A program made the position numbers and the translations under genes. Source: Hemiscyllium ocellatum (lineage: Eukaryota). From it: a stretch of 64,000 nt of DNA. The stretch is from assembly GCF_020745735.1 (NCBI RefSeq), contig NC_083409.1, positions 19,302,341-19,366,340 on the forward strand, written 5' to 3'. Shown here one piece after another: positions 1 to 64,000 of this stretch. The notes under the pieces were generated by a model. That model saw only the letters and a program-made list of their open reading frames with translations. It was not told the DNA's origin and searched no databases. How positions within the stretch are numbered: the stretch's first letter is position 1; each line of letters begins with the position of its first letter.

Positions 1-1600
1 CTCTTTAATTTTTTAATATAGTCTGGAGTAGTAACAGTGTAACAGGCAGGGAGGGGCCAGAGTTGTGAGAGTCTGTTCAGGTGAATTTTCAGGTGGAATT
101 GTCGCCAGTGAAGAAGGCTGTCTAAGAGTACAATGGGATCTTGACCAACTGGGCCAGTGGGCTGAGGAATGGCAGATGGTGTTTAATTCAGATAAATGTG
201 AGTGCTGTACTTTGCAAAGCCAAACCAGGGCAGGACTTTTACGGTTAATGGTAGGGCCCTGTGGAGTGTTGCTGAACAAAGAGACCGAGAGGTGAAGGTG
301 CAGGTGCACGTGCATTAATCCTTGACAGTGGAGTCACAGGTAGGCATGGAGATGAACAAGGTGTTGGGTATGCTTGCCTTTATTGGTCACTGCATTAAGT
401 ATAGGAATTGGGACATAATGTTGCAAGTGTACAGCAGTTGGTGAGGCCACTTTGGGAATAATGTGAACAATTCTGATCATCCTGAGACAGGAAGGATGTT
501 GTTGAACTTAAAAGGCAGCGGAAAAGATTTACAAGGATGTGGCCAGGAATTGGAGGGTTTCAGCTGTCGGGAGAGGCTGAAGAAATGGGCCTATTTTCCC
601 TGCAGCATCTAAGGCCTCGGGATGACCTTATAGATGTGCATAAAATCATGAAGGGCATGGACAGGGTGTCTATCCAAGGTCTTTTCCATGGTAAGGGGAG
701 TCCAAAACAAGAGGGCATAGGTTTAAGGTGAGAGGCAAATGATACCCAAGCGGTAACTTGTCACACAGAGGGTGGTGTGTGTCTGGATCGAACTGCTAGA
801 GAAAATGTTGGAGGCAGATACAATTACAACATTTAAAACACATTGGGATGGGAACATGGATAGGAAGGGTTTAGAGGGATGTAAGCCAAATGCTGGCAAA
901 TGGGATGAGGTCATTTAGCATATCTGGTTAACACGGGCAAGATGGATGGAAGGGTCTGTTTCCACGCTTATGACTCCATGACTATGAGGGACTGGAAAAG
1001 CTGAGACTTTTTTCCCTCAAGTGTAAGAGTCTGAGGAGTGACAACATAAAGGTTTATAAAATCATGAGGGACATAGATAATGTAAATCATTCAGGAAGCA
1101 GGTGATATTTTGTTGAAATGGCAAAAAATATTCTCAATGATCATTCCAGGGATGAGGAACATCAGTTATGAAGATAGTTTGGAGAATTTGGGACTGTCTT
1201 CTTTGGAGAAGGCTGAGTTGTTCTAGGAATTAATATCAGGAGGGGCCTAGATACAGTAAATAGGGAGAAAATTTTCCCAATTGAGAAAGGATTGAGACTG
1301 AAAGACCACAGATGGAAAGTAATTGGGAAAAGTAACAAAAGTGGGATGGGGAATAACATATTTGGCCAGCGAGTGGTTAAGGTGTGGAATGCACTGCCTG
1401 AGAGTGTGGTGGAGGCAGCTTCAATTAAAACATTCCGAAGGGAATGATACTGTTATTTGAAAAGGAATAATGTGCAGGGTGACAGGGAGAAGGCAGGAGA
1501 ATGACACTCAGTGAATTGCTCATTCGGAGAGCCGGTCCAGACAGGATGGGCAGAATGGCCTCCTTGTGCACCGTAACAATTCTGTGATTGTGTGATTGAG
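1..1600 (+). mobile_element. CR1 LINE fragments (1-987, 988-1085, 1141-1590)
   Basis: LQWDLDQLGQWAEEWQM.FN.DKCE and LRGDLI motifs; (ATGACT)n-like tail at ~965-987. Confidence 0.9.
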
Positions 1601-1642
1601 CAGAGTTAAAGCTGGGGGAGGTGGGAGCTCGGTGTCTCACTG

Positions 1643-1668
1643 TGCTGCTGCTGCTGCTGCTGCTGCTG
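1643..1668. repeat. (CTG/CAG)n tract in the J-C intron homolog
   Basis: Perfect repeat; counterpart at 33038-33069. Confidence 0.9.
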
Positions 1669-2023
1669 AGGTCAGTGAGATCAGAGACTGGGACAGGGAG
1701 CCAGAGCTCACATCAAACTCTGCCCCGTGTCCGTCACACTGAGACTGGCAGGAGGCTACTCACTGATTTCACTCCATGCTGCAGGAATGGGACCACAGGC
1801 TGCAAATGGACAGAGCTCCTTCACATGGTGAGTCAAACTTACTGACTCATATCTTGCTTTTTAACGGGGTTATAGGATGAAAGAAATACAAGTGTACACC
1901 GTATGGGACGCAGTGTTCCTCAATCAAACATTTCCTTCACTGCAACACATCAACAATTCAGTATTTGTGTTTTATAAATTGTGTTTAGAGATTGAAAGGG
2001 TTAATAACAGAGGATTGAGGTTC

Positions 2024-2513
2024 CAACATCCTCATTCTGAACGTTGCTGATTGTCAGGGTGAAACTGGTCCCTGATCCACTGCCGGTGAATCGCTTGAAG
2101 ACTTCTGTGAATCGAGTTGCTGCATTGTAGATCAGGAGAGAGGGTTTCTGACCTTCTCGCTGCTGGTACCAAGCAAGGTTGCTGCTAATGCTTTGACTGG
2201 CCGTACAGGTGATGGTTGCAGTCTGGCCCAGTCCCACTGACAGCACCGGGGGAGACTGGGTCATGATGATGTCCCCACTGATACCTGAGGGGTCAGAGAG
2301 AAACACAGTGAAGTCAGAACTGTCACAGAAAGAGCCGGTCAAATGAGAGATTGTTGGAGACACTGAGCATTCCTCTGGTTTCAGCATTTTCCCTTCAATC
2401 ACAAGTCAGTGGAATTGGAGTGAAATGGAGAGCAGCTACAGATTCAAGGTGGAAGGAGAGAGATTTGCAACACAGAATGCCAGGGGCCAGATCAGCTGGA
2501 TGTGTGAAATCAT
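2024..2513 (-). pseudogene. IGKV: Ig kappa-class (NS4-like) V pseudogene: leader, intron and truncated V exon
   Basis: Leader MISHIQLIWPLAFCVA (2513-2466). V exon from acceptor at 2284 reads [27 protein letters not shown]...WYQQ...[13 protein letters not shown]. Leader donor is deleted (6 nt GGTACA missing relative to the + copy). YYC, CDR3, RSS and J are absent; the sequence runs into J-C intron homology at ~2022. Confidence 0.93.
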
Positions 2514-2573
2514 GGTGTGTGTTCCTGTCCCTGTGCCTGGTTCCTGATAAACTCTCCCTTCCCTGGGCTCTGC

Positions 2574-2670
2574 TTTATAAAGCTGCAGCCTGCGAGAGTT
2601 TGACTGGGTGTTCCTCAGTATGTAAATGGCATCAGGCAGAGAGAGCCACGTCAGCCCCTCACACTTCCTC
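2574..2670 (-). promoter_or_regulatory. V promoter of the pseudo-cluster
   Basis: TATAAA (2579-2574), octamer variant ATTTACAT (2627-2620) and Ets/PU.1-like GAGGAAGT (2670-2663), with the same layout as the + copy. Confidence 0.75.
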
Positions 2671-2699
2671 TTCTCTCTCTCTCTTTCTCACTCTCTCTG

Positions 2700-3645
2700 T
2701 CTCAGAGTCATTGATGTGAACAGCACTGAATGAGGCCATTTGGCCCATTGTGTCTGTGCTGTTAAACAAAGATCTGATGACACTAATCCCATCCTCCAGC
2801 TCTTGGCCCATTACCCTGGGGTCTACAGCAACGCAAGGGAATATCTAAACACTGCTCCAATGTCACGAGAGTTTGTGACTCATCCAGCCTTTCAGGCAGT
2901 GAGTTCCAGACTCCCACCACCCTCTGGGTGAAAACATTTCTCCCTAACTCTCCTCTCACTCCAACTTGATTGGGCCTGGACTCAGAAGGATAAGAGGGGA
3001 TCTGATTGAAATGTATAATATTCTAACAGGGCAGGGCAGGGAGGAGGTTTCCCCTGGTTGGGGAGTCTGGAACTGGAGGGACAGTCTCAGCGGGATACGG
3101 GGTAGACCATTTCAGACTCAAATGAGGAAACATTTCTTCACTCAGAGGATGGTCGATCTGTGGAATTATCTTCCACTGAAGGCTATGGAGGACAAGGAAC
3201 TGAATATATTCAAGAGAAAGAGAGAGAGATATTTGTTTTGCATTTTAACAGCATGAAGGGAATGGGGAGAAAGTAGGAAGGTGACTTCAAGAGAGAGTAT
3301 CAGCCATGATCATACTGAATGACAGAGCAGTCTCAAAGGGCCGAATGGCCTACTCCTGCAGCAGTTTCTATGTGTCCATGTCTGTTTTTCCTTCAATCTC
3401 TGTCCCTGGTTATTGAGTCCTTGACTCTTGTAAAAAGTGCCTTCCTACTCACCCTATCACTGTCCTGAATAATCTTATCCCCCTCTATCAGGTCCCCTCT
3501 CAGCCTTCACTGCTACAAGGAATACAACCCCAACCTTTCCAATCTTTCCCCACAGCTGACCCTCCGTCCCATGCAGCATCCTGGTAAATCTCTGCACCCT
3601 CTCAAGTACAATCACATCCTTCCAAGAATGTGGTAGCCAGGACTT
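2700..3645. mobile_element. Three CR1 3' fragments (-, +, -) upstream of the pseudo-V promoter
   Basis: RRIRGDLIEMY..FFTQRMV.LWN.LP motif. Confidence 0.85.
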
Positions 3646-4210
3646 GTCCCTCTGTCTCTCTCAGTCTCTTTGTCTCTCTCTCTCTTTCTCTCTCACTTTG
3701 TCTCATAGCCACTCTCTCCAACTTACACTTCCTCACTCCGTCTCATAATCTCTATTTCTGCATCTTTCTCTCTCACTGTCATTTGCTCCATTGCTCACTT
3801 CAATTGAAAGCCTCCAAATGTTAATTGCCCCTCTCTATTCCTCTCTCCGTCTCTCCCCCCTCTTTGCATCCCAATCTACAGTCTCTCTCCTTCCCTCTTT
3901 GTCATTCTGTCTCTTACCATACTCATGTCTCTCTCTCTCTCTCACACACTCAACCCTGCCCACTCTCTCTTGATTTCCTTCACTCTTGGTATCACACCCA
4001 TCCTATTTCTTTCTCTCTATCCATCCCTATCAATCACATCTTGTTTCTCTCTCTCTCTCTATCCCTCAATCACACCACTTCTACCTCCCTCTACCTCTCT
4101 CTTGGCCCCTTCACATATCTCACACTGTCTCAGATGCTCCTCCCTCTATCGCTCGATCACACACACAATTTGCCTCTACCTCTCTCTTTGTCTTGCTTCT
4201 CTGTCTTTCT
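3645..4210. repeat. CT-rich low-complexity tract
   Basis: Pyrimidine-biased; explains the Ser/Leu-rich spurious ORFs. Confidence 0.85.
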
Positions 4211-4671
4211 CACAGTGTCCCAGGTGGTGAAAGTCGAATTCAGGATAAATCTCCCTCTGCTCTGCCCCACTAATGGATGATAACCCTTGACCCAAAAACA
4301 TGTCTTTTCCTGGAGTAACTCCCCATTTCTCACATTGACCAGGGTTTGACCTAATTCAGGACAACGGACAGATTCTTTTCAAATGAAGGGCAGTTCTGTG
4401 CTGTTGGCCTATTCTCACTGGGGACTGGTTTGGACACAAACCTCATTCCATGAAGGCCCAGCAGAGAGAGGAGATCCTCAGGCCATCAGTGTGAGCTGGA
4501 GGGACAGGGCATTTTCTGACTTAGTGACCCAGCCTGTCCATCCACAACATGTTCCAATCCTTTTCCCTTTCCTTCCCCTTCCATGATCAGTCTCTGAATC
4601 AGGCTGTTTGACTGGGATGAGGGCTGGAGCATCACACAGTTACAACAGAAAGGAACTGACCACAAGCCCAC

Positions 4672-6330
4672 CATGTGTTCATGATGCACTGGACTCTCCA
4701 ACAGAGTCCACTAAACATGGAATTTAGTTCACAAGGCTGCTCGATAGAGAGACATGGGCCTCCTTCCACTGAAGTTCCCAGAAGAGACCAGTAAACATGG
4801 GCTCCTTCCTGCTGGAACCTCCAACACAGACCAGTAAACATGGATCTCCTTCTGACTGGATCCTCCAAGAGAGATCAGTAAACATGGGCCTCATATTCAT
4901 TGGACTTTACAATTCAGACAAGTAGATGACTGAGTTTTTGAAGAAGTAATCATGAAGATAGATAAACGTAGAGCAGTACACTCTGTCTACTTGGACTTTA
5001 GCAAGGCCTTAGACAAGGTTCCTCATGGTAGATTGCTCAGTAAGATTATATCACAGAGGATCCAGGGAGATCTAGCCAATTGGATTTAAAATTGGCCTGA
5101 TGGTAGGAGGCAGAGGCTGGTGAGAGAGGGTTGTTCTTCAGACTGGAGGCCAGTGACCAGCCGTCTGCCACAAGAATCAATCCTGGATCCACTGTTGTTC
5201 ATCAATTATATGAACAATTTGGAGAGAAAATAGCAGGAATGGTCAGGAAGTTTGTGGCTGACATTAAAATTGTTGGCATAATGGACAGGGAAGAAGGTTA
5301 TCCAAGAGTGCAATGTTATCTTGATCAACTGGGCCAGTGGGTCAACAAATCCAGATGGACATTTTGATAAATGGAAGGAGTTGCATTTTGGTAAGACAAA
5401 CCAGCGCAGGAATTACACAATTAATAGTAGAACCATGGGGAGTGTTGTTGAACAGAGAGACCGAGGGGTACAGGTGCATAGTTCCTTGAAAATGGTGTCA
5501 CAGGTAGACAGGGTGATGAAGAAGGTATTTGGCACGCACACATTCACTGGTCAAAGCAGGGAGTACGGGAGCTGGGACATCAAGTTACAGCTGTACAAGG
5601 CATTGGTAAGGCCACATTTGGACACTGTGTACATTTCTGCTCACCCTGCTATAGGAAGGAAGTTATTACGCTGGTTTGAATAAAAGAAAGATTAACAGGG
5701 ATGTTACCAAGATTGGAGGGTTTGAATTATAAGGCGAGGATGGATATGCCAAGATGTTTTTCCAGGGAATGCAGGAGATTGAGGGGTGACCTTATGGAGG
5801 TTTATAGAATCATGAGGGTCATAGATAAGGTAAATAGCCAAAGTCTTTTCCCCAGGGTAGGAGAATCCAGTACTAGAAAGAATAGGTTTAAGTTGAGGGG
5901 GGAAAGAATGAGAAGGAAACTGAGAGACAACCTTTTCACACAGAGGTTGGTGTGTATGTGTAATGAGCTGCCAGAGGAAGTGGTAGAGGGGAGTACAGTT
6001 ACTACATTTCAAGGAGATTTTTACAGCAACATGGATAGGAAGGCTTCAGAGAGATTTGGGCCAAACACAGACAAATGGGATTAGTTCAATTTTGGAAACT
6101 TGGTCAGCATGGATGAGTTGGGCTGAAGGGCCTGATGCCATGCTGTAAACCTCTATGACTCTATGACGATGTATGCATGGGCCACCTTCCCACAGGACCA
6201 GTAACAATGGACCTCCGTCCCACTGGAACCTCCAATAGACACCAATAAACATGGACCTCCTTCTCACTGGATGCTTCAGGAGAGACCAGTAAACATGGGC
6301 CTCCTTCCCCTTGCACTGTCCAGTACTTGA
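4672..6330 (+). repeat. ~44-bp minisatellite split by a CR1 insertion (4672-4912 and 6172-6330)
   Basis: Unit ~GACCAGTAAACATGGGCCTCCTTCCCACTGGAACCTCCAACAGA, with starts at 4786, 4829, 4873 and 6196, 6240, 6284. Confidence 0.85.
4915..6167 (+). mobile_element. CR1 LINE 3' portion
   Basis: YLDFSKA.DKVPH, LYKALVRPHL and RLRGDL motifs; CTCTATGA tail. Confidence 0.92.
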
Positions 6331-6859
6331 GCTGCAAACTTCAAATCCACTCCATCATGAAGGTCTCTTATTTCAGTCTCTACAACACTGTCTGTCTCTG
6401 CACGACTTCAGTCCCCTGGTCACAGAAAACCTAATTCCTGCTTGTCCTAACTATTGATTCCAATGTCCTCTCCCAGCTTCCTGAAGTCACATTCCATAAA
6501 CCTCAACTTGTCTGATACGGAGTGGTCCCTTCCTTGTCTGACATCTGAAGTCGTTCAAAAATGAACTCACTGCCAGACAATTGCCTCCATGGCCCCCCTC
6601 CTCCCTCACTCTGTGTCCTGCTGCAGACTCACATTCCCTCCCTCCTGCTTCCATCTTCTGTCTCTGGTCTCCTACCCATTGCTGCTTCCTCCATCCCACC
6701 ATTGACAGCAGAGCTTTCAGGCCTCTATAACGTGCTCTCTGACCTCCTGCCCTTCATCCCTCCTCCTCTCAATTGTTGTGCTATTGAATATATTGTTCAG
6801 TCCCATTGCTTTTGTTTTACTGTTCCCTTGTCATTGATTAGCTGACTTACTCTAGTAAA

Positions 6860-7600
6860 TCTAGTCTGGCCCATTCCCTGATTTGGTTCAAGAGTGTTCG
6901 AGAAAGCATTCTTCTGTAAATTGGGTTGTCTGTTTCGCCCAGTCTTTGTGAGACTAAGTGTATATAAGTTCTTATACAGCACAGACAGAGGTCATTGGGC
7001 CTATTGTGACTGTTAGTCAAATTAGTCCAATGAGACCCATTTACCCAGCCCTTCCTGTGTAACCCTGTAATTGTTTCCTTTTCAGCTATTTCTCCAAATG
7101 CCCTTTTGAAAGTTGCTGTTGAATCCACTTCCACTCACCTTGCAGACAGTCATCATGAACTCGCTGGATAAAAATGTTCCTATCTTCTCTCTTGTGCTTT
7201 AGACTCTTTCTGAAATGTGTGCCCTCTGGTTACTGACCCTCCTGCCTGGAGAAACAATTTGTCCTGTATTTACTGCATCCAGACTCTCTAATTGTGAACC
7301 CCTCATTGAGTGAGACCTATTTCCAGCACGGGGGAGAACATTCAGCCTGTCAGGTAAATGCTATCATTTCATGGAGCAATCCAGTCAGTCCCACCCCCTC
7401 CCCTACTCGACCCCCAGAGCCTTGCAGGTTTATTTTCATCAAAAGCCCACCCAATCTGCCATTGCAATCACTGAGTGTCTTCACCTGCCTCACCTGAATG
7501 GGCACTAATTTCCAAGTCATTACCAATTGCTGCTAAAAACAAACTTCTTCCTGATATCCCATATCTCTTACCGAACAAAATGTAAGGTAACTTAAATGTG
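6860..7600 (-). mobile_element. Degraded CR1 fragments
   Basis: 3' end motifs (VEVDST.TFKR) on - strand. Confidence 0.7.
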
Positions 7601-7639
7601 AAGATGGGATTTTGTCACCACACGAACTGTGCGGTGGTC

Positions 7640-8060
7640 ACCCTTACTGATACTGTCATGGACAGATACACCAGCAGCAGGCAGGTTGGTGAGGGTGATA
7701 GTGAGTATGTTTTTCCCTCTTGTTGGTTCCCTCACCGCCTGCCCCAGGTCCAGTCTCGCAGCTGAATCAGGTGGAACTTGACCAGCTTACTCAGTAGTGA
7801 TGCTTCTGAGCAGCTCTTGATGGTGGACTCTGATATCCCTTACTCCAGGTATATTCTGCATCCTTCCCACCCTCTGTGCTCCCTCCAAGTGTTGTTCAAC
7901 ATGGAGTAGAACTGACTGCTCAGTTGAGGTTGGAGTGGAGGGCGGTGCTGTGTGGTAATCAGCAGGAGGTTTCCTTCCCCATGTTTGACCTGCTGCCATG
8001 AGGCAGCATAGTTAATGGTGAGGACTCCCAGGACTCCCTTCTGACTGTACACACCGCTGT
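7640..8060 (-). mobile_element. Non-CR1 LINE APE endonuclease fragment
   Basis: QVKHGEGNLLLIT..RPP and SVLLHVEQHLE...DI.VHHQE. Same family as 22340-23010 (+) and 53900-54420 (-). Confidence 0.6.
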
Positions 8061-8271
8061 GTTGCCTCCCCTGCTTGGTCTATCCATTAAAAACTGAATG
8101 ACGGAACAATTCTGTTTAGGTTTCACAGCTTGGAGACAGAGCTGCTGCTGGATTCTGTTTCTGATCTCCAAGTGCAGATGTGTGTGTTTGTGAGAGAGTG
8201 ACTGACACTTTTTCCACCACTGTGCTGTTTCTGTAAAAATTATTCCCAGAACCAGCCTCCTATGCTGTTAG

Positions 8272-8536
8272 ATTCCAGGGAGTGCAGATGGTTCACAGTT
8301 TTCTCCCATCCCAGTAACAAACGTCCAGCTGCTCTGAGCTCCTTCTTTCACTTCCTCTTTTGGTGAAGTTTCAACTTTGCGATCTGACAGTCTTTGCAGT
8401 TATTTTTTACACTGGGGCTTTCTGCTGTGGTCAGAATCTCTAACAATAAATGTCCAATCAGTGACAATCACAGCAGCTAAGAGCAGTCAGGACTGAGGAG
8501 CCAGGCTCACTGTGAAACATATTGGGAAGATCAAAG
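8272..8536. promoter_or_regulatory. Candidate upstream B-cell enhancer, copy 1
   Basis: Unique-looking island ~94% identical to 27701-27960. EICE GGAAGTGAAA on - strand (8346-8355), E-boxes CAGATG (8285) and CAGCTG (8326), RUNX TGTGGT (8426). Confidence 0.5.
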
Positions 8537-8629
8537 TCATCCTCTTCATCTCCTGGTCCAAACTCCATCCCTCTCCCTGGGGGTCTGCTGCACAACCAGA
8601 CTCTTTACAAACGTGGCCACATCTCTGAG

Positions 8630-8945
8630 AATGATCTGAGCCCCAAATCCTCCACATTATACAGACCAGCCACTGAAAATCTCAGTCATTTCTGTGGGAC
8701 TCCAAACATAACAATTCCAATGTTGTGCTTGCACACATCACAGCAATCACTCTCCGTAACCTTCAGTTCATCCCAAATTCTGATGCCTGTATCCAAACTT
8801 GCATCAAGTCCTGTTCCCCCAAACCCCTGCACCCTGTGTCTACATTGGCTCCTCTCCAGCAACACCTTGATTTTCAAGTTCTAATCCTTGTTCACAAATC
8901 CCTCTCTGCCCTCCACCCTCCCTATTTCTGTAACCTCCTCCAAGC
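8630..8945 (+). mobile_element. L2 LINE ORF2 C-terminal fragment (paralogous copy at 27045-27365, -)
   Basis: LQFIPNSDA...LAPLQQHLDFQVLILVHKSL..LHPPY, matching the L2 LQ..QN.AAR..LHWLPV..RI.FK.L pattern. Confidence 0.7.
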
Positions 8946-9164
8946 TGCCTCAGTCAGTGTAATCAGCAATCTTGGATGTATGGCTCTCTGTTTCTTCATC
9001 CAGGTCATTGAGAAATATCATAAAAAGCTGAGCTCCCAGCACAGATCCCTGGGGATACCACTATTCACATCTTCCTCATTGGAGGATGCACTCACTATTC
9101 TTCCTCTCTGCCTCCTACCTCCAAACTAATTCCTGACCAAAGACAAATACTTTTCTCTAATTGG

Positions 9165-11860
9165 CTTGATGGTAGGAAGCAGTGGGTAATAGTGGAAAGA
9201 TGCTTGTCAGACTAGAGGCCTGTGTCTCGTGGAGTGCCTCAGGGCTCGGTCCTGGGTCCATTACTCTTTGTTATCTATATCAATAACTTGGATGAGAATT
9301 TGCAAGGCATGATTGGTAAGTTTGCAGATGACATTACAATAGACATTGAGGGAGGTTATCAGAAATTGCAGCAGGACCTTGATCAGCTGGAGTAATGGGC
9401 AGAGAAATGACAAAATGAGTTCAGAGAGATAATTGTGAGGTCTTGCACTTTTGGAAGTTTAATCGAGGTGTGAGTACCATGGTGAATGGTAAGGCCTTAA
9501 GGACTGTAGTGAAACAGAGAGATCTTGGAGTTCAGGTTCACGGTTCTCTGGAAGTTGAGTCACAGTTCGACAGGGCAGTGAGGAATGCTTTTGACACACT
9601 GGCCTTCATCAGTCAGGGCACTGAGTATAGAAGTTGAGAAGTTATGTTACCATTGTATAGAACGTTGGTGAGGTCGCACTTGGAGTATTTGGTCACCTTG
9701 TTATAGGAAGGACATTATTAAACTGGAACAAGTTCAGAGGAAATGTACAAGCATGTTGCCAGGACTCAACAGTCCGAGTTTTTGTGAGATGTTGGACAAG
9801 CTAGGACTTTTTCGGAGAGTGTAGGAGACTGAGGGTTTTTTTTAGAAGTGTATAAGACCTTGAGAGACATGGATAGGGTGAATGCACTCAGTCTTTTTTC
9901 CAGGGTTGGGGAATTGAGGATGAGAGAGCATCAGTTTTAGGTTAGAGAGGATAAAATAAAACGGAACCTGAGGGGCAATTTGTTTATACAGAGGGTGGCA
10001 CGCATATGGAATGATCTGTCAGTGGAAGTGATTAAGGCAGGTATATTAACAACTTTAAAAAGGCATTTGGACAAATACATGGATAGGAAAGGCTCCAAAG
10101 GATATGGGCCAAGTGCAGGGAAATGGGGTTAGGGTGGATGGATATTTTGGTCAGCATGGACAGTGTGGACCAAAAAGCCTGTCTCTGTGCTGTAGGACTC
10201 GATGACTCTTTGACTCTATAATTCCATATGTTTCCATGTTTATGGGCAGTCACTCAAACACAGAAACAAAGGAACGAGCAGCAGGACTAGGCCATTCAGC
10301 CCTTCAAGTGGAGTCTGCCATTAAATATGACCATGGCTGATCATTCAACTTAGTCCCCTGCTCCCACTTTTTCCCCATAACCTTAATCCCTTTTGTCCTA
10401 AGTCCCTTTAGACCTATCTCCTTCTTGAAAACTTTTAATGTTTTTGTCTCAAACGCTTTCTGTGACAGAATATTCCACGAGCTTCCCAGTCTCTGGCTAA
10501 AGAAATGTCTCCTCAGCTCAGTCTGAAATAACCTTTCCCTTTTCTTTAAACTGTAATTCCTGGTTCTGGATTCTCCAGTGATCAGGAACATACTTCCTGT
10601 GCTTTTCTGGTCTTGACGTGTTAGGATTTTAAAGGTTCCAATGTGATTCCTCTCAATCTTCTAACCTCCAGTGAATATAATCTTGACTGATCCAATTTCT
10701 TTTTAGATTAGACTTACAGTGTGGAAACAGGCCCTTCGGCCCAACAAGTCCACACCGACCCGCCGAAGCGCAACCCACCCATACCCCTACATTTACCCCT
10801 TACCTAACACTACGGGCAATTTAGCTTGGCCAATTCACCTGACCCGCACATCTTTGGACTGTGGGAGGAAACCGGAGCACCCGGAGGAAACCCACGCAGA
10901 CACGGGGAGAACGTGCAAACTCCACACAGTCAGTCGCCTGAGTCGGGAATTGAACCCGTGTCTACAGGCGCTGTGAGGCAGCAGTGCTAACCACTGTGCC
11001 ACCGTGCCGCCCACAATCTTATCAGATCTAAGTGCTGTCCTCCCAGGAATCAGCCTGGTAAACCTTCGCTGCCCTCCCTCCACAGCCAGAACATCCTTCC
11101 TCAGATAAGGAGACCAAAACTGCACAATACAATCATAAAATCACACAGTACAGAAAAGGCCCTTCAGCCCATTAACTGTGTACCAGCCAAACTACACTAA
11201 ACCTATACCAGTCCCACTTTCCAACATGAGGCCCACAGCTTGAATGTTACGACATTTCAACTGCTCACCCAAGTACTTTTTAAAGTTTGTGAGTTTTCCC
11301 ACCTCAACTCCCCTCCCAGGCTGTGCAGTCCAGACACCCACCACCCTCTGGGTAAAAAACATTTTCCTCAAAACATCTTGAAACTTCCTATCTTTCACAA
11401 TGAATGTAAACCAACTTGTTATTGACCCTCCCATGAAGGAGAACAGCTGCTTTCTCTCCACCCTGTCCATTCCCCTCACAACCTTATACACCTCTATCAG
11501 GTCCCCCTTACAACTTCCCTGCTCTGAAGAAAACAACCTGAGCTGATCCAATTTCTCTTCATCACTGAAAGGTTCCATCCCACACAACATCCTGGTGGTT
11601 CCCCTCTGCACCCTATCCAGTGCAATCACATCCTCCTACAGTGTGGTGACCTGAACTGCACACAGTACTCCAGCTGTGAACTCACCAATGTTCTGCTTAA
11701 CTGCAACATCTCCTCCTGCTTTTATAGTCAATACCTGAAATGACCAAGGCAAGTGTCCCCTGTGCTTTCATAACTGCTCTGTTAACCTGTCTTGCCACAT
11801 TCAGGGATCAGTGGACAAGTACCCCAAGATCACTCTGTTCCTTTGAGCTTTCTCAGGTCC
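9165..11860. mobile_element. CR1 fragments (9165-10225 +, 10230-10700 -, 11015-11860 -)
   Basis: GVPQGSVLGP and FADD motifs; 3' tails. Confidence 0.88.
10703..11012 (-). mobile_element. V-SINE (HE1-like), young full-length copy
   Basis: tRNA-derived head GGGCGGCACGGTGGCACAGTGGTTAGCACTGCTGCC, V-domain GTGGAGTTTGCACGTTCTCCCCG, (TAATC)n-like tail. Confidence 0.9.
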
Positions 11861-11869
11861 AAGAACAAG

Positions 11870-12800
11870 GGACAAAGAAAATTACAAAACAGGAACAGGC
11901 CCTTCGGCCCTCCAAGCCTGCACTGATCCATAGCTTCTATCTAGACCTGTCATCAATTTTCCAAGGATCTGTATCTCTCTGCTCCCTGCCCATTCATGCA
12001 TCTATCTTGATACATCTTTAATGATGCTATCATTCCCGCCTCTATCACTTCCGCTGGCTACGTGTTCCAGTTACCAACCACTCTCTGCGTAAAGAACTTT
12101 CCACGCATATCTCTCTTAAAACTTTCTCCTCTCACCTTGAACCCATGGTCCCTAGTAATTGAACCCCTCACTCTGGGAAAAATCTTCTTGCTATCCACCC
12201 TGATTATAGTTCTCATGATTTTGTAGACCTCTAGCAGGTCCTCCCTCAATCTTCAACTTTCTATTGAAATAATGCTAATCTACTCAACCTCTCTTCATAG
12301 CTCATGCCCTCCATATGAGACAATCCTGGTTAAGCTCCTCTGCACCCTCTCCAAAGCATCCACATCCTTCTGGTAATGTGGCGACCAGAACTGTATGCAG
12401 AATTCCAAACGTGGCCAAGCCAAATTCCGATACAATTCTAACATGACCTGTCTACTCTTGTACCCCAACTGATGAAGGAAAGCATGCCATCTGCCTTCTG
12501 GACCACTCTATCAACCTGCATTACCACCTTCAGGGTACAATGGACCCAAACATCCAGATCTCTCTGTGCATCAATTTTCCCCAGGGCTTTCCATTCAGCA
12601 TATAGTTTACTCCAGAATTGGATCTTCCAAAATTCATCAGATCACATTTGCCCAGATTGAACTCCATCTGTCCGTTTCTCTGCCCAACTCTCCAATCTAT
12701 CTACATTCTGCTGCATTCTCTGATAGTTCCCTGCTACTCCACCAATCTTAGCGTCATCTGCAAACTTGTTAATCAGACCACCTGTACCTTCTTCCAGATC

Positions 12801-12846
<46 letters not shown>

Positions 12847-15490
12847 TAAACAAGAGTGGTCTCAGCACGGATTCTTGTACTCCATTTTGAGAAACTCCCT
12901 TCCAGTACTAATCTCTGTCTCCTGTTGCCCAGCCTGTTCTTTATCCATCTAGCTAGTACACCCTGGACCCCATGCGACTTTAATTTCTCCATCAGGCTAC
13001 ATGGGGAATGTTATCAAACACCTTACTGAAGTCCATGTGTATGGCGTCTACAGCTCTTCCCTAATCTAACAACTTTGTCAATTCTTCAAAAAATTCTATG
13101 AAGTAGGTAAGACATGAAATTCCCTGCACAAAATCATGTTGCCTATCACTGATACATCCATTTTCTTCCAATTCAGTATCTGCCTTAACAGCTTCCCTTC
13201 CATGACGTCAGGCTCACCGCTTGATAATTACCTGGATTATCTTTGCTACTTTTCTTATACAAGGGGACAACATTAACTATTCTCCAGTCCTCTGGGATCT
13301 CACCCATGTTCAAGATTGCTACTAAGATATCTCTTAAGGCCCCAGCTATCTCCTCTCTTGCTTCCCACAGTATCCGGGGATAGATTCCATCCTGACCTGG
13401 AGACTTGTCCACCTTAATGCCTTTTAGAATACTCAACACTTTCTTGCTCCTTAAACCAACTTGACCAAGAATAATCAAACATCTATCCCCGACTTCAACG
13501 TCCATCTTTTCCTCTTCTTGGTGAACACCAAAACAAACCACTCATTAAGAATCTCTCCCATTTTCCCTGACTCCATGCATAGCATTCCTCTCTCCTTTCT
13601 CTAGTCACCCTCTTGCTCCTTATATATGAATAAAAGGCTTTGGGATTTTCCTTAACCCATTTTGCTAATGATGTTTTGTGAGCCCTTTTAGTCCTTTTAA
13701 TTCCTCATTTCAGATCGGTCCCAGTTTCCCAATATTCTTCCAAAGCTTTGCCAGTTGTCAGCCACCTAGACCTTATGTATACATCCTTTTTCCTCTTAGC
13801 TAGTCTCACAATTTCACCTGTCATCCAGGGTTCCCTAATCTTGCCATTTCAATCCCTCATTTTCACAGGGACATGTCTGTCCTGCACTCTAATCAACCTC
13901 TCTTTAAAAGCCTGCCACATATCAAATGTGGATTTACCCTCAAACAGCTGCTCCCAATCCCCAGCTCCTGCCAAATTTTGCTAAAGTTAGCCTTTCCCCC
14001 AGTTTAGCCCTCTTCCTTTCGGACCACTCTCGTCTTTGTCCATGAGCATTCTAAAACTTACAGAATTGAGATCACTGTTCCCAAAGTAATCCCCGACTGA
14101 GATTTCAACCACCTGGCTGGGCTCATTCCCCAACACCAGGTGCAGTGTGGCCCCTTCCTGAGTTGAAATATTTACGTACGATGTAAAATCCTCCTGGGTG
14201 CTCCTTCCAAATTTTGCTCTGTCTAAACCTGTAACTTTAAGTGAATCCTTGTCAATGTTGAGAAAATTAAAATCTCCCATCACCACCACCCTGTTACTCC
14301 TACATCTTCCATAATCTGTTTACATATTTGACCGCTATCTCGCGCTTGCTGTTGGGAGGACTATAGTACAGCCCCAGCATTGTTACTGTACACTTCCTGT
14401 TTCTGAGGTCTGCCCAAATTCCCCCTCTGCTGAAGTCCTCCATCGTGCCTTCCTTCAGCACAGCTGTGATATCCTCTCTGACCAGTAATGCCACTCCTCT
14501 ACCCCTTTTACCACCCTCTCGAACACATCAGATGCATCTGTATCCTGGGATATTTAGTTGCCAATCTTGCCTTTCCTTCACCCAAGTCTCAGTAATAGCA
14601 ATAACATCATACCACCAGGTACAAATCAAGCCCTGAATTCCTCTGCCTTACCTACTACACTTTTTGCATTAAAACAAATGAATCTCAGACCACCTGTCCC
14701 TTTGCGTTCATCATCTACCTATTCTTACCCTTAGTCACGCTGATTTCATTACCTAGTTCCTTACAGGCTTTAGTTACTACCTCCTTACTGTCCACTAACC
14801 TCCTCATTTGGTTCCCATCATTCTGCTACATTATTTTGAACCGTCTCCAAGACCGTGAGCAAAAGTAGGCTGGAGGACATTGGTTCCAGTCCTGCCCAGG
14901 TGCAGGCATTCTTGATTTGTAATAGTCCCACCTCCCCCAGAACCAATCCCAATGTCGCAAAAATCTGAAACCCCCCCCACTGTGCCATCTCTCAAGCCAC
15001 TAGTTCATCCTGCCTATTCTTCCCTGTCTATTCTGACTAATACACGGCACTGGTTGCAATCGTGAGATTACTACCTCTGAGGTCCTTATTTTTAATGTGG
15101 TTCCTAACTCTCTAAATTCTGTATGTTGGACCTCATCCCGTTTATTACGTATATCATTGCGGCCTACATGCACCATCACAGCTAGCTGTTCACCCTCACC
15201 CTTCAGAGCTATTCGGGAGTCTCGTTTTTGACCACAGAACCACCTATCTATTCCCCTTACAATGTCCAAATAAACCACATCCGCTGGCTCCCCCTTGTCA
15301 AATCCACTCACTACATCCTCAAACAAGTCCAGTCGATTTGTTAAACATGATTTTTCTTTTGACAATCCATGCTGACTCTGTCCAATTCTGTCACTGTTTT
15401 CTCAGTGCGAAGCTATAAAATATTTTATAATGAATTTGAGCTTTTTCTCCACTGCTGATGTCCGACTAATTGGTCCATAATTCCCTAAAG
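11870..15490 (-). mobile_element. Long, internally deleted CR1 including ORF1 esterase, APE and RT remnants
   Basis: VHVGRNDI..FRELG..VVISRL.PVP (SGNH esterase-like, ~15000-15240); VVMGDFN and GNSD.N (APE); KSPGQDGIYPRIL, NYQAVSL and FADD (RT). Confidence 0.88.
12804..12844. repeat. (TA)n microsatellite
   Basis: Perfect TA run inside a CR1 fragment. Confidence 0.95.
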
Positions 15491-15679
15491 TTAATACTCA
15501 ATGTTTCCCTTCATGGGAAAGTAAGGGCTACACAGAAAACCACTAAGTGACCACTAGGACAGGATTCAGAATGCAGGAGGATCAAAAAGCTGAATTGTAG
15601 CTATTTCAATGTAAGGAGTTTGATCAGTAATGTGGTTGAACTGAGAGCATTGAATGGCACTTGGGAATATAGAGTCATC

Positions 15680-17935
15680 GAGACATCGAGATGTACAACG
15701 TGGAAACAAACCCTTTGTTCCAACCTGTCCATGCCGACCAGATGTCCCAACCTAATCTAGTCCCACCTGCCAGCACCCGGCCCACATCCCCCCAAACCCT
15801 TTTTATTCATGTGTGCATCCAAATGCCTTTTAAATGTTGCAATTGTACCAGCCTCCACCACTTCCTCTGGCAGCTCATTCCATACATGTACCACCCTCTG
15901 CGTGAAAAAAGTTGCTCCTTGGGTCTCTTTTATATCTTTCCCCTCTCATCCTAAACCTATGCCCTCTAGTTCTGGACTCCCCAAACCCAGGGAAAAGGCT
16001 TTGTCCATTTATCCTATCCATGCCCCTCATAATTTTGTAAACCTCTATAAGGTCACCCTCAGCCTCTGCCGCTCCAGGGAAAACAGCCCCAGCCTGTTCA
16101 GCCTCTCACTTTAACTCAAATCCTCCAACCCTGGCAACATCCTAATAGCTCTTTTTTGAACCCTTTCAAGTTTCACAACAACTTTCCGATAGGAAGGAGA
16201 CCAGAATATTTCAACAGTGGCCTCACCAAAGTCCTATACAGCCACAACATGACCTCCCAACTCCTGTACTCCATACTCTGACCAATAAAGGAAAGCATAG
16301 CAAACACCTTCTTCACTATTCTATCTACCTGTGACTCCACTTTCAAGGAGTTATGAACCTGCACTCCAAGATCTCTTTGTTCAGCAACACTCTCTCGGAC
16401 CTTATCATTAAGTGTATAAGTCCTGTTAAGGTTTGCTTTCCCAAAATGCATCACCTCGCATTTATCTGAATTAAACTCCATCTGCCACTTCTCAGCCCAT
16501 TGGCCCATCTGATCAAGATCCCGTTGTCATCTGAGGTAACCTTCTTTGCTTAAAAGAAATCCCTGAAGAAGGGCTTATGCCTGAAACATCGATTCACCTG
16601 CTCCTTTGATGCTGCCTGACCTGCTGCGCTTTTCCAGCAACACATTTTAAGGTCTGATCTCCAGCATCTGCAGTCCTCACTATCTCCTAACTTTCTTTGC
16701 TGTCCACTACACCTCCAATTTTGGTGTCATCTGCAAACTGACTAACCATACCACTTATGCTATTTCATATGCTGTTGCATTGTCTTTTTGGAATATCATA
16801 TTGTTGCAATTGCTGAGACATGATTGAACAAAGATAGGACTGGCCACTCAACATTCCAGGGTAGACAAGTATGAGGTGGGATAGACAGGGTGCAAGAGAG
16901 GTGGGTGTGTTGCATCATTGATAAAAGAAACCATGACTGCAGTATTGCTACTGAAGGAGCATTTCTTGGAAGGGTCTTCAAATGACGCCATCTGGGTAGA
17001 GCTAGACAAAAGGACAATTACTTTGCTGGGATTATACTACAGGTTCCCCAATAGTCAGATGGAGAGAGAGGAGCAGATATGTTGGCAAATCACTGAGAGG
17101 CGTGAGAGAAATAGGGCTATATTAGCAAGGAATTTCAACTTCTCTAACATAAATTTAATGTTTGACTTCATGTGAATGGAATTTTTAAAGTCCAACCAGG
17201 AGAGCTTTTAGTGCCAGTACGTAGATAGTCCCACTAGACATGGGCAGTGCTGGGCTCAATCCGAGGTAATGTCAAATTGTTGAAGAGTCAATGGGTGAGT
17301 ATTTTGGAGATAGTGAACATAACTCCGTACGTTTCCTAATTATTATGGAAAGGAATAAGGGTAGCACAGAAGTAAAGTGTCTAAAGTGAGGCAAGGCTAA
17401 TTTCAATTTCATTAGACAGGATCTGGCAAACATAGACTGGGATCAGTTACTTGGAGGTCAGTCTACATTTGGAAAGTGGGGATCTTTTTAATGTAGTTCA
17501 GGGCCAGCTTAGAAAGAAAGGCAAGGACAGCTGCTCCTGATGTCCTGGATGTCAAAGGACATGGATAGTTTGTGAAAGAAAAAGGAATAAGCACATACCA
17601 AGTACAGAGCATCAAAAAGAGGGGAGGCCCTTCAGGAGAAGAGAAAGTGTAGAGAGGTGTTTAAAAAATAGGAGGACAAAGAGGAGTCATAAAATATCTT
17701 TGGCAGCCTGATCCCCTCACCCCAGAATACTTAGGAAAGTGGCATTAGAAAGAATAGATGCACTCGTCGTCATCGTTCAGAAATCTAGACTCAGGAGCAG
17801 TTCCTATGGACTGGAAAGTGGCTAACATAACCCCACTATTTAAGAAGGAAGACAGAGAGAACACAGTGGTTTTTGTCAATCGTTTAGCTTGACATCAGTA
17901 GTGGGAGAAGTACAGGAGTCCATTATAAAAGATGC
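15680..17935. mobile_element. CR1 fragments (15680-16790 -, 16800-17935 +)
   Basis: QWAEKWQMEFNSDKCEVMHFG; LGLYYR.PNS; NFNF motifs. Confidence 0.88.
16551..16687 (+). mobile_element. 137-bp PLE-derived element with degenerate hammerhead, inserted in a CR1
   Basis: TSD TAACCTTCTTTGCT (16537-16550) / TAACTTTCTTTGCT (16688-16701). CUGAAGA-A-GGGC-UUAU-GCCU-GAAAC-AUC-GAUUC at 16563-16595. Confidence 0.78.
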
Positions 17936-18899
17936 GCAGCAAATGTTATTGTAACCTGTACCTTATGAACCGGCATTCTTGATAAACCGGCAAAAGTTAT
18001 ATCCCTCAAATGCTGCAAAGTTTAATATATCATTCTGTCCAATTATTATACATTTATAATTTATTAACTTCAGTGTAAATATACATGTTTTTCAATTGAA
18101 CGGCAACATGAAATACCAACAGTTGATTCAATTTCGAGTCAATTTCTCCTCAAACACAGCGACCTGCCGCGATGCCTGGGTAATCAGTTGCGAGTGTGAG
18201 TGAGAAGGATATGGGGAGAAAGTGGGCTATTCTAGATACAAAGCATTGCTGACCACAATCATCATCTAGTGGCCTGCTGGGTGTAGCTTGTCAGGAGCTG
18301 AACAAGAAAGAAAGAGTCATTAAGCTGAACAAGAAAGTTTGCAATTAAAGATGCCCAAGTTAAGTACATAAATCACATACTGAGAGCAAAAGGATTTGCC
18401 TGGATTCTGGAAAGGTAAGAGCGGTGGCAGTGATGTGGTGACTGACAGATGTGAAAACAGTGTAAGGGTTTGTTGGATTCGTCAAATATGAAGTGCCAAT
18501 TTCTAATTAGAGTGACAATCATGATGCTAGCCAACTATTCCCATCCCAACTGCTGGTATTATTGGACAACACAGATCTCAGACTGAAACAAACCCCAAAA
18601 CTACTGAAGAAATGCAGTTGGTCTGCAGCATCTGTCGAGCATAAGTACTCAATGCTGATGATTTAGTTTGAATAATAAGACCTCAGTGCACAAAAGAAAT
18701 GAAGATAAAATAAAACATAGTGACATAAAACGCAATTTCAAAAGATTTCAAAGCATTGCAAAATAAAATCCTTTCTATTCTAACATTATTGCTTTATTGT
18801 ACTTAAATAACAGGGAGAAGGGGTTCATTTCTCTATCGTATCTTTAGGTTTAACTTTACTCTATTTTTCATTTCATTGCCTTTAAAGTTTGATTGCCTT

Positions 18900-21635
18900 T
18901 TCCTTGATTAATACTTTGCTGGCCACAGGTGAAGTGTCAGACTGGAGGATTGTCAATGTGGTTCCTTTGTTCAAGAAGGGCAGCAGGGATAGGCCAGGCA
19001 ATTACAGACCAGTTAGTCCGATGTCATTGTCAGGGCAATTGTTAGAAAAAGTCCTGAAGTACAGGATTAAGCAATACTTGGAGAGGAGGGATGCCAGTAT
19101 TGATTTGTTTGACAAAGGCCCCACATGGAAGGCTGGTCCAGATGGTCAGAGCTCATGGGATCCAAGGCAAGTTGACAAGTTGATGGTGAAGGGTTGTCTT
19201 AGTAATTGGAAGCCTTGACCAGTGGTGTATGACAGGAATTGGGGCTGAGACCCTTTCTGTTTGTAATGTACCTTAATGAATTGACTGTGATTGTACAATT
19301 AGGAAGTTTTCAGATGCCACATAAAGTGGTGGTATTGTTGATATTGATTTGATTTTTATTTTATTGTTACATGGACTCAAGTACAAAAGTATTGGAGTAC
19401 AGTGAAAAGTATCTGATGTCACCTTGTAAGGAGCCATCTTAGGTACAAGGACCGAGATACAGAATCTTAAGACAAGTTAGAAAGAAAGAATAAATTTAAA
19501 AATTACACGTTACAGACTTATTGACCTTTTTAATTTTAAGAAGAAAATAAATAAATAAATCTGGAAGTTCAATCATTACACTTTCTTAAGTGCTTAGCTA
19601 CCGTGGGATCATCCTTTGAATCATCACTTCAAGACCGGAAGGCAAACTGAGGCTGTGCTGGGCCGAAAGACCACTTTATACAGCAAAAGACCACCCTGTG
19701 GGTCGAGAGACAACCACGCTGGGCCATTGAGAGATCGCCATGCTAGGCCGAGAGTTCATCACGCTGGAGTGACAGTCGAGCATTCTGAGCCGAGAGGCCT
19801 CCACATTAATCTGAGAGTCCAACACGTCAGACCGAGAGTCTGCCTCACCGAGCTGGGAGGTCTCTCTGCCAGGTCAGGACTCTGCCACACCAAGTCAAGA
19901 GGCTGCAACACTGGGGCTGCACTGGTCAGAGGCCTGGAGAGTGAGGCTGGGAGTCCGTGGCTGGGAGAGAAAAGAAGAGAGAATGACAAAAGAAAAACAC
20001 AGAAGAAAATCAAAACCAGTGGAAGAAAAAGCAGAAAAGGAAACAGACGGAGCAGATGAACATGGTCTGAAGTGTCCTACTCTGCTGCCATCTTGGATTA
20101 CTGGGGCTCAGGCTACAGTCTGATATTGATCAGCTGGTAATTGGGCAGAACAATGGCAGATGGAATTTAATCCTGATAAATGTGAGGTGGTCCAATTTGG
20201 GAGGTTTAATAAGGGAAGGATATACACAATGAAAGTTATGTGCCTTGAGTGTCCTTATGAATGAATCACAGAGGGTTGGTCTGCAGGTACAACAAGCAAT
20301 TCGGAAGGCAAATGGAATTTTGTCCTTCATTGCTAAAGGGATTGAGTTTAAAAAACAGAAGAGGTTATGTTGCAGCTGTACAGGATGTTGGTGAGGCCAC
20401 ACTTGGAGTACTTTGTAGAGTTTTGGTCTCCTTACTTGAGAAAGGATATACTGGCACTAGAAGGGGTGCAGAGAAGGTTGATTCCAAGGTTGAGGGTGTT
20501 GGCTTATGAGGAGAGACTGAGTAGACTGGCATTGGAACTTAGAAGAATGAGGGGGATCTTATAGAAGCATATAAAATTATGAAGAGAATAGATAAGACTG
20601 AAGTAGAGAGAATATTTCCATTGGCAGTCCTTGCCCAGTGAAGTAGTTGATGCTACTTCAGAAACATTTTTAAAGCTCAGATTTTTTTTTGAAAAATAAA
20701 GGAATTAAGAGATAAGATGAAAGCGCAGGTAAATGGAGTTGAGTCCAGGAAAAGATCAGTCATGATCATATTGCTCAGTGCAGCAGGCTCCAAGGGCCAG
20801 ACGGCCTACTCCTGCTCCTAGTTCTTATGTTCTTATGTTCCTTGGGAGTAGTGAGGAATGAAGGCCCGGAATGAATAATTGCCTGGCCTATCCCTGCTGC
20901 CCTTCTTGAACAAGTCCATCGATCCCGGAAGGTATCAGCACAGCTGGACAGGGTGGTGAAGAAGGCATATGGGATGCTTGCCATCATTGGCCAGGGTGTA
21001 GAATATAGGAGTAAGGAAGTCTCATTGTTAATTTACAGAGCATTGGTTAGGCCATATCTGGAACACTATATACATATCACTGTTGGAAAAACATGATTGG
21101 ACTGGAGAGGGTGGAGAGGAGAATCACCAGGATGTAGCTTGGGATGAAAAGTGTTAGTTTGAGGAGAGAGACTGGAGCAACTGGGTTTGTTTCCTCTGGA
21201 GCAGAGGAAGCATGGCGGTGGGTGGGGTATGGGGGGGCGTGGTGGTGGAAGGGGGTGTTAATCTGATTAAGGTATCCAATATTCTGAGGGACATAGATAA
21301 AGTCAATTGTGATCATCTTTTCTCCACGGCAGACATGTCTATGACCAGAGGGAATAAGCTTAATATGATGAAAAAGTGGTTGAGAGAGGAATTGAGGATT
21401 TTTGTTTTTCCCCAGAGGGTGGTAGAAATATGGAATGTGCTGCTTGAGAAGGTGATGGAGGTAGCTCCTTTCACAACATTGAAAACATATCCAGTTGAGC
21501 ACATAAAATGCCAGGGCATGGAAGGCTATGGACCAAGTGCAGGTAAATGGGATTAGTGTAGTTTGATGTTTATGGATCAGCATCGACATGATGGGCAGAA
21601 GGGCCTGTTTGTTTTTTGTATGACTCTATGACTAT
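18900..21635. mobile_element. CR1 fragments (18900-19330 +, 20120-20840 +, 20900-21635 +) and a putative non-autonomous LINE derivative (19330-20105 -)
   Basis: DWRIVNVVPLFKKGSRD.PGNYRPVS and LVRPHLEY. The 19.3-20.1 kb element begins CCAAGATGGCAGC on - strand and ends in an A-rich tail. Confidence 0.75.
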
Positions 21636-21959
21636 GAAGAGAAGGGGGTAAGAATATATTCCACTTCCATTGTATAAAGTACAACTGGAATGTGATTTGT
21701 TATCAGGGGAAGTAATTGCTGGAGTGGGAAAACATTCCCTGTTGAGGGAGTCGATTGCCTTCTGGGAAAGTTTTGTCAGGACTAAAGGCAGTAGCTTCCC
21801 CGATAATTACAGAATATCCAAAGGAGGGCCAAGAAACAGAACAATGATAGGAACAGGTTCCTGGTCTCTCTCCTTCGTGTGAGGTAACCAGGGCAATGGT
21901 TAAACAAAATCCATCAATAAGGGTTGATGTCTCACCACAGCAAGTGAAAGGATCGCTGA

Positions 21960-22340
21960 AACTTTCCGAAAGTGTGAAGATAATCCAGGTGGAGTGGTTG
22001 GTATGATGTCACTAATTACAGCAGATCCAAAAAGCAGATCCTGAATGAAATAAATGAGCACAGTCAGCTCATACTGAGGTCGAGGCTGGAGAGGTTTCAG
22101 AATGCTATTATCTTCAGAATGGAGCGCTGATGAGGAAGTGGAGGCTCCCCCTCATAGACTCCCAGATGAAGAATGGTCGGTTAGACAGTGGCTCGTGGTA
22201 CCACCCAGCTATCAGAAGGAGATATTGTGAGGAGCACATCAGATTTCCATGACAGGACCATGGGGATTTGAAAAACATAGGTGTCCAAAATCAGGTGTTT
22301 TATTGAGCCAAAATTATATGAAGATGTAGTGCAGTTTTAT
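21960..22340 (+). mobile_element. Gypsy LTR retrotransposon integrase zinc-finger region remnant
   Basis: YYLQNGALMRKWR...VVPPSYQKEIL..AH...GI.KT...PKLYEDVVQF pattern with frameshifts. Confidence 0.65.
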
Positions 22341-23010
22341 AAATATATCATACTTGAACTCATCTTTACCGATCTGCCAAATGCAGATGCATCTGTCCAC
22401 GAAAGTACCAGTAAGGGTGACCACCGCACAGTCCTTGTGAAGACCAACACCCGCCTTCATATTGAGAATAGTTTCCATCGTGTTGTGTGACACTATCACC
22501 ATGCTAACTGGGACAGAACTACAACTGATCTCACAACTCATGACTGGGCATCCATGAGGCACTGTGGGCCATCAGCAACAGCAGAATTGTGCTCCAGCCC
22601 CGACTCGACCATTATCATCAAACCAGGGGATCAACACTGGTTCAATGGAGAATTCAAAAGGGCATGCCAGGAGCAGCACTAGTCATTCATCAAGATGAGG
22701 TATTTACCTGGTGAAACCACCAAACAGGACTACTTGCATGCCAAGCAGCACAAGCAACAAGTGACAGACAGTATTAGACACCCCACAACCAATGGATCAG
22801 GTCTAAGTTCTGCAGTCCTGTCACATCCAGTTATGAGTGCTTGTGGACGATTAAGCATCTCACTGGATGAGCGGGTTCCACCAATATCCCCATCCTCAAT
22901 GATGGAAGAGTTCAACACATCAGGGCAAAAGATAAGGCTGAAGCTTTTGCAGAAATCTTCAGCCAGAAGTCCTGAGTGGATGATCCATCTTGGCCTGCTC
23001 CAGTGGTCCT
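22340..23010 (+). mobile_element. Non-CR1 LINE APE C-terminal fragment
   Basis: LELIFTDLPNADASVHESTSKGDHRTVLVKT. Confidence 0.65.
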
Positions 23011-23014
23011 CAGT

Positions 23015-23326
23015 GGGCGGCACGGTGGTACAGTGGTTAGCACTGCTGCCTCGCAGCGCCTGAGACCCGGGTTCAATTCCCGACTGAGGCGACTGACTGT
23101 GTGGAGTTTGCACGTTCTCCCCGTGTCTGCGTGGGTTTCCACCGGGTGCTCCGGTTTCCTCCCACAGTCCAAGATGTGCAGGTCAGGTGAATTGGCCGTG
23201 CTAAATTGCCCGTACTGTTAGGTAAGGGATAGGTGTCGGGGTATGGGTGGGTTGCGCTTCGGCGGGTCGGTGTGGACTTGTTGGCCCAAAGGGCCTGTTT
23301 CCACACTGTAAGTAATCTAATCTAAT
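23015..23326 (+). mobile_element. V-SINE (HE1-like), young full-length copy
   Basis: Near-identical to 10703-11012, with a TAATCTAATCTAATC tail. Confidence 0.9.
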
Positions 23327-24106
23327 CAGACATGATGGGCCGAATGGCCTAACGCTGCACTGATACATTGTCTTTAAAAGATACACTTAGGTGTCCCACA
23401 TTAATCGAACATGATGTGGATGTAGGTTAATCAGACCCAATAAAACAAAACCCATTTTAGTTAAAACCAGAGAAAACAAGCCAAAGTAACAAATGAAGCT
23501 CAATATTTGTTGGAGAATCAATTGATTGAGCTGTCAGAGTAATTGGAGTTCTCTTGTGTAGGATTAAGCAAAAGTCAGTATCATCTAAAACCCTAGATTT
23601 TTTTTTTAAATGGCTGTCTGGAACTATTGTTCTGCCTGGAATTCCAGTTCACATCTCAACTCTGAAAGGGACACCAACTAGAACACATTCTCTTGACTGA
23701 AACTAACTTTTACAACTTCGGCCTACTAGCACACACTATCAACAAGCAGCTTTAGAACCAAGAACCACAGAGGCCGAACGGAGAAGCTGAATCCAGACAC
23801 CAAACCAAGAGCATCATCTTAACAAAGGACACCCAAGAGTGGGAACACCAAACAAATGCTCTCTGAATAAGACCTTCCAGACACAGGTCTGTTCTGAGCC
23901 AAGAGAACCGACAGTGAGAACCGAAGCAACAGGACACATTTTAAACCTGTACTTTCCTCAGTGGTGAGCTGAAAATCCTGAGACCTGAAAGTTTCCCTCT
24001 GAGCTCGCAGGGAGGGGATGGTGGGTGATGACAATGCATTCGGACCCCAAGGGTAGGAAGCCTGATTAAAGTTTCTGTGATTAAAACTGTTTCGCTTGTA
24101 ATTGTA

Positions 24107-24772
24107 GAAAGTGAGGACTGCAGATGCTGGAGATTAGAGGTGAAAAGTGTGGCACTGGAAAAGCACAGCAGGTCTGAGAAACAGGAGAAATGACTTTTTG
24201 GGCATAAGCCCTTCATCAGGAATGTAGTGAGGGGGACAGTGGAGGACAGAATGTTTCAGGGAATATCTCTGGACACACGCACTAAATAACCCCACTGCCC
24301 TGTGACCGGCCACTTCAACTCCCACTCTCACTCTGCCAAAGACATGCAAAGACATGCTGGACCTAGTCCACTGCCAAATCGAAGCTATCCAATGACTGGA
24401 GGAAGAATGCCTCACCCTTCGCCTTGGGACCCTCCAACTACACCACATCAACATTGACCTCATCAGTCTCCTCATCTTGCCTTTCTCCACCTCAACCCAC
24501 ATCCAACCCTGCAATCAGCCTTCCAACCTATCCTTTCCACCCTCCTCTCCACTCTATCACTATCACCCCTCACCTGTAGCTGCCTATCGCCTTCCAAGCT
24601 ACCTTCCCTCCACCCCCACCCCCACCGTCCTATTTGTCTCCCAGCCCCCATCCCCCAGCCTCAACATACCTGATGAAGGGATTATGCCCAAAACATCAAT
24701 TCTTGTTTTCCTCAAATGCTGCCTGACCTGTTGTGCTTTTCCAATACCACACTTTTCGACTCTAACTTCTAA
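24107..24772. mobile_element. Penelope-like element fragment: inverted pLTR + GIY-YIG C-terminal remnant + pLTR
   Basis: Degraded PVTGHFNSHSHS..DM..LEEECLTLRLGTLQ..INID on + strand. Degenerate hammerheads at 24188-24224 (-) and 24666-24700 (+). Confidence 0.75.
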
Positions 24773-25129
24773 TAGTGTTTAACCAGTGTTTAATTTGAAA
24801 GTATATTTAATTACTTTCCTGTGCATAATTTTGCAACACTTCTAACAGTGTATTTTATTACTGTCTTCCATATAATTGATAGTGTTAATTTGATTGTTTA
24901 TTACATTTGCATTTGTTCTTGTATTATACGTACCTTCTGTATTGAATCAACACAGAGATTCTTTTGCTCTGAAACACCTGTCTACTGCTTTCTTCATTTG
25001 ACATTTTAAAATAAGTGCAGAGGCAGAACCAGGGATCTGGGGGTGATTCAAATCACCTAAATATCAGCGAACTACTGATCACAAACTAGACAGACTACCC
25101 TGATTGAACTGTTAAGAGTAATTGGAATT

Positions 25130-25400
25130 CTCTTGTTTGGTTCCTCAGCCAGATGTTTCACTTAGATTCTGTGTACACTGTAGGAAAGTGAATGTAGTCA
25201 CAAAGATGGATTTGTATCCTATTCCCAGGTCAGAAGATTGCTTTGATAGGATGGGTAGTGCGTCATTCTTATCAAAAATTGATTTGTTGAAAGGATATTG
25301 ACAAGTATCGCTGACAATAAGAGTGAAGGAAATTTCTGCCTTTGCTGCATTCTGGATCTTTGTACACAATGGAAAACTCAAATACTTTCCAAATATGTTG
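25130..25400 (+). mobile_element. Gypsy RT fragment
   Basis: LRFCVHCRKVNVVTKMDLYPIPRSEDCFDRMGSASFLSKIDLLKGY*QV. Confidence 0.78.
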
Positions 25401-25786
25401 GGATGACAGGATATAGACTGAGAGCAGCACTGAAGAAAATTAGTTTTATTAAGGAAATGGTTTTGGAAAATTTATGGGATTAAAGTTTGATAAATCCGCA
25501 GGGACCAAGAACCTAAATTTCAGATTACTTCAGGAATTGCCCAAAAACTTTGGGAACATTAGTGTTCAAGATTTAACATTTAAAGCTATGGCCCTTGTGT
25601 TGGAAAGTTGGATGACTGCAGGTTTAGTGTGGTTTGGCTGGTACAGGTACAATGGATCGAAGGGCCTCTTTTGTACTGTGTGATTTTATGATTGTATTGT
25701 GTGCAGTTTTGGTTTCCTTATCTGAGGAAGGATGTTCTGGCTATGGAGGAAGGACCGCAAAGGTTTACCAGACTGATTCCTGGGAT

Positions 25787-26343
25787 TTAAAGTCTGGTTG
25801 AAGATTTGTAGCTCGGGTGTCCGTTGTTGTAACTCTGTTCGCCGAGCTGGAAGTTTTTGCTGCAAACGTTTCGTTCCCTGGCTAGTGCTATTGGAGCCAC
25901 CTGTGAAGCGCTGCTTTGATGTTTCTTCCGGTATTTATAGTGGTTTGTTCTTGCCGCTTCCGGGTGTCAGTTTCAGCTGTAGTAGTTTGTATGTGGGGTC
26001 CAGGTTGATGTGTCTGTTGATGGATCTTCTTGCCGTTTCCAGGTGTCAGTTTCAGCTGTAGTGGTTTGTATATGGGGTCCAGGTCAGACACATAGACCTG
26101 GACCCCATATACAAACCACTACAGCTGAGACTGACACCCGGAAACGGCAAGAAGATCCATCAACAGACACATCAACCTGGACCCCACATACAAACTACTA
26201 CAGCTGAAACTGACACCCGGAAGCGGCAAGAACAAACCACTATAAATACCGGAAGAAACATCAAAGCAGCGCTTCACAGGAGGCTCCAATAGCACTGATG
26301 ATGTTCCCTAGCCAGGGAACGAAACGTTTGCAGCAAAAACTTC
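25787..26343. mobile_element. Penelope-like element 3' remnant in foldback (inverted pLTR) configuration
   Basis: 14-bp TSD CTGATTCCTGGGAT (25773-25786 and 26344-26357). Arms 25849-26085 and 26095-26344 are near-perfect reverse complements with a 9-nt loop. Internal ~78-bp duplication. DLDPIYKPL resembles a PLE ORF C-terminus. Confidence 0.85.
26292..26331 (+). ncRNA. Minimal type I hammerhead ribozyme, apparently intact
   Basis: Stem I GCA/UGC; CUGAUGA (26295-26301); extra U; stem II GUUCCCU/AGGGAAC with AGCC loop; GAAA; palindromic AACGUU stem III; GUU cleavage triplet. Confidence 0.8.
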
Positions 26344-27419
26344 CTGATTCCTGGGATGATAGCACTTAGATCTGATGAGAAACTGGATCAGTTAGGACTA
26401 TATTCACTGTTGGTTAGAATGTTGAGGGGAGTCACACTAAAAACTCTAAAATCCTAACAGGACAAGGCAGGATGTTCCTGATGACTGGGGAGTCCAGAAC
26501 CAAGGATTACAATTTACAGATATGGGAAAGACCATTTAGTGCTGAAATGAAGAGAAAGCTTTTCATCCAGTGAATGGGAAGCCTGTAGAGGTTTCTGTCA
26601 CTGAAAGCAGTTGAGCCCAAACCATTGAATGCTTTCTAGAAAGGGCATGATATAGTTCTCAGGATGAAAGTGATCAAAGGTTATGGGGAGCAAGTGGGAA
26701 CAGGTGACTGAGTTGGATGATCGGACATGATTATATTGAATGGTAGAACAGGCTCAAAGGGCTGAATGGCCTACACCTGGTCCAAGTTTCACTGTCTGAG
26801 AGACTGTTCATCAGCATGGAAGCATATTGAATTAGTAAACACATTTGCCTTGGGTCAGGAATTAGCTTAGATGTAGGAGACAGAGCAGAGGGTTAATGTC
26901 TGAGTCCTCCAATGAGCAAGATGTGAATATTACTGTCCCAGGGATCTGTGCTGGGATCCCAGCAATTCATGATATTTCTCAATACCTTGGATGAAGGAAT
27001 AGAGAGCTATATATCCAAGATTATTGATCACATTGAGTGAGGCCGCGAGGAGGGGGTCACAGAGGTAGGGAGGGTGGAAGATAGGGAGAGATTTGAGAAC
27101 AAGGATGAGAATTAGAAAATTGAGGTGGTGTTGGACTGGGAGCCTGTAGGTCAGTGAGGACAGTGGGGGATGGGGATGGGATTTGGTGCAAGTTTGGATA
27201 AGGGCAGCAGAGTTTGGGGTGAGCTGTAGTTTACAGAGGGCAATGGCCGTGATGTGGCCCAGGACAACATTAGAATGATCACGTTTGGAGTCCCAAAGCA
27301 ACGGCTGGGATTTTCAGTGAGTGATCTCTGTGCTGTGGAGGATTTGGGGCTCAGATCAACCTCAAAGATGAGGCCAAGATTGTAAGGAATCTGGTACTAA
27401 ATAAAAGATGAAAAAGTTG

Positions 27420-27625
27420 TGGTTGCTGTAAACGAGAAACAAAAAACAGAAATTGCTGGAAAAGCTCAGCAGTTCTGGCACCATCTGTGGAGAGAAAGCA
27501 GAGTTAACATTTTGGGACAAGTGAACCTTCTCAGAACTGTTCTGAGGAAGGGTGACTCGATCTGAAAGGTTAACTCTGATTTCTTTCCCCAGATGCTGCC
27601 AGACCTGCTGAGGTATTCTGTTTTT
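27420..27625. mobile_element. Short foldback element with two opposed degenerate hammerhead motifs
   Basis: Centre palindrome CAGAAC-T-GTTCTG; CTGAGGA..GAAA at 27542-27567; absent from the paralogous site (~8610). Confidence 0.65.
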
Positions 27626-27700
27626 GTAAAGAGTCTGACTGAGCAGCAGACAGTGCTCAGGGAGAGGGATGGAGGTTGTACTGGGAGCTGAAGGGGATGG

Positions 27701-27960
27701 CTTTGATCTTCCCAATGTGTTTCCCAGTGAGCTTGGCTCCTCAGTCCTGACTGCTCTTAGCTGCTGTGATTGTCACTGATCGGACACTTATTATTAGAGA
27801 TTCTGACCACAGCAGAAAGCCCCAGTGTAAAAAATAACTGCAAAGACTGTCAGATTGCAAGGTTGAAACTTCATTAAAAGAGGAAGTGAAAGAAGGAGCT
27901 CGGAGCAGCTGGGTTACTGAGATGGGAGAAAACTGTGAACCATTTGCACTCCCTGGAATG
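27701..27960. promoter_or_regulatory. Candidate upstream B-cell enhancer, copy 2
   Basis: AAAAGAGGAAGTGAAAG (EICE core 27882-27891), CAGCTG (27906), CATTTG/ATTTGCAC (27941-27949), RUNX ACCACA (27806). About 3.6 kb upstream of the V ATG. Confidence 0.55.
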
Positions 27961-27967
27961 TGACAGC

Positions 27968-28340
27968 ACATAAGAACATAAGAACTAAGAGCAGGAGCAG
28001 GCTATCTGGCCCCTCGAGCCCGCTCCATCATTCAATAAGATCATGGCTGATCTTTTCCTGGCCTCGGCCCCCCCTCCCCATCCTCTCACTATAGCCCTTA
28101 ATTCATTTACTGTTCAAAAAATATCTGTCTTACCTTCACAAACATTTACCTCTACTGAGTCAACTACTTCGCTGGGCAGGGAATTCCATAAACTCACAAC
28201 CCTCTGGGTCAAGAAGTTCCTTCTCAATTCAGTCCTCCCTAGCACAGGAGGAGGCCATTCAGCCCATCGTGTCTGTGAGTGATCCTTTTAAATCCCACTG
28301 CCCCTCTCTCTGCCCATAACCCAGCAAATCTTTCCTTTTA
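27968..28340 (-). mobile_element. CR1 3' fragments
   Basis: CATAAGAACATAAGAAC tail and FLTQRVVSLWN motif on - strand. Confidence 0.75.
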
Positions 28341-28864
28341 AGCTTGATTTTGGGGTCTCATTCATTCATTGGGAGACAAACTGCCTGGGCTGGGAAATGG
28401 AGCTCAGGACCCTGAACATTCCCTCTCCCCTCCTGAGGGACACTTGATGGTGAGGGATAGTTCTATGGAGCCCTGCAATATGTCCCTACTCTATACACTT
28501 CTCCATTCTGTGTGTAAAAGGCTGGAGCTTGCCAGCAGGATATTCAACTGCAGGAGCCATCATCAGTTTGACCAATTCTGACCACATCCACTCTCCATAA
28601 TCTTTCAACTCATGAGGAATATCATATCTGTCCATCTCCTCCTTGGTGTGAGACAGGAAAGGGACCACACCATTTCAGAAAATTTGGAATTTGTGGAGCA
28701 TAGATGGAGGAAGCTGGGAAAGGACAACTGAATCATGGAATTTGGAGGTGGGATAAGCAGGAATAAGGGTTTCTGTGGTCAAGGGGCTGATGTAGAGCAG
28801 AGACAAACCATGTTGTGGAGTTTGAAATAAGAGACCTATGTAATGGAGAGGATTTGGGGTTTGA

Positions 28865-30145
28865 AGCTCCAATACTGGAGGGTCCAGTGGGAAAGAGGCC
28901 TTTGCTTACTGCTGTTCATTGGACATTCGAGTGGGATGGATGGTCCACCGAGAACGAGGTCCAGGTTTATTGGTGTCTGTTGGAGAGTCCTGATGGAAGG
29001 AGGCCCATGTTTCCTGATCTCTGTTGGAGGTTCCAATTGAGTCCCATGAGAATTGAAATGTTGGCATTTCTTGCAGCAATTGGAATCTTGGTATTTATTA
29101 TAAAATGACTGGATCGCAGAAATAAAGAAATATTGTTAGAATTCTGTGATGCATTGGTGAGACCACATCTGAAGTATTGTGTTCAGTTGTGGTCTCCTTA
29201 CTTAAAGAACGATATGGTGGCACTGGATGCAGTGCAGAGGATGTTCACCAGACTGATTCCCGGAATGAAAGGGCTGTCGTACAGGAACGGTTGAATAGCT
29301 AGGGCTTGTACTCACTGGAATTCAGTCACATGACGGGGGATCTGAGAGAGGTAAATAAGATGCTAAAGGGGACTGATAAGGCAAGCATGGAACAGATGTT
29401 CCCTCTTGTGGGCCAGTCTTGAACGATAGGTCATTGATATAGAGTGAGAGGAGGTAGGTTCAAAACTGGGATGAGGAGAAACTATAGGTGGCATGGTGGC
29501 AGAGTGGTGAGTACTGCTAACTTACAGTGCTAAGGACCTGGGTTCGATATTACACACAGGCAACTGTGTGGCATTTCATATTCTCCCCCTGTCTGTGTGG
29601 GTGTCATCTGAGTGCTTTGCTTTTCTCCCACAGTCTAATGGTGCACACATTTGGTAAATTAGCATGGCTAATCCTCCTATAGTGTCCAGGAAAGTGTAAG
29701 TTAACTTCATTAGTCATGGGAAATGTAGGGATAGAGGGAAAGGGTAGTGGGATGGGTTTGGGTCGAATTCTCGTTGAAGGGTCAATGTGGACTTGTTGGG
29801 CTGAATGACCTGTTTCCGTACTGTAGGGATTCAATTCCATTCTTACTATTTCTCTCAGAGAGTTGAAAATCTGTGGACGTCACTGCCCCCAGAACGCAGT
29901 GGAGGCAGAATCAATCAACAGATTCAAGAAAGAAACAGATCTTCCTGATGAAAAGCAGGATAGTAGGCAATAGGGAGCAGTCTGGCAAGTAGAGATGAGG
30001 ATAAGATCAGCCATGATTATGTTAAATGGAAAACGTGCTTGAAGAGCTGAATTACCTATTCCTGCTCATCATTCTGAAGTCCCAGTATTGCTATGGCATT
30101 GAGATCCTTGTTTACTGGTGTCTATTGGAGGATCCAGTTGCAGTT
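28865..30145 (-). repeat. Same ~44-bp minisatellite, inverted, split by a different CR1 insertion (28865-29040 and 30105-30145)
   Basis: Reverse-complement units such as GGAACCTCCAACAGAGATCAGGAAACATGGGCCTCCTTCC. Confidence 0.75.
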
Positions 30146-30430
30146 GAGAGAGTCAGATAGACAGACAGACAAGCAGGTTCTGGTCACCACATTATGAGAG
30201 GGATATGACTGTACTTGAGAGGGTTCAGAGCAGATTTCCCGGGATGCTGCCTGGCCTGGAAGGTCTGAGCTATGCGGAAGGATTGGAAAGGCTGGGATTG
30301 TTTCTCTTGAGCAGTGAAGGTTGAGAGGGAACCTGATAAAGGGCTATAAGATTATGTGGGGCAGAGATAGAGTGGATAGGAAGACAATTTTTCCATGAGA
30401 AGAGGAATCAGTACTCAGGGGCAGAGATTA
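29045..30430 (+). mobile_element. CR1 fragments (29045-30100, 30170-30430)
   Basis: LVRPHLKYCVQLWSP motif and 3' end motifs. Confidence 0.8.
29487..29835 (+). mobile_element. V-SINE, older copy nested in a CR1
   Basis: Degenerate tRNA head and V-domain. Confidence 0.75.
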
Positions 30431-30475
30431 AAGATAACTGACATACAAAGATAGAAAGAGGGAGTCGGAGTAGTG

Positions 30476-30625
30476 TTAGGGTTAGGGTTAGGATAAGGGT
30501 TAGGGTTAGGGTAAGGGTAAGGGTTAGGGTTAGGGTTAGGGCTAGAGTTCACATTAGGGTTACCGTTAGGGTTAGGGTTACGGTTAAGGTTAGGATAAAG
30601 GTTGCGGTTAGGGTTATGGTTTGGT
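30476..30625 (+). repeat. Interstitial telomeric repeat (TTAGGG)n, degenerate
   Basis: About 25 hexamers, many perfect TTAGGG, decaying toward the 3' end. Confidence 0.95.
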
Positions 30626-30775
30626 TTGTGTTTGACCCTGTGAGGCTGCTCTGCCATTCAATATGATCATAGCTGACCCTCTGCCTCACTGCCAAGCTGG
30701 GATTAGTGTTGTCAGATCATTGATGACCTGAGTACAGACTTGTTAAATGCTGTTCATTGCATTAAGCTTCCGATG

Positions 30776-31331
30776 GAAGAGAGAGAGAGAGAGACAGGAG
30801 ACAGAGAGACAGAACGAAAGAGAGAGATAAAGGGAAGATCGAGAAAGTGCACATTGTAAGATTGAGTGGCAGAGGGTGAGGCATTTAGCTACTGCTCCAG
30901 GACCCAATGTTCCAATTTCCTGAAATAACGCCTGCTACAGAGATCAGTTAGAGAGTGGCTGGAGGGAGGGACAGAGACAAAAACAGATTGAGGCAATGAT
31001 AGATTGAGGGGACAAGGAGAGAGCAAGTGAGAAAACAGGTAGAAAGATAAGTGAAAGAGAGGAATGGGTGATAAGAGTGAGACAGAGAGAGAGAGAGAGA
31101 GAGAGAGACCAATCAACACAGAGGGAAAGGGAGATAAACAGAGTGTCAAAATTACATGGAAAAAGAGAAAGATATAAGTGCTGATATAATTGGAAATGCA
31201 CAGAGTCAGAAATGGAAATAGCAAATGAATGACAGGGATATATATACAAGGGAAAGATGAGAAAGAGAAAAAAGGAATAGAGGGCGAGGAAGTACAAAAA
31301 GGAAGGATGAGGAAGAGAGAGAGAGAGAGAA
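30776..31331. repeat. GA-rich low-complexity tract abutting the V promoter
   Basis: Purine-biased with (GA)n runs. Confidence 0.85.
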
Positions 31332-31428
31332 GAGGAAGTGTGAGGTGCTGATGTGGCTCTCTCTGCCTGATGCCATTTACATACTGAGGAACACCCAGTC
31401 AGACTGTCACAGGCTGCAGCGTTATAAA
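31332..31428 (+). promoter_or_regulatory. Ig kappa V promoter
   Basis: GAGGAAGT (31332-31339), octamer variant ATTTACAT (31375-31382), TATAAA (31423-31428), ATG at 31489. Confidence 0.8.
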
Positions 31429-31488
31429 GCAGAGCCCAGTGAAGGGAGAGTTTATTAGGAACCAGGCACAGGGACAGGAGCACACACC

Positions 31489-31537
31489 ATGATTTCACAC
31501 ATCCAGCTGATCTGGCCCCTGGCATTCTGTGTCGCAG
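31489..31537 (+). CDS. IGKV: Ig kappa leader exon (L1)
   Basis: Encodes MISHIQLIWPLAFCVA plus G, then a phase-1 GT donor at 31538. Matches the CAG acceptor ending at 31723. Confidence 0.93.
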
Positions 31538-31723
31538 GTACAAATCTCTCTCCTTCCACCTTGAATCTTTAGCTGCTCTCCATTTCACTCCAATTTCACT
31601 GACTTGTGATTGAAGGGAAAATGCTGAAACCAGAGGAATGCTCAGTGTCTCCAACAATCTCTCATTTGATAGTCTCTTTCTGTTACAGTTCTGACTTCAC
31701 TGTGTTTCTCTCTGACCCCTCAG

Positions 31724-32023
31724 GTATCAGTGGGGACTTCATCATGACTCAGTCTCCCCCGGTGTTGTCAGTGAGACTGGGTCAGACTGCAACCATCACT
31801 TGTAAATCCAGTCAGAGCGCTAGTAACGATGTTTCCTGGTACCAGCAGCGAGAAGGGCAGAAGCCCTCTCTCCTGATCCATGATGCAACGACTCGATTCA
31901 CAGGAGTCTCCAACAAATTCACCGGGAGAGAAGTGTCCAGCACACATTTCACCCTCACAATCAGCAACGTTCAGAATGAGGATGTCGCTAATTATTACTG
32001 TCAGCGCGAGTACAGCTCCCCTA
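31724..32023 (+). CDS. IGKV: Ig kappa-class V exon, open and unrearranged
   Basis: [100 protein letters not shown]. Both Cys and the Trp are present. Closely resembles nurse shark NS4 V as recalled. Confidence 0.96.
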
Positions 32024-32051
32024 CACAGTGATATACAGTTGTACAAAATCC
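32024..32051 (+). other. V recombination signal sequence, 12-bp spacer
   Basis: CACAGTG + ATATACAGTTGT (12 bp) + ACAAAATCC (8/9 match to consensus nonamer). Confidence 0.95.
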
Positions 32052-32349
32052 TCAATACACACATCATCACCTCCCTGTACTGACAATATCCCCCTGCTAC
32101 CTATAATATGTAATATTGGACACATAGTCTCACCTCTTATACTGACACATCCACAATTACATATAAATGAAACTAAACAAATTACCCTATGCTGGGATTG
32201 TCACTGTCCACAACACACTCCAGTCCCTGTGGTGTCCACCACTCACTGAAGGTCTCAGGTTTCCCTCTTACACTCCATGGCCACATGGGAAGAGCACCTG
32301 CAAGATTTAACATCAAAAAATAAGTTTCACAAATTGCCCGAGCCCAGCT

Positions 32350-32575
32350 GGACACAACGCAAAGAGAAAGCAAGAGAGAGAGAGACACAGAGAGAGAGAG
32401 AATGAGAGAGAGAGGGGGAGAGAAACAGAATGAGAAAAACAGAGAGAGAGAAATGCATGAGTGATAGAGAAAGGTAGAGAGAAGGTGAGAGTCAGTAAAG
32501 GACAGAGAGAGACAGGGAGAGGGTGAGAGTGACGGAGACACTGCGAGACAGGGAGACGTTGAGAATGACATGGGG
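32350..32575. repeat. GA-rich tract in the V-J spacer
   Basis: (GA)n runs just upstream of the J nonamer. Confidence 0.85.
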
Positions 32576-32589
32576 AAGCAGAGCGCAGA

Positions 32590-32628
32590 GGTTTTTGTAC
32601 AGCCTCTGCACTGGGAGCTCTCACTGTG
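32590..32628 (-). other. J recombination signal sequence, 23-bp spacer
   Basis: GGTTTTTGT (32590-32598) + 23 bp + CACTGTG (32622-32628), perfect consensus. V-12/J-23 is the kappa configuration. Confidence 0.97.
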
Positions 32629-32663
32629 GCTTACGTTCGGTAAAGGAACCAAGCTCAGACTGA
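32629..32663 (+). CDS. IGKJ: Ig kappa J segment
   Basis: LTFGKGTKLRL(S) with the FGXG motif. Phase-1 donor GTAAGT at 32664. Confidence 0.96.
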
Positions 32664-33037
32664 GTAAGTAAATCTCCATCTTCTATTAATAAACCTTTTA
32701 TTTTCTAAACGCAATTTCTAAAACACAAATACTGATTTGTTGAAGGTGTTAGTGGGGAGCTGCAGTGAATGAAATGGTTGATTGAGGAGCACTGTGTCGA
32801 ACAGGGTGTCCAGCTGTATTTCTGTCGTCCTATTGCCCCATTTAAGCAGCAAGATATAAGTCAGTCAGTTTTACTCACTGTGTGGAGGAGCTCTGTCCAT
32901 TTGCAACCTGTGGTCCCATTCCTGCAGCATGGAGTGAAATCAGTGAGTAGCCTCCTGCCAGTCTCAGTGTGACGGACACGGGGCAGAGTTTGATGTGAGC
33001 TCTGGCACCCTGTCCCAGTCTCTGATCTCACTGACCT

Positions 33038-33069
33038 CAGCAGCAGCAGCAGCAGCTGCAGCAGCAGCA
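33038..33069. repeat. (CAG)n tract ending in CACAGTG
   Basis: CAG run with one CTG interruption. Confidence 0.9.
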
Positions 33070-33109
33070 CAGTGAGACACCGGGCTCCCACCTCCCTCAG
33101 CTTTAACTC

Positions 33110-36100
33110 TGCTCAATCACACAATCACAGAACTGTTACAGTGCACAAGGAGGCCATTCTGCCCATCCTGTCTGTACTGGCTCTCTGAATGAGCAATTGA
33201 CTGAGTGTCATTCTCCTGCCTTCTCCCTGTCACCCTGCACATTTTTCATTTTCAAATAACAGTCTCATTCCCTTCGGAATGCTTCAATTGAAGCTGCCTC
33301 CACCACACTCTCAGGCATTGCATTCCACACCTTAACCACCCACTGGCTGAAAACATTTTGCCTCATCTTACTTTTGATTCATTTACTAATTACTTTAAAT
33401 CTCCCTCTCCCTCTCAAACCTTTCATGAGTGAAAATGTTTTCTCCCTAATTATTCTGCCCAGACCCCTCCTGATGTTGAATTCCTCAGCCTTCTCTTCTT
33501 CAATGAAGACAGTCTAAACTTCTTCACAATATTTTCTGAACTGAATTCCTTCATCCCTGCACTTTCCATGGCAATTTTCTTTACCCCATCTGCAACATAT
33601 TCATATCCTTCATGAATTATTCACCTCTATTCCCCGTAGTCCCACTTGTCTGCATTTGGCTCATTTCCCCCAATATTTTTCCTCTTCATGTACCTGTTCC
33701 AATATCTTTTAAATGTTATAATCAGACTCACCTCTATGACGTCCTCTGACAGTTCATTCAATATATGCACCAACCTCTATGTGAAAGAGGTGTACCTCAG
33801 GTCCCTTTTGAATCTTTCCCCTCTTGCTTTAAACCTTTGCCCTCTAGTTTTGGACGACCCTACCCTGGGGAAAAGACCTTAGCTAGTAACCTTATCTCTG
33901 TCCATTATGATTTTATAGTCCTCTAGAATGTCACCCCGCCACTTCTGACCTTCCAAAGAAAATAGCCCAGGCCTAACCGACCTCTCCTTATAACTCATGC
34001 CCTCCAGTCTCAGAGACAGCCTTGTCATTCTTTTTACACCCTTTCAAGTTTAATGCCATCCTTCCAATAGCAAGGTGATTTGAAATGTGGCCTGACCAAT
34101 ATCTTGGAGAGCCATAACATGCCATCTCAACTCCCATACCCAAGTGTACCAAATGCTTTCTTCACCACCCTGTCTACATGTGGCACCAGTTGTAAAGCAC
34201 TATATGCCTCCATTCCTTGGTCTCCCTCTTTGAAAACTTCCCATGGCCCCACAACTAACTGTGTAAACCGTGGTCTGTTTTTTGTACCAAAATGCAACAC
34301 TTCGCTATTACCTCAATACCTAATGTAAATGTACTCTCAAATAGCCTTCGTCACTGCCCACTTTGCCACCAATTTTAATGTAATCTGTACACTCACGAAC
34401 CCTACCTCCTATATTCTCATTCAATTTGTTTCTATAAATGATGAACAATGATGGACCTAGAACCAATCCTTTTGCCACACCGTTGGTCACAGGCTTCCAT
34501 TCTGAACAACCATCTACTACCACCACTCTCTGTCTCCAACCATCAAGCCAATTTTGTACCAGTTGGCTTGCCCTCCCTGGATTCCATTTGATCTAACCTT
34601 ACTAACCAGTTGTCCATGCAGTACCTTGTCAAAGGCCTTGCTAAAGTCCACGTCGACAATGTCTATGATTTTGCTTTCAGCTATCTTCTTGGTCACATCT
34701 TCAAAATACTCAGTCAAATTTTTGAGACACAATTTCCCACTTACAAGGCCATGTGGACTACCCCTAATCAACCCTTGTCTTTCCAAATACATATAGATCC
34801 TGTATCTCAAAATCCCCTCCAATAACTTACTCCCCACTGATATCAGACTCACCGGTCTATACTTCCCTGAGTATTCCTTGCAGACCTTCTGAAATAGCAG
34901 CACAATGTCAGCCACGCTCCGATCTTCCAACACTGGGCTGTTGGTGATATAAGCATCTTCGGAAGGGACATCACTGTCTCTTCCCAAGCTTCCCACAACT
35001 TACCTGGATGGACCTGATCAGGTCCTGGGGTTTTAGCTACCCTTATAAGTTATAAGAACAGATTACTGCACCTCTTCTTCTTCTGTAATATGGACTCTTC
35101 TTAAGACAGCATTATTTATTTCTCAAAATTCCATATATTTCTCAACAATAAATACGGTGGCAAAATATTAGTTTTGTAACTCATCCATATTCTGTTTGAA
35201 AAAAAAGTGAAAATTTCGAAGTGTGAGACATTTGGAGGTTATCCATGGGAACTGATCCATGATCATGACTTTATTCTGGATTCTCCTTTGTCCTTTTCTA
35301 CTTTCACCCTAAATCTTGTGATACAATGATCACTCTTCCCTAAATGTCCTCTCACTGACACTTGATCTACTTGGGCCTCCTCAGTCCCAAGATTCGGGTA
35401 TCGCAGAGCCTCCTTTCTCGTTTGAATGGAGACACATGGCTGGAGAAAATTCACCTGAGCATACTCTCTCAACTCTGGCCCCTCTCTGTCCTTCACACTG
35501 CTACTGTCCCAGTCTATATTCCAATAATTAAAGTCCCCCTAATGTTTGTTGTGAATTCCTTGCAGATTTGTTCCTGTACATCCTTCCCACTAGTTGGTGA
35601 CCGACAGACTGCACTGAACAATCTGATTGCACCTTTTACGTTCCTTATCCTGAACCAAATCAATTCTGGCCTTGACTCCTCTGGGACATCCTCTTTCTCC
35701 AGCGTTGCATCGATCTCCTTAACCAATCCCACACCTCTCACTCTTTTTCCCTTTTCCTATTTTTCTTGAGCGCCTTGTTTCCAGGAATATTTAACAACCA
35801 GTCCTGTCCTCATTTGAGCCTTATCTGTTCAAGTGATAACATCAGTTTTCCCCTTGGTAATGTGCATTTGTAGCTTCCCAATCTTATTCTCCACATTCAG
35901 TACAGTCCCATAGATGCACAGTCAGCCGGACTTAGAATTTATTGCTCTCTCTGTCTCTCTGACCCTGCCTAATAAATTGCTATTCCTTATTCTGGTGCTA
36001 TCTGTCTTTTTCAGGAGTCTGTGTTCCTTGGTGTTCCTACTTCATATTACATCCTGGTTCCCACAGCCATTCCGTGTTAGCTTCAACCCACTCCAACAGC

Positions 36101-38330
36101 ACCGGCAAATCATCCCACAAGAAGCTCAGTTCCTGCTCTGATCAGGAGCAACCCATTCGGTTTATAGAGGTCACATCTCCCACAGAGTCATTCCCATGTC
36201 ACAACTATCTAAAGCCCTCCCTCCTCGACCATCTTTCCAGCCTCACAGACACCTCGCCTTATCCTCCTGTTTCTTTCCTTACTTGCAATGGTCATTGGGA
36301 GTAATCTGAAGATTCCTATTTTTGAGCTCCTGTTGTTAATTCCCTCCTGAGCTACCTAAATTCTGTCACTGGGACCAATGTAGATCATGAGTGCTGCCTG
36401 TTCCCTCTATCCCCTCAGGGTGCTCTGCAGCCTCTCAGTGACATCCTTGACCCTGGCCCAGGGAGACAACACACCATCCTGGATTCCCATCTGCAGCTGC
36501 AGGAACACCTATCGATTGCCCTCACTCATGAATCTCCTCTCACTCTTGCTCTTCCAGTCTTCTTTGTGTCCCCCTGAACCAACAATGCCCTCAGTTCCTT
36601 TTCCCAGATCGTTAATATATAATTAATTGTTACATGAATAGCTGAGGTCCCAACACTGCCCCCTGCTGAACTGCATGAGGCACCAGCTGTCATCCTGCAA
36701 AAGATCCATTCATTTCCACTCTCTATCCATGCCATTACCAGGCCCCAAACCCTATGGGCTCTTATGTTATTTAGCAGCCTCGTGTGTGGAAACCTGTCAA
36801 AGGTCTTCTGGAAATTGAAATAGATCATGTCCTTTGTCTAACTTGCTCATTATCTCCTCTTATTACATCGAATTCCAGCTTCTCCCTCTCGAACTGCAGG
36901 GTGAATTCTATCACATTATAGTCACTGCCCCCTCAGGGTTCATTCACCTTCAGCTCCCCAATCAGAGCTGCCTCATTACACATCACCGAATCCGGAATTG
37001 CCTGTTTCCTAGCGAGTCTACCATAAGCTGATCCAAAAATGCCTGTTGCAGTCAGTCCATGAATTCCTTTCCTTGAGATCCATTCCCAACCTAACGTTCC
37101 CAGACCACCTGCATATTGCAGTCCCCATGCCTATTGTAGTAATCCCTTTCTTATATGCCTTTTCTATCTCCTGATTTATTTTCTGACCCACATCCCGACT
37201 ACTGCGAGGAGGCTTGTATATAACTCCCATCAGGGTCTTTCTTCCTTTGTAGTTTCTTAAGTTGACTCACACAGATTCTATGCAGTCCAACTCAAAATTT
37301 CCTCATGCTGTTGACTTAATTTTATTTCCAAGTGACAGGGTAATCTCTCGCATGGGACCTTGTCAAAAATCTTTTGAAAGTCCAAATACACACTGTCCAC
37401 TGAGATCTGAGGAAGGGTCAATCAATCTGAAAAGCTAACTTCAGTTTCTCTCCACAGATGCTGCCAGACCGGCTGAACGAATTCATCATTTTTTGTTTTT
37501 GTTGTCCACTGATTCAGCCTTGTCCACTCTCTACTGATCACATCCTCAAAACCTTCCATGAGATGTGTCAGGCCTGATTTCCCTTTTGTAAATCCATGCT
37601 GACTTGGTCCGATCCTGTCACTGCTTTCCAAATGCTCAGTTACTGTATCTTTAATAACTGACTCCAGTGTTTTCCTCATGTTATTCCTCATTTTCACTCT
37701 CCTTCCTTTTATTAAAAAGTGGGATTACACTGGATACTGCCCAGTCCACTGGAACTCTGTCAGAGTCTACAGAATGCTGGAAAATGATCACCAATGTGTC
37801 CACTATTTCTACATCCACTTTCTTAAGGACTCTGGGATGTAGAGCATCAGGCCCTGGGGAGTTACCAAGTTTTGATACCATCAATCTCCCCAAGATCATT
37901 TCCTGACTAACAAGCATTACCTTCATTACCTCCTTCACACTTGACCCTCTAACCCCTTGCATTTCCTTTCAATAGATGTGCATCCTTGGATATTTAGTTC
38001 CCAGCCCTGATCCCCTTGCAGCCACGTCCCTGCGCTACAGGCTCATTTACCTTGTTTCATATACTCGATGCATCGAAGTTCAACACCTTCAGTCATGCAT
38101 TGACTGCCTCTTTCTCATAGTTATCTCTGTTAGAATTCATAGAAACCATACAGTGTGGAAGCAGGCCATTCAGCCCAGACTGACCCTCCAAATAGCATCC
38201 CACCCACCCTCTCCTTCCCATAGATAACCCTCCTAGCCTACACATCTTTGTGGCAATGGGAGGAAACCCAAGTAGACACGGGGAGAATGTGTAAAAATCC
38301 CTGTCCTTTTATGAGGTTTGTTTGGTCTTG
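33110..38330 (-). mobile_element. CR1 mosaic filling most of the J-C intron, plus a partial SINE (38120-38300)
   Basis: YRPVSL, VDFSKAFDKV, GV.KGLVLGP, SPGPDALHPRVLK and GHLGKSDH motifs on - strand. Confidence 0.88.
37400..37505 (+). mobile_element. Short PLE-derived element with degenerate hammerhead in the J-C intron
   Basis: CTGAGGA-A-GGGTCAATCAATCT-GAAAAGCTAAC followed by the cagatgctgccagacc tail shared with 27540-27620. Confidence 0.62.
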
Positions 38331-38428
38331 GCCACAAATATTCAAATGGATTGCTTTACCAGTTCATGTTCAGGGAGTTGAAATCAGTTTGAATGGCAGG
38401 GCTTAAAATTGTTTCTCTTGCCTTTCAG

Positions 38429-38757
38429 GTGGTCAAAACTCTCAGCCAAAGCTGACCTTGCTGCCCCCCTCCCCGGAGCAGGTCAATGCCAAGGGCACTG
38501 CCACCCTGGTGTGCCTTGCCAATCACTTCTATCCTGATGAGCTGGAGGTGCAGTGGAAGAAGGACGGTGCAGTCATTTCAGACGGGGTTCAGACCAGCAA
38601 CTACCTGCGAGCTTCGGACAGCACCTACAGTGTCAGCAGCCTGCTGACCCTCTCTGGGTCTGACTGGGAGTCCAACGCTCGCTTCTCCTGTGCCCTCACC
38701 CACGTGACCCTCCCCTCTCCCCTCAGCAAGAGCATCAGGAGATCAGAATGTGTGTAG
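38429..38757 (+). CDS. IGKC: Ig kappa-class constant exon
   Basis: Acceptor cctttcag ends at 38428, in phase with J. Encodes (S)GQNSQPKLTLLPPSPEQVNAKGTATLVCLANHFYP...QWKKDG...YSVSSLLTL...FSCALTH...SECV-stop: a C1-set Ig domain with terminal interchain Cys. Confidence 0.96.
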
Positions 38758-39004
38758 AGTGTTTGAGACAGTCCACAGAGGAGACACAACTTTAAATAGA
38801 ACAGGGCTGAACTGGCAGGGAAAAGCTTATTGTCAGCACTGAATTTCAACTCTTCCTTCTTTGGACTGGCTTGGCGACACTTCTGAGGTTCAAGGGTGAG
38901 GTCAGGTCATTGGGATCACCAAAAACAAGCTTTACTCTGTATCAAACGCCATGCTGACCCATTCTGGGAGTGTTTGTTTGGGGCAGTGATGACTGGTAAT
39001 GCCA

Positions 39005-39010
39005 AATAAA
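39005..39010 (+). terminator. Likely polyadenylation signal of the light-chain mRNA
   Basis: First AATAAA seen after the C stop, ~250 nt downstream. Confidence 0.55.
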
Positions 39011-40739
39011 ACCACTCAAAGATGCTGAAAAGTGCCAGCTGTACAAAAACAATGTGAACCTCAGAAGTCTCTGCTTCAGTAAACCAGATCTCCTTCCTGC
39101 TCAGCCGCCAGTTCCAATTTAAGGTTTTGTCACTGTTTAAAGGGACAGGATTCTCATCTTATTGAGAAAATCTCCACAAGTGTTTTCCTCAAGCTCCAAT
39201 GTGGCTGTGAATTTGTGCAGCTTCCTCTGTCTGGGCTGTTAATTGCAGTCTGTTTTCTGTCAATGTCAATCTGGAAAAGGGAATAAAGATGAAGAAGATT
39301 CAGTTTCTGTTTCGTGTGTGCTTTTGGAATGGCCCGAGCTGAAGCCTCAGGGAAAGGTGTATGAAGTGAAACCCTCCACCCTCAAGATCTGGAACATGAG
39401 GGGGAGAATAGAGAGGGAAATGGGGTCCCGGGAGCAGGAGGGCAATTCTACAGTTAGGGATAGAAGGGGCACTTTCAGCAGGAATGCAGGGCCCTGAGAA
39501 AATCTTCCCCAATAAATGGGGAAAAGAAGGAAGGCAGGAGGGGACACTGGGGAACACAATAATCTGATGGGAATTCACTCACCCATCTTTTAGGCACAGC
39601 AAGATCCCAGGCCAAGAAAAATAACTCAACCATTTGGGAGCCAGTGTCACTGGGAATCATGTTTTGATGAATACGACCAGCACAATCTTGTTACTCAGAA
39701 TAATAATTCCACAGGGTTTGGGAAATAAATATTCCCTAAATTAGACCTGGGTTTTCTTTACTCTTCAAATGAGATGGAATTGCGCCGTGTGTCCCTTGAG
39801 TCAGATTGAGAATATTAAGTCCGGGAGCCATGGCTGGGGAGGACAGTCAATGATAAACTGGTTCCACTTTCTGTAGCCCCTGGACCATCTCAGTGACAAC
39901 CATCCAGGGCTCAGGGTGGATTCCAGAGCAGCTCATTGTCCTGACTTTGTGTTCCTCAGTCCACATGTGGCTCCAGCAATCTCACTCCCTGGCTATAGTA
40001 TCAGTGGGAACCCATGGGGCTGAAATCTTATCCAAACAGACCCTCACACAGCAGGGAGGCTGTTGGTGGCTCAGAAACCCCTTGGATTCAGTCCCAGATT
40101 CCACCGTGGCTCTTTCATTCAAACACAGCATTAGCACACTGACACCACATTCAGAGGGCAATCCTGAGATGGGGCAAGTTTGGTTCTTGACTCCAATGTG
40201 AGGAAATGGGGGCTGGGTGTGAAATGTCTAGTCTGAAACTGGTGGGGGTACTTTATAATGAAGAATAGAAACTTTTGTCAGAATAAAGTCAGGTGTTGAT
40301 GGGAGTGAGGAATATCTCAATGATCTGTCCCCTGAATCCACAGAATATACACATTCCTCTGTCAGACCCTGAAATCTGAGAAACAGTTCCTTGACATCCT
40401 TCACTTCTCCACCTTTCCCAGAAAAGGTGAAATATTCTCTGTCTCAGTGATTCCCTGGAACAGGACATTATAAAACGGGCTGTGGGAAGGGAACTGTTGA
40501 CTCTCAATGACAAAGCCAATGGATGGATGTGGAGCTGGCTCTGTGAAATGTTTGGGCACAGAGGATGACATCAGAAGCAATTCAATGTTGTCCCTCTCAC
40601 CTTTGCAATGTGCTCTCTTGTGTTCGATCCACTTGTCTTTCTTGCTTTGTTTCTTTTGACTTCAGTCTGTGGGGAGTTCCATCAAAGCCCAATCTCCTCA
40701 CACTCATCCTGGCCCCTGAAGAGACTAGAGATGAAAAAG

Positions 40740-41115
40740 CTGGAATCCAAGGATGACAAGCAGTAGGCTGGGAGAACCCAGCAAGCCAGGCAGCATCAGG
40801 AGGTGGAGAAGTCAATGGTTTGGGTGCAACCCTTCTTCAGGAAGTTGAGGGGGGTGTGTGTTGTTTAGGGAGCTGCAGATCAAGGGAGTGCAGAGGAAGA
40901 TAGGTAGAGGGTGCGACCTGATTGGTCAATGGGAAAAATGAATCCGGATTCATCCCTCCCATCGACCAACCAGGTCATATTCTCTACCTTTCTCAATCCA
41001 TCCCCATTTTCCAACACTCCCGCGTTTCCTCTTGTGCCACAGCTCATTCTCCTGAAGGATAGTTGTGCTCGGAGTCAAAAAGTGAGGCGCTGGAAAAGCA
41101 CAGCAGGTCAGGCAG
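40740..41115. mobile_element. PLE-derived fragments with degenerate hammerhead
   Basis: - strand CUGAAGA-A-GGGU-UGC-ACCC at 40840-40821. 40960-41000 resembles 63180-63230. Confidence 0.55.
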
Positions 41116-41699
41116 TTGTGCTCAGGCCGAGAACATGACCTTGTCCCTCTGTCAGATCCTCTTCGAGAATCTCATGGCTCACCACCGTACACTCCAGAAC
41201 AATTAGGGAAGGGCAACAGCCAAGGATAGAGGTGAGGACGCGAAGACTCGAGGGCTGTTCTCTGCAGTTTTGGAGCACACCTTGACAGTCGTTTATTAGA
41301 TCTTTGAGTATAATTCATTTGTTGCTGATCCCATTGTCAATCCACAGGCCACTCCGCCTTTCAATCTGACAAACCAGGGTCACCCATGCCATGGCTCTGT
41401 TTCTGGCCAAGTCTCCAGTCCTTCAAATAGATGAATTCAAACCTCACCAGTTTGATCATTTGAATTGTATGCCATTTATTTTTATTTCTCCTGGGATGGG
41501 GCAGGCGTTGACATGTTGGTTATTTGTTGTAGTTTCCTAATTGTTCTGGAGAGGGCGGTGGTGACCCATGTTATACTTGGAAGCAAATGACAGGTCATTC
41601 CCACTGAAATCTACTGCAGTGACTGCGGATTTATTCATGGCTAATGGATTGAGTCATTACCCATTATCCTCAGTTGCATTGCAAGTACTCTATAGTTGC

Positions 41700-42000
41700 T
41701 AGAAGGCAGCACGTTAGCACAGTCGTTAGCACTGCTGCCTCACAGCTCCAGAGACCCGGGTTTAATTCCGGCGACTGACTGTGTGGAGTTTGCACATTCT
41801 CCCTGTGTCTGCATGGGTTTCCTCCAGGTGCCCTGGTTTCCTCCCACAATCCAACAATGTGCAGGTTAGGTGAATGGGCCATGCTAAATTGCCCATAGTA
41901 TTAGGTGTAAGGGAATGTATCTGGGTGGGTGCGCTTCAGCAGGTCAGTGTGGACTTGTTGGGTCGCAGGGCCTGTTTCCATACTGTAAGTAATCTAATCA
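41700..42000 (+). mobile_element. V-SINE
   Basis: Same head, V-domain and tail. Confidence 0.85.
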
Positions 42001-42052
42001 AAATCAGAAGTCACACAACACCAGGTTCTAGCCCAACAGGTTCATTTGAAAT

Positions 42053-42087
42053 CACAAGCTTTCGAAGGGCTGCTCCTTCATCAGGTG
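42053..42087 (-). ncRNA. Minimal type I hammerhead ribozyme, apparently intact (short PLE-derived element ~42000-42090)
   Basis: CAC-CUGAUGA-A-GGAG-CAGCC-CUUC-GAAA-G-CUU-GUG. Stems I and II pair; palindromic AAGCUU stem III. Confidence 0.78.
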
Positions 42088-42171
42088 TACCCCAGCCCCC
42101 CATCGGTATCCCCACATTACTGAACAGTACAAATAAACTGGGAGGATCCAACTGGCTCCATCTGTAGAAAT

Positions 42172-42205
<34 letters not shown>

Positions 42206-42699
42206 TACAGCTCTTGGACCAGGATGCTTATGGCACCACAATGAAAATGCCCTGCATGATATGATATATCAAAAAAGAAGCACTTTGGTGTGACTTTTGA
42301 TTGTCTTTCACAGTATGCTGTTTTGTTCATTTTGTGATACATGTAAACTATGTCAATATTGGGTATCACAAAGTTTGTTTCCTCCATTACACACTTTCCA
42401 ACACACCCTCTCCATCTTGCTTTATTCCTTATTGACTCTTCGACAATTGTACCGGTCCCAGAGGGATTGATGGCCGGAGTTCATGACCCCGCACTGTGTG
42501 AAGGTTGGTGTGAAGTGAGGCCAGTGTGTTGGAGCTTGGGCTCCTGCCTCAGGCCCAGGTGTAGGGGCCTGTTCAACAATCTGCACTTTGTCTTTTTTCT
42601 CTTTCTGACCGTACTGGATCAAGTTGCAGTAACGAGTTGGAAACAAGGCGTCTTGTCTAAAATGTTCCCTGCATTGGATACAAAACTGGCTGAGTCAGA

Positions 42700-44430
42700 G
42701 GAGACAGGGGGCAGTGATAGGAGAATGGAGAGCTCTGAATAGTGATGTTCCACAGGGATCAGTGGTGAGAACTCTGCTGTTCATAATCTCCATAAATGAT
42801 TTGGAGGAAAGCGTAGCTGGTCTAATTAGTAAGTTTACAGTTGGTACAAAGATTGATAGAGTTGCAGATAAAGAGAAGGATTGTCAGACGATACAGCAGA
42901 ATATAGATCAGTTGGATGCTTGGACAGAAAATGGCAGATGTTGTTTATTCCAGACAAATGTAAGGTGATGCATTTTGAAAGGTGATGTACAGGTGGGAAT
43001 TATACAGTGAATGGTAGGATCCTTTGGAGTATTGATCTGGGTGTGCAACAAGCATCAAGGCATGGCTTGGCTGGTTGTGAGAAGGGCTCTGCCTGTGAGA
43101 TCCTTTATGCACGCCTGGACTCTCAGCTACACCGCTCGGTATCCTTAAAGTGGCTGCGGGGTGGACGAGACTGTCACACACCTCCTTCTGAAATGTGCCT
43201 ATGCAGAAGAAGTCTGGAGAGGAATGCAGTGGTGTTTGTCGAGGTTTGTCCCAAACAGTGCTGTGATGGGGGACTCCGTGCTCCCGTTCCCTGGGACGCA
43301 CACCGTGACAAACATCAACTGTTCATGGAGCATCATCAACTCAGTGAAGGACGTTCTCTGGGCGGTCCGAAACCTGTTGATCTTCCAGCTGAAGGAGTTA
43401 ACCCCAACTGAGTGTTTTAGACTGGCACATTCCAAGGCCCAGGACTACGTGTTGAGGGATGCGCTGAAGCTTGGGGCAGCTGCCGTCAAGGTGCGGTGGG
43501 GAAAGACCACCGTGTAACATCTGCCCGCCTAAGCACAGGGGGCCGATGCAGTAAGGGGGCTCCACTGACCCCCCCCCCACAGCTAAATATGTGGATAATA
43601 ATCGTACAGACCTGTACTCTGTCCCTGTATGCAAAGAAATGGAATGTTTATGGATGTATGGCATGACCAATTGTACAGATCATCAAAATATTTTATGAAT
43701 AATGGATATTGTTGAAATAAAAAAAATTCTGGGTGTGCATATTCACAGATCACTGAAGGTGCCAGCACAGGGAGGTAAGGCAGTAAAAAAAGGCTTATGG
43801 CCTGCCTGCCTTCATTGGAAGGGGCATTGAGTAGAAGGATAGACACGTTATGCTGCAGCTTTATCGAACTTTAGTTCGACCACACTTGGAATTTTGCATT
43901 CAGTTCTGGTCACCACACTGCCAGAAGGATGTGGATGTTTTGAAGATGGTGCAGAAAACGTTTACCAGGATATTGTCTGGTATGGGGGGGATTGTGCTTC
44001 TGAAGAAAGGTTGGATAGACTGGGTTTGTTTTCACTGCAATGCGGGAAAATGAAGCGTGACCTGATAGAAGTTTATAAAGTTGTGAATGAGATAGGTAGG
44101 GTGGAAATTATTAGGCATTTCCCCAGGGTGGAGGCGTCAATTACTGGGGAAGAGAGGTTCAAGATGCGGGGTGGAGAGGGAATTTAAAAGAGATGTACGA
44201 GGCACGTATTTCACACAAAGTGAGTTGAATATCTGGAACACACTGCCAGAGGAGGGAGTGGAAGCAGACACAATAGAAGTATTCAAGAAATACCTGCACT
44301 AATGCATGAATAGGAAGGGAATAGAGGGATACAAATCCTGTCGGTGAAGACAGTTTCAGTGAGGAAAGGCAAAATGTGTCAGCACAGGCTTGGAGGGCTG
44401 AAGGGCCTGTTCCTGTGCTGTATTGTTCCT
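42700..44430 (+). mobile_element. CR1 LINE 3' portion (host of the Tx1 insertion)
   Basis: SDVPQGSV and LYRTLVRPHLEFCIQFWSP; TTGTTC tail. Confidence 0.88.
43048..43727 (+). mobile_element. 5'-truncated Tx1-like (L1 clade) LINE 3' end
   Basis: C..GG..ETV.HLLLKC zinc-knuckle tail ending RWGKTTV-stop (43517); AATAAA and A-tail at ~43716-43726; 12-bp TSD TCTGGGTGTGCA (43036-43047 and 43728-43739). Confidence 0.85.
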
Positions 44431-45681
44431 TGTTCTTCGGTCCCTGCTGTTGAATTAGATTCTCGGGAGCCAGCTCCGTACGAAGAGCCTGTTCTCATTC
44501 TTTTGTTGGAGTTCATGGGGCAGCTACTGCTTCCTTGCTACGTCACTGATCAAACCAACAAAGGGGAAAGCCTCTTGATATTTTAAATATACTGTCTGCA
44601 GGAAAATGTTTGGATGAGGTTTTAATATTGTTTCATAAGACAAAGATGTAAATACACCAGTTTGTTTACGGCTGGGAACATTTAACATCATGGTCCTTGT
44701 TTCAATGGACCCTCACTCATGGTAATACATTTTACAATGTTTCTCTCCCCTTATGTGTTACGAGAGGTTTGCAAATGTGTTTTGATGAGGACAGTGCATC
44801 ATCAACACCGTGTGACGGAGTGGGTGGCTGTTTGAATTCTCACTTGTGATAATACAGTTTTAAATGTGTCAGTGTGCCTTTCCCCACTCTCTGGGAGGGT
44901 GTCGCTGTCACTGACTCCACCCCACCCTTCACTCTCGTGGTGATACCATTTTTAGCATCCTTTCTGTCGGAGAATGTCCCTATTCTTGTCCCCTCTCTCT
45001 CAGGGATGGGGTCGGTGTTTCACATGAACCTGGTTTGTTAGTTCCACTTACTCTCTTGTGAAATGGGTAATCTCTGTTTTACTCTGGTAACAGTGAGTTA
45101 AAGCCTGGCTCAGTTCACCCTTCCTCTCCATCATATCTCAGGGCCTAAGGTTGGTCAGTACTGTCTGGCTCCAGAACAATCCCACCCCTTCTCACAGTTT
45201 TCCCTCTTTCCTATCTTTACTTTGTCCCAGGAATCCACAGTCACGCCCAGTCTCTGTTGGAGCCATAACATTAGATTTCCACTTGGCAATCTGTGTCTAT
45301 AACTCCTCAATCTTATTGACCCATTTAAGCCTGTCTCACATTAATCAGGGTCCCGATATGGCAAAGACTGTATTTAAATAATCTCAGTGACTGTGGAGAC
45401 CTGGTGAGATTGGGAAAAATCAGAAGGATCAGTCACATCATTTGTATTATGTACAGGGCCCGAGACACAACAACCGGTACCCGGGACTCCAGGGGCCCGT
45501 TGTGCTCGGTTCTGGGACTGAGGAGCAAGAGTGCGGCCTGTAATCTCTGATCGCTGTCCCTGATTTGTGGGTCCTCTCTGATGGAGACCATTGTCAAACC
45601 CATTGTCAAGATCGCACCTCTTGGCCTGGAGAAGCAAGAACATGCAGTGCTTGTGGGAATAACGCGAAAGTGATCAGAGGA

Positions 45682-45770
45682 CAAGGTCAAAAATCATATG
45701 ACACCAGGTTATAGTGCAACAGGTTTATTAGAAAACACAATCTTTCGGAGCCTCTCCCCCTCTTCAGGTG
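45682..45770 (-). mobile_element. ~90-bp hammerhead-bearing insertion with TSD
   Basis: GTGATCAGAGGA at 45670-45681 and 45768-45779. On - strand: CAC-CUGAAGA-G-GGGG-AGAGG-CUCC-GAAA-G-AUU-GUG (stem III mismatch). Same family as 42000-42090. Confidence 0.72.
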
Positions 45771-46314
45771 ATCAGAGGAGCAAGCAAGCAAGGTGAATTT
45801 AATCAACAGTGAAAACAAACTCTGCTGTTCATTTCCTTCTCGGTTGACTCTGTTCTCCTAAATGACATGAACAAGAGACAAGGCAAGAATAAAGAATATA
45901 AGGACACCACCAGTGACGGCCTGAAATTCATAAGAACTCTCATCCAGCACTTTGATGAAAAGAAAGAGTGTGTGAACAAAACTTGGTGGCAATATTTTTC
46001 TGCTTATTAATTTTTAAAAATCAATTCAAAGCAGAAAGAGTCTTTTTTCTCCTTCCCGCCTTGAAACTCTTACTGAGATGATCAAACCCAACAGTTCATG
46101 TGACGGGTTGAGGGGTTGTCCAATGATCGAGGAAGGGACTGGGTCAGGATTCCCTGGAAATTAGCAGGTTGGGAGGAGATTTCACAGAAACATTTTAAAT
46201 TCTCCAAGGCCTTGACAGGGTATATTTTGGAAGGATGTGCCCCTACTTGGGGATTCTAAAGCAGAGTCACAGTCTGGGAATAAGGGGTAAGACATTTAGG
46301 TCAGAGATGAGGAA

Positions 46315-47970
46315 TGGGTGGCACAGTGGCTAGCACGTCTGCCCTACAGTACTATGGACCTGGGTTCAAGTCCACCCTGGGGTGATTGTGTAGAGTTTGC
46401 TTATTCTCCCCATGTCTGTGTGGGTTTCCTCCAGTTTCCCATTCTCAGTCCAAAGATGTGCAGCTTAGGTGCTATGAGTAGTGTAGGGTTGCAGCAATAG
46501 GAGAGGGGAATGCACCTTGGACTTGATGGTCTTCTTCCACACAGTAGGAATTCTATGATTCAACATTGCTGCGGGTCTTCAGTCATGTGTCAGTCGGTAT
46601 GGGCAAGGACAGCAATCTAAAGGACATTGTTGGGACCAATGGGGTTTGCCCCTAACAATGGCCATTAATACACTCTTAATTTCAGAGTTTTTTTTAATTT
46701 AAATGCCTTGCCAGAATTTTATCCCAGGTCCCCCAGAACATGACTTGGCTCTCTGGATTAACAATCTCGTGATGATACCACTAGGCCATTGCCTCCTGAC
46801 ATTTATTCAAATGACTAAGTATCAACAACTCTCTGGGAAAGACTCAAAATCATCTGAGTGAAGAAATTCATAGAACCCCAATAATGTGGAAACAGGCCAT
46901 TCAGCATATACTGCCTCTCCAAAGAGCATCCCACCCAAACCAAATCTCCTATAACCTTGCATTTCCCATGGCTAATCCATCTAACTCACACATGTTTGGA
47001 CTGTGGGAGGAAATCAGATCACCTGGATGGAACCCAGGCAGACACAAGGAGAATGTGCATACTCCACACAGCCGGAGGGTGGAATCAAACCCCGGTCCCT
47101 GCGCTTTGGGGTAGCAGCATGAGCCACAGTGCCATCCCATTTGATTCTGAGCAATAAATGCTGGCATACCAAGTGATGACCAATCCTTGAAATGAATTAA
47201 GAAAAGATCAGTTAAGTTCTGGATTGGACTGTGATGGGTTTCTCCCCACTTGCCTGGATGGGTACAGCTCCAAAAACAGTCAAGAAGCTTGATATCATCC
47301 AGTCCAAAGCAGCCTGTTTGATTGGCACCACATCTACAAACATTCACTCCCTCCACCACCGATACTCAGTAGCAGCCATGTGCACCATCTACAAGATATT
47401 CACCAAGTCTCCTGAGCCAGCACCTTCCCAAGCCACGGCCATTTACATCTAGAAGGACAAGAACAGCAGATACACAGAACACTACCACCTACAAGTTCCC
47501 TCCAATCTACGTAGCATCCTGATTGAAAATATATTACTGTTCCTTCAGTGTTGCTGGAATTCCCTCCCTTAGGGTATTGTGGGTTTATCTGCAGCACATG
47601 GACTGCAGTGGTTCAAGAAGGCAGCTCAGCACCACCTTGCAAAGGGCAGAATTGTGGTTCAGTGGTTAGGTGCCTGATGCTATGATATAGCAGCACTGAG
47701 TTCAATTCCACCTTGGGAAGACTGAATGTGTGTGTTTGCACATTTTCCCCATGTCTGAGTGAGTTTCCTCCATACAGTCAATAGATGTGTAGGTTAAGTA
47801 GATTAGCCATGCTAAATTACATGTAGTGTCCAGGGAAGTGCAGGCTTGGTGGGTTAGCCATGGGAAATGCAGCATTACAGGGATGGGGTTGGTCCAGATG
47901 GGATGCTCTTTGGTGGGTTGGTGTGAACTTGATGGGCTGAATGGCCTGCTTTCACACTGTATAATGATTC
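46315..47970. mobile_element. Cluster of older SINEs (46315-46560 +, 46590-46797 -, 46880-47130 -, 47655-47970 +) and a LINE 3' end (47215-47650 +)
   Basis: Degenerate tRNA-like heads and V-domains. KLDIIQSKAACLIG-type LINE RT C-terminus. Confidence 0.65.
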
Positions 47971-48260
47971 CATGATTCTCAAGAGCAACTAGGAATGTGT
48001 AATAAATGCTGGCCCACACAGCAATACTCATGTCCTCAGTGTGAGTTTAAAACAAAAAGACCACCTACACTGCTTACTATTCCATCAGTCTTTGTCAATG
48101 TGGAACTATGATTCTCATTAATACATACATTAAGTAGTTAAGGCCTCAGCACAGAATCCTTGTGGAACATCACTCGTCACTTTCTTTCTCTGTTGTCTGT
48201 CACTTAATCAGCCTCTGAACCAAGTCAAACATTCATCTTCAATCCCATGGATTTTAACTT

Positions 48261-48423
48261 GTGCGACGGCGTGCGGAGGAGCTGCTGGAGTGGAAGCGGC
48301 GGCTCGATGCCGAGGAAGCTGCGATCCAGCAAATGGAAGAACAGGCTCAGGCTGCTTTGGAAAAGCAGCTCAAACCAAACATGGTAAAGAGAGAGGCAAG
48401 CAAGAAGATTCCCGAATTGAACG
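48261..48423 (+). pseudogene. cep350: cep350-like exon A (5' end lost)
   Basis: RRRAEELLEWKRRLDAEEAAIQQMEEQA resembles human CEP350 RRHAEELLEWKRRLDAEEAEIRQMEKQA. GT donor at 48424. No AG acceptor; in-frame TAA at 48255 and a CR1-like fragment abut it. Confidence 0.85.
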
Positions 48424-49261
48424 GTAATGTTAGCCTCTGATTCTTGTTTGTTTGTTTTTCTTCAAGACAGTAATGCATTTACTGTGGTTCTGACTGCTTT
48501 CAAGTGCACTTTGGTATGGCTGATTGTCATGGCACATGTGAGGTGGTATATTGATGTGTAAATGTCATCAGTCTGCATTAATGCAGAAGAAGCAAGGTGT
48601 AAACCTGGCCTTTTACTTAGCCTGTCTCATTCATTCAAGGAAATCACATTTCCCAAGCATCTGCCGTGATGCATTTAAACAGCATAGGTCAGATGTTGGA
48701 ATTATCATCTTTCTCAATGGTACCTTGAAACGATAGCTCAGTGCAGTTTCCCACTCACCCTCTCGAGGGAGACTGAAGTTTCAGATTTTAATTCCTTTCA
48801 CTGCTGGTGGTTGCGTATCACTTGCAGAGTTGAGAAGCAGCAAAAGTTGTAATCAGTGTGAGAGCTTGGGTGTTGTTTATACAAGACTATGTGGCCACTT
48901 TGTTCACACGGAAACATCTAATTTTCTTTGCAATATTGATCATTAATTTCATTCCTCCCCATTAGCAGCAACATGAAACTATCTCCAGGACTGCACAGAA
49001 TGTTGTATCGGAGTATTTTGACGATGATAGTATCTGAGTTGGCTCAAGGTGCTTTTCATCAGTGACCTGTGCATACTTAACTTTCTCTGGTTAACTGTTT
49101 CTAACCTACTCCCCTTATGATACTGTTACATGCATCTGAAGTAAAGAATATATTGAAAGGAGGATGAAGTTATAAGACAGTCATACTGAATTGTGCATCT
49201 CACTTTAAGCGCTGTTAATCCATTGCTGTATAAATGTTCCAAATATTGTTATTTTCTGTAG

Positions 49262-49464
49262 ACACAGGCAGTGAGGAAGAATGTCCTGTGCCGCCTTGCT
49301 CCCAGCCCCCCAGGGACAGTTCAGTTCCTGAGGAAGTTAGAATTTCACCTGCTCAGTCATTGGAATCACCATCAGCAGCCCTTCGGATGACCACCAGTCC
49401 TGACCATCCTATTTTCACGGATGGTGTTTATTCCCAGGATTTTGTCGCAACACACAGTAAAATG
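49262..49464 (+). pseudogene. cep350: cep350-like exon B
   Basis: AG/GT bounded and in phase with exon A. SEEECPVP..DSSVPEE..SPDHPIFTD..YSQDF resembles CEP350 SEEESPVP..ESSIPEE..SPDHSILTE..CSQEL. Confidence 0.75.
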
Positions 49465-51222
49465 GTAAAAGATGTTTTGCATTGTCTTTTTTACAAAAAC
49501 TGTTTCTAATGAGTAAAGAATGTCATATAAGGCTGCAGAGAATAGAAAATCCTTGGCTTCGATCAAAATCAATCCAAGGAAAAAGGAAGTGGAGAGAATG
49601 GGAAACAGTGTGGGGAGGGGGGTGGGAGATCTGAGGGAATGGGAGTTCTGAGAATGAATGGAAAATATAAGTGTGGGGGGAATGGGAATTCTGAGTGGGG
49701 TTGAGAAACATGGGAGTGGGATGAAATGGAAATTCTGAGAGGGAATTTGAAACGGGAGTGGCAGAGAATGGGAATTCTGAGGGGGAATGAGAAATGCAAT
49801 GTTGGAAAGAATAGGAATTTTGTGAAGGCATGGGAAATATGTGCGGGCTCGGTGGATTAACAATGGGAAATCCAGGTGGGGGAGGGGGCTCTGGGTGGGC
49901 TGGTCCTCGGAGGGTTGATGTGGACTTAAAAGCCCAAATGACCTGCTCCGACACTTTACGGAATCTCTGATTATCTGTCTCTGTCCCACCTCCGTTCTTC
50001 CACTGCAGAAACCTCATCAATGTCTGTCTTACTTCCAGACTTGACGATTGTATTATATTACTTGTTCTATTCCAGAAAGCCGATTGGTGAAGGATAATAC
50101 CAGAACCAGTCTTTGTACCATTTAAATTAATTTACATGATTATACATTGCAGGCAAGCTATTTGTATTCCTTTAATTAAATCTTTGAGAATTTCAATTTT
50201 AATTGCTCCACTCATGGAAAAGCCTTCAGTTACTAAGACAGTGACCTCTTTAATTCCCTCCCTGAACTTTACTTCTGTCTATGTCACTTTCCTCCTACAA
50301 GACACTAGAACTGTATGACAGATTTCACATCTGCCCTTGGATCTCTGTGAGGCTCAGTATCATGTTTTATTCTATTTCTGTGAAGCTACTTGGTTTGTTT
50401 TATCATATGAAAGATTTGTTATAAATGCAAGTTTTTAAAGATAAAACAGGAAGAAAACAGGTAACTGTGAAATAAAGCATCTGAGCAGATTTCAAAAATG
50501 ATGACTATGCTTAAAAAACCTCAACTTTCAGATGTGGAGGTATGATGGGTGGGTACATGCACTTTTTAAAAAAACATTTGACAACATGTCATACATGAGA
50601 TTAATTGGCAAGGAATTAAGGCAGGGATAGCAAACGGGATTTAAACAGATAGAAGGGTGGAAATATAGAAAAGGATTTGGGGAAGTTCCAGAGTGGTTCA
50701 AGAAAGTTGCTTCTGGGGCACTTTTCTTTTCGGTGTTCATTTCATAATTTGATTATGTGCTAAGAGCGTGTGGTGTTGAAATTCAAAGTATTGTAAAGTA
50801 AGAAGAATGATGAGTCTTTTGGAAAAGTTAAGGAAGCTGTGAGGAGTTTTGAGAAGAAGCTTAAAAAGGAGTAGAAAGCTTTTGTTTTCACTCCATCAAG
50901 TAAATTTTGTATTGAGTTTGAGTACTCATTCTTAAAAAGTATACTGTTTAATGATCTGGATCTCACTCCATGTGGAAACCTTGACTTTAATTACATGGCT
51001 GAGAATAAATTGGAAATGAATTCCAGCCTGTGTCTGACTCGTCAGACATATTCTGAGATATAAAACAAAGGTTCTCGTTTGTTTGTCTCCTGTTTTCATG
51101 CTTTGATTTCACAGTTTATTAAAACCATGTATTGTTCATTAATGTTTTGAAATGAATTCCATCATTTTTGTTCCTGACCTTCAGTATCTAGATTGACCAA
51201 CAGTATGTGTACTTTGCAACAG

Positions 51223-51462
51223 GGCAGCCCAGTGCAGGAGCCCCAGTCCCTAAAAGATGTGCCCCGAAAAATCCAAGGGGAAAATAACTTTGCTTTTGCT
51301 GAAGATGCAGTCGAGATTGTGACACTGGTTCATGGAGCGGCTGAGGAGCTGTACAAATGGCAGGAACTTGGCCATGATTTGGGGGATTTGCAAATACCCC
51401 CAGACTTCGGGAATTATAAATGGAAGGATGATGAGAGTGTCAGCAGAAGAGCTTATTGTGAG
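51223..51462 (+). pseudogene. cep350: cep350-like exon C (acceptor uncertain: exon start 51185 or 51223)
   Basis: LVHGAAEELYKWQELGHDL...ESVSRRAYCE resembles CEP350 LVHNAAEELWKWKELGHDL...ESTSKRVYKQ. Donor GTGAGA at 51463. Confidence 0.8.
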
Positions 51463-53229
51463 GTGAGACCCAGATTTTGCATTTGAAAACAAAATTACTT
51501 TTTCTTTGTTAAGCAAGAAACGTATGGGTTAAGAGTGCTCCATTGCAGCTCTGATTGATGATATGTATAACAGAGCATGTTAAAAATATTATCTCGATGC
51601 TGATGACTGCATTGAATTCAATTTACCATTTTGCCCCTTCCCTAAAAATCCAAAGCCCCTTTCTCCTCCACTGTTTGTACTCTCCCATTATTAATTTATC
51701 ATCCTCTTCATCATCATCATACTGTTATCCGTTAAATCCCATCTGTCATAACTTTGCCCAGTCTGAGAATCTGTAGATTCTGTTTCTATTTACATAATAT
51801 ATAGTGTCCCTTCCAGCCACTCAGTGTTTTTTTTTCAAATTCTTCTCTATCGTTTCTGTCTTTCTATTGCTGTTTCCATTGGTTGATAATACAATATTTG
51901 ATTATTATTCACCTTTTTAAAACTCTCTAGAATCTTGATCTAGAAGCTAGAATCACAGGTTATTCCGTAACTTTCAGATAAAGAAAGCCTGAAAGGTTGA
52001 ACTTCTCAATCTGTGATCATGTCTGTACCTCTTTTCCTGATAACATCTTGAGAATTTGCACGATGTTGAGATTCCCAAAGTTGACCAAAGTATTCTAAGA
52101 TCTTATGCAGCTTAACGTGGCTGTAATTGTTTGTGTCTATGTGGCCTTTGCTCTCATCTGATTAGGATCTTACCATTTCAGGTGTAATTCCTTTTCTTAT
52201 CCACACAATGTATTATTTCATTCCACTCTTAACTTCAATTTCACCTTCCGGTAAATATTCTTCTGTATCTGTCACTGCAGAACAGTTCCATCTCTGTCCC
52301 TTCAACCCAAGTTGGAATCATTTGATTCCTTTCTCTTAAATTCCCAAGTCAAGATTGTGTTTATTACGATAACAATTAAGAGTGATCTGAGTATGGGCTC
52401 CTGTGAACCCCTTCCATTCTCCACACCTTTCTTGTGTGAAATCTTTATTTTACCCTGACCTGCATTTTCCCAACTACCTCTATTCACTTGACTGTGCTCC
52501 CCTTCATTTGAGGTGCCCCTGAGTTTTGCCTTTGGTCTTCTCAGAGGTAACTACTTGAAATAATTTCTGAAAATCCACATAAACCATGTACACTTTTTTC
52601 CCACTAATCTGCTCCTTTACTAATACAGCCTTGTCAAATTGCTTGCTAGTTCACAACCTGCTAATTAGAAATTCATGCTAATTGCTAATGTCTCTTTAAC
52701 TGCTCGTCTTTCACTCCATGCTGTTAACTCTTAATTCACCAACAAATGACACAAAACTAACTGATTGAGAAATTCCTGTTTTTCTTCTTATTGAATGAGG
52801 AGTTAGCTGCCCTCCAATCCTCTGGTCGAATTTTAGGAGGTAATAATTGGAGCCATGATAGTTTGTTTTCTATTTACAACATGTCCCACAGATGTTATTC
52901 ATTTTGTTTCAAAGATTTGCCTCCTTTTATGTTGTGGTGCCTTCCTTAGTATTATGTAGGTAATCTTGTCTAATACATCTGCACCTACCCTTGGTAGTTC
53001 TGCAATCATTTTAAACCCCTTCTCTCATCTCTCTTTTGCCTTCTCTCCTGCAATCAATGAAGTTCTAAATTTATCCTTGATTCAGATCGTGAGTCAAACA
53101 GTTGTTATTTTATATATTTTGAACAGTATTCCCTTTTATTTTCACTGTCGTGATCTAACAAGCTTTTTTTTGGGTGGAGAGGATGTATCTAATATAATAT
53201 TTTCTTTGTTACTCTTTTACTACTTCCAG

Positions 53230-53376
53230 CTTATCTTTAATGTGACGAGGGAAATCTTTGCTGACATCTTTTCTGACGACCGCCATGCCAGCCCAGCCCC
53301 GTGGATGAAGCCAAGCCAAATTAGCTCTTTGTTCTTCAAACGAGCGAGGAACCCACAGAATTTAAATGAAGTGAAG
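53230..53376 (+). pseudogene. cep350: cep350-like exon D
   Basis: 147 nt, phase 0/0. LIFNVTREIFADIF...PWMKPSQISSLFFKRARNPQNLNEVK resembles AVFDLTKEIFEEIF...VWMKPCRINSSYFRRVKNPNNLDEIK. Confidence 0.87.
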
Positions 53377-54429
53377 GTAATAACTCTATGTAAGCCTTTT
53401 TTCCTATTTGTCAGTAATAATGTGACAAACGTGATGCTGGTTGGAGTTAAAGTATGTAGATTGAGTAAGTGAGTGACTCAACTTGTAAACAGTGGCCACT
53501 ATCCTGACTTGGAAATCTGTCACTGCTTCTTGGAAGTCCCTCCCTAATGAGATTGCAGGTCTAGCTCAGCACCATCTTCTCAAGGACAACCAGGAAGGGG
53601 CAATAAGTGCTGGCCAGCCAGTGACATCCACATTTCATGAATGAACAAAAAAAATTCCTCTATGCTCATTGAGTACCAAGGAACTCCATTTTAATTCTAA
53701 ACTCCTCAATGACCATTTTTTAAATGACTCAGAGGGTCTGGGCATCGCCGGCTGGCCAGCATTTATTGACCGATCCTAGTTGCTTTTGAGAAGCTGGTAA
53801 GCTGTCTTTTGTAACCACTGCTGTCCATGAGCTGTAGGTAGACACACAATGCCCTTCGGGAGGGAATTCCCAGAATTTGATACAGCAATCCTGAAGAAAC
53901 AATGATATTTTTCGAAGTCAGAATGATGAGTGGCTTGGAGGGGAACTTGCAGGTGGCGGTCTGCTGCTCTTGTCCTTCTTGATCTAAATGGTCACAGATT
54001 TGGGAGGATCTGGCTAAAGATCTCTGAATTTCTGCAATGCATCTTGTAGATTGTACACACTGCTGCTACTGAGTGGAGGGTGGTGGAGGGCATGGCTGCT
54101 TGCGGACGTGGTGCCAATCAAGTGGGCTCCTTTGCCTTGGATGTGGCGAGCTTTTTGTGTGTTACTGGAGCTGCACTCATTCAGGCAAGTGGGGCATATT
54201 CCATCAGACTCCTGCATTGTGCTTTGTACTCAGTGGATTTGCTATGGGGAATTAGGAAGTGAGTTTTACACCCCAGCATTCCAAGCCTCTGACCTGCCCT
54301 TGTAGCCCAAAGTATTTATATAATGAGTCCAAATGAGTTTCTGGTCCATGATAACCCCCATGATGTTCATTGTGGAAGATTCAGTGATGGTAATACCATT
54401 GAATATCAAGGGCCATTGGTTAAGTTGTC

Positions 54430-55440
54430 TCTTAGAGTCGTAGAGATGGACAGCTCAGAAACAGACCCTTCGGTTCAACTTGTCCATACAGACCAGTTAT
54501 CCGAGATAAAATCTAGTCCCATTTGCCAGCATTTGGTCCATTTCCTCTTAAACCCTTCCTATTCAAATACACCACCAGATGCCTTTTAAATATCGCCATT
54601 ATGCCAGCTGCCTCCACTTCCTCTGGCAACTCATTCCATGTACACACCACCCCTGCATGAAACAATTACCTGTTACGTACCTTTTAAATGTTTCCCCTCT
54701 CACCTATGCCCTCTACTTTTGGAATTGCCTTCACCAGGGAAAAGACTTGTCTATTTACCCTGTCCATACCACTCATAATTTTATAAATCTTTTCACATTC
54801 GCCTCTGAGCCTCTGGTGCTCCAGGGGATGTAACCCCAATCAATTCATTCTCTTCCTCTACCAGAAACCCCCCCAACCCTGGCAACACCCTTGTAAATCT
54901 TTGCATAACCCTTTCAAGATTCACAACATCCTTCCAAGAGCAGGGAGTCCAGAATTGCACAGCATATTCTAAAAGATGCCTGATCAGTGTCCTATTCAGC
55001 TGCAACATGACCTCCCAACTCCTGTACTCAATGCTCTGACCAATAAAGGCAAACATACCACACACCACCTTCACTATCCTTTTTACTTATGACTCCACTT
55101 TCAAGGAACTATGAACCTGCACTCCAACGTCTCTTTGCTCAGCAACACTCCCCAGGACTTTACCATTGAGTGTATAAGTCCTGTCCTTATTTGCCTATCC
55201 AAAATGCAGCACCTCACATTTATGTAAACTAAACTTCATTTGCCACTCCTCAGCCCATCTGAACAAGATCCTGTTGTATTCTGAACCTTCTTCACTGTCC
55301 ATTGCACCTCCAATTTTGGTGTTATCTGCAAACTTACTAACCATACTATGTTCCATGTTCACATCCAAATCATTTGTGTAAATGATGAAAAGCAGTGAAC
55401 CCAGCACCGATCCTTGTGGCACACCACTGGTCACAGGCCT
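54430..55440 (-). mobile_element. CR1 LINE 3' portion in a cep350-like intron
   Basis: VTSGVPQGSVLGSLLFIIY.NDL and FADNTK. Confidence 0.9.
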
Positions 55441-55709
55441 CCTACTGGGAATGGTCATTGACTGGCAGTTTTGGTCCGAATATTATTTGCCTCTTGCCAG
55501 TCCAAACCTACATATTGTCCAGATCTTGTTGCCTTTGAACATAACTCCTCAGATATTGAAACAGTCTATGAATGGTACTGAATATTGTGCAACCATCCGC
55601 ACTTCTGACCTTATAATGGAAGTAAGGTCAGGAACTGAGGAACCCCATTTTACTCTGATCTTTGAGGAAGCTCATTTTACTCCAAACTGGAGACACAATG
55701 TAATAGCTC

Positions 55710-56010
55710 TGAGTGTTAGATATGGCTCAGTGGCACTCTTCCTCAATCAGCAGAGGGGATTAAGCAAACACTGAAGTGAAATCCTGGATGACAGTCCTGG
55801 TGCAGTACTGAAGTATTGTTTTCAAAGTGAGGCCCCATTTTCCCCCTTGGGTGAGTTTGCTACTTTGAAGAGGAGTGAAGTTCTCCCTCATGGTCCTGGT
55901 CAATCATGAGTCATTATGGCTAAACGTTTACCGAACCATTTCTCTAATTTGTGGGAACTTGCTGTGTGAAAGTTTGTTGCAGCTTTTGATGATATTATAA
56001 TTAGTGACTA
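55710..56010 (+). mobile_element. Ancient DeuSINE/SacSINE1-like remnant
   Basis: GTGCAGTACTGA...GAGGCCCC...TTTGAAGAGGAG..GTTCTCCC..GTCCTGGTCAAT resembles the recalled Deu-domain SINE consensus. Confidence 0.4.
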
Positions 56011-57160
56011 TACTTCAAAGGTTGGGAACAACATGGTACAAGTGAGATAAGTGATATATATTTGCAAGTTGTTTTTGACAATTTGAGGTTAAGGTGGGTG
56101 ACTTGAGCATTGGTTACAAAGTATTGTCCAGCACGAAGACCAAGTTCTTTACTATTGCAACAATGCAATTCTCTTTTACTGTGGCATTGACATTGAAGTG
56201 GACACTGGATGACTCCTCCCAGTAACTCAGACTTGCAACACTGCAATGTGAACTTTTTACCACAGTCTAAAGTCAACATCAAGCTGCTCATTGCCTGACT
56301 TCCCTTTGTGCACAGTTTGTGAAGTGTTGCACTTTGCCAGGGACTGAGAATGGGCATGTGTAAATCAGCTTTTCATCCACACAGCAAATTTGGAACTGTT
56401 CATTTCCTTTGCTTTGTCTTTATAACTCAACTCGAATGTATCTTCAGTCTGAACTGTTTCACACACCAACATTTCTGGGCATGTTACTTGCCTTTGACGG
56501 TGTTAGCTGAGAAACCTGTCAAAATCTTTCTGCTTGAAGCCATATGAGGCAGTGGTCAGTGGCTAGGTCATATAGCTTTGAAGCACGCATCTGTTAAATT
56601 GAGAATGATTTGACCATCCTGAAATGCTGGGAGCGCTGTTTGAATCCATGTCAGCCCCAATATTTATTGTGAGACTTCCCACAGCGCTGATCTTCAGTTG
56701 GCTGCCTGCAGTCGATTAAAGGCAGAACATCTTTGGAATTTGACGAAGCAGAGGCTTCTTCGCAGATGCTGTAAGCAAAGTGCTGAACCATGTAATGCAG
56801 TGAATAATTCATCATTTCTCAGCTGAGGTCTTAGGCAAAGGAACATGTCAATCCTTCTCTCAATTTGGGAGCATCGCATGTTACCTTAAAGTTGTATTGT
56901 CCGTGCTTTTGGATCTCACTAATGTTATTCATTTCAATTATAATTAAGTTTTAAAGCATTTAGCAGATTTTTGTTTCATTGAACATGCTTTGAGTTCCAT
57001 CCAATTTTACATCATTCTGAATGGGGGAAGAATCAGAAGGTTGGAGCATCAAAGTCTTCGTTGAGCAGTTTTAGGGAAGAATAATGGATTGGGAGTGGTT
57101 TTGTCTGTGTATTTAGGGTGTGTGCAACAGCTGCCATTTCTCCTGTGCTTCTACCCACAG

Positions 57161-57283
57161 ATCTTCATTTCTAATGAAGTTTTGAAGTTATTTGGGTTGA
57201 ATGAAGAGCAACATCAGAAGACGGCTTGGCAGAAGTTGAAGAAATTTGGCACCAAACAACATGATCGGGTGGACCATATTTTG
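57161..57283 (+). pseudogene. cep350: cep350-like exon E
   Basis: 123 nt, phase 0/0. IFISNEVLKLF...WQKLKKFGTKQHDRVDHIL resembles SFIASEVLKLF...WQKMMKFGRKKRDRVDHIL. Confidence 0.88.
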
Positions 57284-57561
57284 GTAAGTGCTTCAGTTTA
57301 GGAACTGTTCAGTTTTATATTGTACCATTGCATCACAATTATGAACACCTCATCGTACATCTGAATTTTCTATTATTTCAAATGACAAAGGCTTTATCTG
57401 TCTTTGGCTGACCTGTCTGGCTATCCTGCATTTGTCCAGAAAATGCTTCAACTTTCTGACTGAATTGAAAACTTGGCCCTCGCTGGAGTAATTTGCTGAA
57501 ATTCATTAGTTGCCACAAAAGTTTCAAAGAAATTCAGAAGTACATTGAATTCCTCACTACC

Positions 57562-57751
57562 TAATAAAAGCAAATTACTGCGGATGCAGGAATCTGAAAC
57601 CAAAAGAGAAAATGCTGGAAAATCTCAGTAGGTCTGGCAGCATCTGTAAGGAGAGAAAAGGGTCAGTTAGACTCGAAATGTCAGCTCTTTTCTCTCCTTA
57701 CAGATGCTGCCAGAGCTGCTGAGATTGTCCAGCATTTTCTCTTTTGGTTCC
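57562..57751. mobile_element. Foldback element (~63-bp arms) with hammerhead remnant in the loop
   Basis: 57598-57660 pairs with 57687-57749. Loop GGTCAGTTAGACTCGAAATGTC retains stem II and GAAA. Confidence 0.7.
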
Positions 57752-57779
57752 TCACTTACCTGTCTTTTAGACCCAGTTT

Positions 57780-59380
57780 TACAGAAAGTACAGGTCAGGT
57801 TTCTTTGCTTAACAAGAGTTACAGTTTGTTACAAAAAAATGCAAATAATTACCAACCACTGGCATATAACTACTAACTAAAACTAACAACCCCTCCCACA
57901 TGCATTCCTCATTACACATACACAGATAGAAAAACAGGGACAAAGTGCACTGGGTGTTTTGCATAAAGAGAAAGACTGGGAACGTACTTCCATGGTACCT
58001 ATTGATGGCTTTTCCTGAGATAATCCTTGTGCTGATCAGAATGATGTTCCTTGATCTTCCTTCTCCAGATGCTTCCATTGGTTTTCAGGAGGCACAGGGT
58101 GACTATTTCACACGTGTACAAGTCTGTAACTTATCAATTAATAGCCACAGCTTACAGCAAGTGCTGAAGGGAAAAGAAGCTGGTTTTCTTCAGGCTTTTT
58201 ACTGCAGAGACAGATCCTCAACTTGTGGAGATCTGGTGATTTCTCAATTCACTTGTATACAGCTTCGGCTGATCAGCTACCTGGGAGACAATCTCCGTTT
58301 TTGTCCGAAGGATATTTGTCTGTGGCCTAGTGACTAGTTAGCTACTTACTATTGACTGAAGCTTCCATTGAACACAGCCCTTGGCTGGAGCTTGTTTGAA
58401 AGTGAGTAGCACTTAGTGCATGTCAGGGAACTTGCTACTGAAAAGTGCCAGCAATCCCTGAACAATCCTTGGGTTTTAAAATTGCTTTATTCTCATTTGA
58501 GTCGAAAATCAAAAGTATAGAAAAATTAGAAGACAGTTTTTGCAGACCTTTCCAGTCCTCCCCATGTGTTGGTGTGTCACAGCACAACATGTGTCAGCAG
58601 ATTGATGAGTTTAACAGGTCTGTAAGAACAGTTATCTTCAGGCCACACCACCACCTCGACTTGGTCCGATATCACCTTTCCTTTTATATTTACGTGGTTA
58701 ATCTCCTGGAATCCCTGAGCTTGCAATGCTGTGGGAGTACCTTCAACACGCAGGCTACAGCACTTCAAGACAAATATCTTTCCAAAGAGAAATGGGGGGC
58801 AATATGCATTCCAACACTGAAGTTTTAAAAAATTGGGTGCTTGGTATGTCAAAAAATTCAAATAATTGCTTTTTCTCCCTCTTTGGATCTAACACTTCCA
58901 GCTGATAGTGTGCGTCCATTAGGCAAGGGTTGGAAGTCTCTGCTCTGCACCAGCTCAAGTAGTGATACCGTCAGGCCACAACTACACCAGGGCAGAGGGC
59001 CAGCCTAAAGTTAAAACGCGTGATTCAGTTACCTTTCCTTGTGGTGGGTATTCCTTTCTGGTTGTGCATACTGAGTAAAACATCTCCACTCGTTCATTAT
59101 GTAACTGGCTATATTGGTGATTGATCTCACTGGTTTGAGGAGTTGTGGCATTGGAATCAAATTCAAAACCAGGTAGGAACAGGATTAAGCCAGCAGCTCC
59201 CTTCTGTCTGTTCTCGTACTCCTCATCATAGCTGATTTGTATCTTAACTCTGTTATATTGATCTCCTAATTGTTCCGAACTGTTACTTGACCTCACAAAT
59301 ATCTCTCAACACTCGTATTGAAATGCTGTAACAGTCACAATAGTTTTTAAGGCTGGAAGGAACCAGATTATTTTAGTATT
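57780..59380 (-). mobile_element. Probable degraded LTR-retrotransposon remnant
   Basis: Weak integrase C-terminal-like text and an LTR-like 3' flank; identification is tentative. Confidence 0.3.
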
Positions 59381-59904
59381 GTTTGTGTGACAAAAGGCTT
59401 CTTCACATCACCCCCCTAATCAACCTAAGTCTTATTTTCCTGCATGCCCTATTTCTGGCATGCCTCGTTAAAGGAACTAGTTTCTCACTTCCTTCGCTGT
59501 CAAATCGTTTAATCATCTCAGTCACTTCTATAGATCCATCCCCTAGTCATCTTTACTCAAGAGAATGCAGGCCTCGTTTATCAAATAAAAGTAAAAAATG
59601 CTGGAAATATTCAGGTCAGAACTAATTTATGTAGCCTGTCCTTAACCTTCTCAGCCTTGGTATTGTTTTGTACAAGAATAACTAGTGACTCTCCATTGAT
59701 CTCGCAGCGAGCCCTCCAGAACTCCTGTCCAAGCTCCACTTGCTGTGTGGGAATGGCCACTTGTGAGATACTGGGCACAAGGAAAGTGGGAGGCCTGAAG
59801 TCTGAGTGATTTCAGGGCAAAGGCTGCTCAGTACGAGAGGAAAGAGCTATAACAAATAAATCTTGATTTAAAAACAATGACACCCCTTCTGTTTTTTCTG
59901 GCAG

Positions 59905-60068
59905 GTTCAAGAGCTTTATGAGGAGGAAGCCCAATGGGTGAATTATGATGAGGATGAGGTTTGTGTGAAGATGCAGTTGGCAGATTATTTTTTTAAGCTC
60001 TGATAAAAGACACAATAAATGTACTGAATCAGATTCAGGGGCAACAGTTAAAACTCACGTTATCCTAA
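59905..60068 (+). pseudogene. cep350: cep350-like terminal exon with -1 frameshift
   Basis: VQELYEEEAQWVNYDEDEVCVKMQLAD, then a 1-nt loss around the T7 run (59988-59994) gives TGA at 60001-60003. The homologous tail ALIKDTINVLNQIQ...-TAA (60066-60068) is in another frame. Confidence 0.88.
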
Positions 60069-60938
60069 CATGGGCCATGCCATCGGCCAACTTGTGGACT
60101 CCAGAAGAAAAACAAACCTGATGCCCCGAGCGGAAGAGAATCCACCTCAGCCTCTAAACTCCTTTCTTGAGTTGTGACATCTGGCATAGAATTTCCTCAA
60201 TAAGTAGCTGGTTTGGGATATCGATCCTTACTGGAATCAGCTGATTGGCAGGATGTGGATACCAGAAGTGCCAACCTTTCTCCTGACCTATTTATATACA
60301 ACCTGATCCCATTTATTTATCCAAACTGTAGCATGTACTTGTATTCAAAGAAGATTGCACATTCAATTTTGTTTTTGTATTTACACCTACGTTTACCTTT
60401 TTCAAAAGTATATCTAGTGGTGCGATGATATGTGTTTGGTGTATGTTAGCTCTGAGACTCTGAACAATGGCTGATACCAGACACTGAATACTCCCTCTGA
60501 GTGAGGAGGACTATATCTGCATGACTGAAGTGGAAGGCAGAAGTGTTGAGGATTTTAAATACTTGCACTTACTTCATTATGATAAGTCTTGATTTTATTT
60601 TTTGGTTTTAAATTATTTCAGAAAGGACAATTGATTTTTATTCATGTAAATGGACTGTATTTGTGATGTTCATTTTCAGGAAAACGTTGAAAACTTTGAG
60701 TAGCTTTTGAGATCACTTGCATTGATTCAGAACTTCTTCAGAACTCTCTCTCTCTCTCTCTCCTTCAGAACTCTCTCTCTCTCTCTCCCCTTCAGAACTC
60801 ATTCTCTTTTGCTCTCTCCGTCTCTCTCTCCCCCTCTCTCCATACTACAGGAATCTCTTTTTCTCCCTCCTTTCTCACCACTCCTGATCATTTCTATTGC
60901 ATGGTGCTTCTGTCTGTTAATTTTCTCAAATGTTTCTC

Positions 60939-63170
60939 TTTTTTTAGTAAATATTTATTGAAAAAATATTATATTATAATACAGTAATGTGAATAAACCG
61001 CCGGCTATTGTTCAAGATACAGTTGTCTCATATTTGCTTAACTTAAAACAAATCAGCACAAATTCAAATTAAATAAAATAACACTAAATTTAAGTATAAT
61101 CCACTAAAATTAAATTGCACTACTTGTACTATATTACATGACTCCACTCGCCGCACCCTCCATCAAAGCTCCTGTCCACAGGAGCAACAGTGATTACACT
61201 CGTATTTATGAGACCACACCCCCCACACCCACCCACCAAATCCCCGTGATCCCCGGACCACCACATACAGCCCTCATGCCTCTATAAAGGCCCTAATCAG
61301 TACTGCCAACAGATCCATGTTGATGTAAATTAGAAAGGGCCGCCATGTCTTATAAAATTGCTGTATTCCGTGGTGTCCCATACTATCAGGTAATCTTGAG
61401 GGACGTGCTCCACCACAAGTCTATGCCACCCTGCAAGACCTGGAGGCTTTGCTGATATTCAATTCATTAGGATGTCCTTCCTCACACAATGTGTAAGAAT
61501 GTTGAATAACCTCTTCCAATGCTCACCCAAAGAGGGAAGTTTCGGTCGTTCCCAAAAGGAGAGACACCAGATCCTCCCAAACTTCCATTCCCAGGATTGT
61601 CTCCAGCTCATTCACTATGCCCCCTCCCCCCGGATCCACAGATCTTGTAACAGGACCAAAAGCAATGTGTAAGGATGTCAATGCTGTTTTTACATTTGGG
61701 ACATTTCGGGGAAGACCCTTTCTTAAACTTTGCTAACCTCTCTGGCTCCATTTGGGTCCTGGGGAGGATCTTCAATTGCATTGCTTGTGCCTTATTGTAG
61801 ATTGAAATTTTCTTTACATTCCCTCATTAATCCTCCTACATTTCCAATGAGATTTCTTCCCTTACCTCCTGATTCCAAATCTCCCTGACTCTCTCGATGT
61901 CCCCCAAGGCATTCTCTCTCTGCAGATGATATGAGGTACTAACTGAAAGAGTGCCCCCTCATCGGAGCACTCTTCATTCTATATCCGACTTGTTGGGCTG
62001 GGTCAAGAACGTAGTCTTCTTCTGTATGTAATCCCTAACCTGGAAATATCAGAAAAGATCCCAATTAGGGATTTCGTATTTCTGACCTAATTGGCGAAAA
62101 GACATCAAGACCCCTCCCTCAAATAAATCTCCCAGACAGGGTATTCGATTACGCTCCTATGCTCTGAAGCTGGAGTCCTTTGATCCCAGTCTAAATCCTG
62201 GGGCTCCCACTAACGGGGTGAACTACAAATAGCCTCCACCCTGCCGCATTATCCTCCATGCTTTACTGTATTTATGATAATCAGACTTTCACAATGCGCA
62301 CCTACCGATCTCATCTTACCCATGAACAGTAAGTTTCTAAAGGGACATCTCACCTGCGAGGCCTCTGCATCAAGCCACATCGACTTTGAGTCATTACGTA
62401 CCCATTCACCTACATATAGCAACAGGGTGCTGCTTTGATACTTTTCAGATCTGGGAGGTCCACCGCCCACCCTCCATATCCTGCGGAAGTTTCAATTTGG
62501 TAAATTTAATTAAATTGCGCCGACAGCACCAAATAAATGACCCAAGCCGTCCCACAAACCTCCGCAGCACCTGGTTGGGTAATAACAAAGGGAGCACCCT
62601 CACAGGATAGAACCCCCAAGGAACAACATTCACTTTAATCAAGGCTATACGGCTGAGCCATGATCTGGGTATTCCCTCCCATCACTGCAAGTCCTGCTTT
62701 ACGCTCTCAAACAGCGACACACGGTTAGCTCCATACAGTTGCGGGAAGTGAGGGGTAATAAAAATTCCCAGATAGGGAAAACCTTTCTGTGACCATCTAA
62801 AAGGAAACTCCATTCCGTCCTCCAGCTTCAGTACCTGCACCAATCTCCCACAGGCAGGACTTCCGATTTTGGAAAATTTATTCTGTATCCTGAAAAGTTG
62901 ACGAATAGTTTATTTTTTTTTATTAGCCAGTGTATGGACTTTTCAGAGTTAGCTAAAAACAGGAGGACGTTGTCCGTATAGAGAGTGATTTTGTATTCCC
63001 CAACTCCCACCTTCGGTGCCGTTATTTCAGGGTCTTTTCAGACAGTCCCTGCCAGTGGTTCAAGTACCAAGGTAAACAGTAGGGGCAACAGGGAACATCC
63101 CTGTCAGCTGCCCCTCCCCACACCAAAATTACTCAATTTCATATTATTCGCGATAATGCCATCCAGATTC
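60939..63170 (-). mobile_element. Degraded L1-clade LINE, RT to 3' end
   Basis: GS*QGCSLLPLLF and KITLYTDNVLLFL..FSGYRINFPKSE. Poly(A) signal and A-tail at ~60939-60961 on - strand. Confidence 0.82.
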
Positions 63171-63259
63171 ATCTCTCCCATCAACCAATCAGGTCATACT
63201 CTCTACCTTTCTCAACCTATCCCCACCTGACCACACAGCTCCCCCAATACCCACCCTGA

Positions 63260-63292
63260 GTCCTGAAGAAGGGTTACACCTGAAATGTTGAC
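63260..63292 (+). ncRNA. Minimal hammerhead ribozyme, near-intact (PLE end ~63170-63300)
   Basis: GUC-CUGAAGA-A-GGGU-UAC-ACCU-GAAA-U-GUU-GAC. Stem III shows a C-to-U (CpG decay) change. Confidence 0.68.
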
Positions 63293-64000
63293 CCCTGAAG
63301 AGGTTAGACAGAGAAGGTTGGATTGCAACAAGAGTCACAGGTACTTCATATCTCATCTCATTGAATCAAACCATTGAGCCCATCAATCCTGAAAACAGAT
63401 TCCAACATTGAAGTCCCATTTTCTGGTTGCACATGTAAAGTCTCTCTCAGGCTGAAGAAAGGAAGCTCTCGACTGAGAAATTAGTGAGCTTAACCTAGAT
63501 CCTGAACAATAGCACAACAGAATGGAGTGATATAAACCAGAAACAGTCTAAATACAGGGCAGCCTTAATACTGCAGCTAGCACAGAGGGGAATGCTGGGA
63601 AGTTTGGTCAGTGTGGAAGTTCGGAGAACTCGGAGACGGAGCCTACCTTTGCTTTTCCAAACGGATTTGGAACTGTCACTTCAGCTGCTGGGAGGCTGCA
63701 CATGCACTTGGTTTGAATGAAATAAAATGATAAACAAGAGAATAGGAGTCTGGTAAGCAGATCAGCTGGGAATTGTTAAGTATGAGGGACTGTCTAAATA
63801 GATTGCTTCAGGACATGTCCATTAGGGAAGGTTTATAAATTGAAAGTACTGAAACTCCAAAACAGAGATTGAAGACAATTACTGGTCCAATGAAGGAATG
63901 GATATTTTTCATTTGTAAGTGAGTTCAATATATTTATTTAATTGAAATGATTCAGCATAAATACATGTGTAGTGAATGTATATAACTTCCGGAACTCCCA

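Follow-up and report, generated by a model that had tools for sequence, protein, structure and literature searches.

A conserved non-coding island 5′ of V in shark kappa clusters is a candidate B-lineage enhancer

The window, which is the whole 64-kb stretch of Hemiscyllium ocellatum DNA that was analysed, carries two kappa mini-loci arranged head to head within an inverted duplication. Their genes are located as follows:

2026 to 2688, minus strand: cluster 1 pseudo-V, with promoter, leader and V retained as far as FR3
31314 to 32051, plus strand: cluster 2 V gene, reading frame open, RNA ends spliced and V-J-joined
31423, 31489-31537 and 31724-32023: TATA-like element, leader exon (followed by an intron) and V exon of the cluster 2 V gene
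32024, plus strand: heptamer of the cluster 2 V RSS, followed by a 12-nt spacer and nonamer
32590 to 32663, plus strand: cluster 2 J segment, with nonamer, 23-nt spacer, heptamer at 32622 and J coding sequence at 32629-32663 (LTFGKGTKLRL)
38458 to 38757, plus strand: ORF part of the cluster 2 C-kappa exon

Cluster 1 has lost its leader splice donor through a 6-bp deletion, and a deletion of ~685 bp has taken away the end of FR3, CDR3, both RSS and the J segment. It is a pseudogene, a dead gene that still keeps the island described below.

This island, ~350 bp in length, is present 5′ of both V genes. Six copies were compared, namely those of window clusters 1 and 2, L001, L002a, L002b and L004; the Chiloscyllium punctatum copies come from two contigs, the Stegostoma tigrinum copy is L004, and L002 is a deep paralog. 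The window copies and the insertions adjoining one of them are located as follows:

8263 to 8611, minus strand: island copy 1, in the same sense as the pseudo-V of cluster 1 and ~5.7 kb 5′ of its leader
27623 to 27968, plus strand: island copy 2, in the same sense as the cluster 2 V, its end 3.5 kb 5′ of the cluster 2 leader ATG
27396 to 27622: very high-copy SINE-like insertion adjoining island copy 2, found also at L001 and not in copy 1, L002 or L004
27969 to 28240: inserted repeat next to island copy 2, on the side nearer to V, missing in Stegostoma and L002

An earlier note on this DNA had described two island copies standing well above their flanks, and the alignments agree: 8272-8536 and 27701-27960 share 246 matches over 266 aligned columns (92.5%), or 95% if the 7 gap columns, most of them due to one 6-nt indel, are left out of the count, against 71-78% in nearby collinear segments (78% for 8595-9148, 71% for 6188-6543 and for 10219-10708, 76% for 3365-3669). 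Over the whole island (8263-8611 against 27623-27968) the pairwise alignment gives 90% identity, an ungapped stretch of 255 nt reaches 92.9%, and the difference in identity between the island and the next flank is significant for the window pair (Fisher p = 2e-6). Both copies are real, one being inverted relative to the other because the clusters lie head to head. The L2/CR1 label given to the flanks is unconfirmed, with no match in Pfam and a next flank block whose read depth is at cluster level and not high-copy. In Stegostoma and L002 the island continues directly into block 28241-28348, and all six copies are free of any interrupting indel or transposon, insertions only adjoining the island.

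Recurrence of the island in other sharks, which the earlier note had proposed as a check, is seen in the orectolobiform species C. punctatum and S. tigrinum, where the island has the same orientation and again precedes kappa V. It does not extend to L005, a C. punctatum pseudogene cluster with a frameshifted V and no island within 10 kb upstream, an 884-N gap aside. Duplication of the island with each cluster is a trivial consequence of duplication of the whole cluster unit. In clusters 1 and 2, L001, L002a and L004 the island is found in V sense, 2.4-6.4 kb 5′ of the leader ATG; all six retrieved copies sit in kappa loci, with orientation fixed wherever the V is known. A second, inverted copy in L002 lies 3.6 kb from the first and fits a head-to-head partner. 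Relative to cluster 2, island identity is 90% for cluster 1, 92% for L001, 87% for the Stegostoma copy and 76% for L002, against 71-84%, 79-91%, 70-81% and 68-75%, respectively, for alignable flank blocks, island divergence being about half of flank divergence in three of the four comparisons. The island is non-coding, conserved above its flanks and linked to kappa V in a fixed orientation in three species.

This conservation could also mark a functionless patch of the duplicated unit, kept alike by patchy gene conversion or concerted evolution, a low local mutation rate or recent ancestry, with the motifs as chance matches, an explanation that is unlikely but carries real weight. Compared with the deep paralog L002, the whole island (76%) is no more alike than the neighbouring alignable pieces (77-81%), only the island core (83%) being better kept. 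Other non-coding blocks of the kappa unit match or exceed the island: identity is 94-98% in the leader intron and 85-90% in the 5′ J-C intron, the V patch (promoter, leader and intron) equals or surpasses the island in similarity, and the leader plus intron are covered by a collapsed contig with a depth of 2643. Since conservation of the promoter and of these two introns is equal to or greater than that of the island, homogenisation of parts of the unit or a generally slower local rate could contribute, and the island, as one among several conserved non-coding blocks, need not be what confers cluster autonomy. It is, moreover, undecayed in the pseudogene cluster, with 15 private changes in cluster 1 and 15 in the intact cluster 2. 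However, copies within the window genome (89.6% identity) are no more alike than window copies are to those of C. punctatum (91.4-91.6%), so that no within-genome homogenisation is visible, and the adjoining collinear flank reaches only 78%.

The motifs recognised within the island are located as follows:

27876 to 27892, plus strand: Ets-IRF composite element AAAAGAGGAAGTGAAAG of copy 2, core GGAAGTGAAA at 27882-27891
8345 to 8361, minus strand: Ets-IRF composite element AAAAGAGGAAGTGAAAG of copy 1, a 17-mer identical to that of copy 2
27906 to 27911 (copy 2) and 8326 to 8331 (copy 1): CAGCTG E-box, 14 nt 3′ of the composite element
27806 to 27811, minus strand (copy 2) and 8426 to 8431, plus strand (copy 1): TGTGGT, RUNX-like
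27941 to 27946 (copy 2, CATTTG) and 8285 to 8290 (copy 1, CATCTG): second CANNTG
27789 to 27845, plus strand (copy 2) and 8392 to 8448, minus strand (copy 1): the most conserved core, 57 nt, in which at least 5 of the 6 copies agree at every column

The PU.1/IRF site, CAGCTG and TGTGGT reported earlier are present in both window copies; the second E-box reported with them differs between the two and has no counterpart in the island copies of other species. GAGGAAGTGAAAG is invariant in 5/6 copies. The CAGCTG stands 14 nt 3′ of the composite position in all six without any indel, the element, E-box and spacing together are unchanged in five, and the RUNX-like site is likewise retained in five. 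The composite element and RUNX site are broken in L002b, a copy decayed throughout (26-27% divergence), and the full motif set is present in all four clusters with an open V. Within the 57-nt core are GACCACA (RUNX/CBF-like), a relaxed kB-like sequence GGGGCTTTCT that is altered in the Stegostoma copy, an A-rich run and TAACTG. The strict NF-kB consensus GGGRNNYYCC is matched in none of the island copies, which hold relaxed matches only, and the MEF2 consensus YTAWWWWTAR is matched in two of the six at a position that is not conserved, matches otherwise being relaxed.

By itself GGAANNGAAA is unsurprising at the scale of the window, where it has two matches, both inside the island, and shuffles predict ~4; the expectation in 350 bp is ~0.02. 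GGAAGTGAAA-N14-CAGCTG is found in all five non-decayed copies, and an E-box at +14 accompanies none of the 15 other GGAANNGAAA matches in ~210 kb (window plus loci). The two longest runs invariant across those five copies are CTGACCACAGCAGAA, which is RUNX-like, and AGAGGAAGTGAAAG, which is the composite element. The motifs were picked post hoc. Invariant sites cluster only marginally (p = 0.077 for the longest run and 0.045 for two runs of at least 12), which speaks for a functionless patch. Such a patch does not readily account for the two longest runs falling on the composite element and on the RUNX-like site, for the constant spacing from element to E-box, or for the motif-losing copy being the generally decayed one.

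That the island is an exon, or the gene of a structured non-coding RNA, was considered and rejected, and is scarcely credible. A 319-nt RNA-library contig spans 27624-27855 and a few island words are present in RNA runs; however, this contig has a depth of 10.7, comparable to that of other intergenic bins (0-10), and in an Ig-expressing library RNA depth is 13 on the island compared with 2-4.6e5 on V. No Rfam family matches the island, its folding is no better than that of shuffles (z-scores of -1.1 to +1.2), and no conserved ORF was seen in it.

Read depth raises the further possibility of a mid-copy transposable element relic within the ancestral kappa unit, perhaps dispersed elsewhere too, which is improbable. 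DNA read depth on the island is of the same order as on V in three organisms and 2-3.5x the V depth in two, so some copies may lie outside kappa clusters; summed depth corresponds to ~150-450 copy equivalents, and the surroundings are repeat-rich. Against this, island alignments and a repeat search revealed no terminal repeats, target-site duplication, ORF or tail (and Pfam no match), the 64 kb hold only two copies, each 5′ of a V, and the six copies retrieved all belong to kappa loci in the fixed orientation noted above.

The reading that is favoured, by a modest measure, is that the island is a cluster-linked cis-regulatory module, most likely a B-lineage enhancer 2.4-6.4 kb 5′ of the V promoter, and it is a credible candidate for the on-switch of shark kappa genes. 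From sequence we infer factor binding, enhancer activity and a role in cluster autonomy. A Spi-family Ets factor (PU.1/Spi-B) on GAGGAAGT would recruit a factor of the IRF4/8 type to the GAAA half-site that abuts it, the CAGCTG 14 nt downstream of the composite would be bound by an E-protein dimer, and a RUNX/CBF-type factor, with others, would bind the 57-nt upstream core. Together these bound factors could open the cluster, driving transcription and V-J accessibility of the adjacent V-J-C unit, with hypermutation targeting of that unit as a possible further effect.

A different cis-acting function is distinctly unlikely, be it a DIVAC-like hypermutation-targeting element, control of recombination accessibility or germline transcription, or a boundary of head-to-head clusters. 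In PMC3972084, DIVAC activity is described for chicken and mammalian Ig enhancers that carry E-box, PU.1-IRF4 and putative CBF sites; the island also sits between two divergently oriented clusters, and an island pair is seen again in L002. The observations on the island fit these roles and enhancer activity alike. By eye no CTCF-like motif was noticed, and in the RNA data no transcript begins at the island and RNA is not enriched there.

Comparative immunology has yet to explain how each independent shark mini-locus is activated, excluded and mutated, and a short, delimited candidate with an Ets-IRF and E-box pair at fixed spacing makes the question of cluster control approachable. If the B-lineage enhancer proposed here is active, the PU.1/IRF/E-protein logic of light-chain enhancers would be as old as antibody genes and would work from 5′ of V. 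The earlier note knew of no described shark IgL enhancer of this type, and the literature searched likewise yielded none from any cartilaginous fish.

Among known enhancers, the mammalian Ig-kappa 3′ enhancer core, a PU.1 and IRF4/Pip composite site with an E2A E-box after it, shares with the island GAGGAA-N-TGAAA followed by an E-box, the same pair in the same order in a kappa-type locus. On this arrangement IRF4/Pip and E47 synergise. Composite element and E-box stand 14 nt apart in the shark. In the human and mouse kappa 3′ enhancers the distance is 14 nt as machine-read from Figure S5 of PMC3972084, or 15 nt if the published probe GAGGAACTGAAAAC, indexed in PMC2192671, is right. The two differ in that the kappa 3′ enhancer lies 3′ of C and its E-box is CATCTG, whereas the island lies 5′ of V and has CAGCTG. 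A bolder reading, which is doubtful, is that the composite and E-box pair, whose spacing is no more than one base off that of the mammalian kappa 3′ core, may be an ancient kappa-enhancer core older than the divergence between cartilaginous and bony vertebrates, sitting 5′ of V in the shark and forming with the J-C intron block a complete control set for each mini-locus; if true, this would explain cluster-autonomous activation and exclusion.

The lambda enhancers offer a second comparison. The composite core GGAAGTGAAA is identical in lambda-B of mouse E-lambda 2-4 (PMC4872103), and mouse, human and chicken (cIgLambdaE) Ig-lambda enhancers share with the shark an A-rich 5′ flank and a CAGCTG E-box. 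An A/T-rich element beside the kB-like sequence lies upstream in the shark, an order that matches the NF-kB, MEF2 and PU.1-IRF4 sites of lambda enhancers (PMC3972084); however, the conserved shark copies fail the strict NF-kB and MEF2 consensus, the spacings differ, and the island is 5′ of V. By eye, against the figure text of that paper, no similarity beyond the motifs was seen between the island and the amniote enhancers. Of the enhancer grammar that the earlier note invoked, the PU.1-IRF4 site and E-boxes are indeed the content of mammalian Ig-kappa 3′, Ig-lambda and chicken lambda enhancers (PMC3972084), but RUNX falls outside the classical kappa 3′ and lambda description, being represented solely by a putative CBF site of the chicken Ig-lambda 3′Core DIVAC (CTGACCGCAGC, compared with CTGACCACAGC in the shark). 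That element also shares E-boxes, an A-rich putative C/EBP site and a PU.1 site with the island, a likeness at the motif level only, as its DIVAC function was defined by assay. In all five shark clusters with a known V, the island is positioned 5′ of V, neither within the J-C intron nor 3′ of C. Atlantic cod and catfish likewise have light-chain loci of the cluster type, and their IgL enhancers lie between clusters and are described 3′ of C.

The window has no undetermined bases (0 N) and carries a head-to-head pair of kappa-type light-chain mini-loci within an old inverted duplication, the arms of which lie at about 1082-11249 and 33624-25574. Judged from its sequence, cluster 2 looks functional and unrearranged; on the same basis cluster 1 is a dead pseudogene. 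The features are as follows:

31423, plus strand, TATA-like element of cluster 2
31489-31537, plus strand, leader exon of cluster 2
31724-32023, plus strand, V exon of cluster 2, frame open
32024 onward, plus strand, V recombination signal (RSS) of cluster 2: heptamer, 12-nt spacer, nonamer
32629-32663, plus strand, J segment of cluster 2, with nonamer, 23-nt spacer and heptamer on its 5' side
38458-38757, plus strand, C exon of cluster 2
2026-2688 and 1300-2040, minus strand, cluster 1 pseudogene
8263-8611, minus strand, upstream island, copy 1
27623-27968, plus strand, upstream island, copy 2

Cluster 1 bears two deletions: one of 6 bp has taken away the leader splice donor, and one of ~685 bp has taken away CDR3, J and both RSS, so that FR3 now runs straight into the beginning of the J-C intron. 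The promoter, leader and intron of this cluster still share 94-98% identity with cluster 2, and its C exon lies outside the window. In RNA run X15, loose contig ends at 31721 and 32005 correspond to leader-to-V splicing and to V-J-joined sequence (…CAGCTCCCCCATTACGTTCGGTA), and these spliced and joined ends indicate that the cluster 2 V family undergoes rearrangement and is expressed at a high level in the organism D tissue.

The earlier note had proposed that a short island upstream of each V, better conserved than its surroundings, is a B-cell enhancer duplicated with each cluster. The observation is confirmed, and the enhancer interpretation is partly supported. Both copies exist in mutually inverted orientation, each sharing the sense of its own V, and every motif that had been named is present in both. 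Over 8272-8536 and 27701-27960 identity is 92.5% with gaps counted and 95% for substitutions alone; a 255-nt ungapped stretch reaches 92.9%, and the full homologous block (8263-8611 against 27623-27968) 90%. Elsewhere in the duplication, collinear non-coding segments are less alike than the island, at 71-78% (island versus adjoining segment, Fisher p = 2e-6). Within the 64 kb, GGAANNGAAA occurs only at the two homologous island sites.

Related loci were found through V-protein homologs on contigs of Chiloscyllium punctatum and Stegostoma tigrinum, and the comparison covers Orectolobiformes sharks only; loci L003 and L006 were left out of the island comparison as they hold too little upstream DNA. 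One homolog, P0047, is a 149-aa protein with 74% identity to the kappa light chain of sharks; it is annotated as an Aeromonas veronii hypothetical protein on a 507-bp contig, almost certainly because DNA of the host, a fish or shark, contaminated a bacterial assembly. The expected recurrence upstream of kappa V was seen, in the V sense, at three loci:

L001, C. punctatum, 3268-3613, V sense, island 92% identical to cluster 2, 6.4 kb upstream of the leader ATG
L002, C. punctatum, 4945-5280, V sense, island 76-77% identical to cluster 2, 4.7 kb upstream of the leader ATG
L004, Stegostoma, 7295-7615, V sense, island 87% identical to cluster 2, 2.4 kb upstream of the leader ATG

It failed at L005 (C. 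punctatum, 1-14900), where the 10 kb upstream of V hold no island, barring an 884-N gap at 3286-4169, some 10 kb from V; the V of this locus bears frameshifts and a CDR1-FR2 deletion. L002 has a second, more decayed copy (998-1356, 74%), inverted and 3.6 kb from its partner, which fits head-to-head pairing as in the window; in this distal copy the composite Ets-IRF element and the RUNX-like site are broken. The L002 cluster itself carries a germline-joined V-J at about 10001-10600, with 28 bp from V end to J in the alignment. Since the Stegostoma and L002 islands directly adjoin sequence that in cluster 2 lies past insertions, the insertions are lineage-specific and the island is the core that the loci have in common. 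One SINE-like insertion (27396-27622) is common to cluster 2 and L001 only and exists in an extremely large number of copies (summed depth 4e5-1e6). A foldback within 25787-26357, forming a 202-nt perfect palindrome (arms 25884-26085 and 26095-26296, 99% complementary), splits ancestral upstream sequence; Stegostoma has that sequence uninterrupted.

Six island copies were aligned for footprints. The composite element, which the earlier note expected to be invariant, is kept as GAGGAAGTGAAAG in five and altered in L002b, one of the two L002 copies; CAGCTG is kept in all six and GACCACA in five, and the 14-nt gap from composite element to E-box is constant in every copy. L002b no longer has the IRF half-site or the RUNX-like site, and its overall divergence is 26-27%. 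Across the five good copies, CTGACCACAGCAGAA (the RUNX-like site) and AGAGGAAGTGAAAG (the composite element) are precisely the two longest runs without any change, a clustering that is suggestive, not decisive (column shuffling: longest run p = 0.077; two runs of at least 12, p = 0.045). The best-kept stretch of the island is a 57-nt core at 27789-27845. The second E-box of the original proposal did not survive the comparison across copies, and it was rejected as a footprint along with a CCAAT box and TCF/LEF-like and EBF-like sites, none of them being kept. Across ~210 kb (the window and the fetched loci together) GGAANNGAAA has 15 other matches, none of them with an E-box at +14, and the module of composite element and E-box at +14 is absent from the lambda-like C. 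punctatum cluster L007. At 16940-16990 of L007, ~2.9 kb downstream of the gene end, CAGGTG abuts GGAATTGAAA; this pair may be due to chance, as three GGAANNGAAA matches in 24 kb are near expectation.

Conservation of the kappa unit by block, as percent identity of each locus to cluster 2 as reference (in order: cluster 1, L001, L004, L002)
Island: 90, 92, 87, 76
Island core: 91, 91, 87, 83
Alignable flank blocks: 71-84, 79-91, 70-81, 68-75
Promoter: 94, 89, 89, 85
Leader intron: 97, 98, 94, 87
V exon: 83, 89, 80, 75
5' J-C intron: 88, 90, 85, 77

The island is one among several conserved non-coding parts of the kappa unit, not the sole one. The best-conserved part is the leader intron (31538-31723); in organism A, one collapsed contig of depth 2643 (~75x single-copy) spans leader and intron with 6 differences. 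A further conserved non-coding block lies in the 5' J-C intron at 32930-33330 (mirrored at ~1380-1780), a position matching that of the mammalian intronic kappa enhancer, and aligns without large indels with cluster 1, L001, Stegostoma and the deep paralog L002. Its sequence includes TGTGGTC, a (CAG)n run and ATTCCCTTCGGAAT, a near-perfect EBF palindrome that is perfect in L001 (ATTCCCTTGGGAAT); an antisense ORF of 74-76 aa, which encodes a stretch of poly-Leu, probably owes its existence to the CAG run.

Equal conservation of other non-coding blocks, only marginal statistics, retention of the block by a dead cluster and its absence from a pseudogene cluster all call for caution over a regulatory reading, and the island could instead be a functionless patch, slowly diverging or homogenised, which we consider unlikely. 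The private island changes number 15 in dead cluster 1 and 15 in intact cluster 2; those of cluster 1 include 3 in the motif-rich proximal part and 0 in the footprints. In three of four comparisons the island diverges about half as fast as its flanks. The window copies are 89.6% identical to each other and 91.4-91.6% to the C. punctatum copy, values that would argue against within-genome homogenisation of the island if the window belongs to another species.

An origin as a repeat relic seems very improbable. Very high-copy repeats adjoin the island at 27396-27622 and 27969-28240 and none interrupts it; alignments, repeat search and Pfam revealed no transposon hallmarks, and Pfam matched none of the flank ORFs, leaving the L2/CR1 label once given to these flanks without support from that source. 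Three organisms give summed DNA depths of 5.8k, 6.8k and 16.4k over the island core; V bins lie at 1.5-8.5k and single-copy contigs at roughly 20-40, which suggests ~150-450 copy equivalents for the island, comparable in order of magnitude to V. When metagenome and prokaryote-genome collections were scanned for exact patterns of the module as a sign of host contamination, no instance turned up. An RNA or exon is the least credible reading: in an RNA library where kappa V reaches depths of 2-4.6e5, with spliced and V-J-joined ends, island depth is 13, the level of other intergenic bins, which means that the island is neither an exon nor an abundant RNA. Rfam matched no family in the island (E-value threshold for the island, gathering threshold for the whole window), the sole match being a sub-threshold, palindromic mir-4524 found on both strands inside the neighbouring SINE-like insertion, and neither half of the island, on either strand, folds better than shuffled sequence.

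The most likely reading, held with moderate confidence, is that the island would act as a cluster-linked B-lineage cis-regulatory module through its Spi/IRF composite, E-protein and RUNX-like sites.

We know of no described light-chain enhancer at the island's position, 5' of V, and the literature searched yielded no description of an Ig enhancer from sharks or other cartilaginous fish. The lambda enhancers of chicken, mouse and human contain E-box, NF-kB, MEF2 and PU.1-IRF4 sites, the kappa 3' enhancer contains E-box, NF-kB and PU.1-IRF4 sites, and chicken 3'Core contains E-boxes with putative CBF, C/EBP and PU.1 sites (PMC3972084). All of these are hypermutation-targeting elements (PMC3972084), and a different cis role for the island, for example hypermutation targeting or a boundary, is a doubtful alternative; the conserved copies hold no strict NF-kB or MEF2 site, and comparison by eye saw no likeness to the mammalian and chicken enhancers outside the motifs. 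For the proposed B-lineage module, the likeness lies in the motifs and their spacing. In the kappa 3' enhancer the E-box stands 14 nt beyond the composite site in a machine-read figure (PMC3972084), or 15 nt if the probe as indexed, GAGGAACTGAAAAC, is correct (PMC2192671), a spacing that on these sources is the same as in the shark within one base, not provably identical, and the shark composite core is identical to the lambda-B core (PMC4872103).
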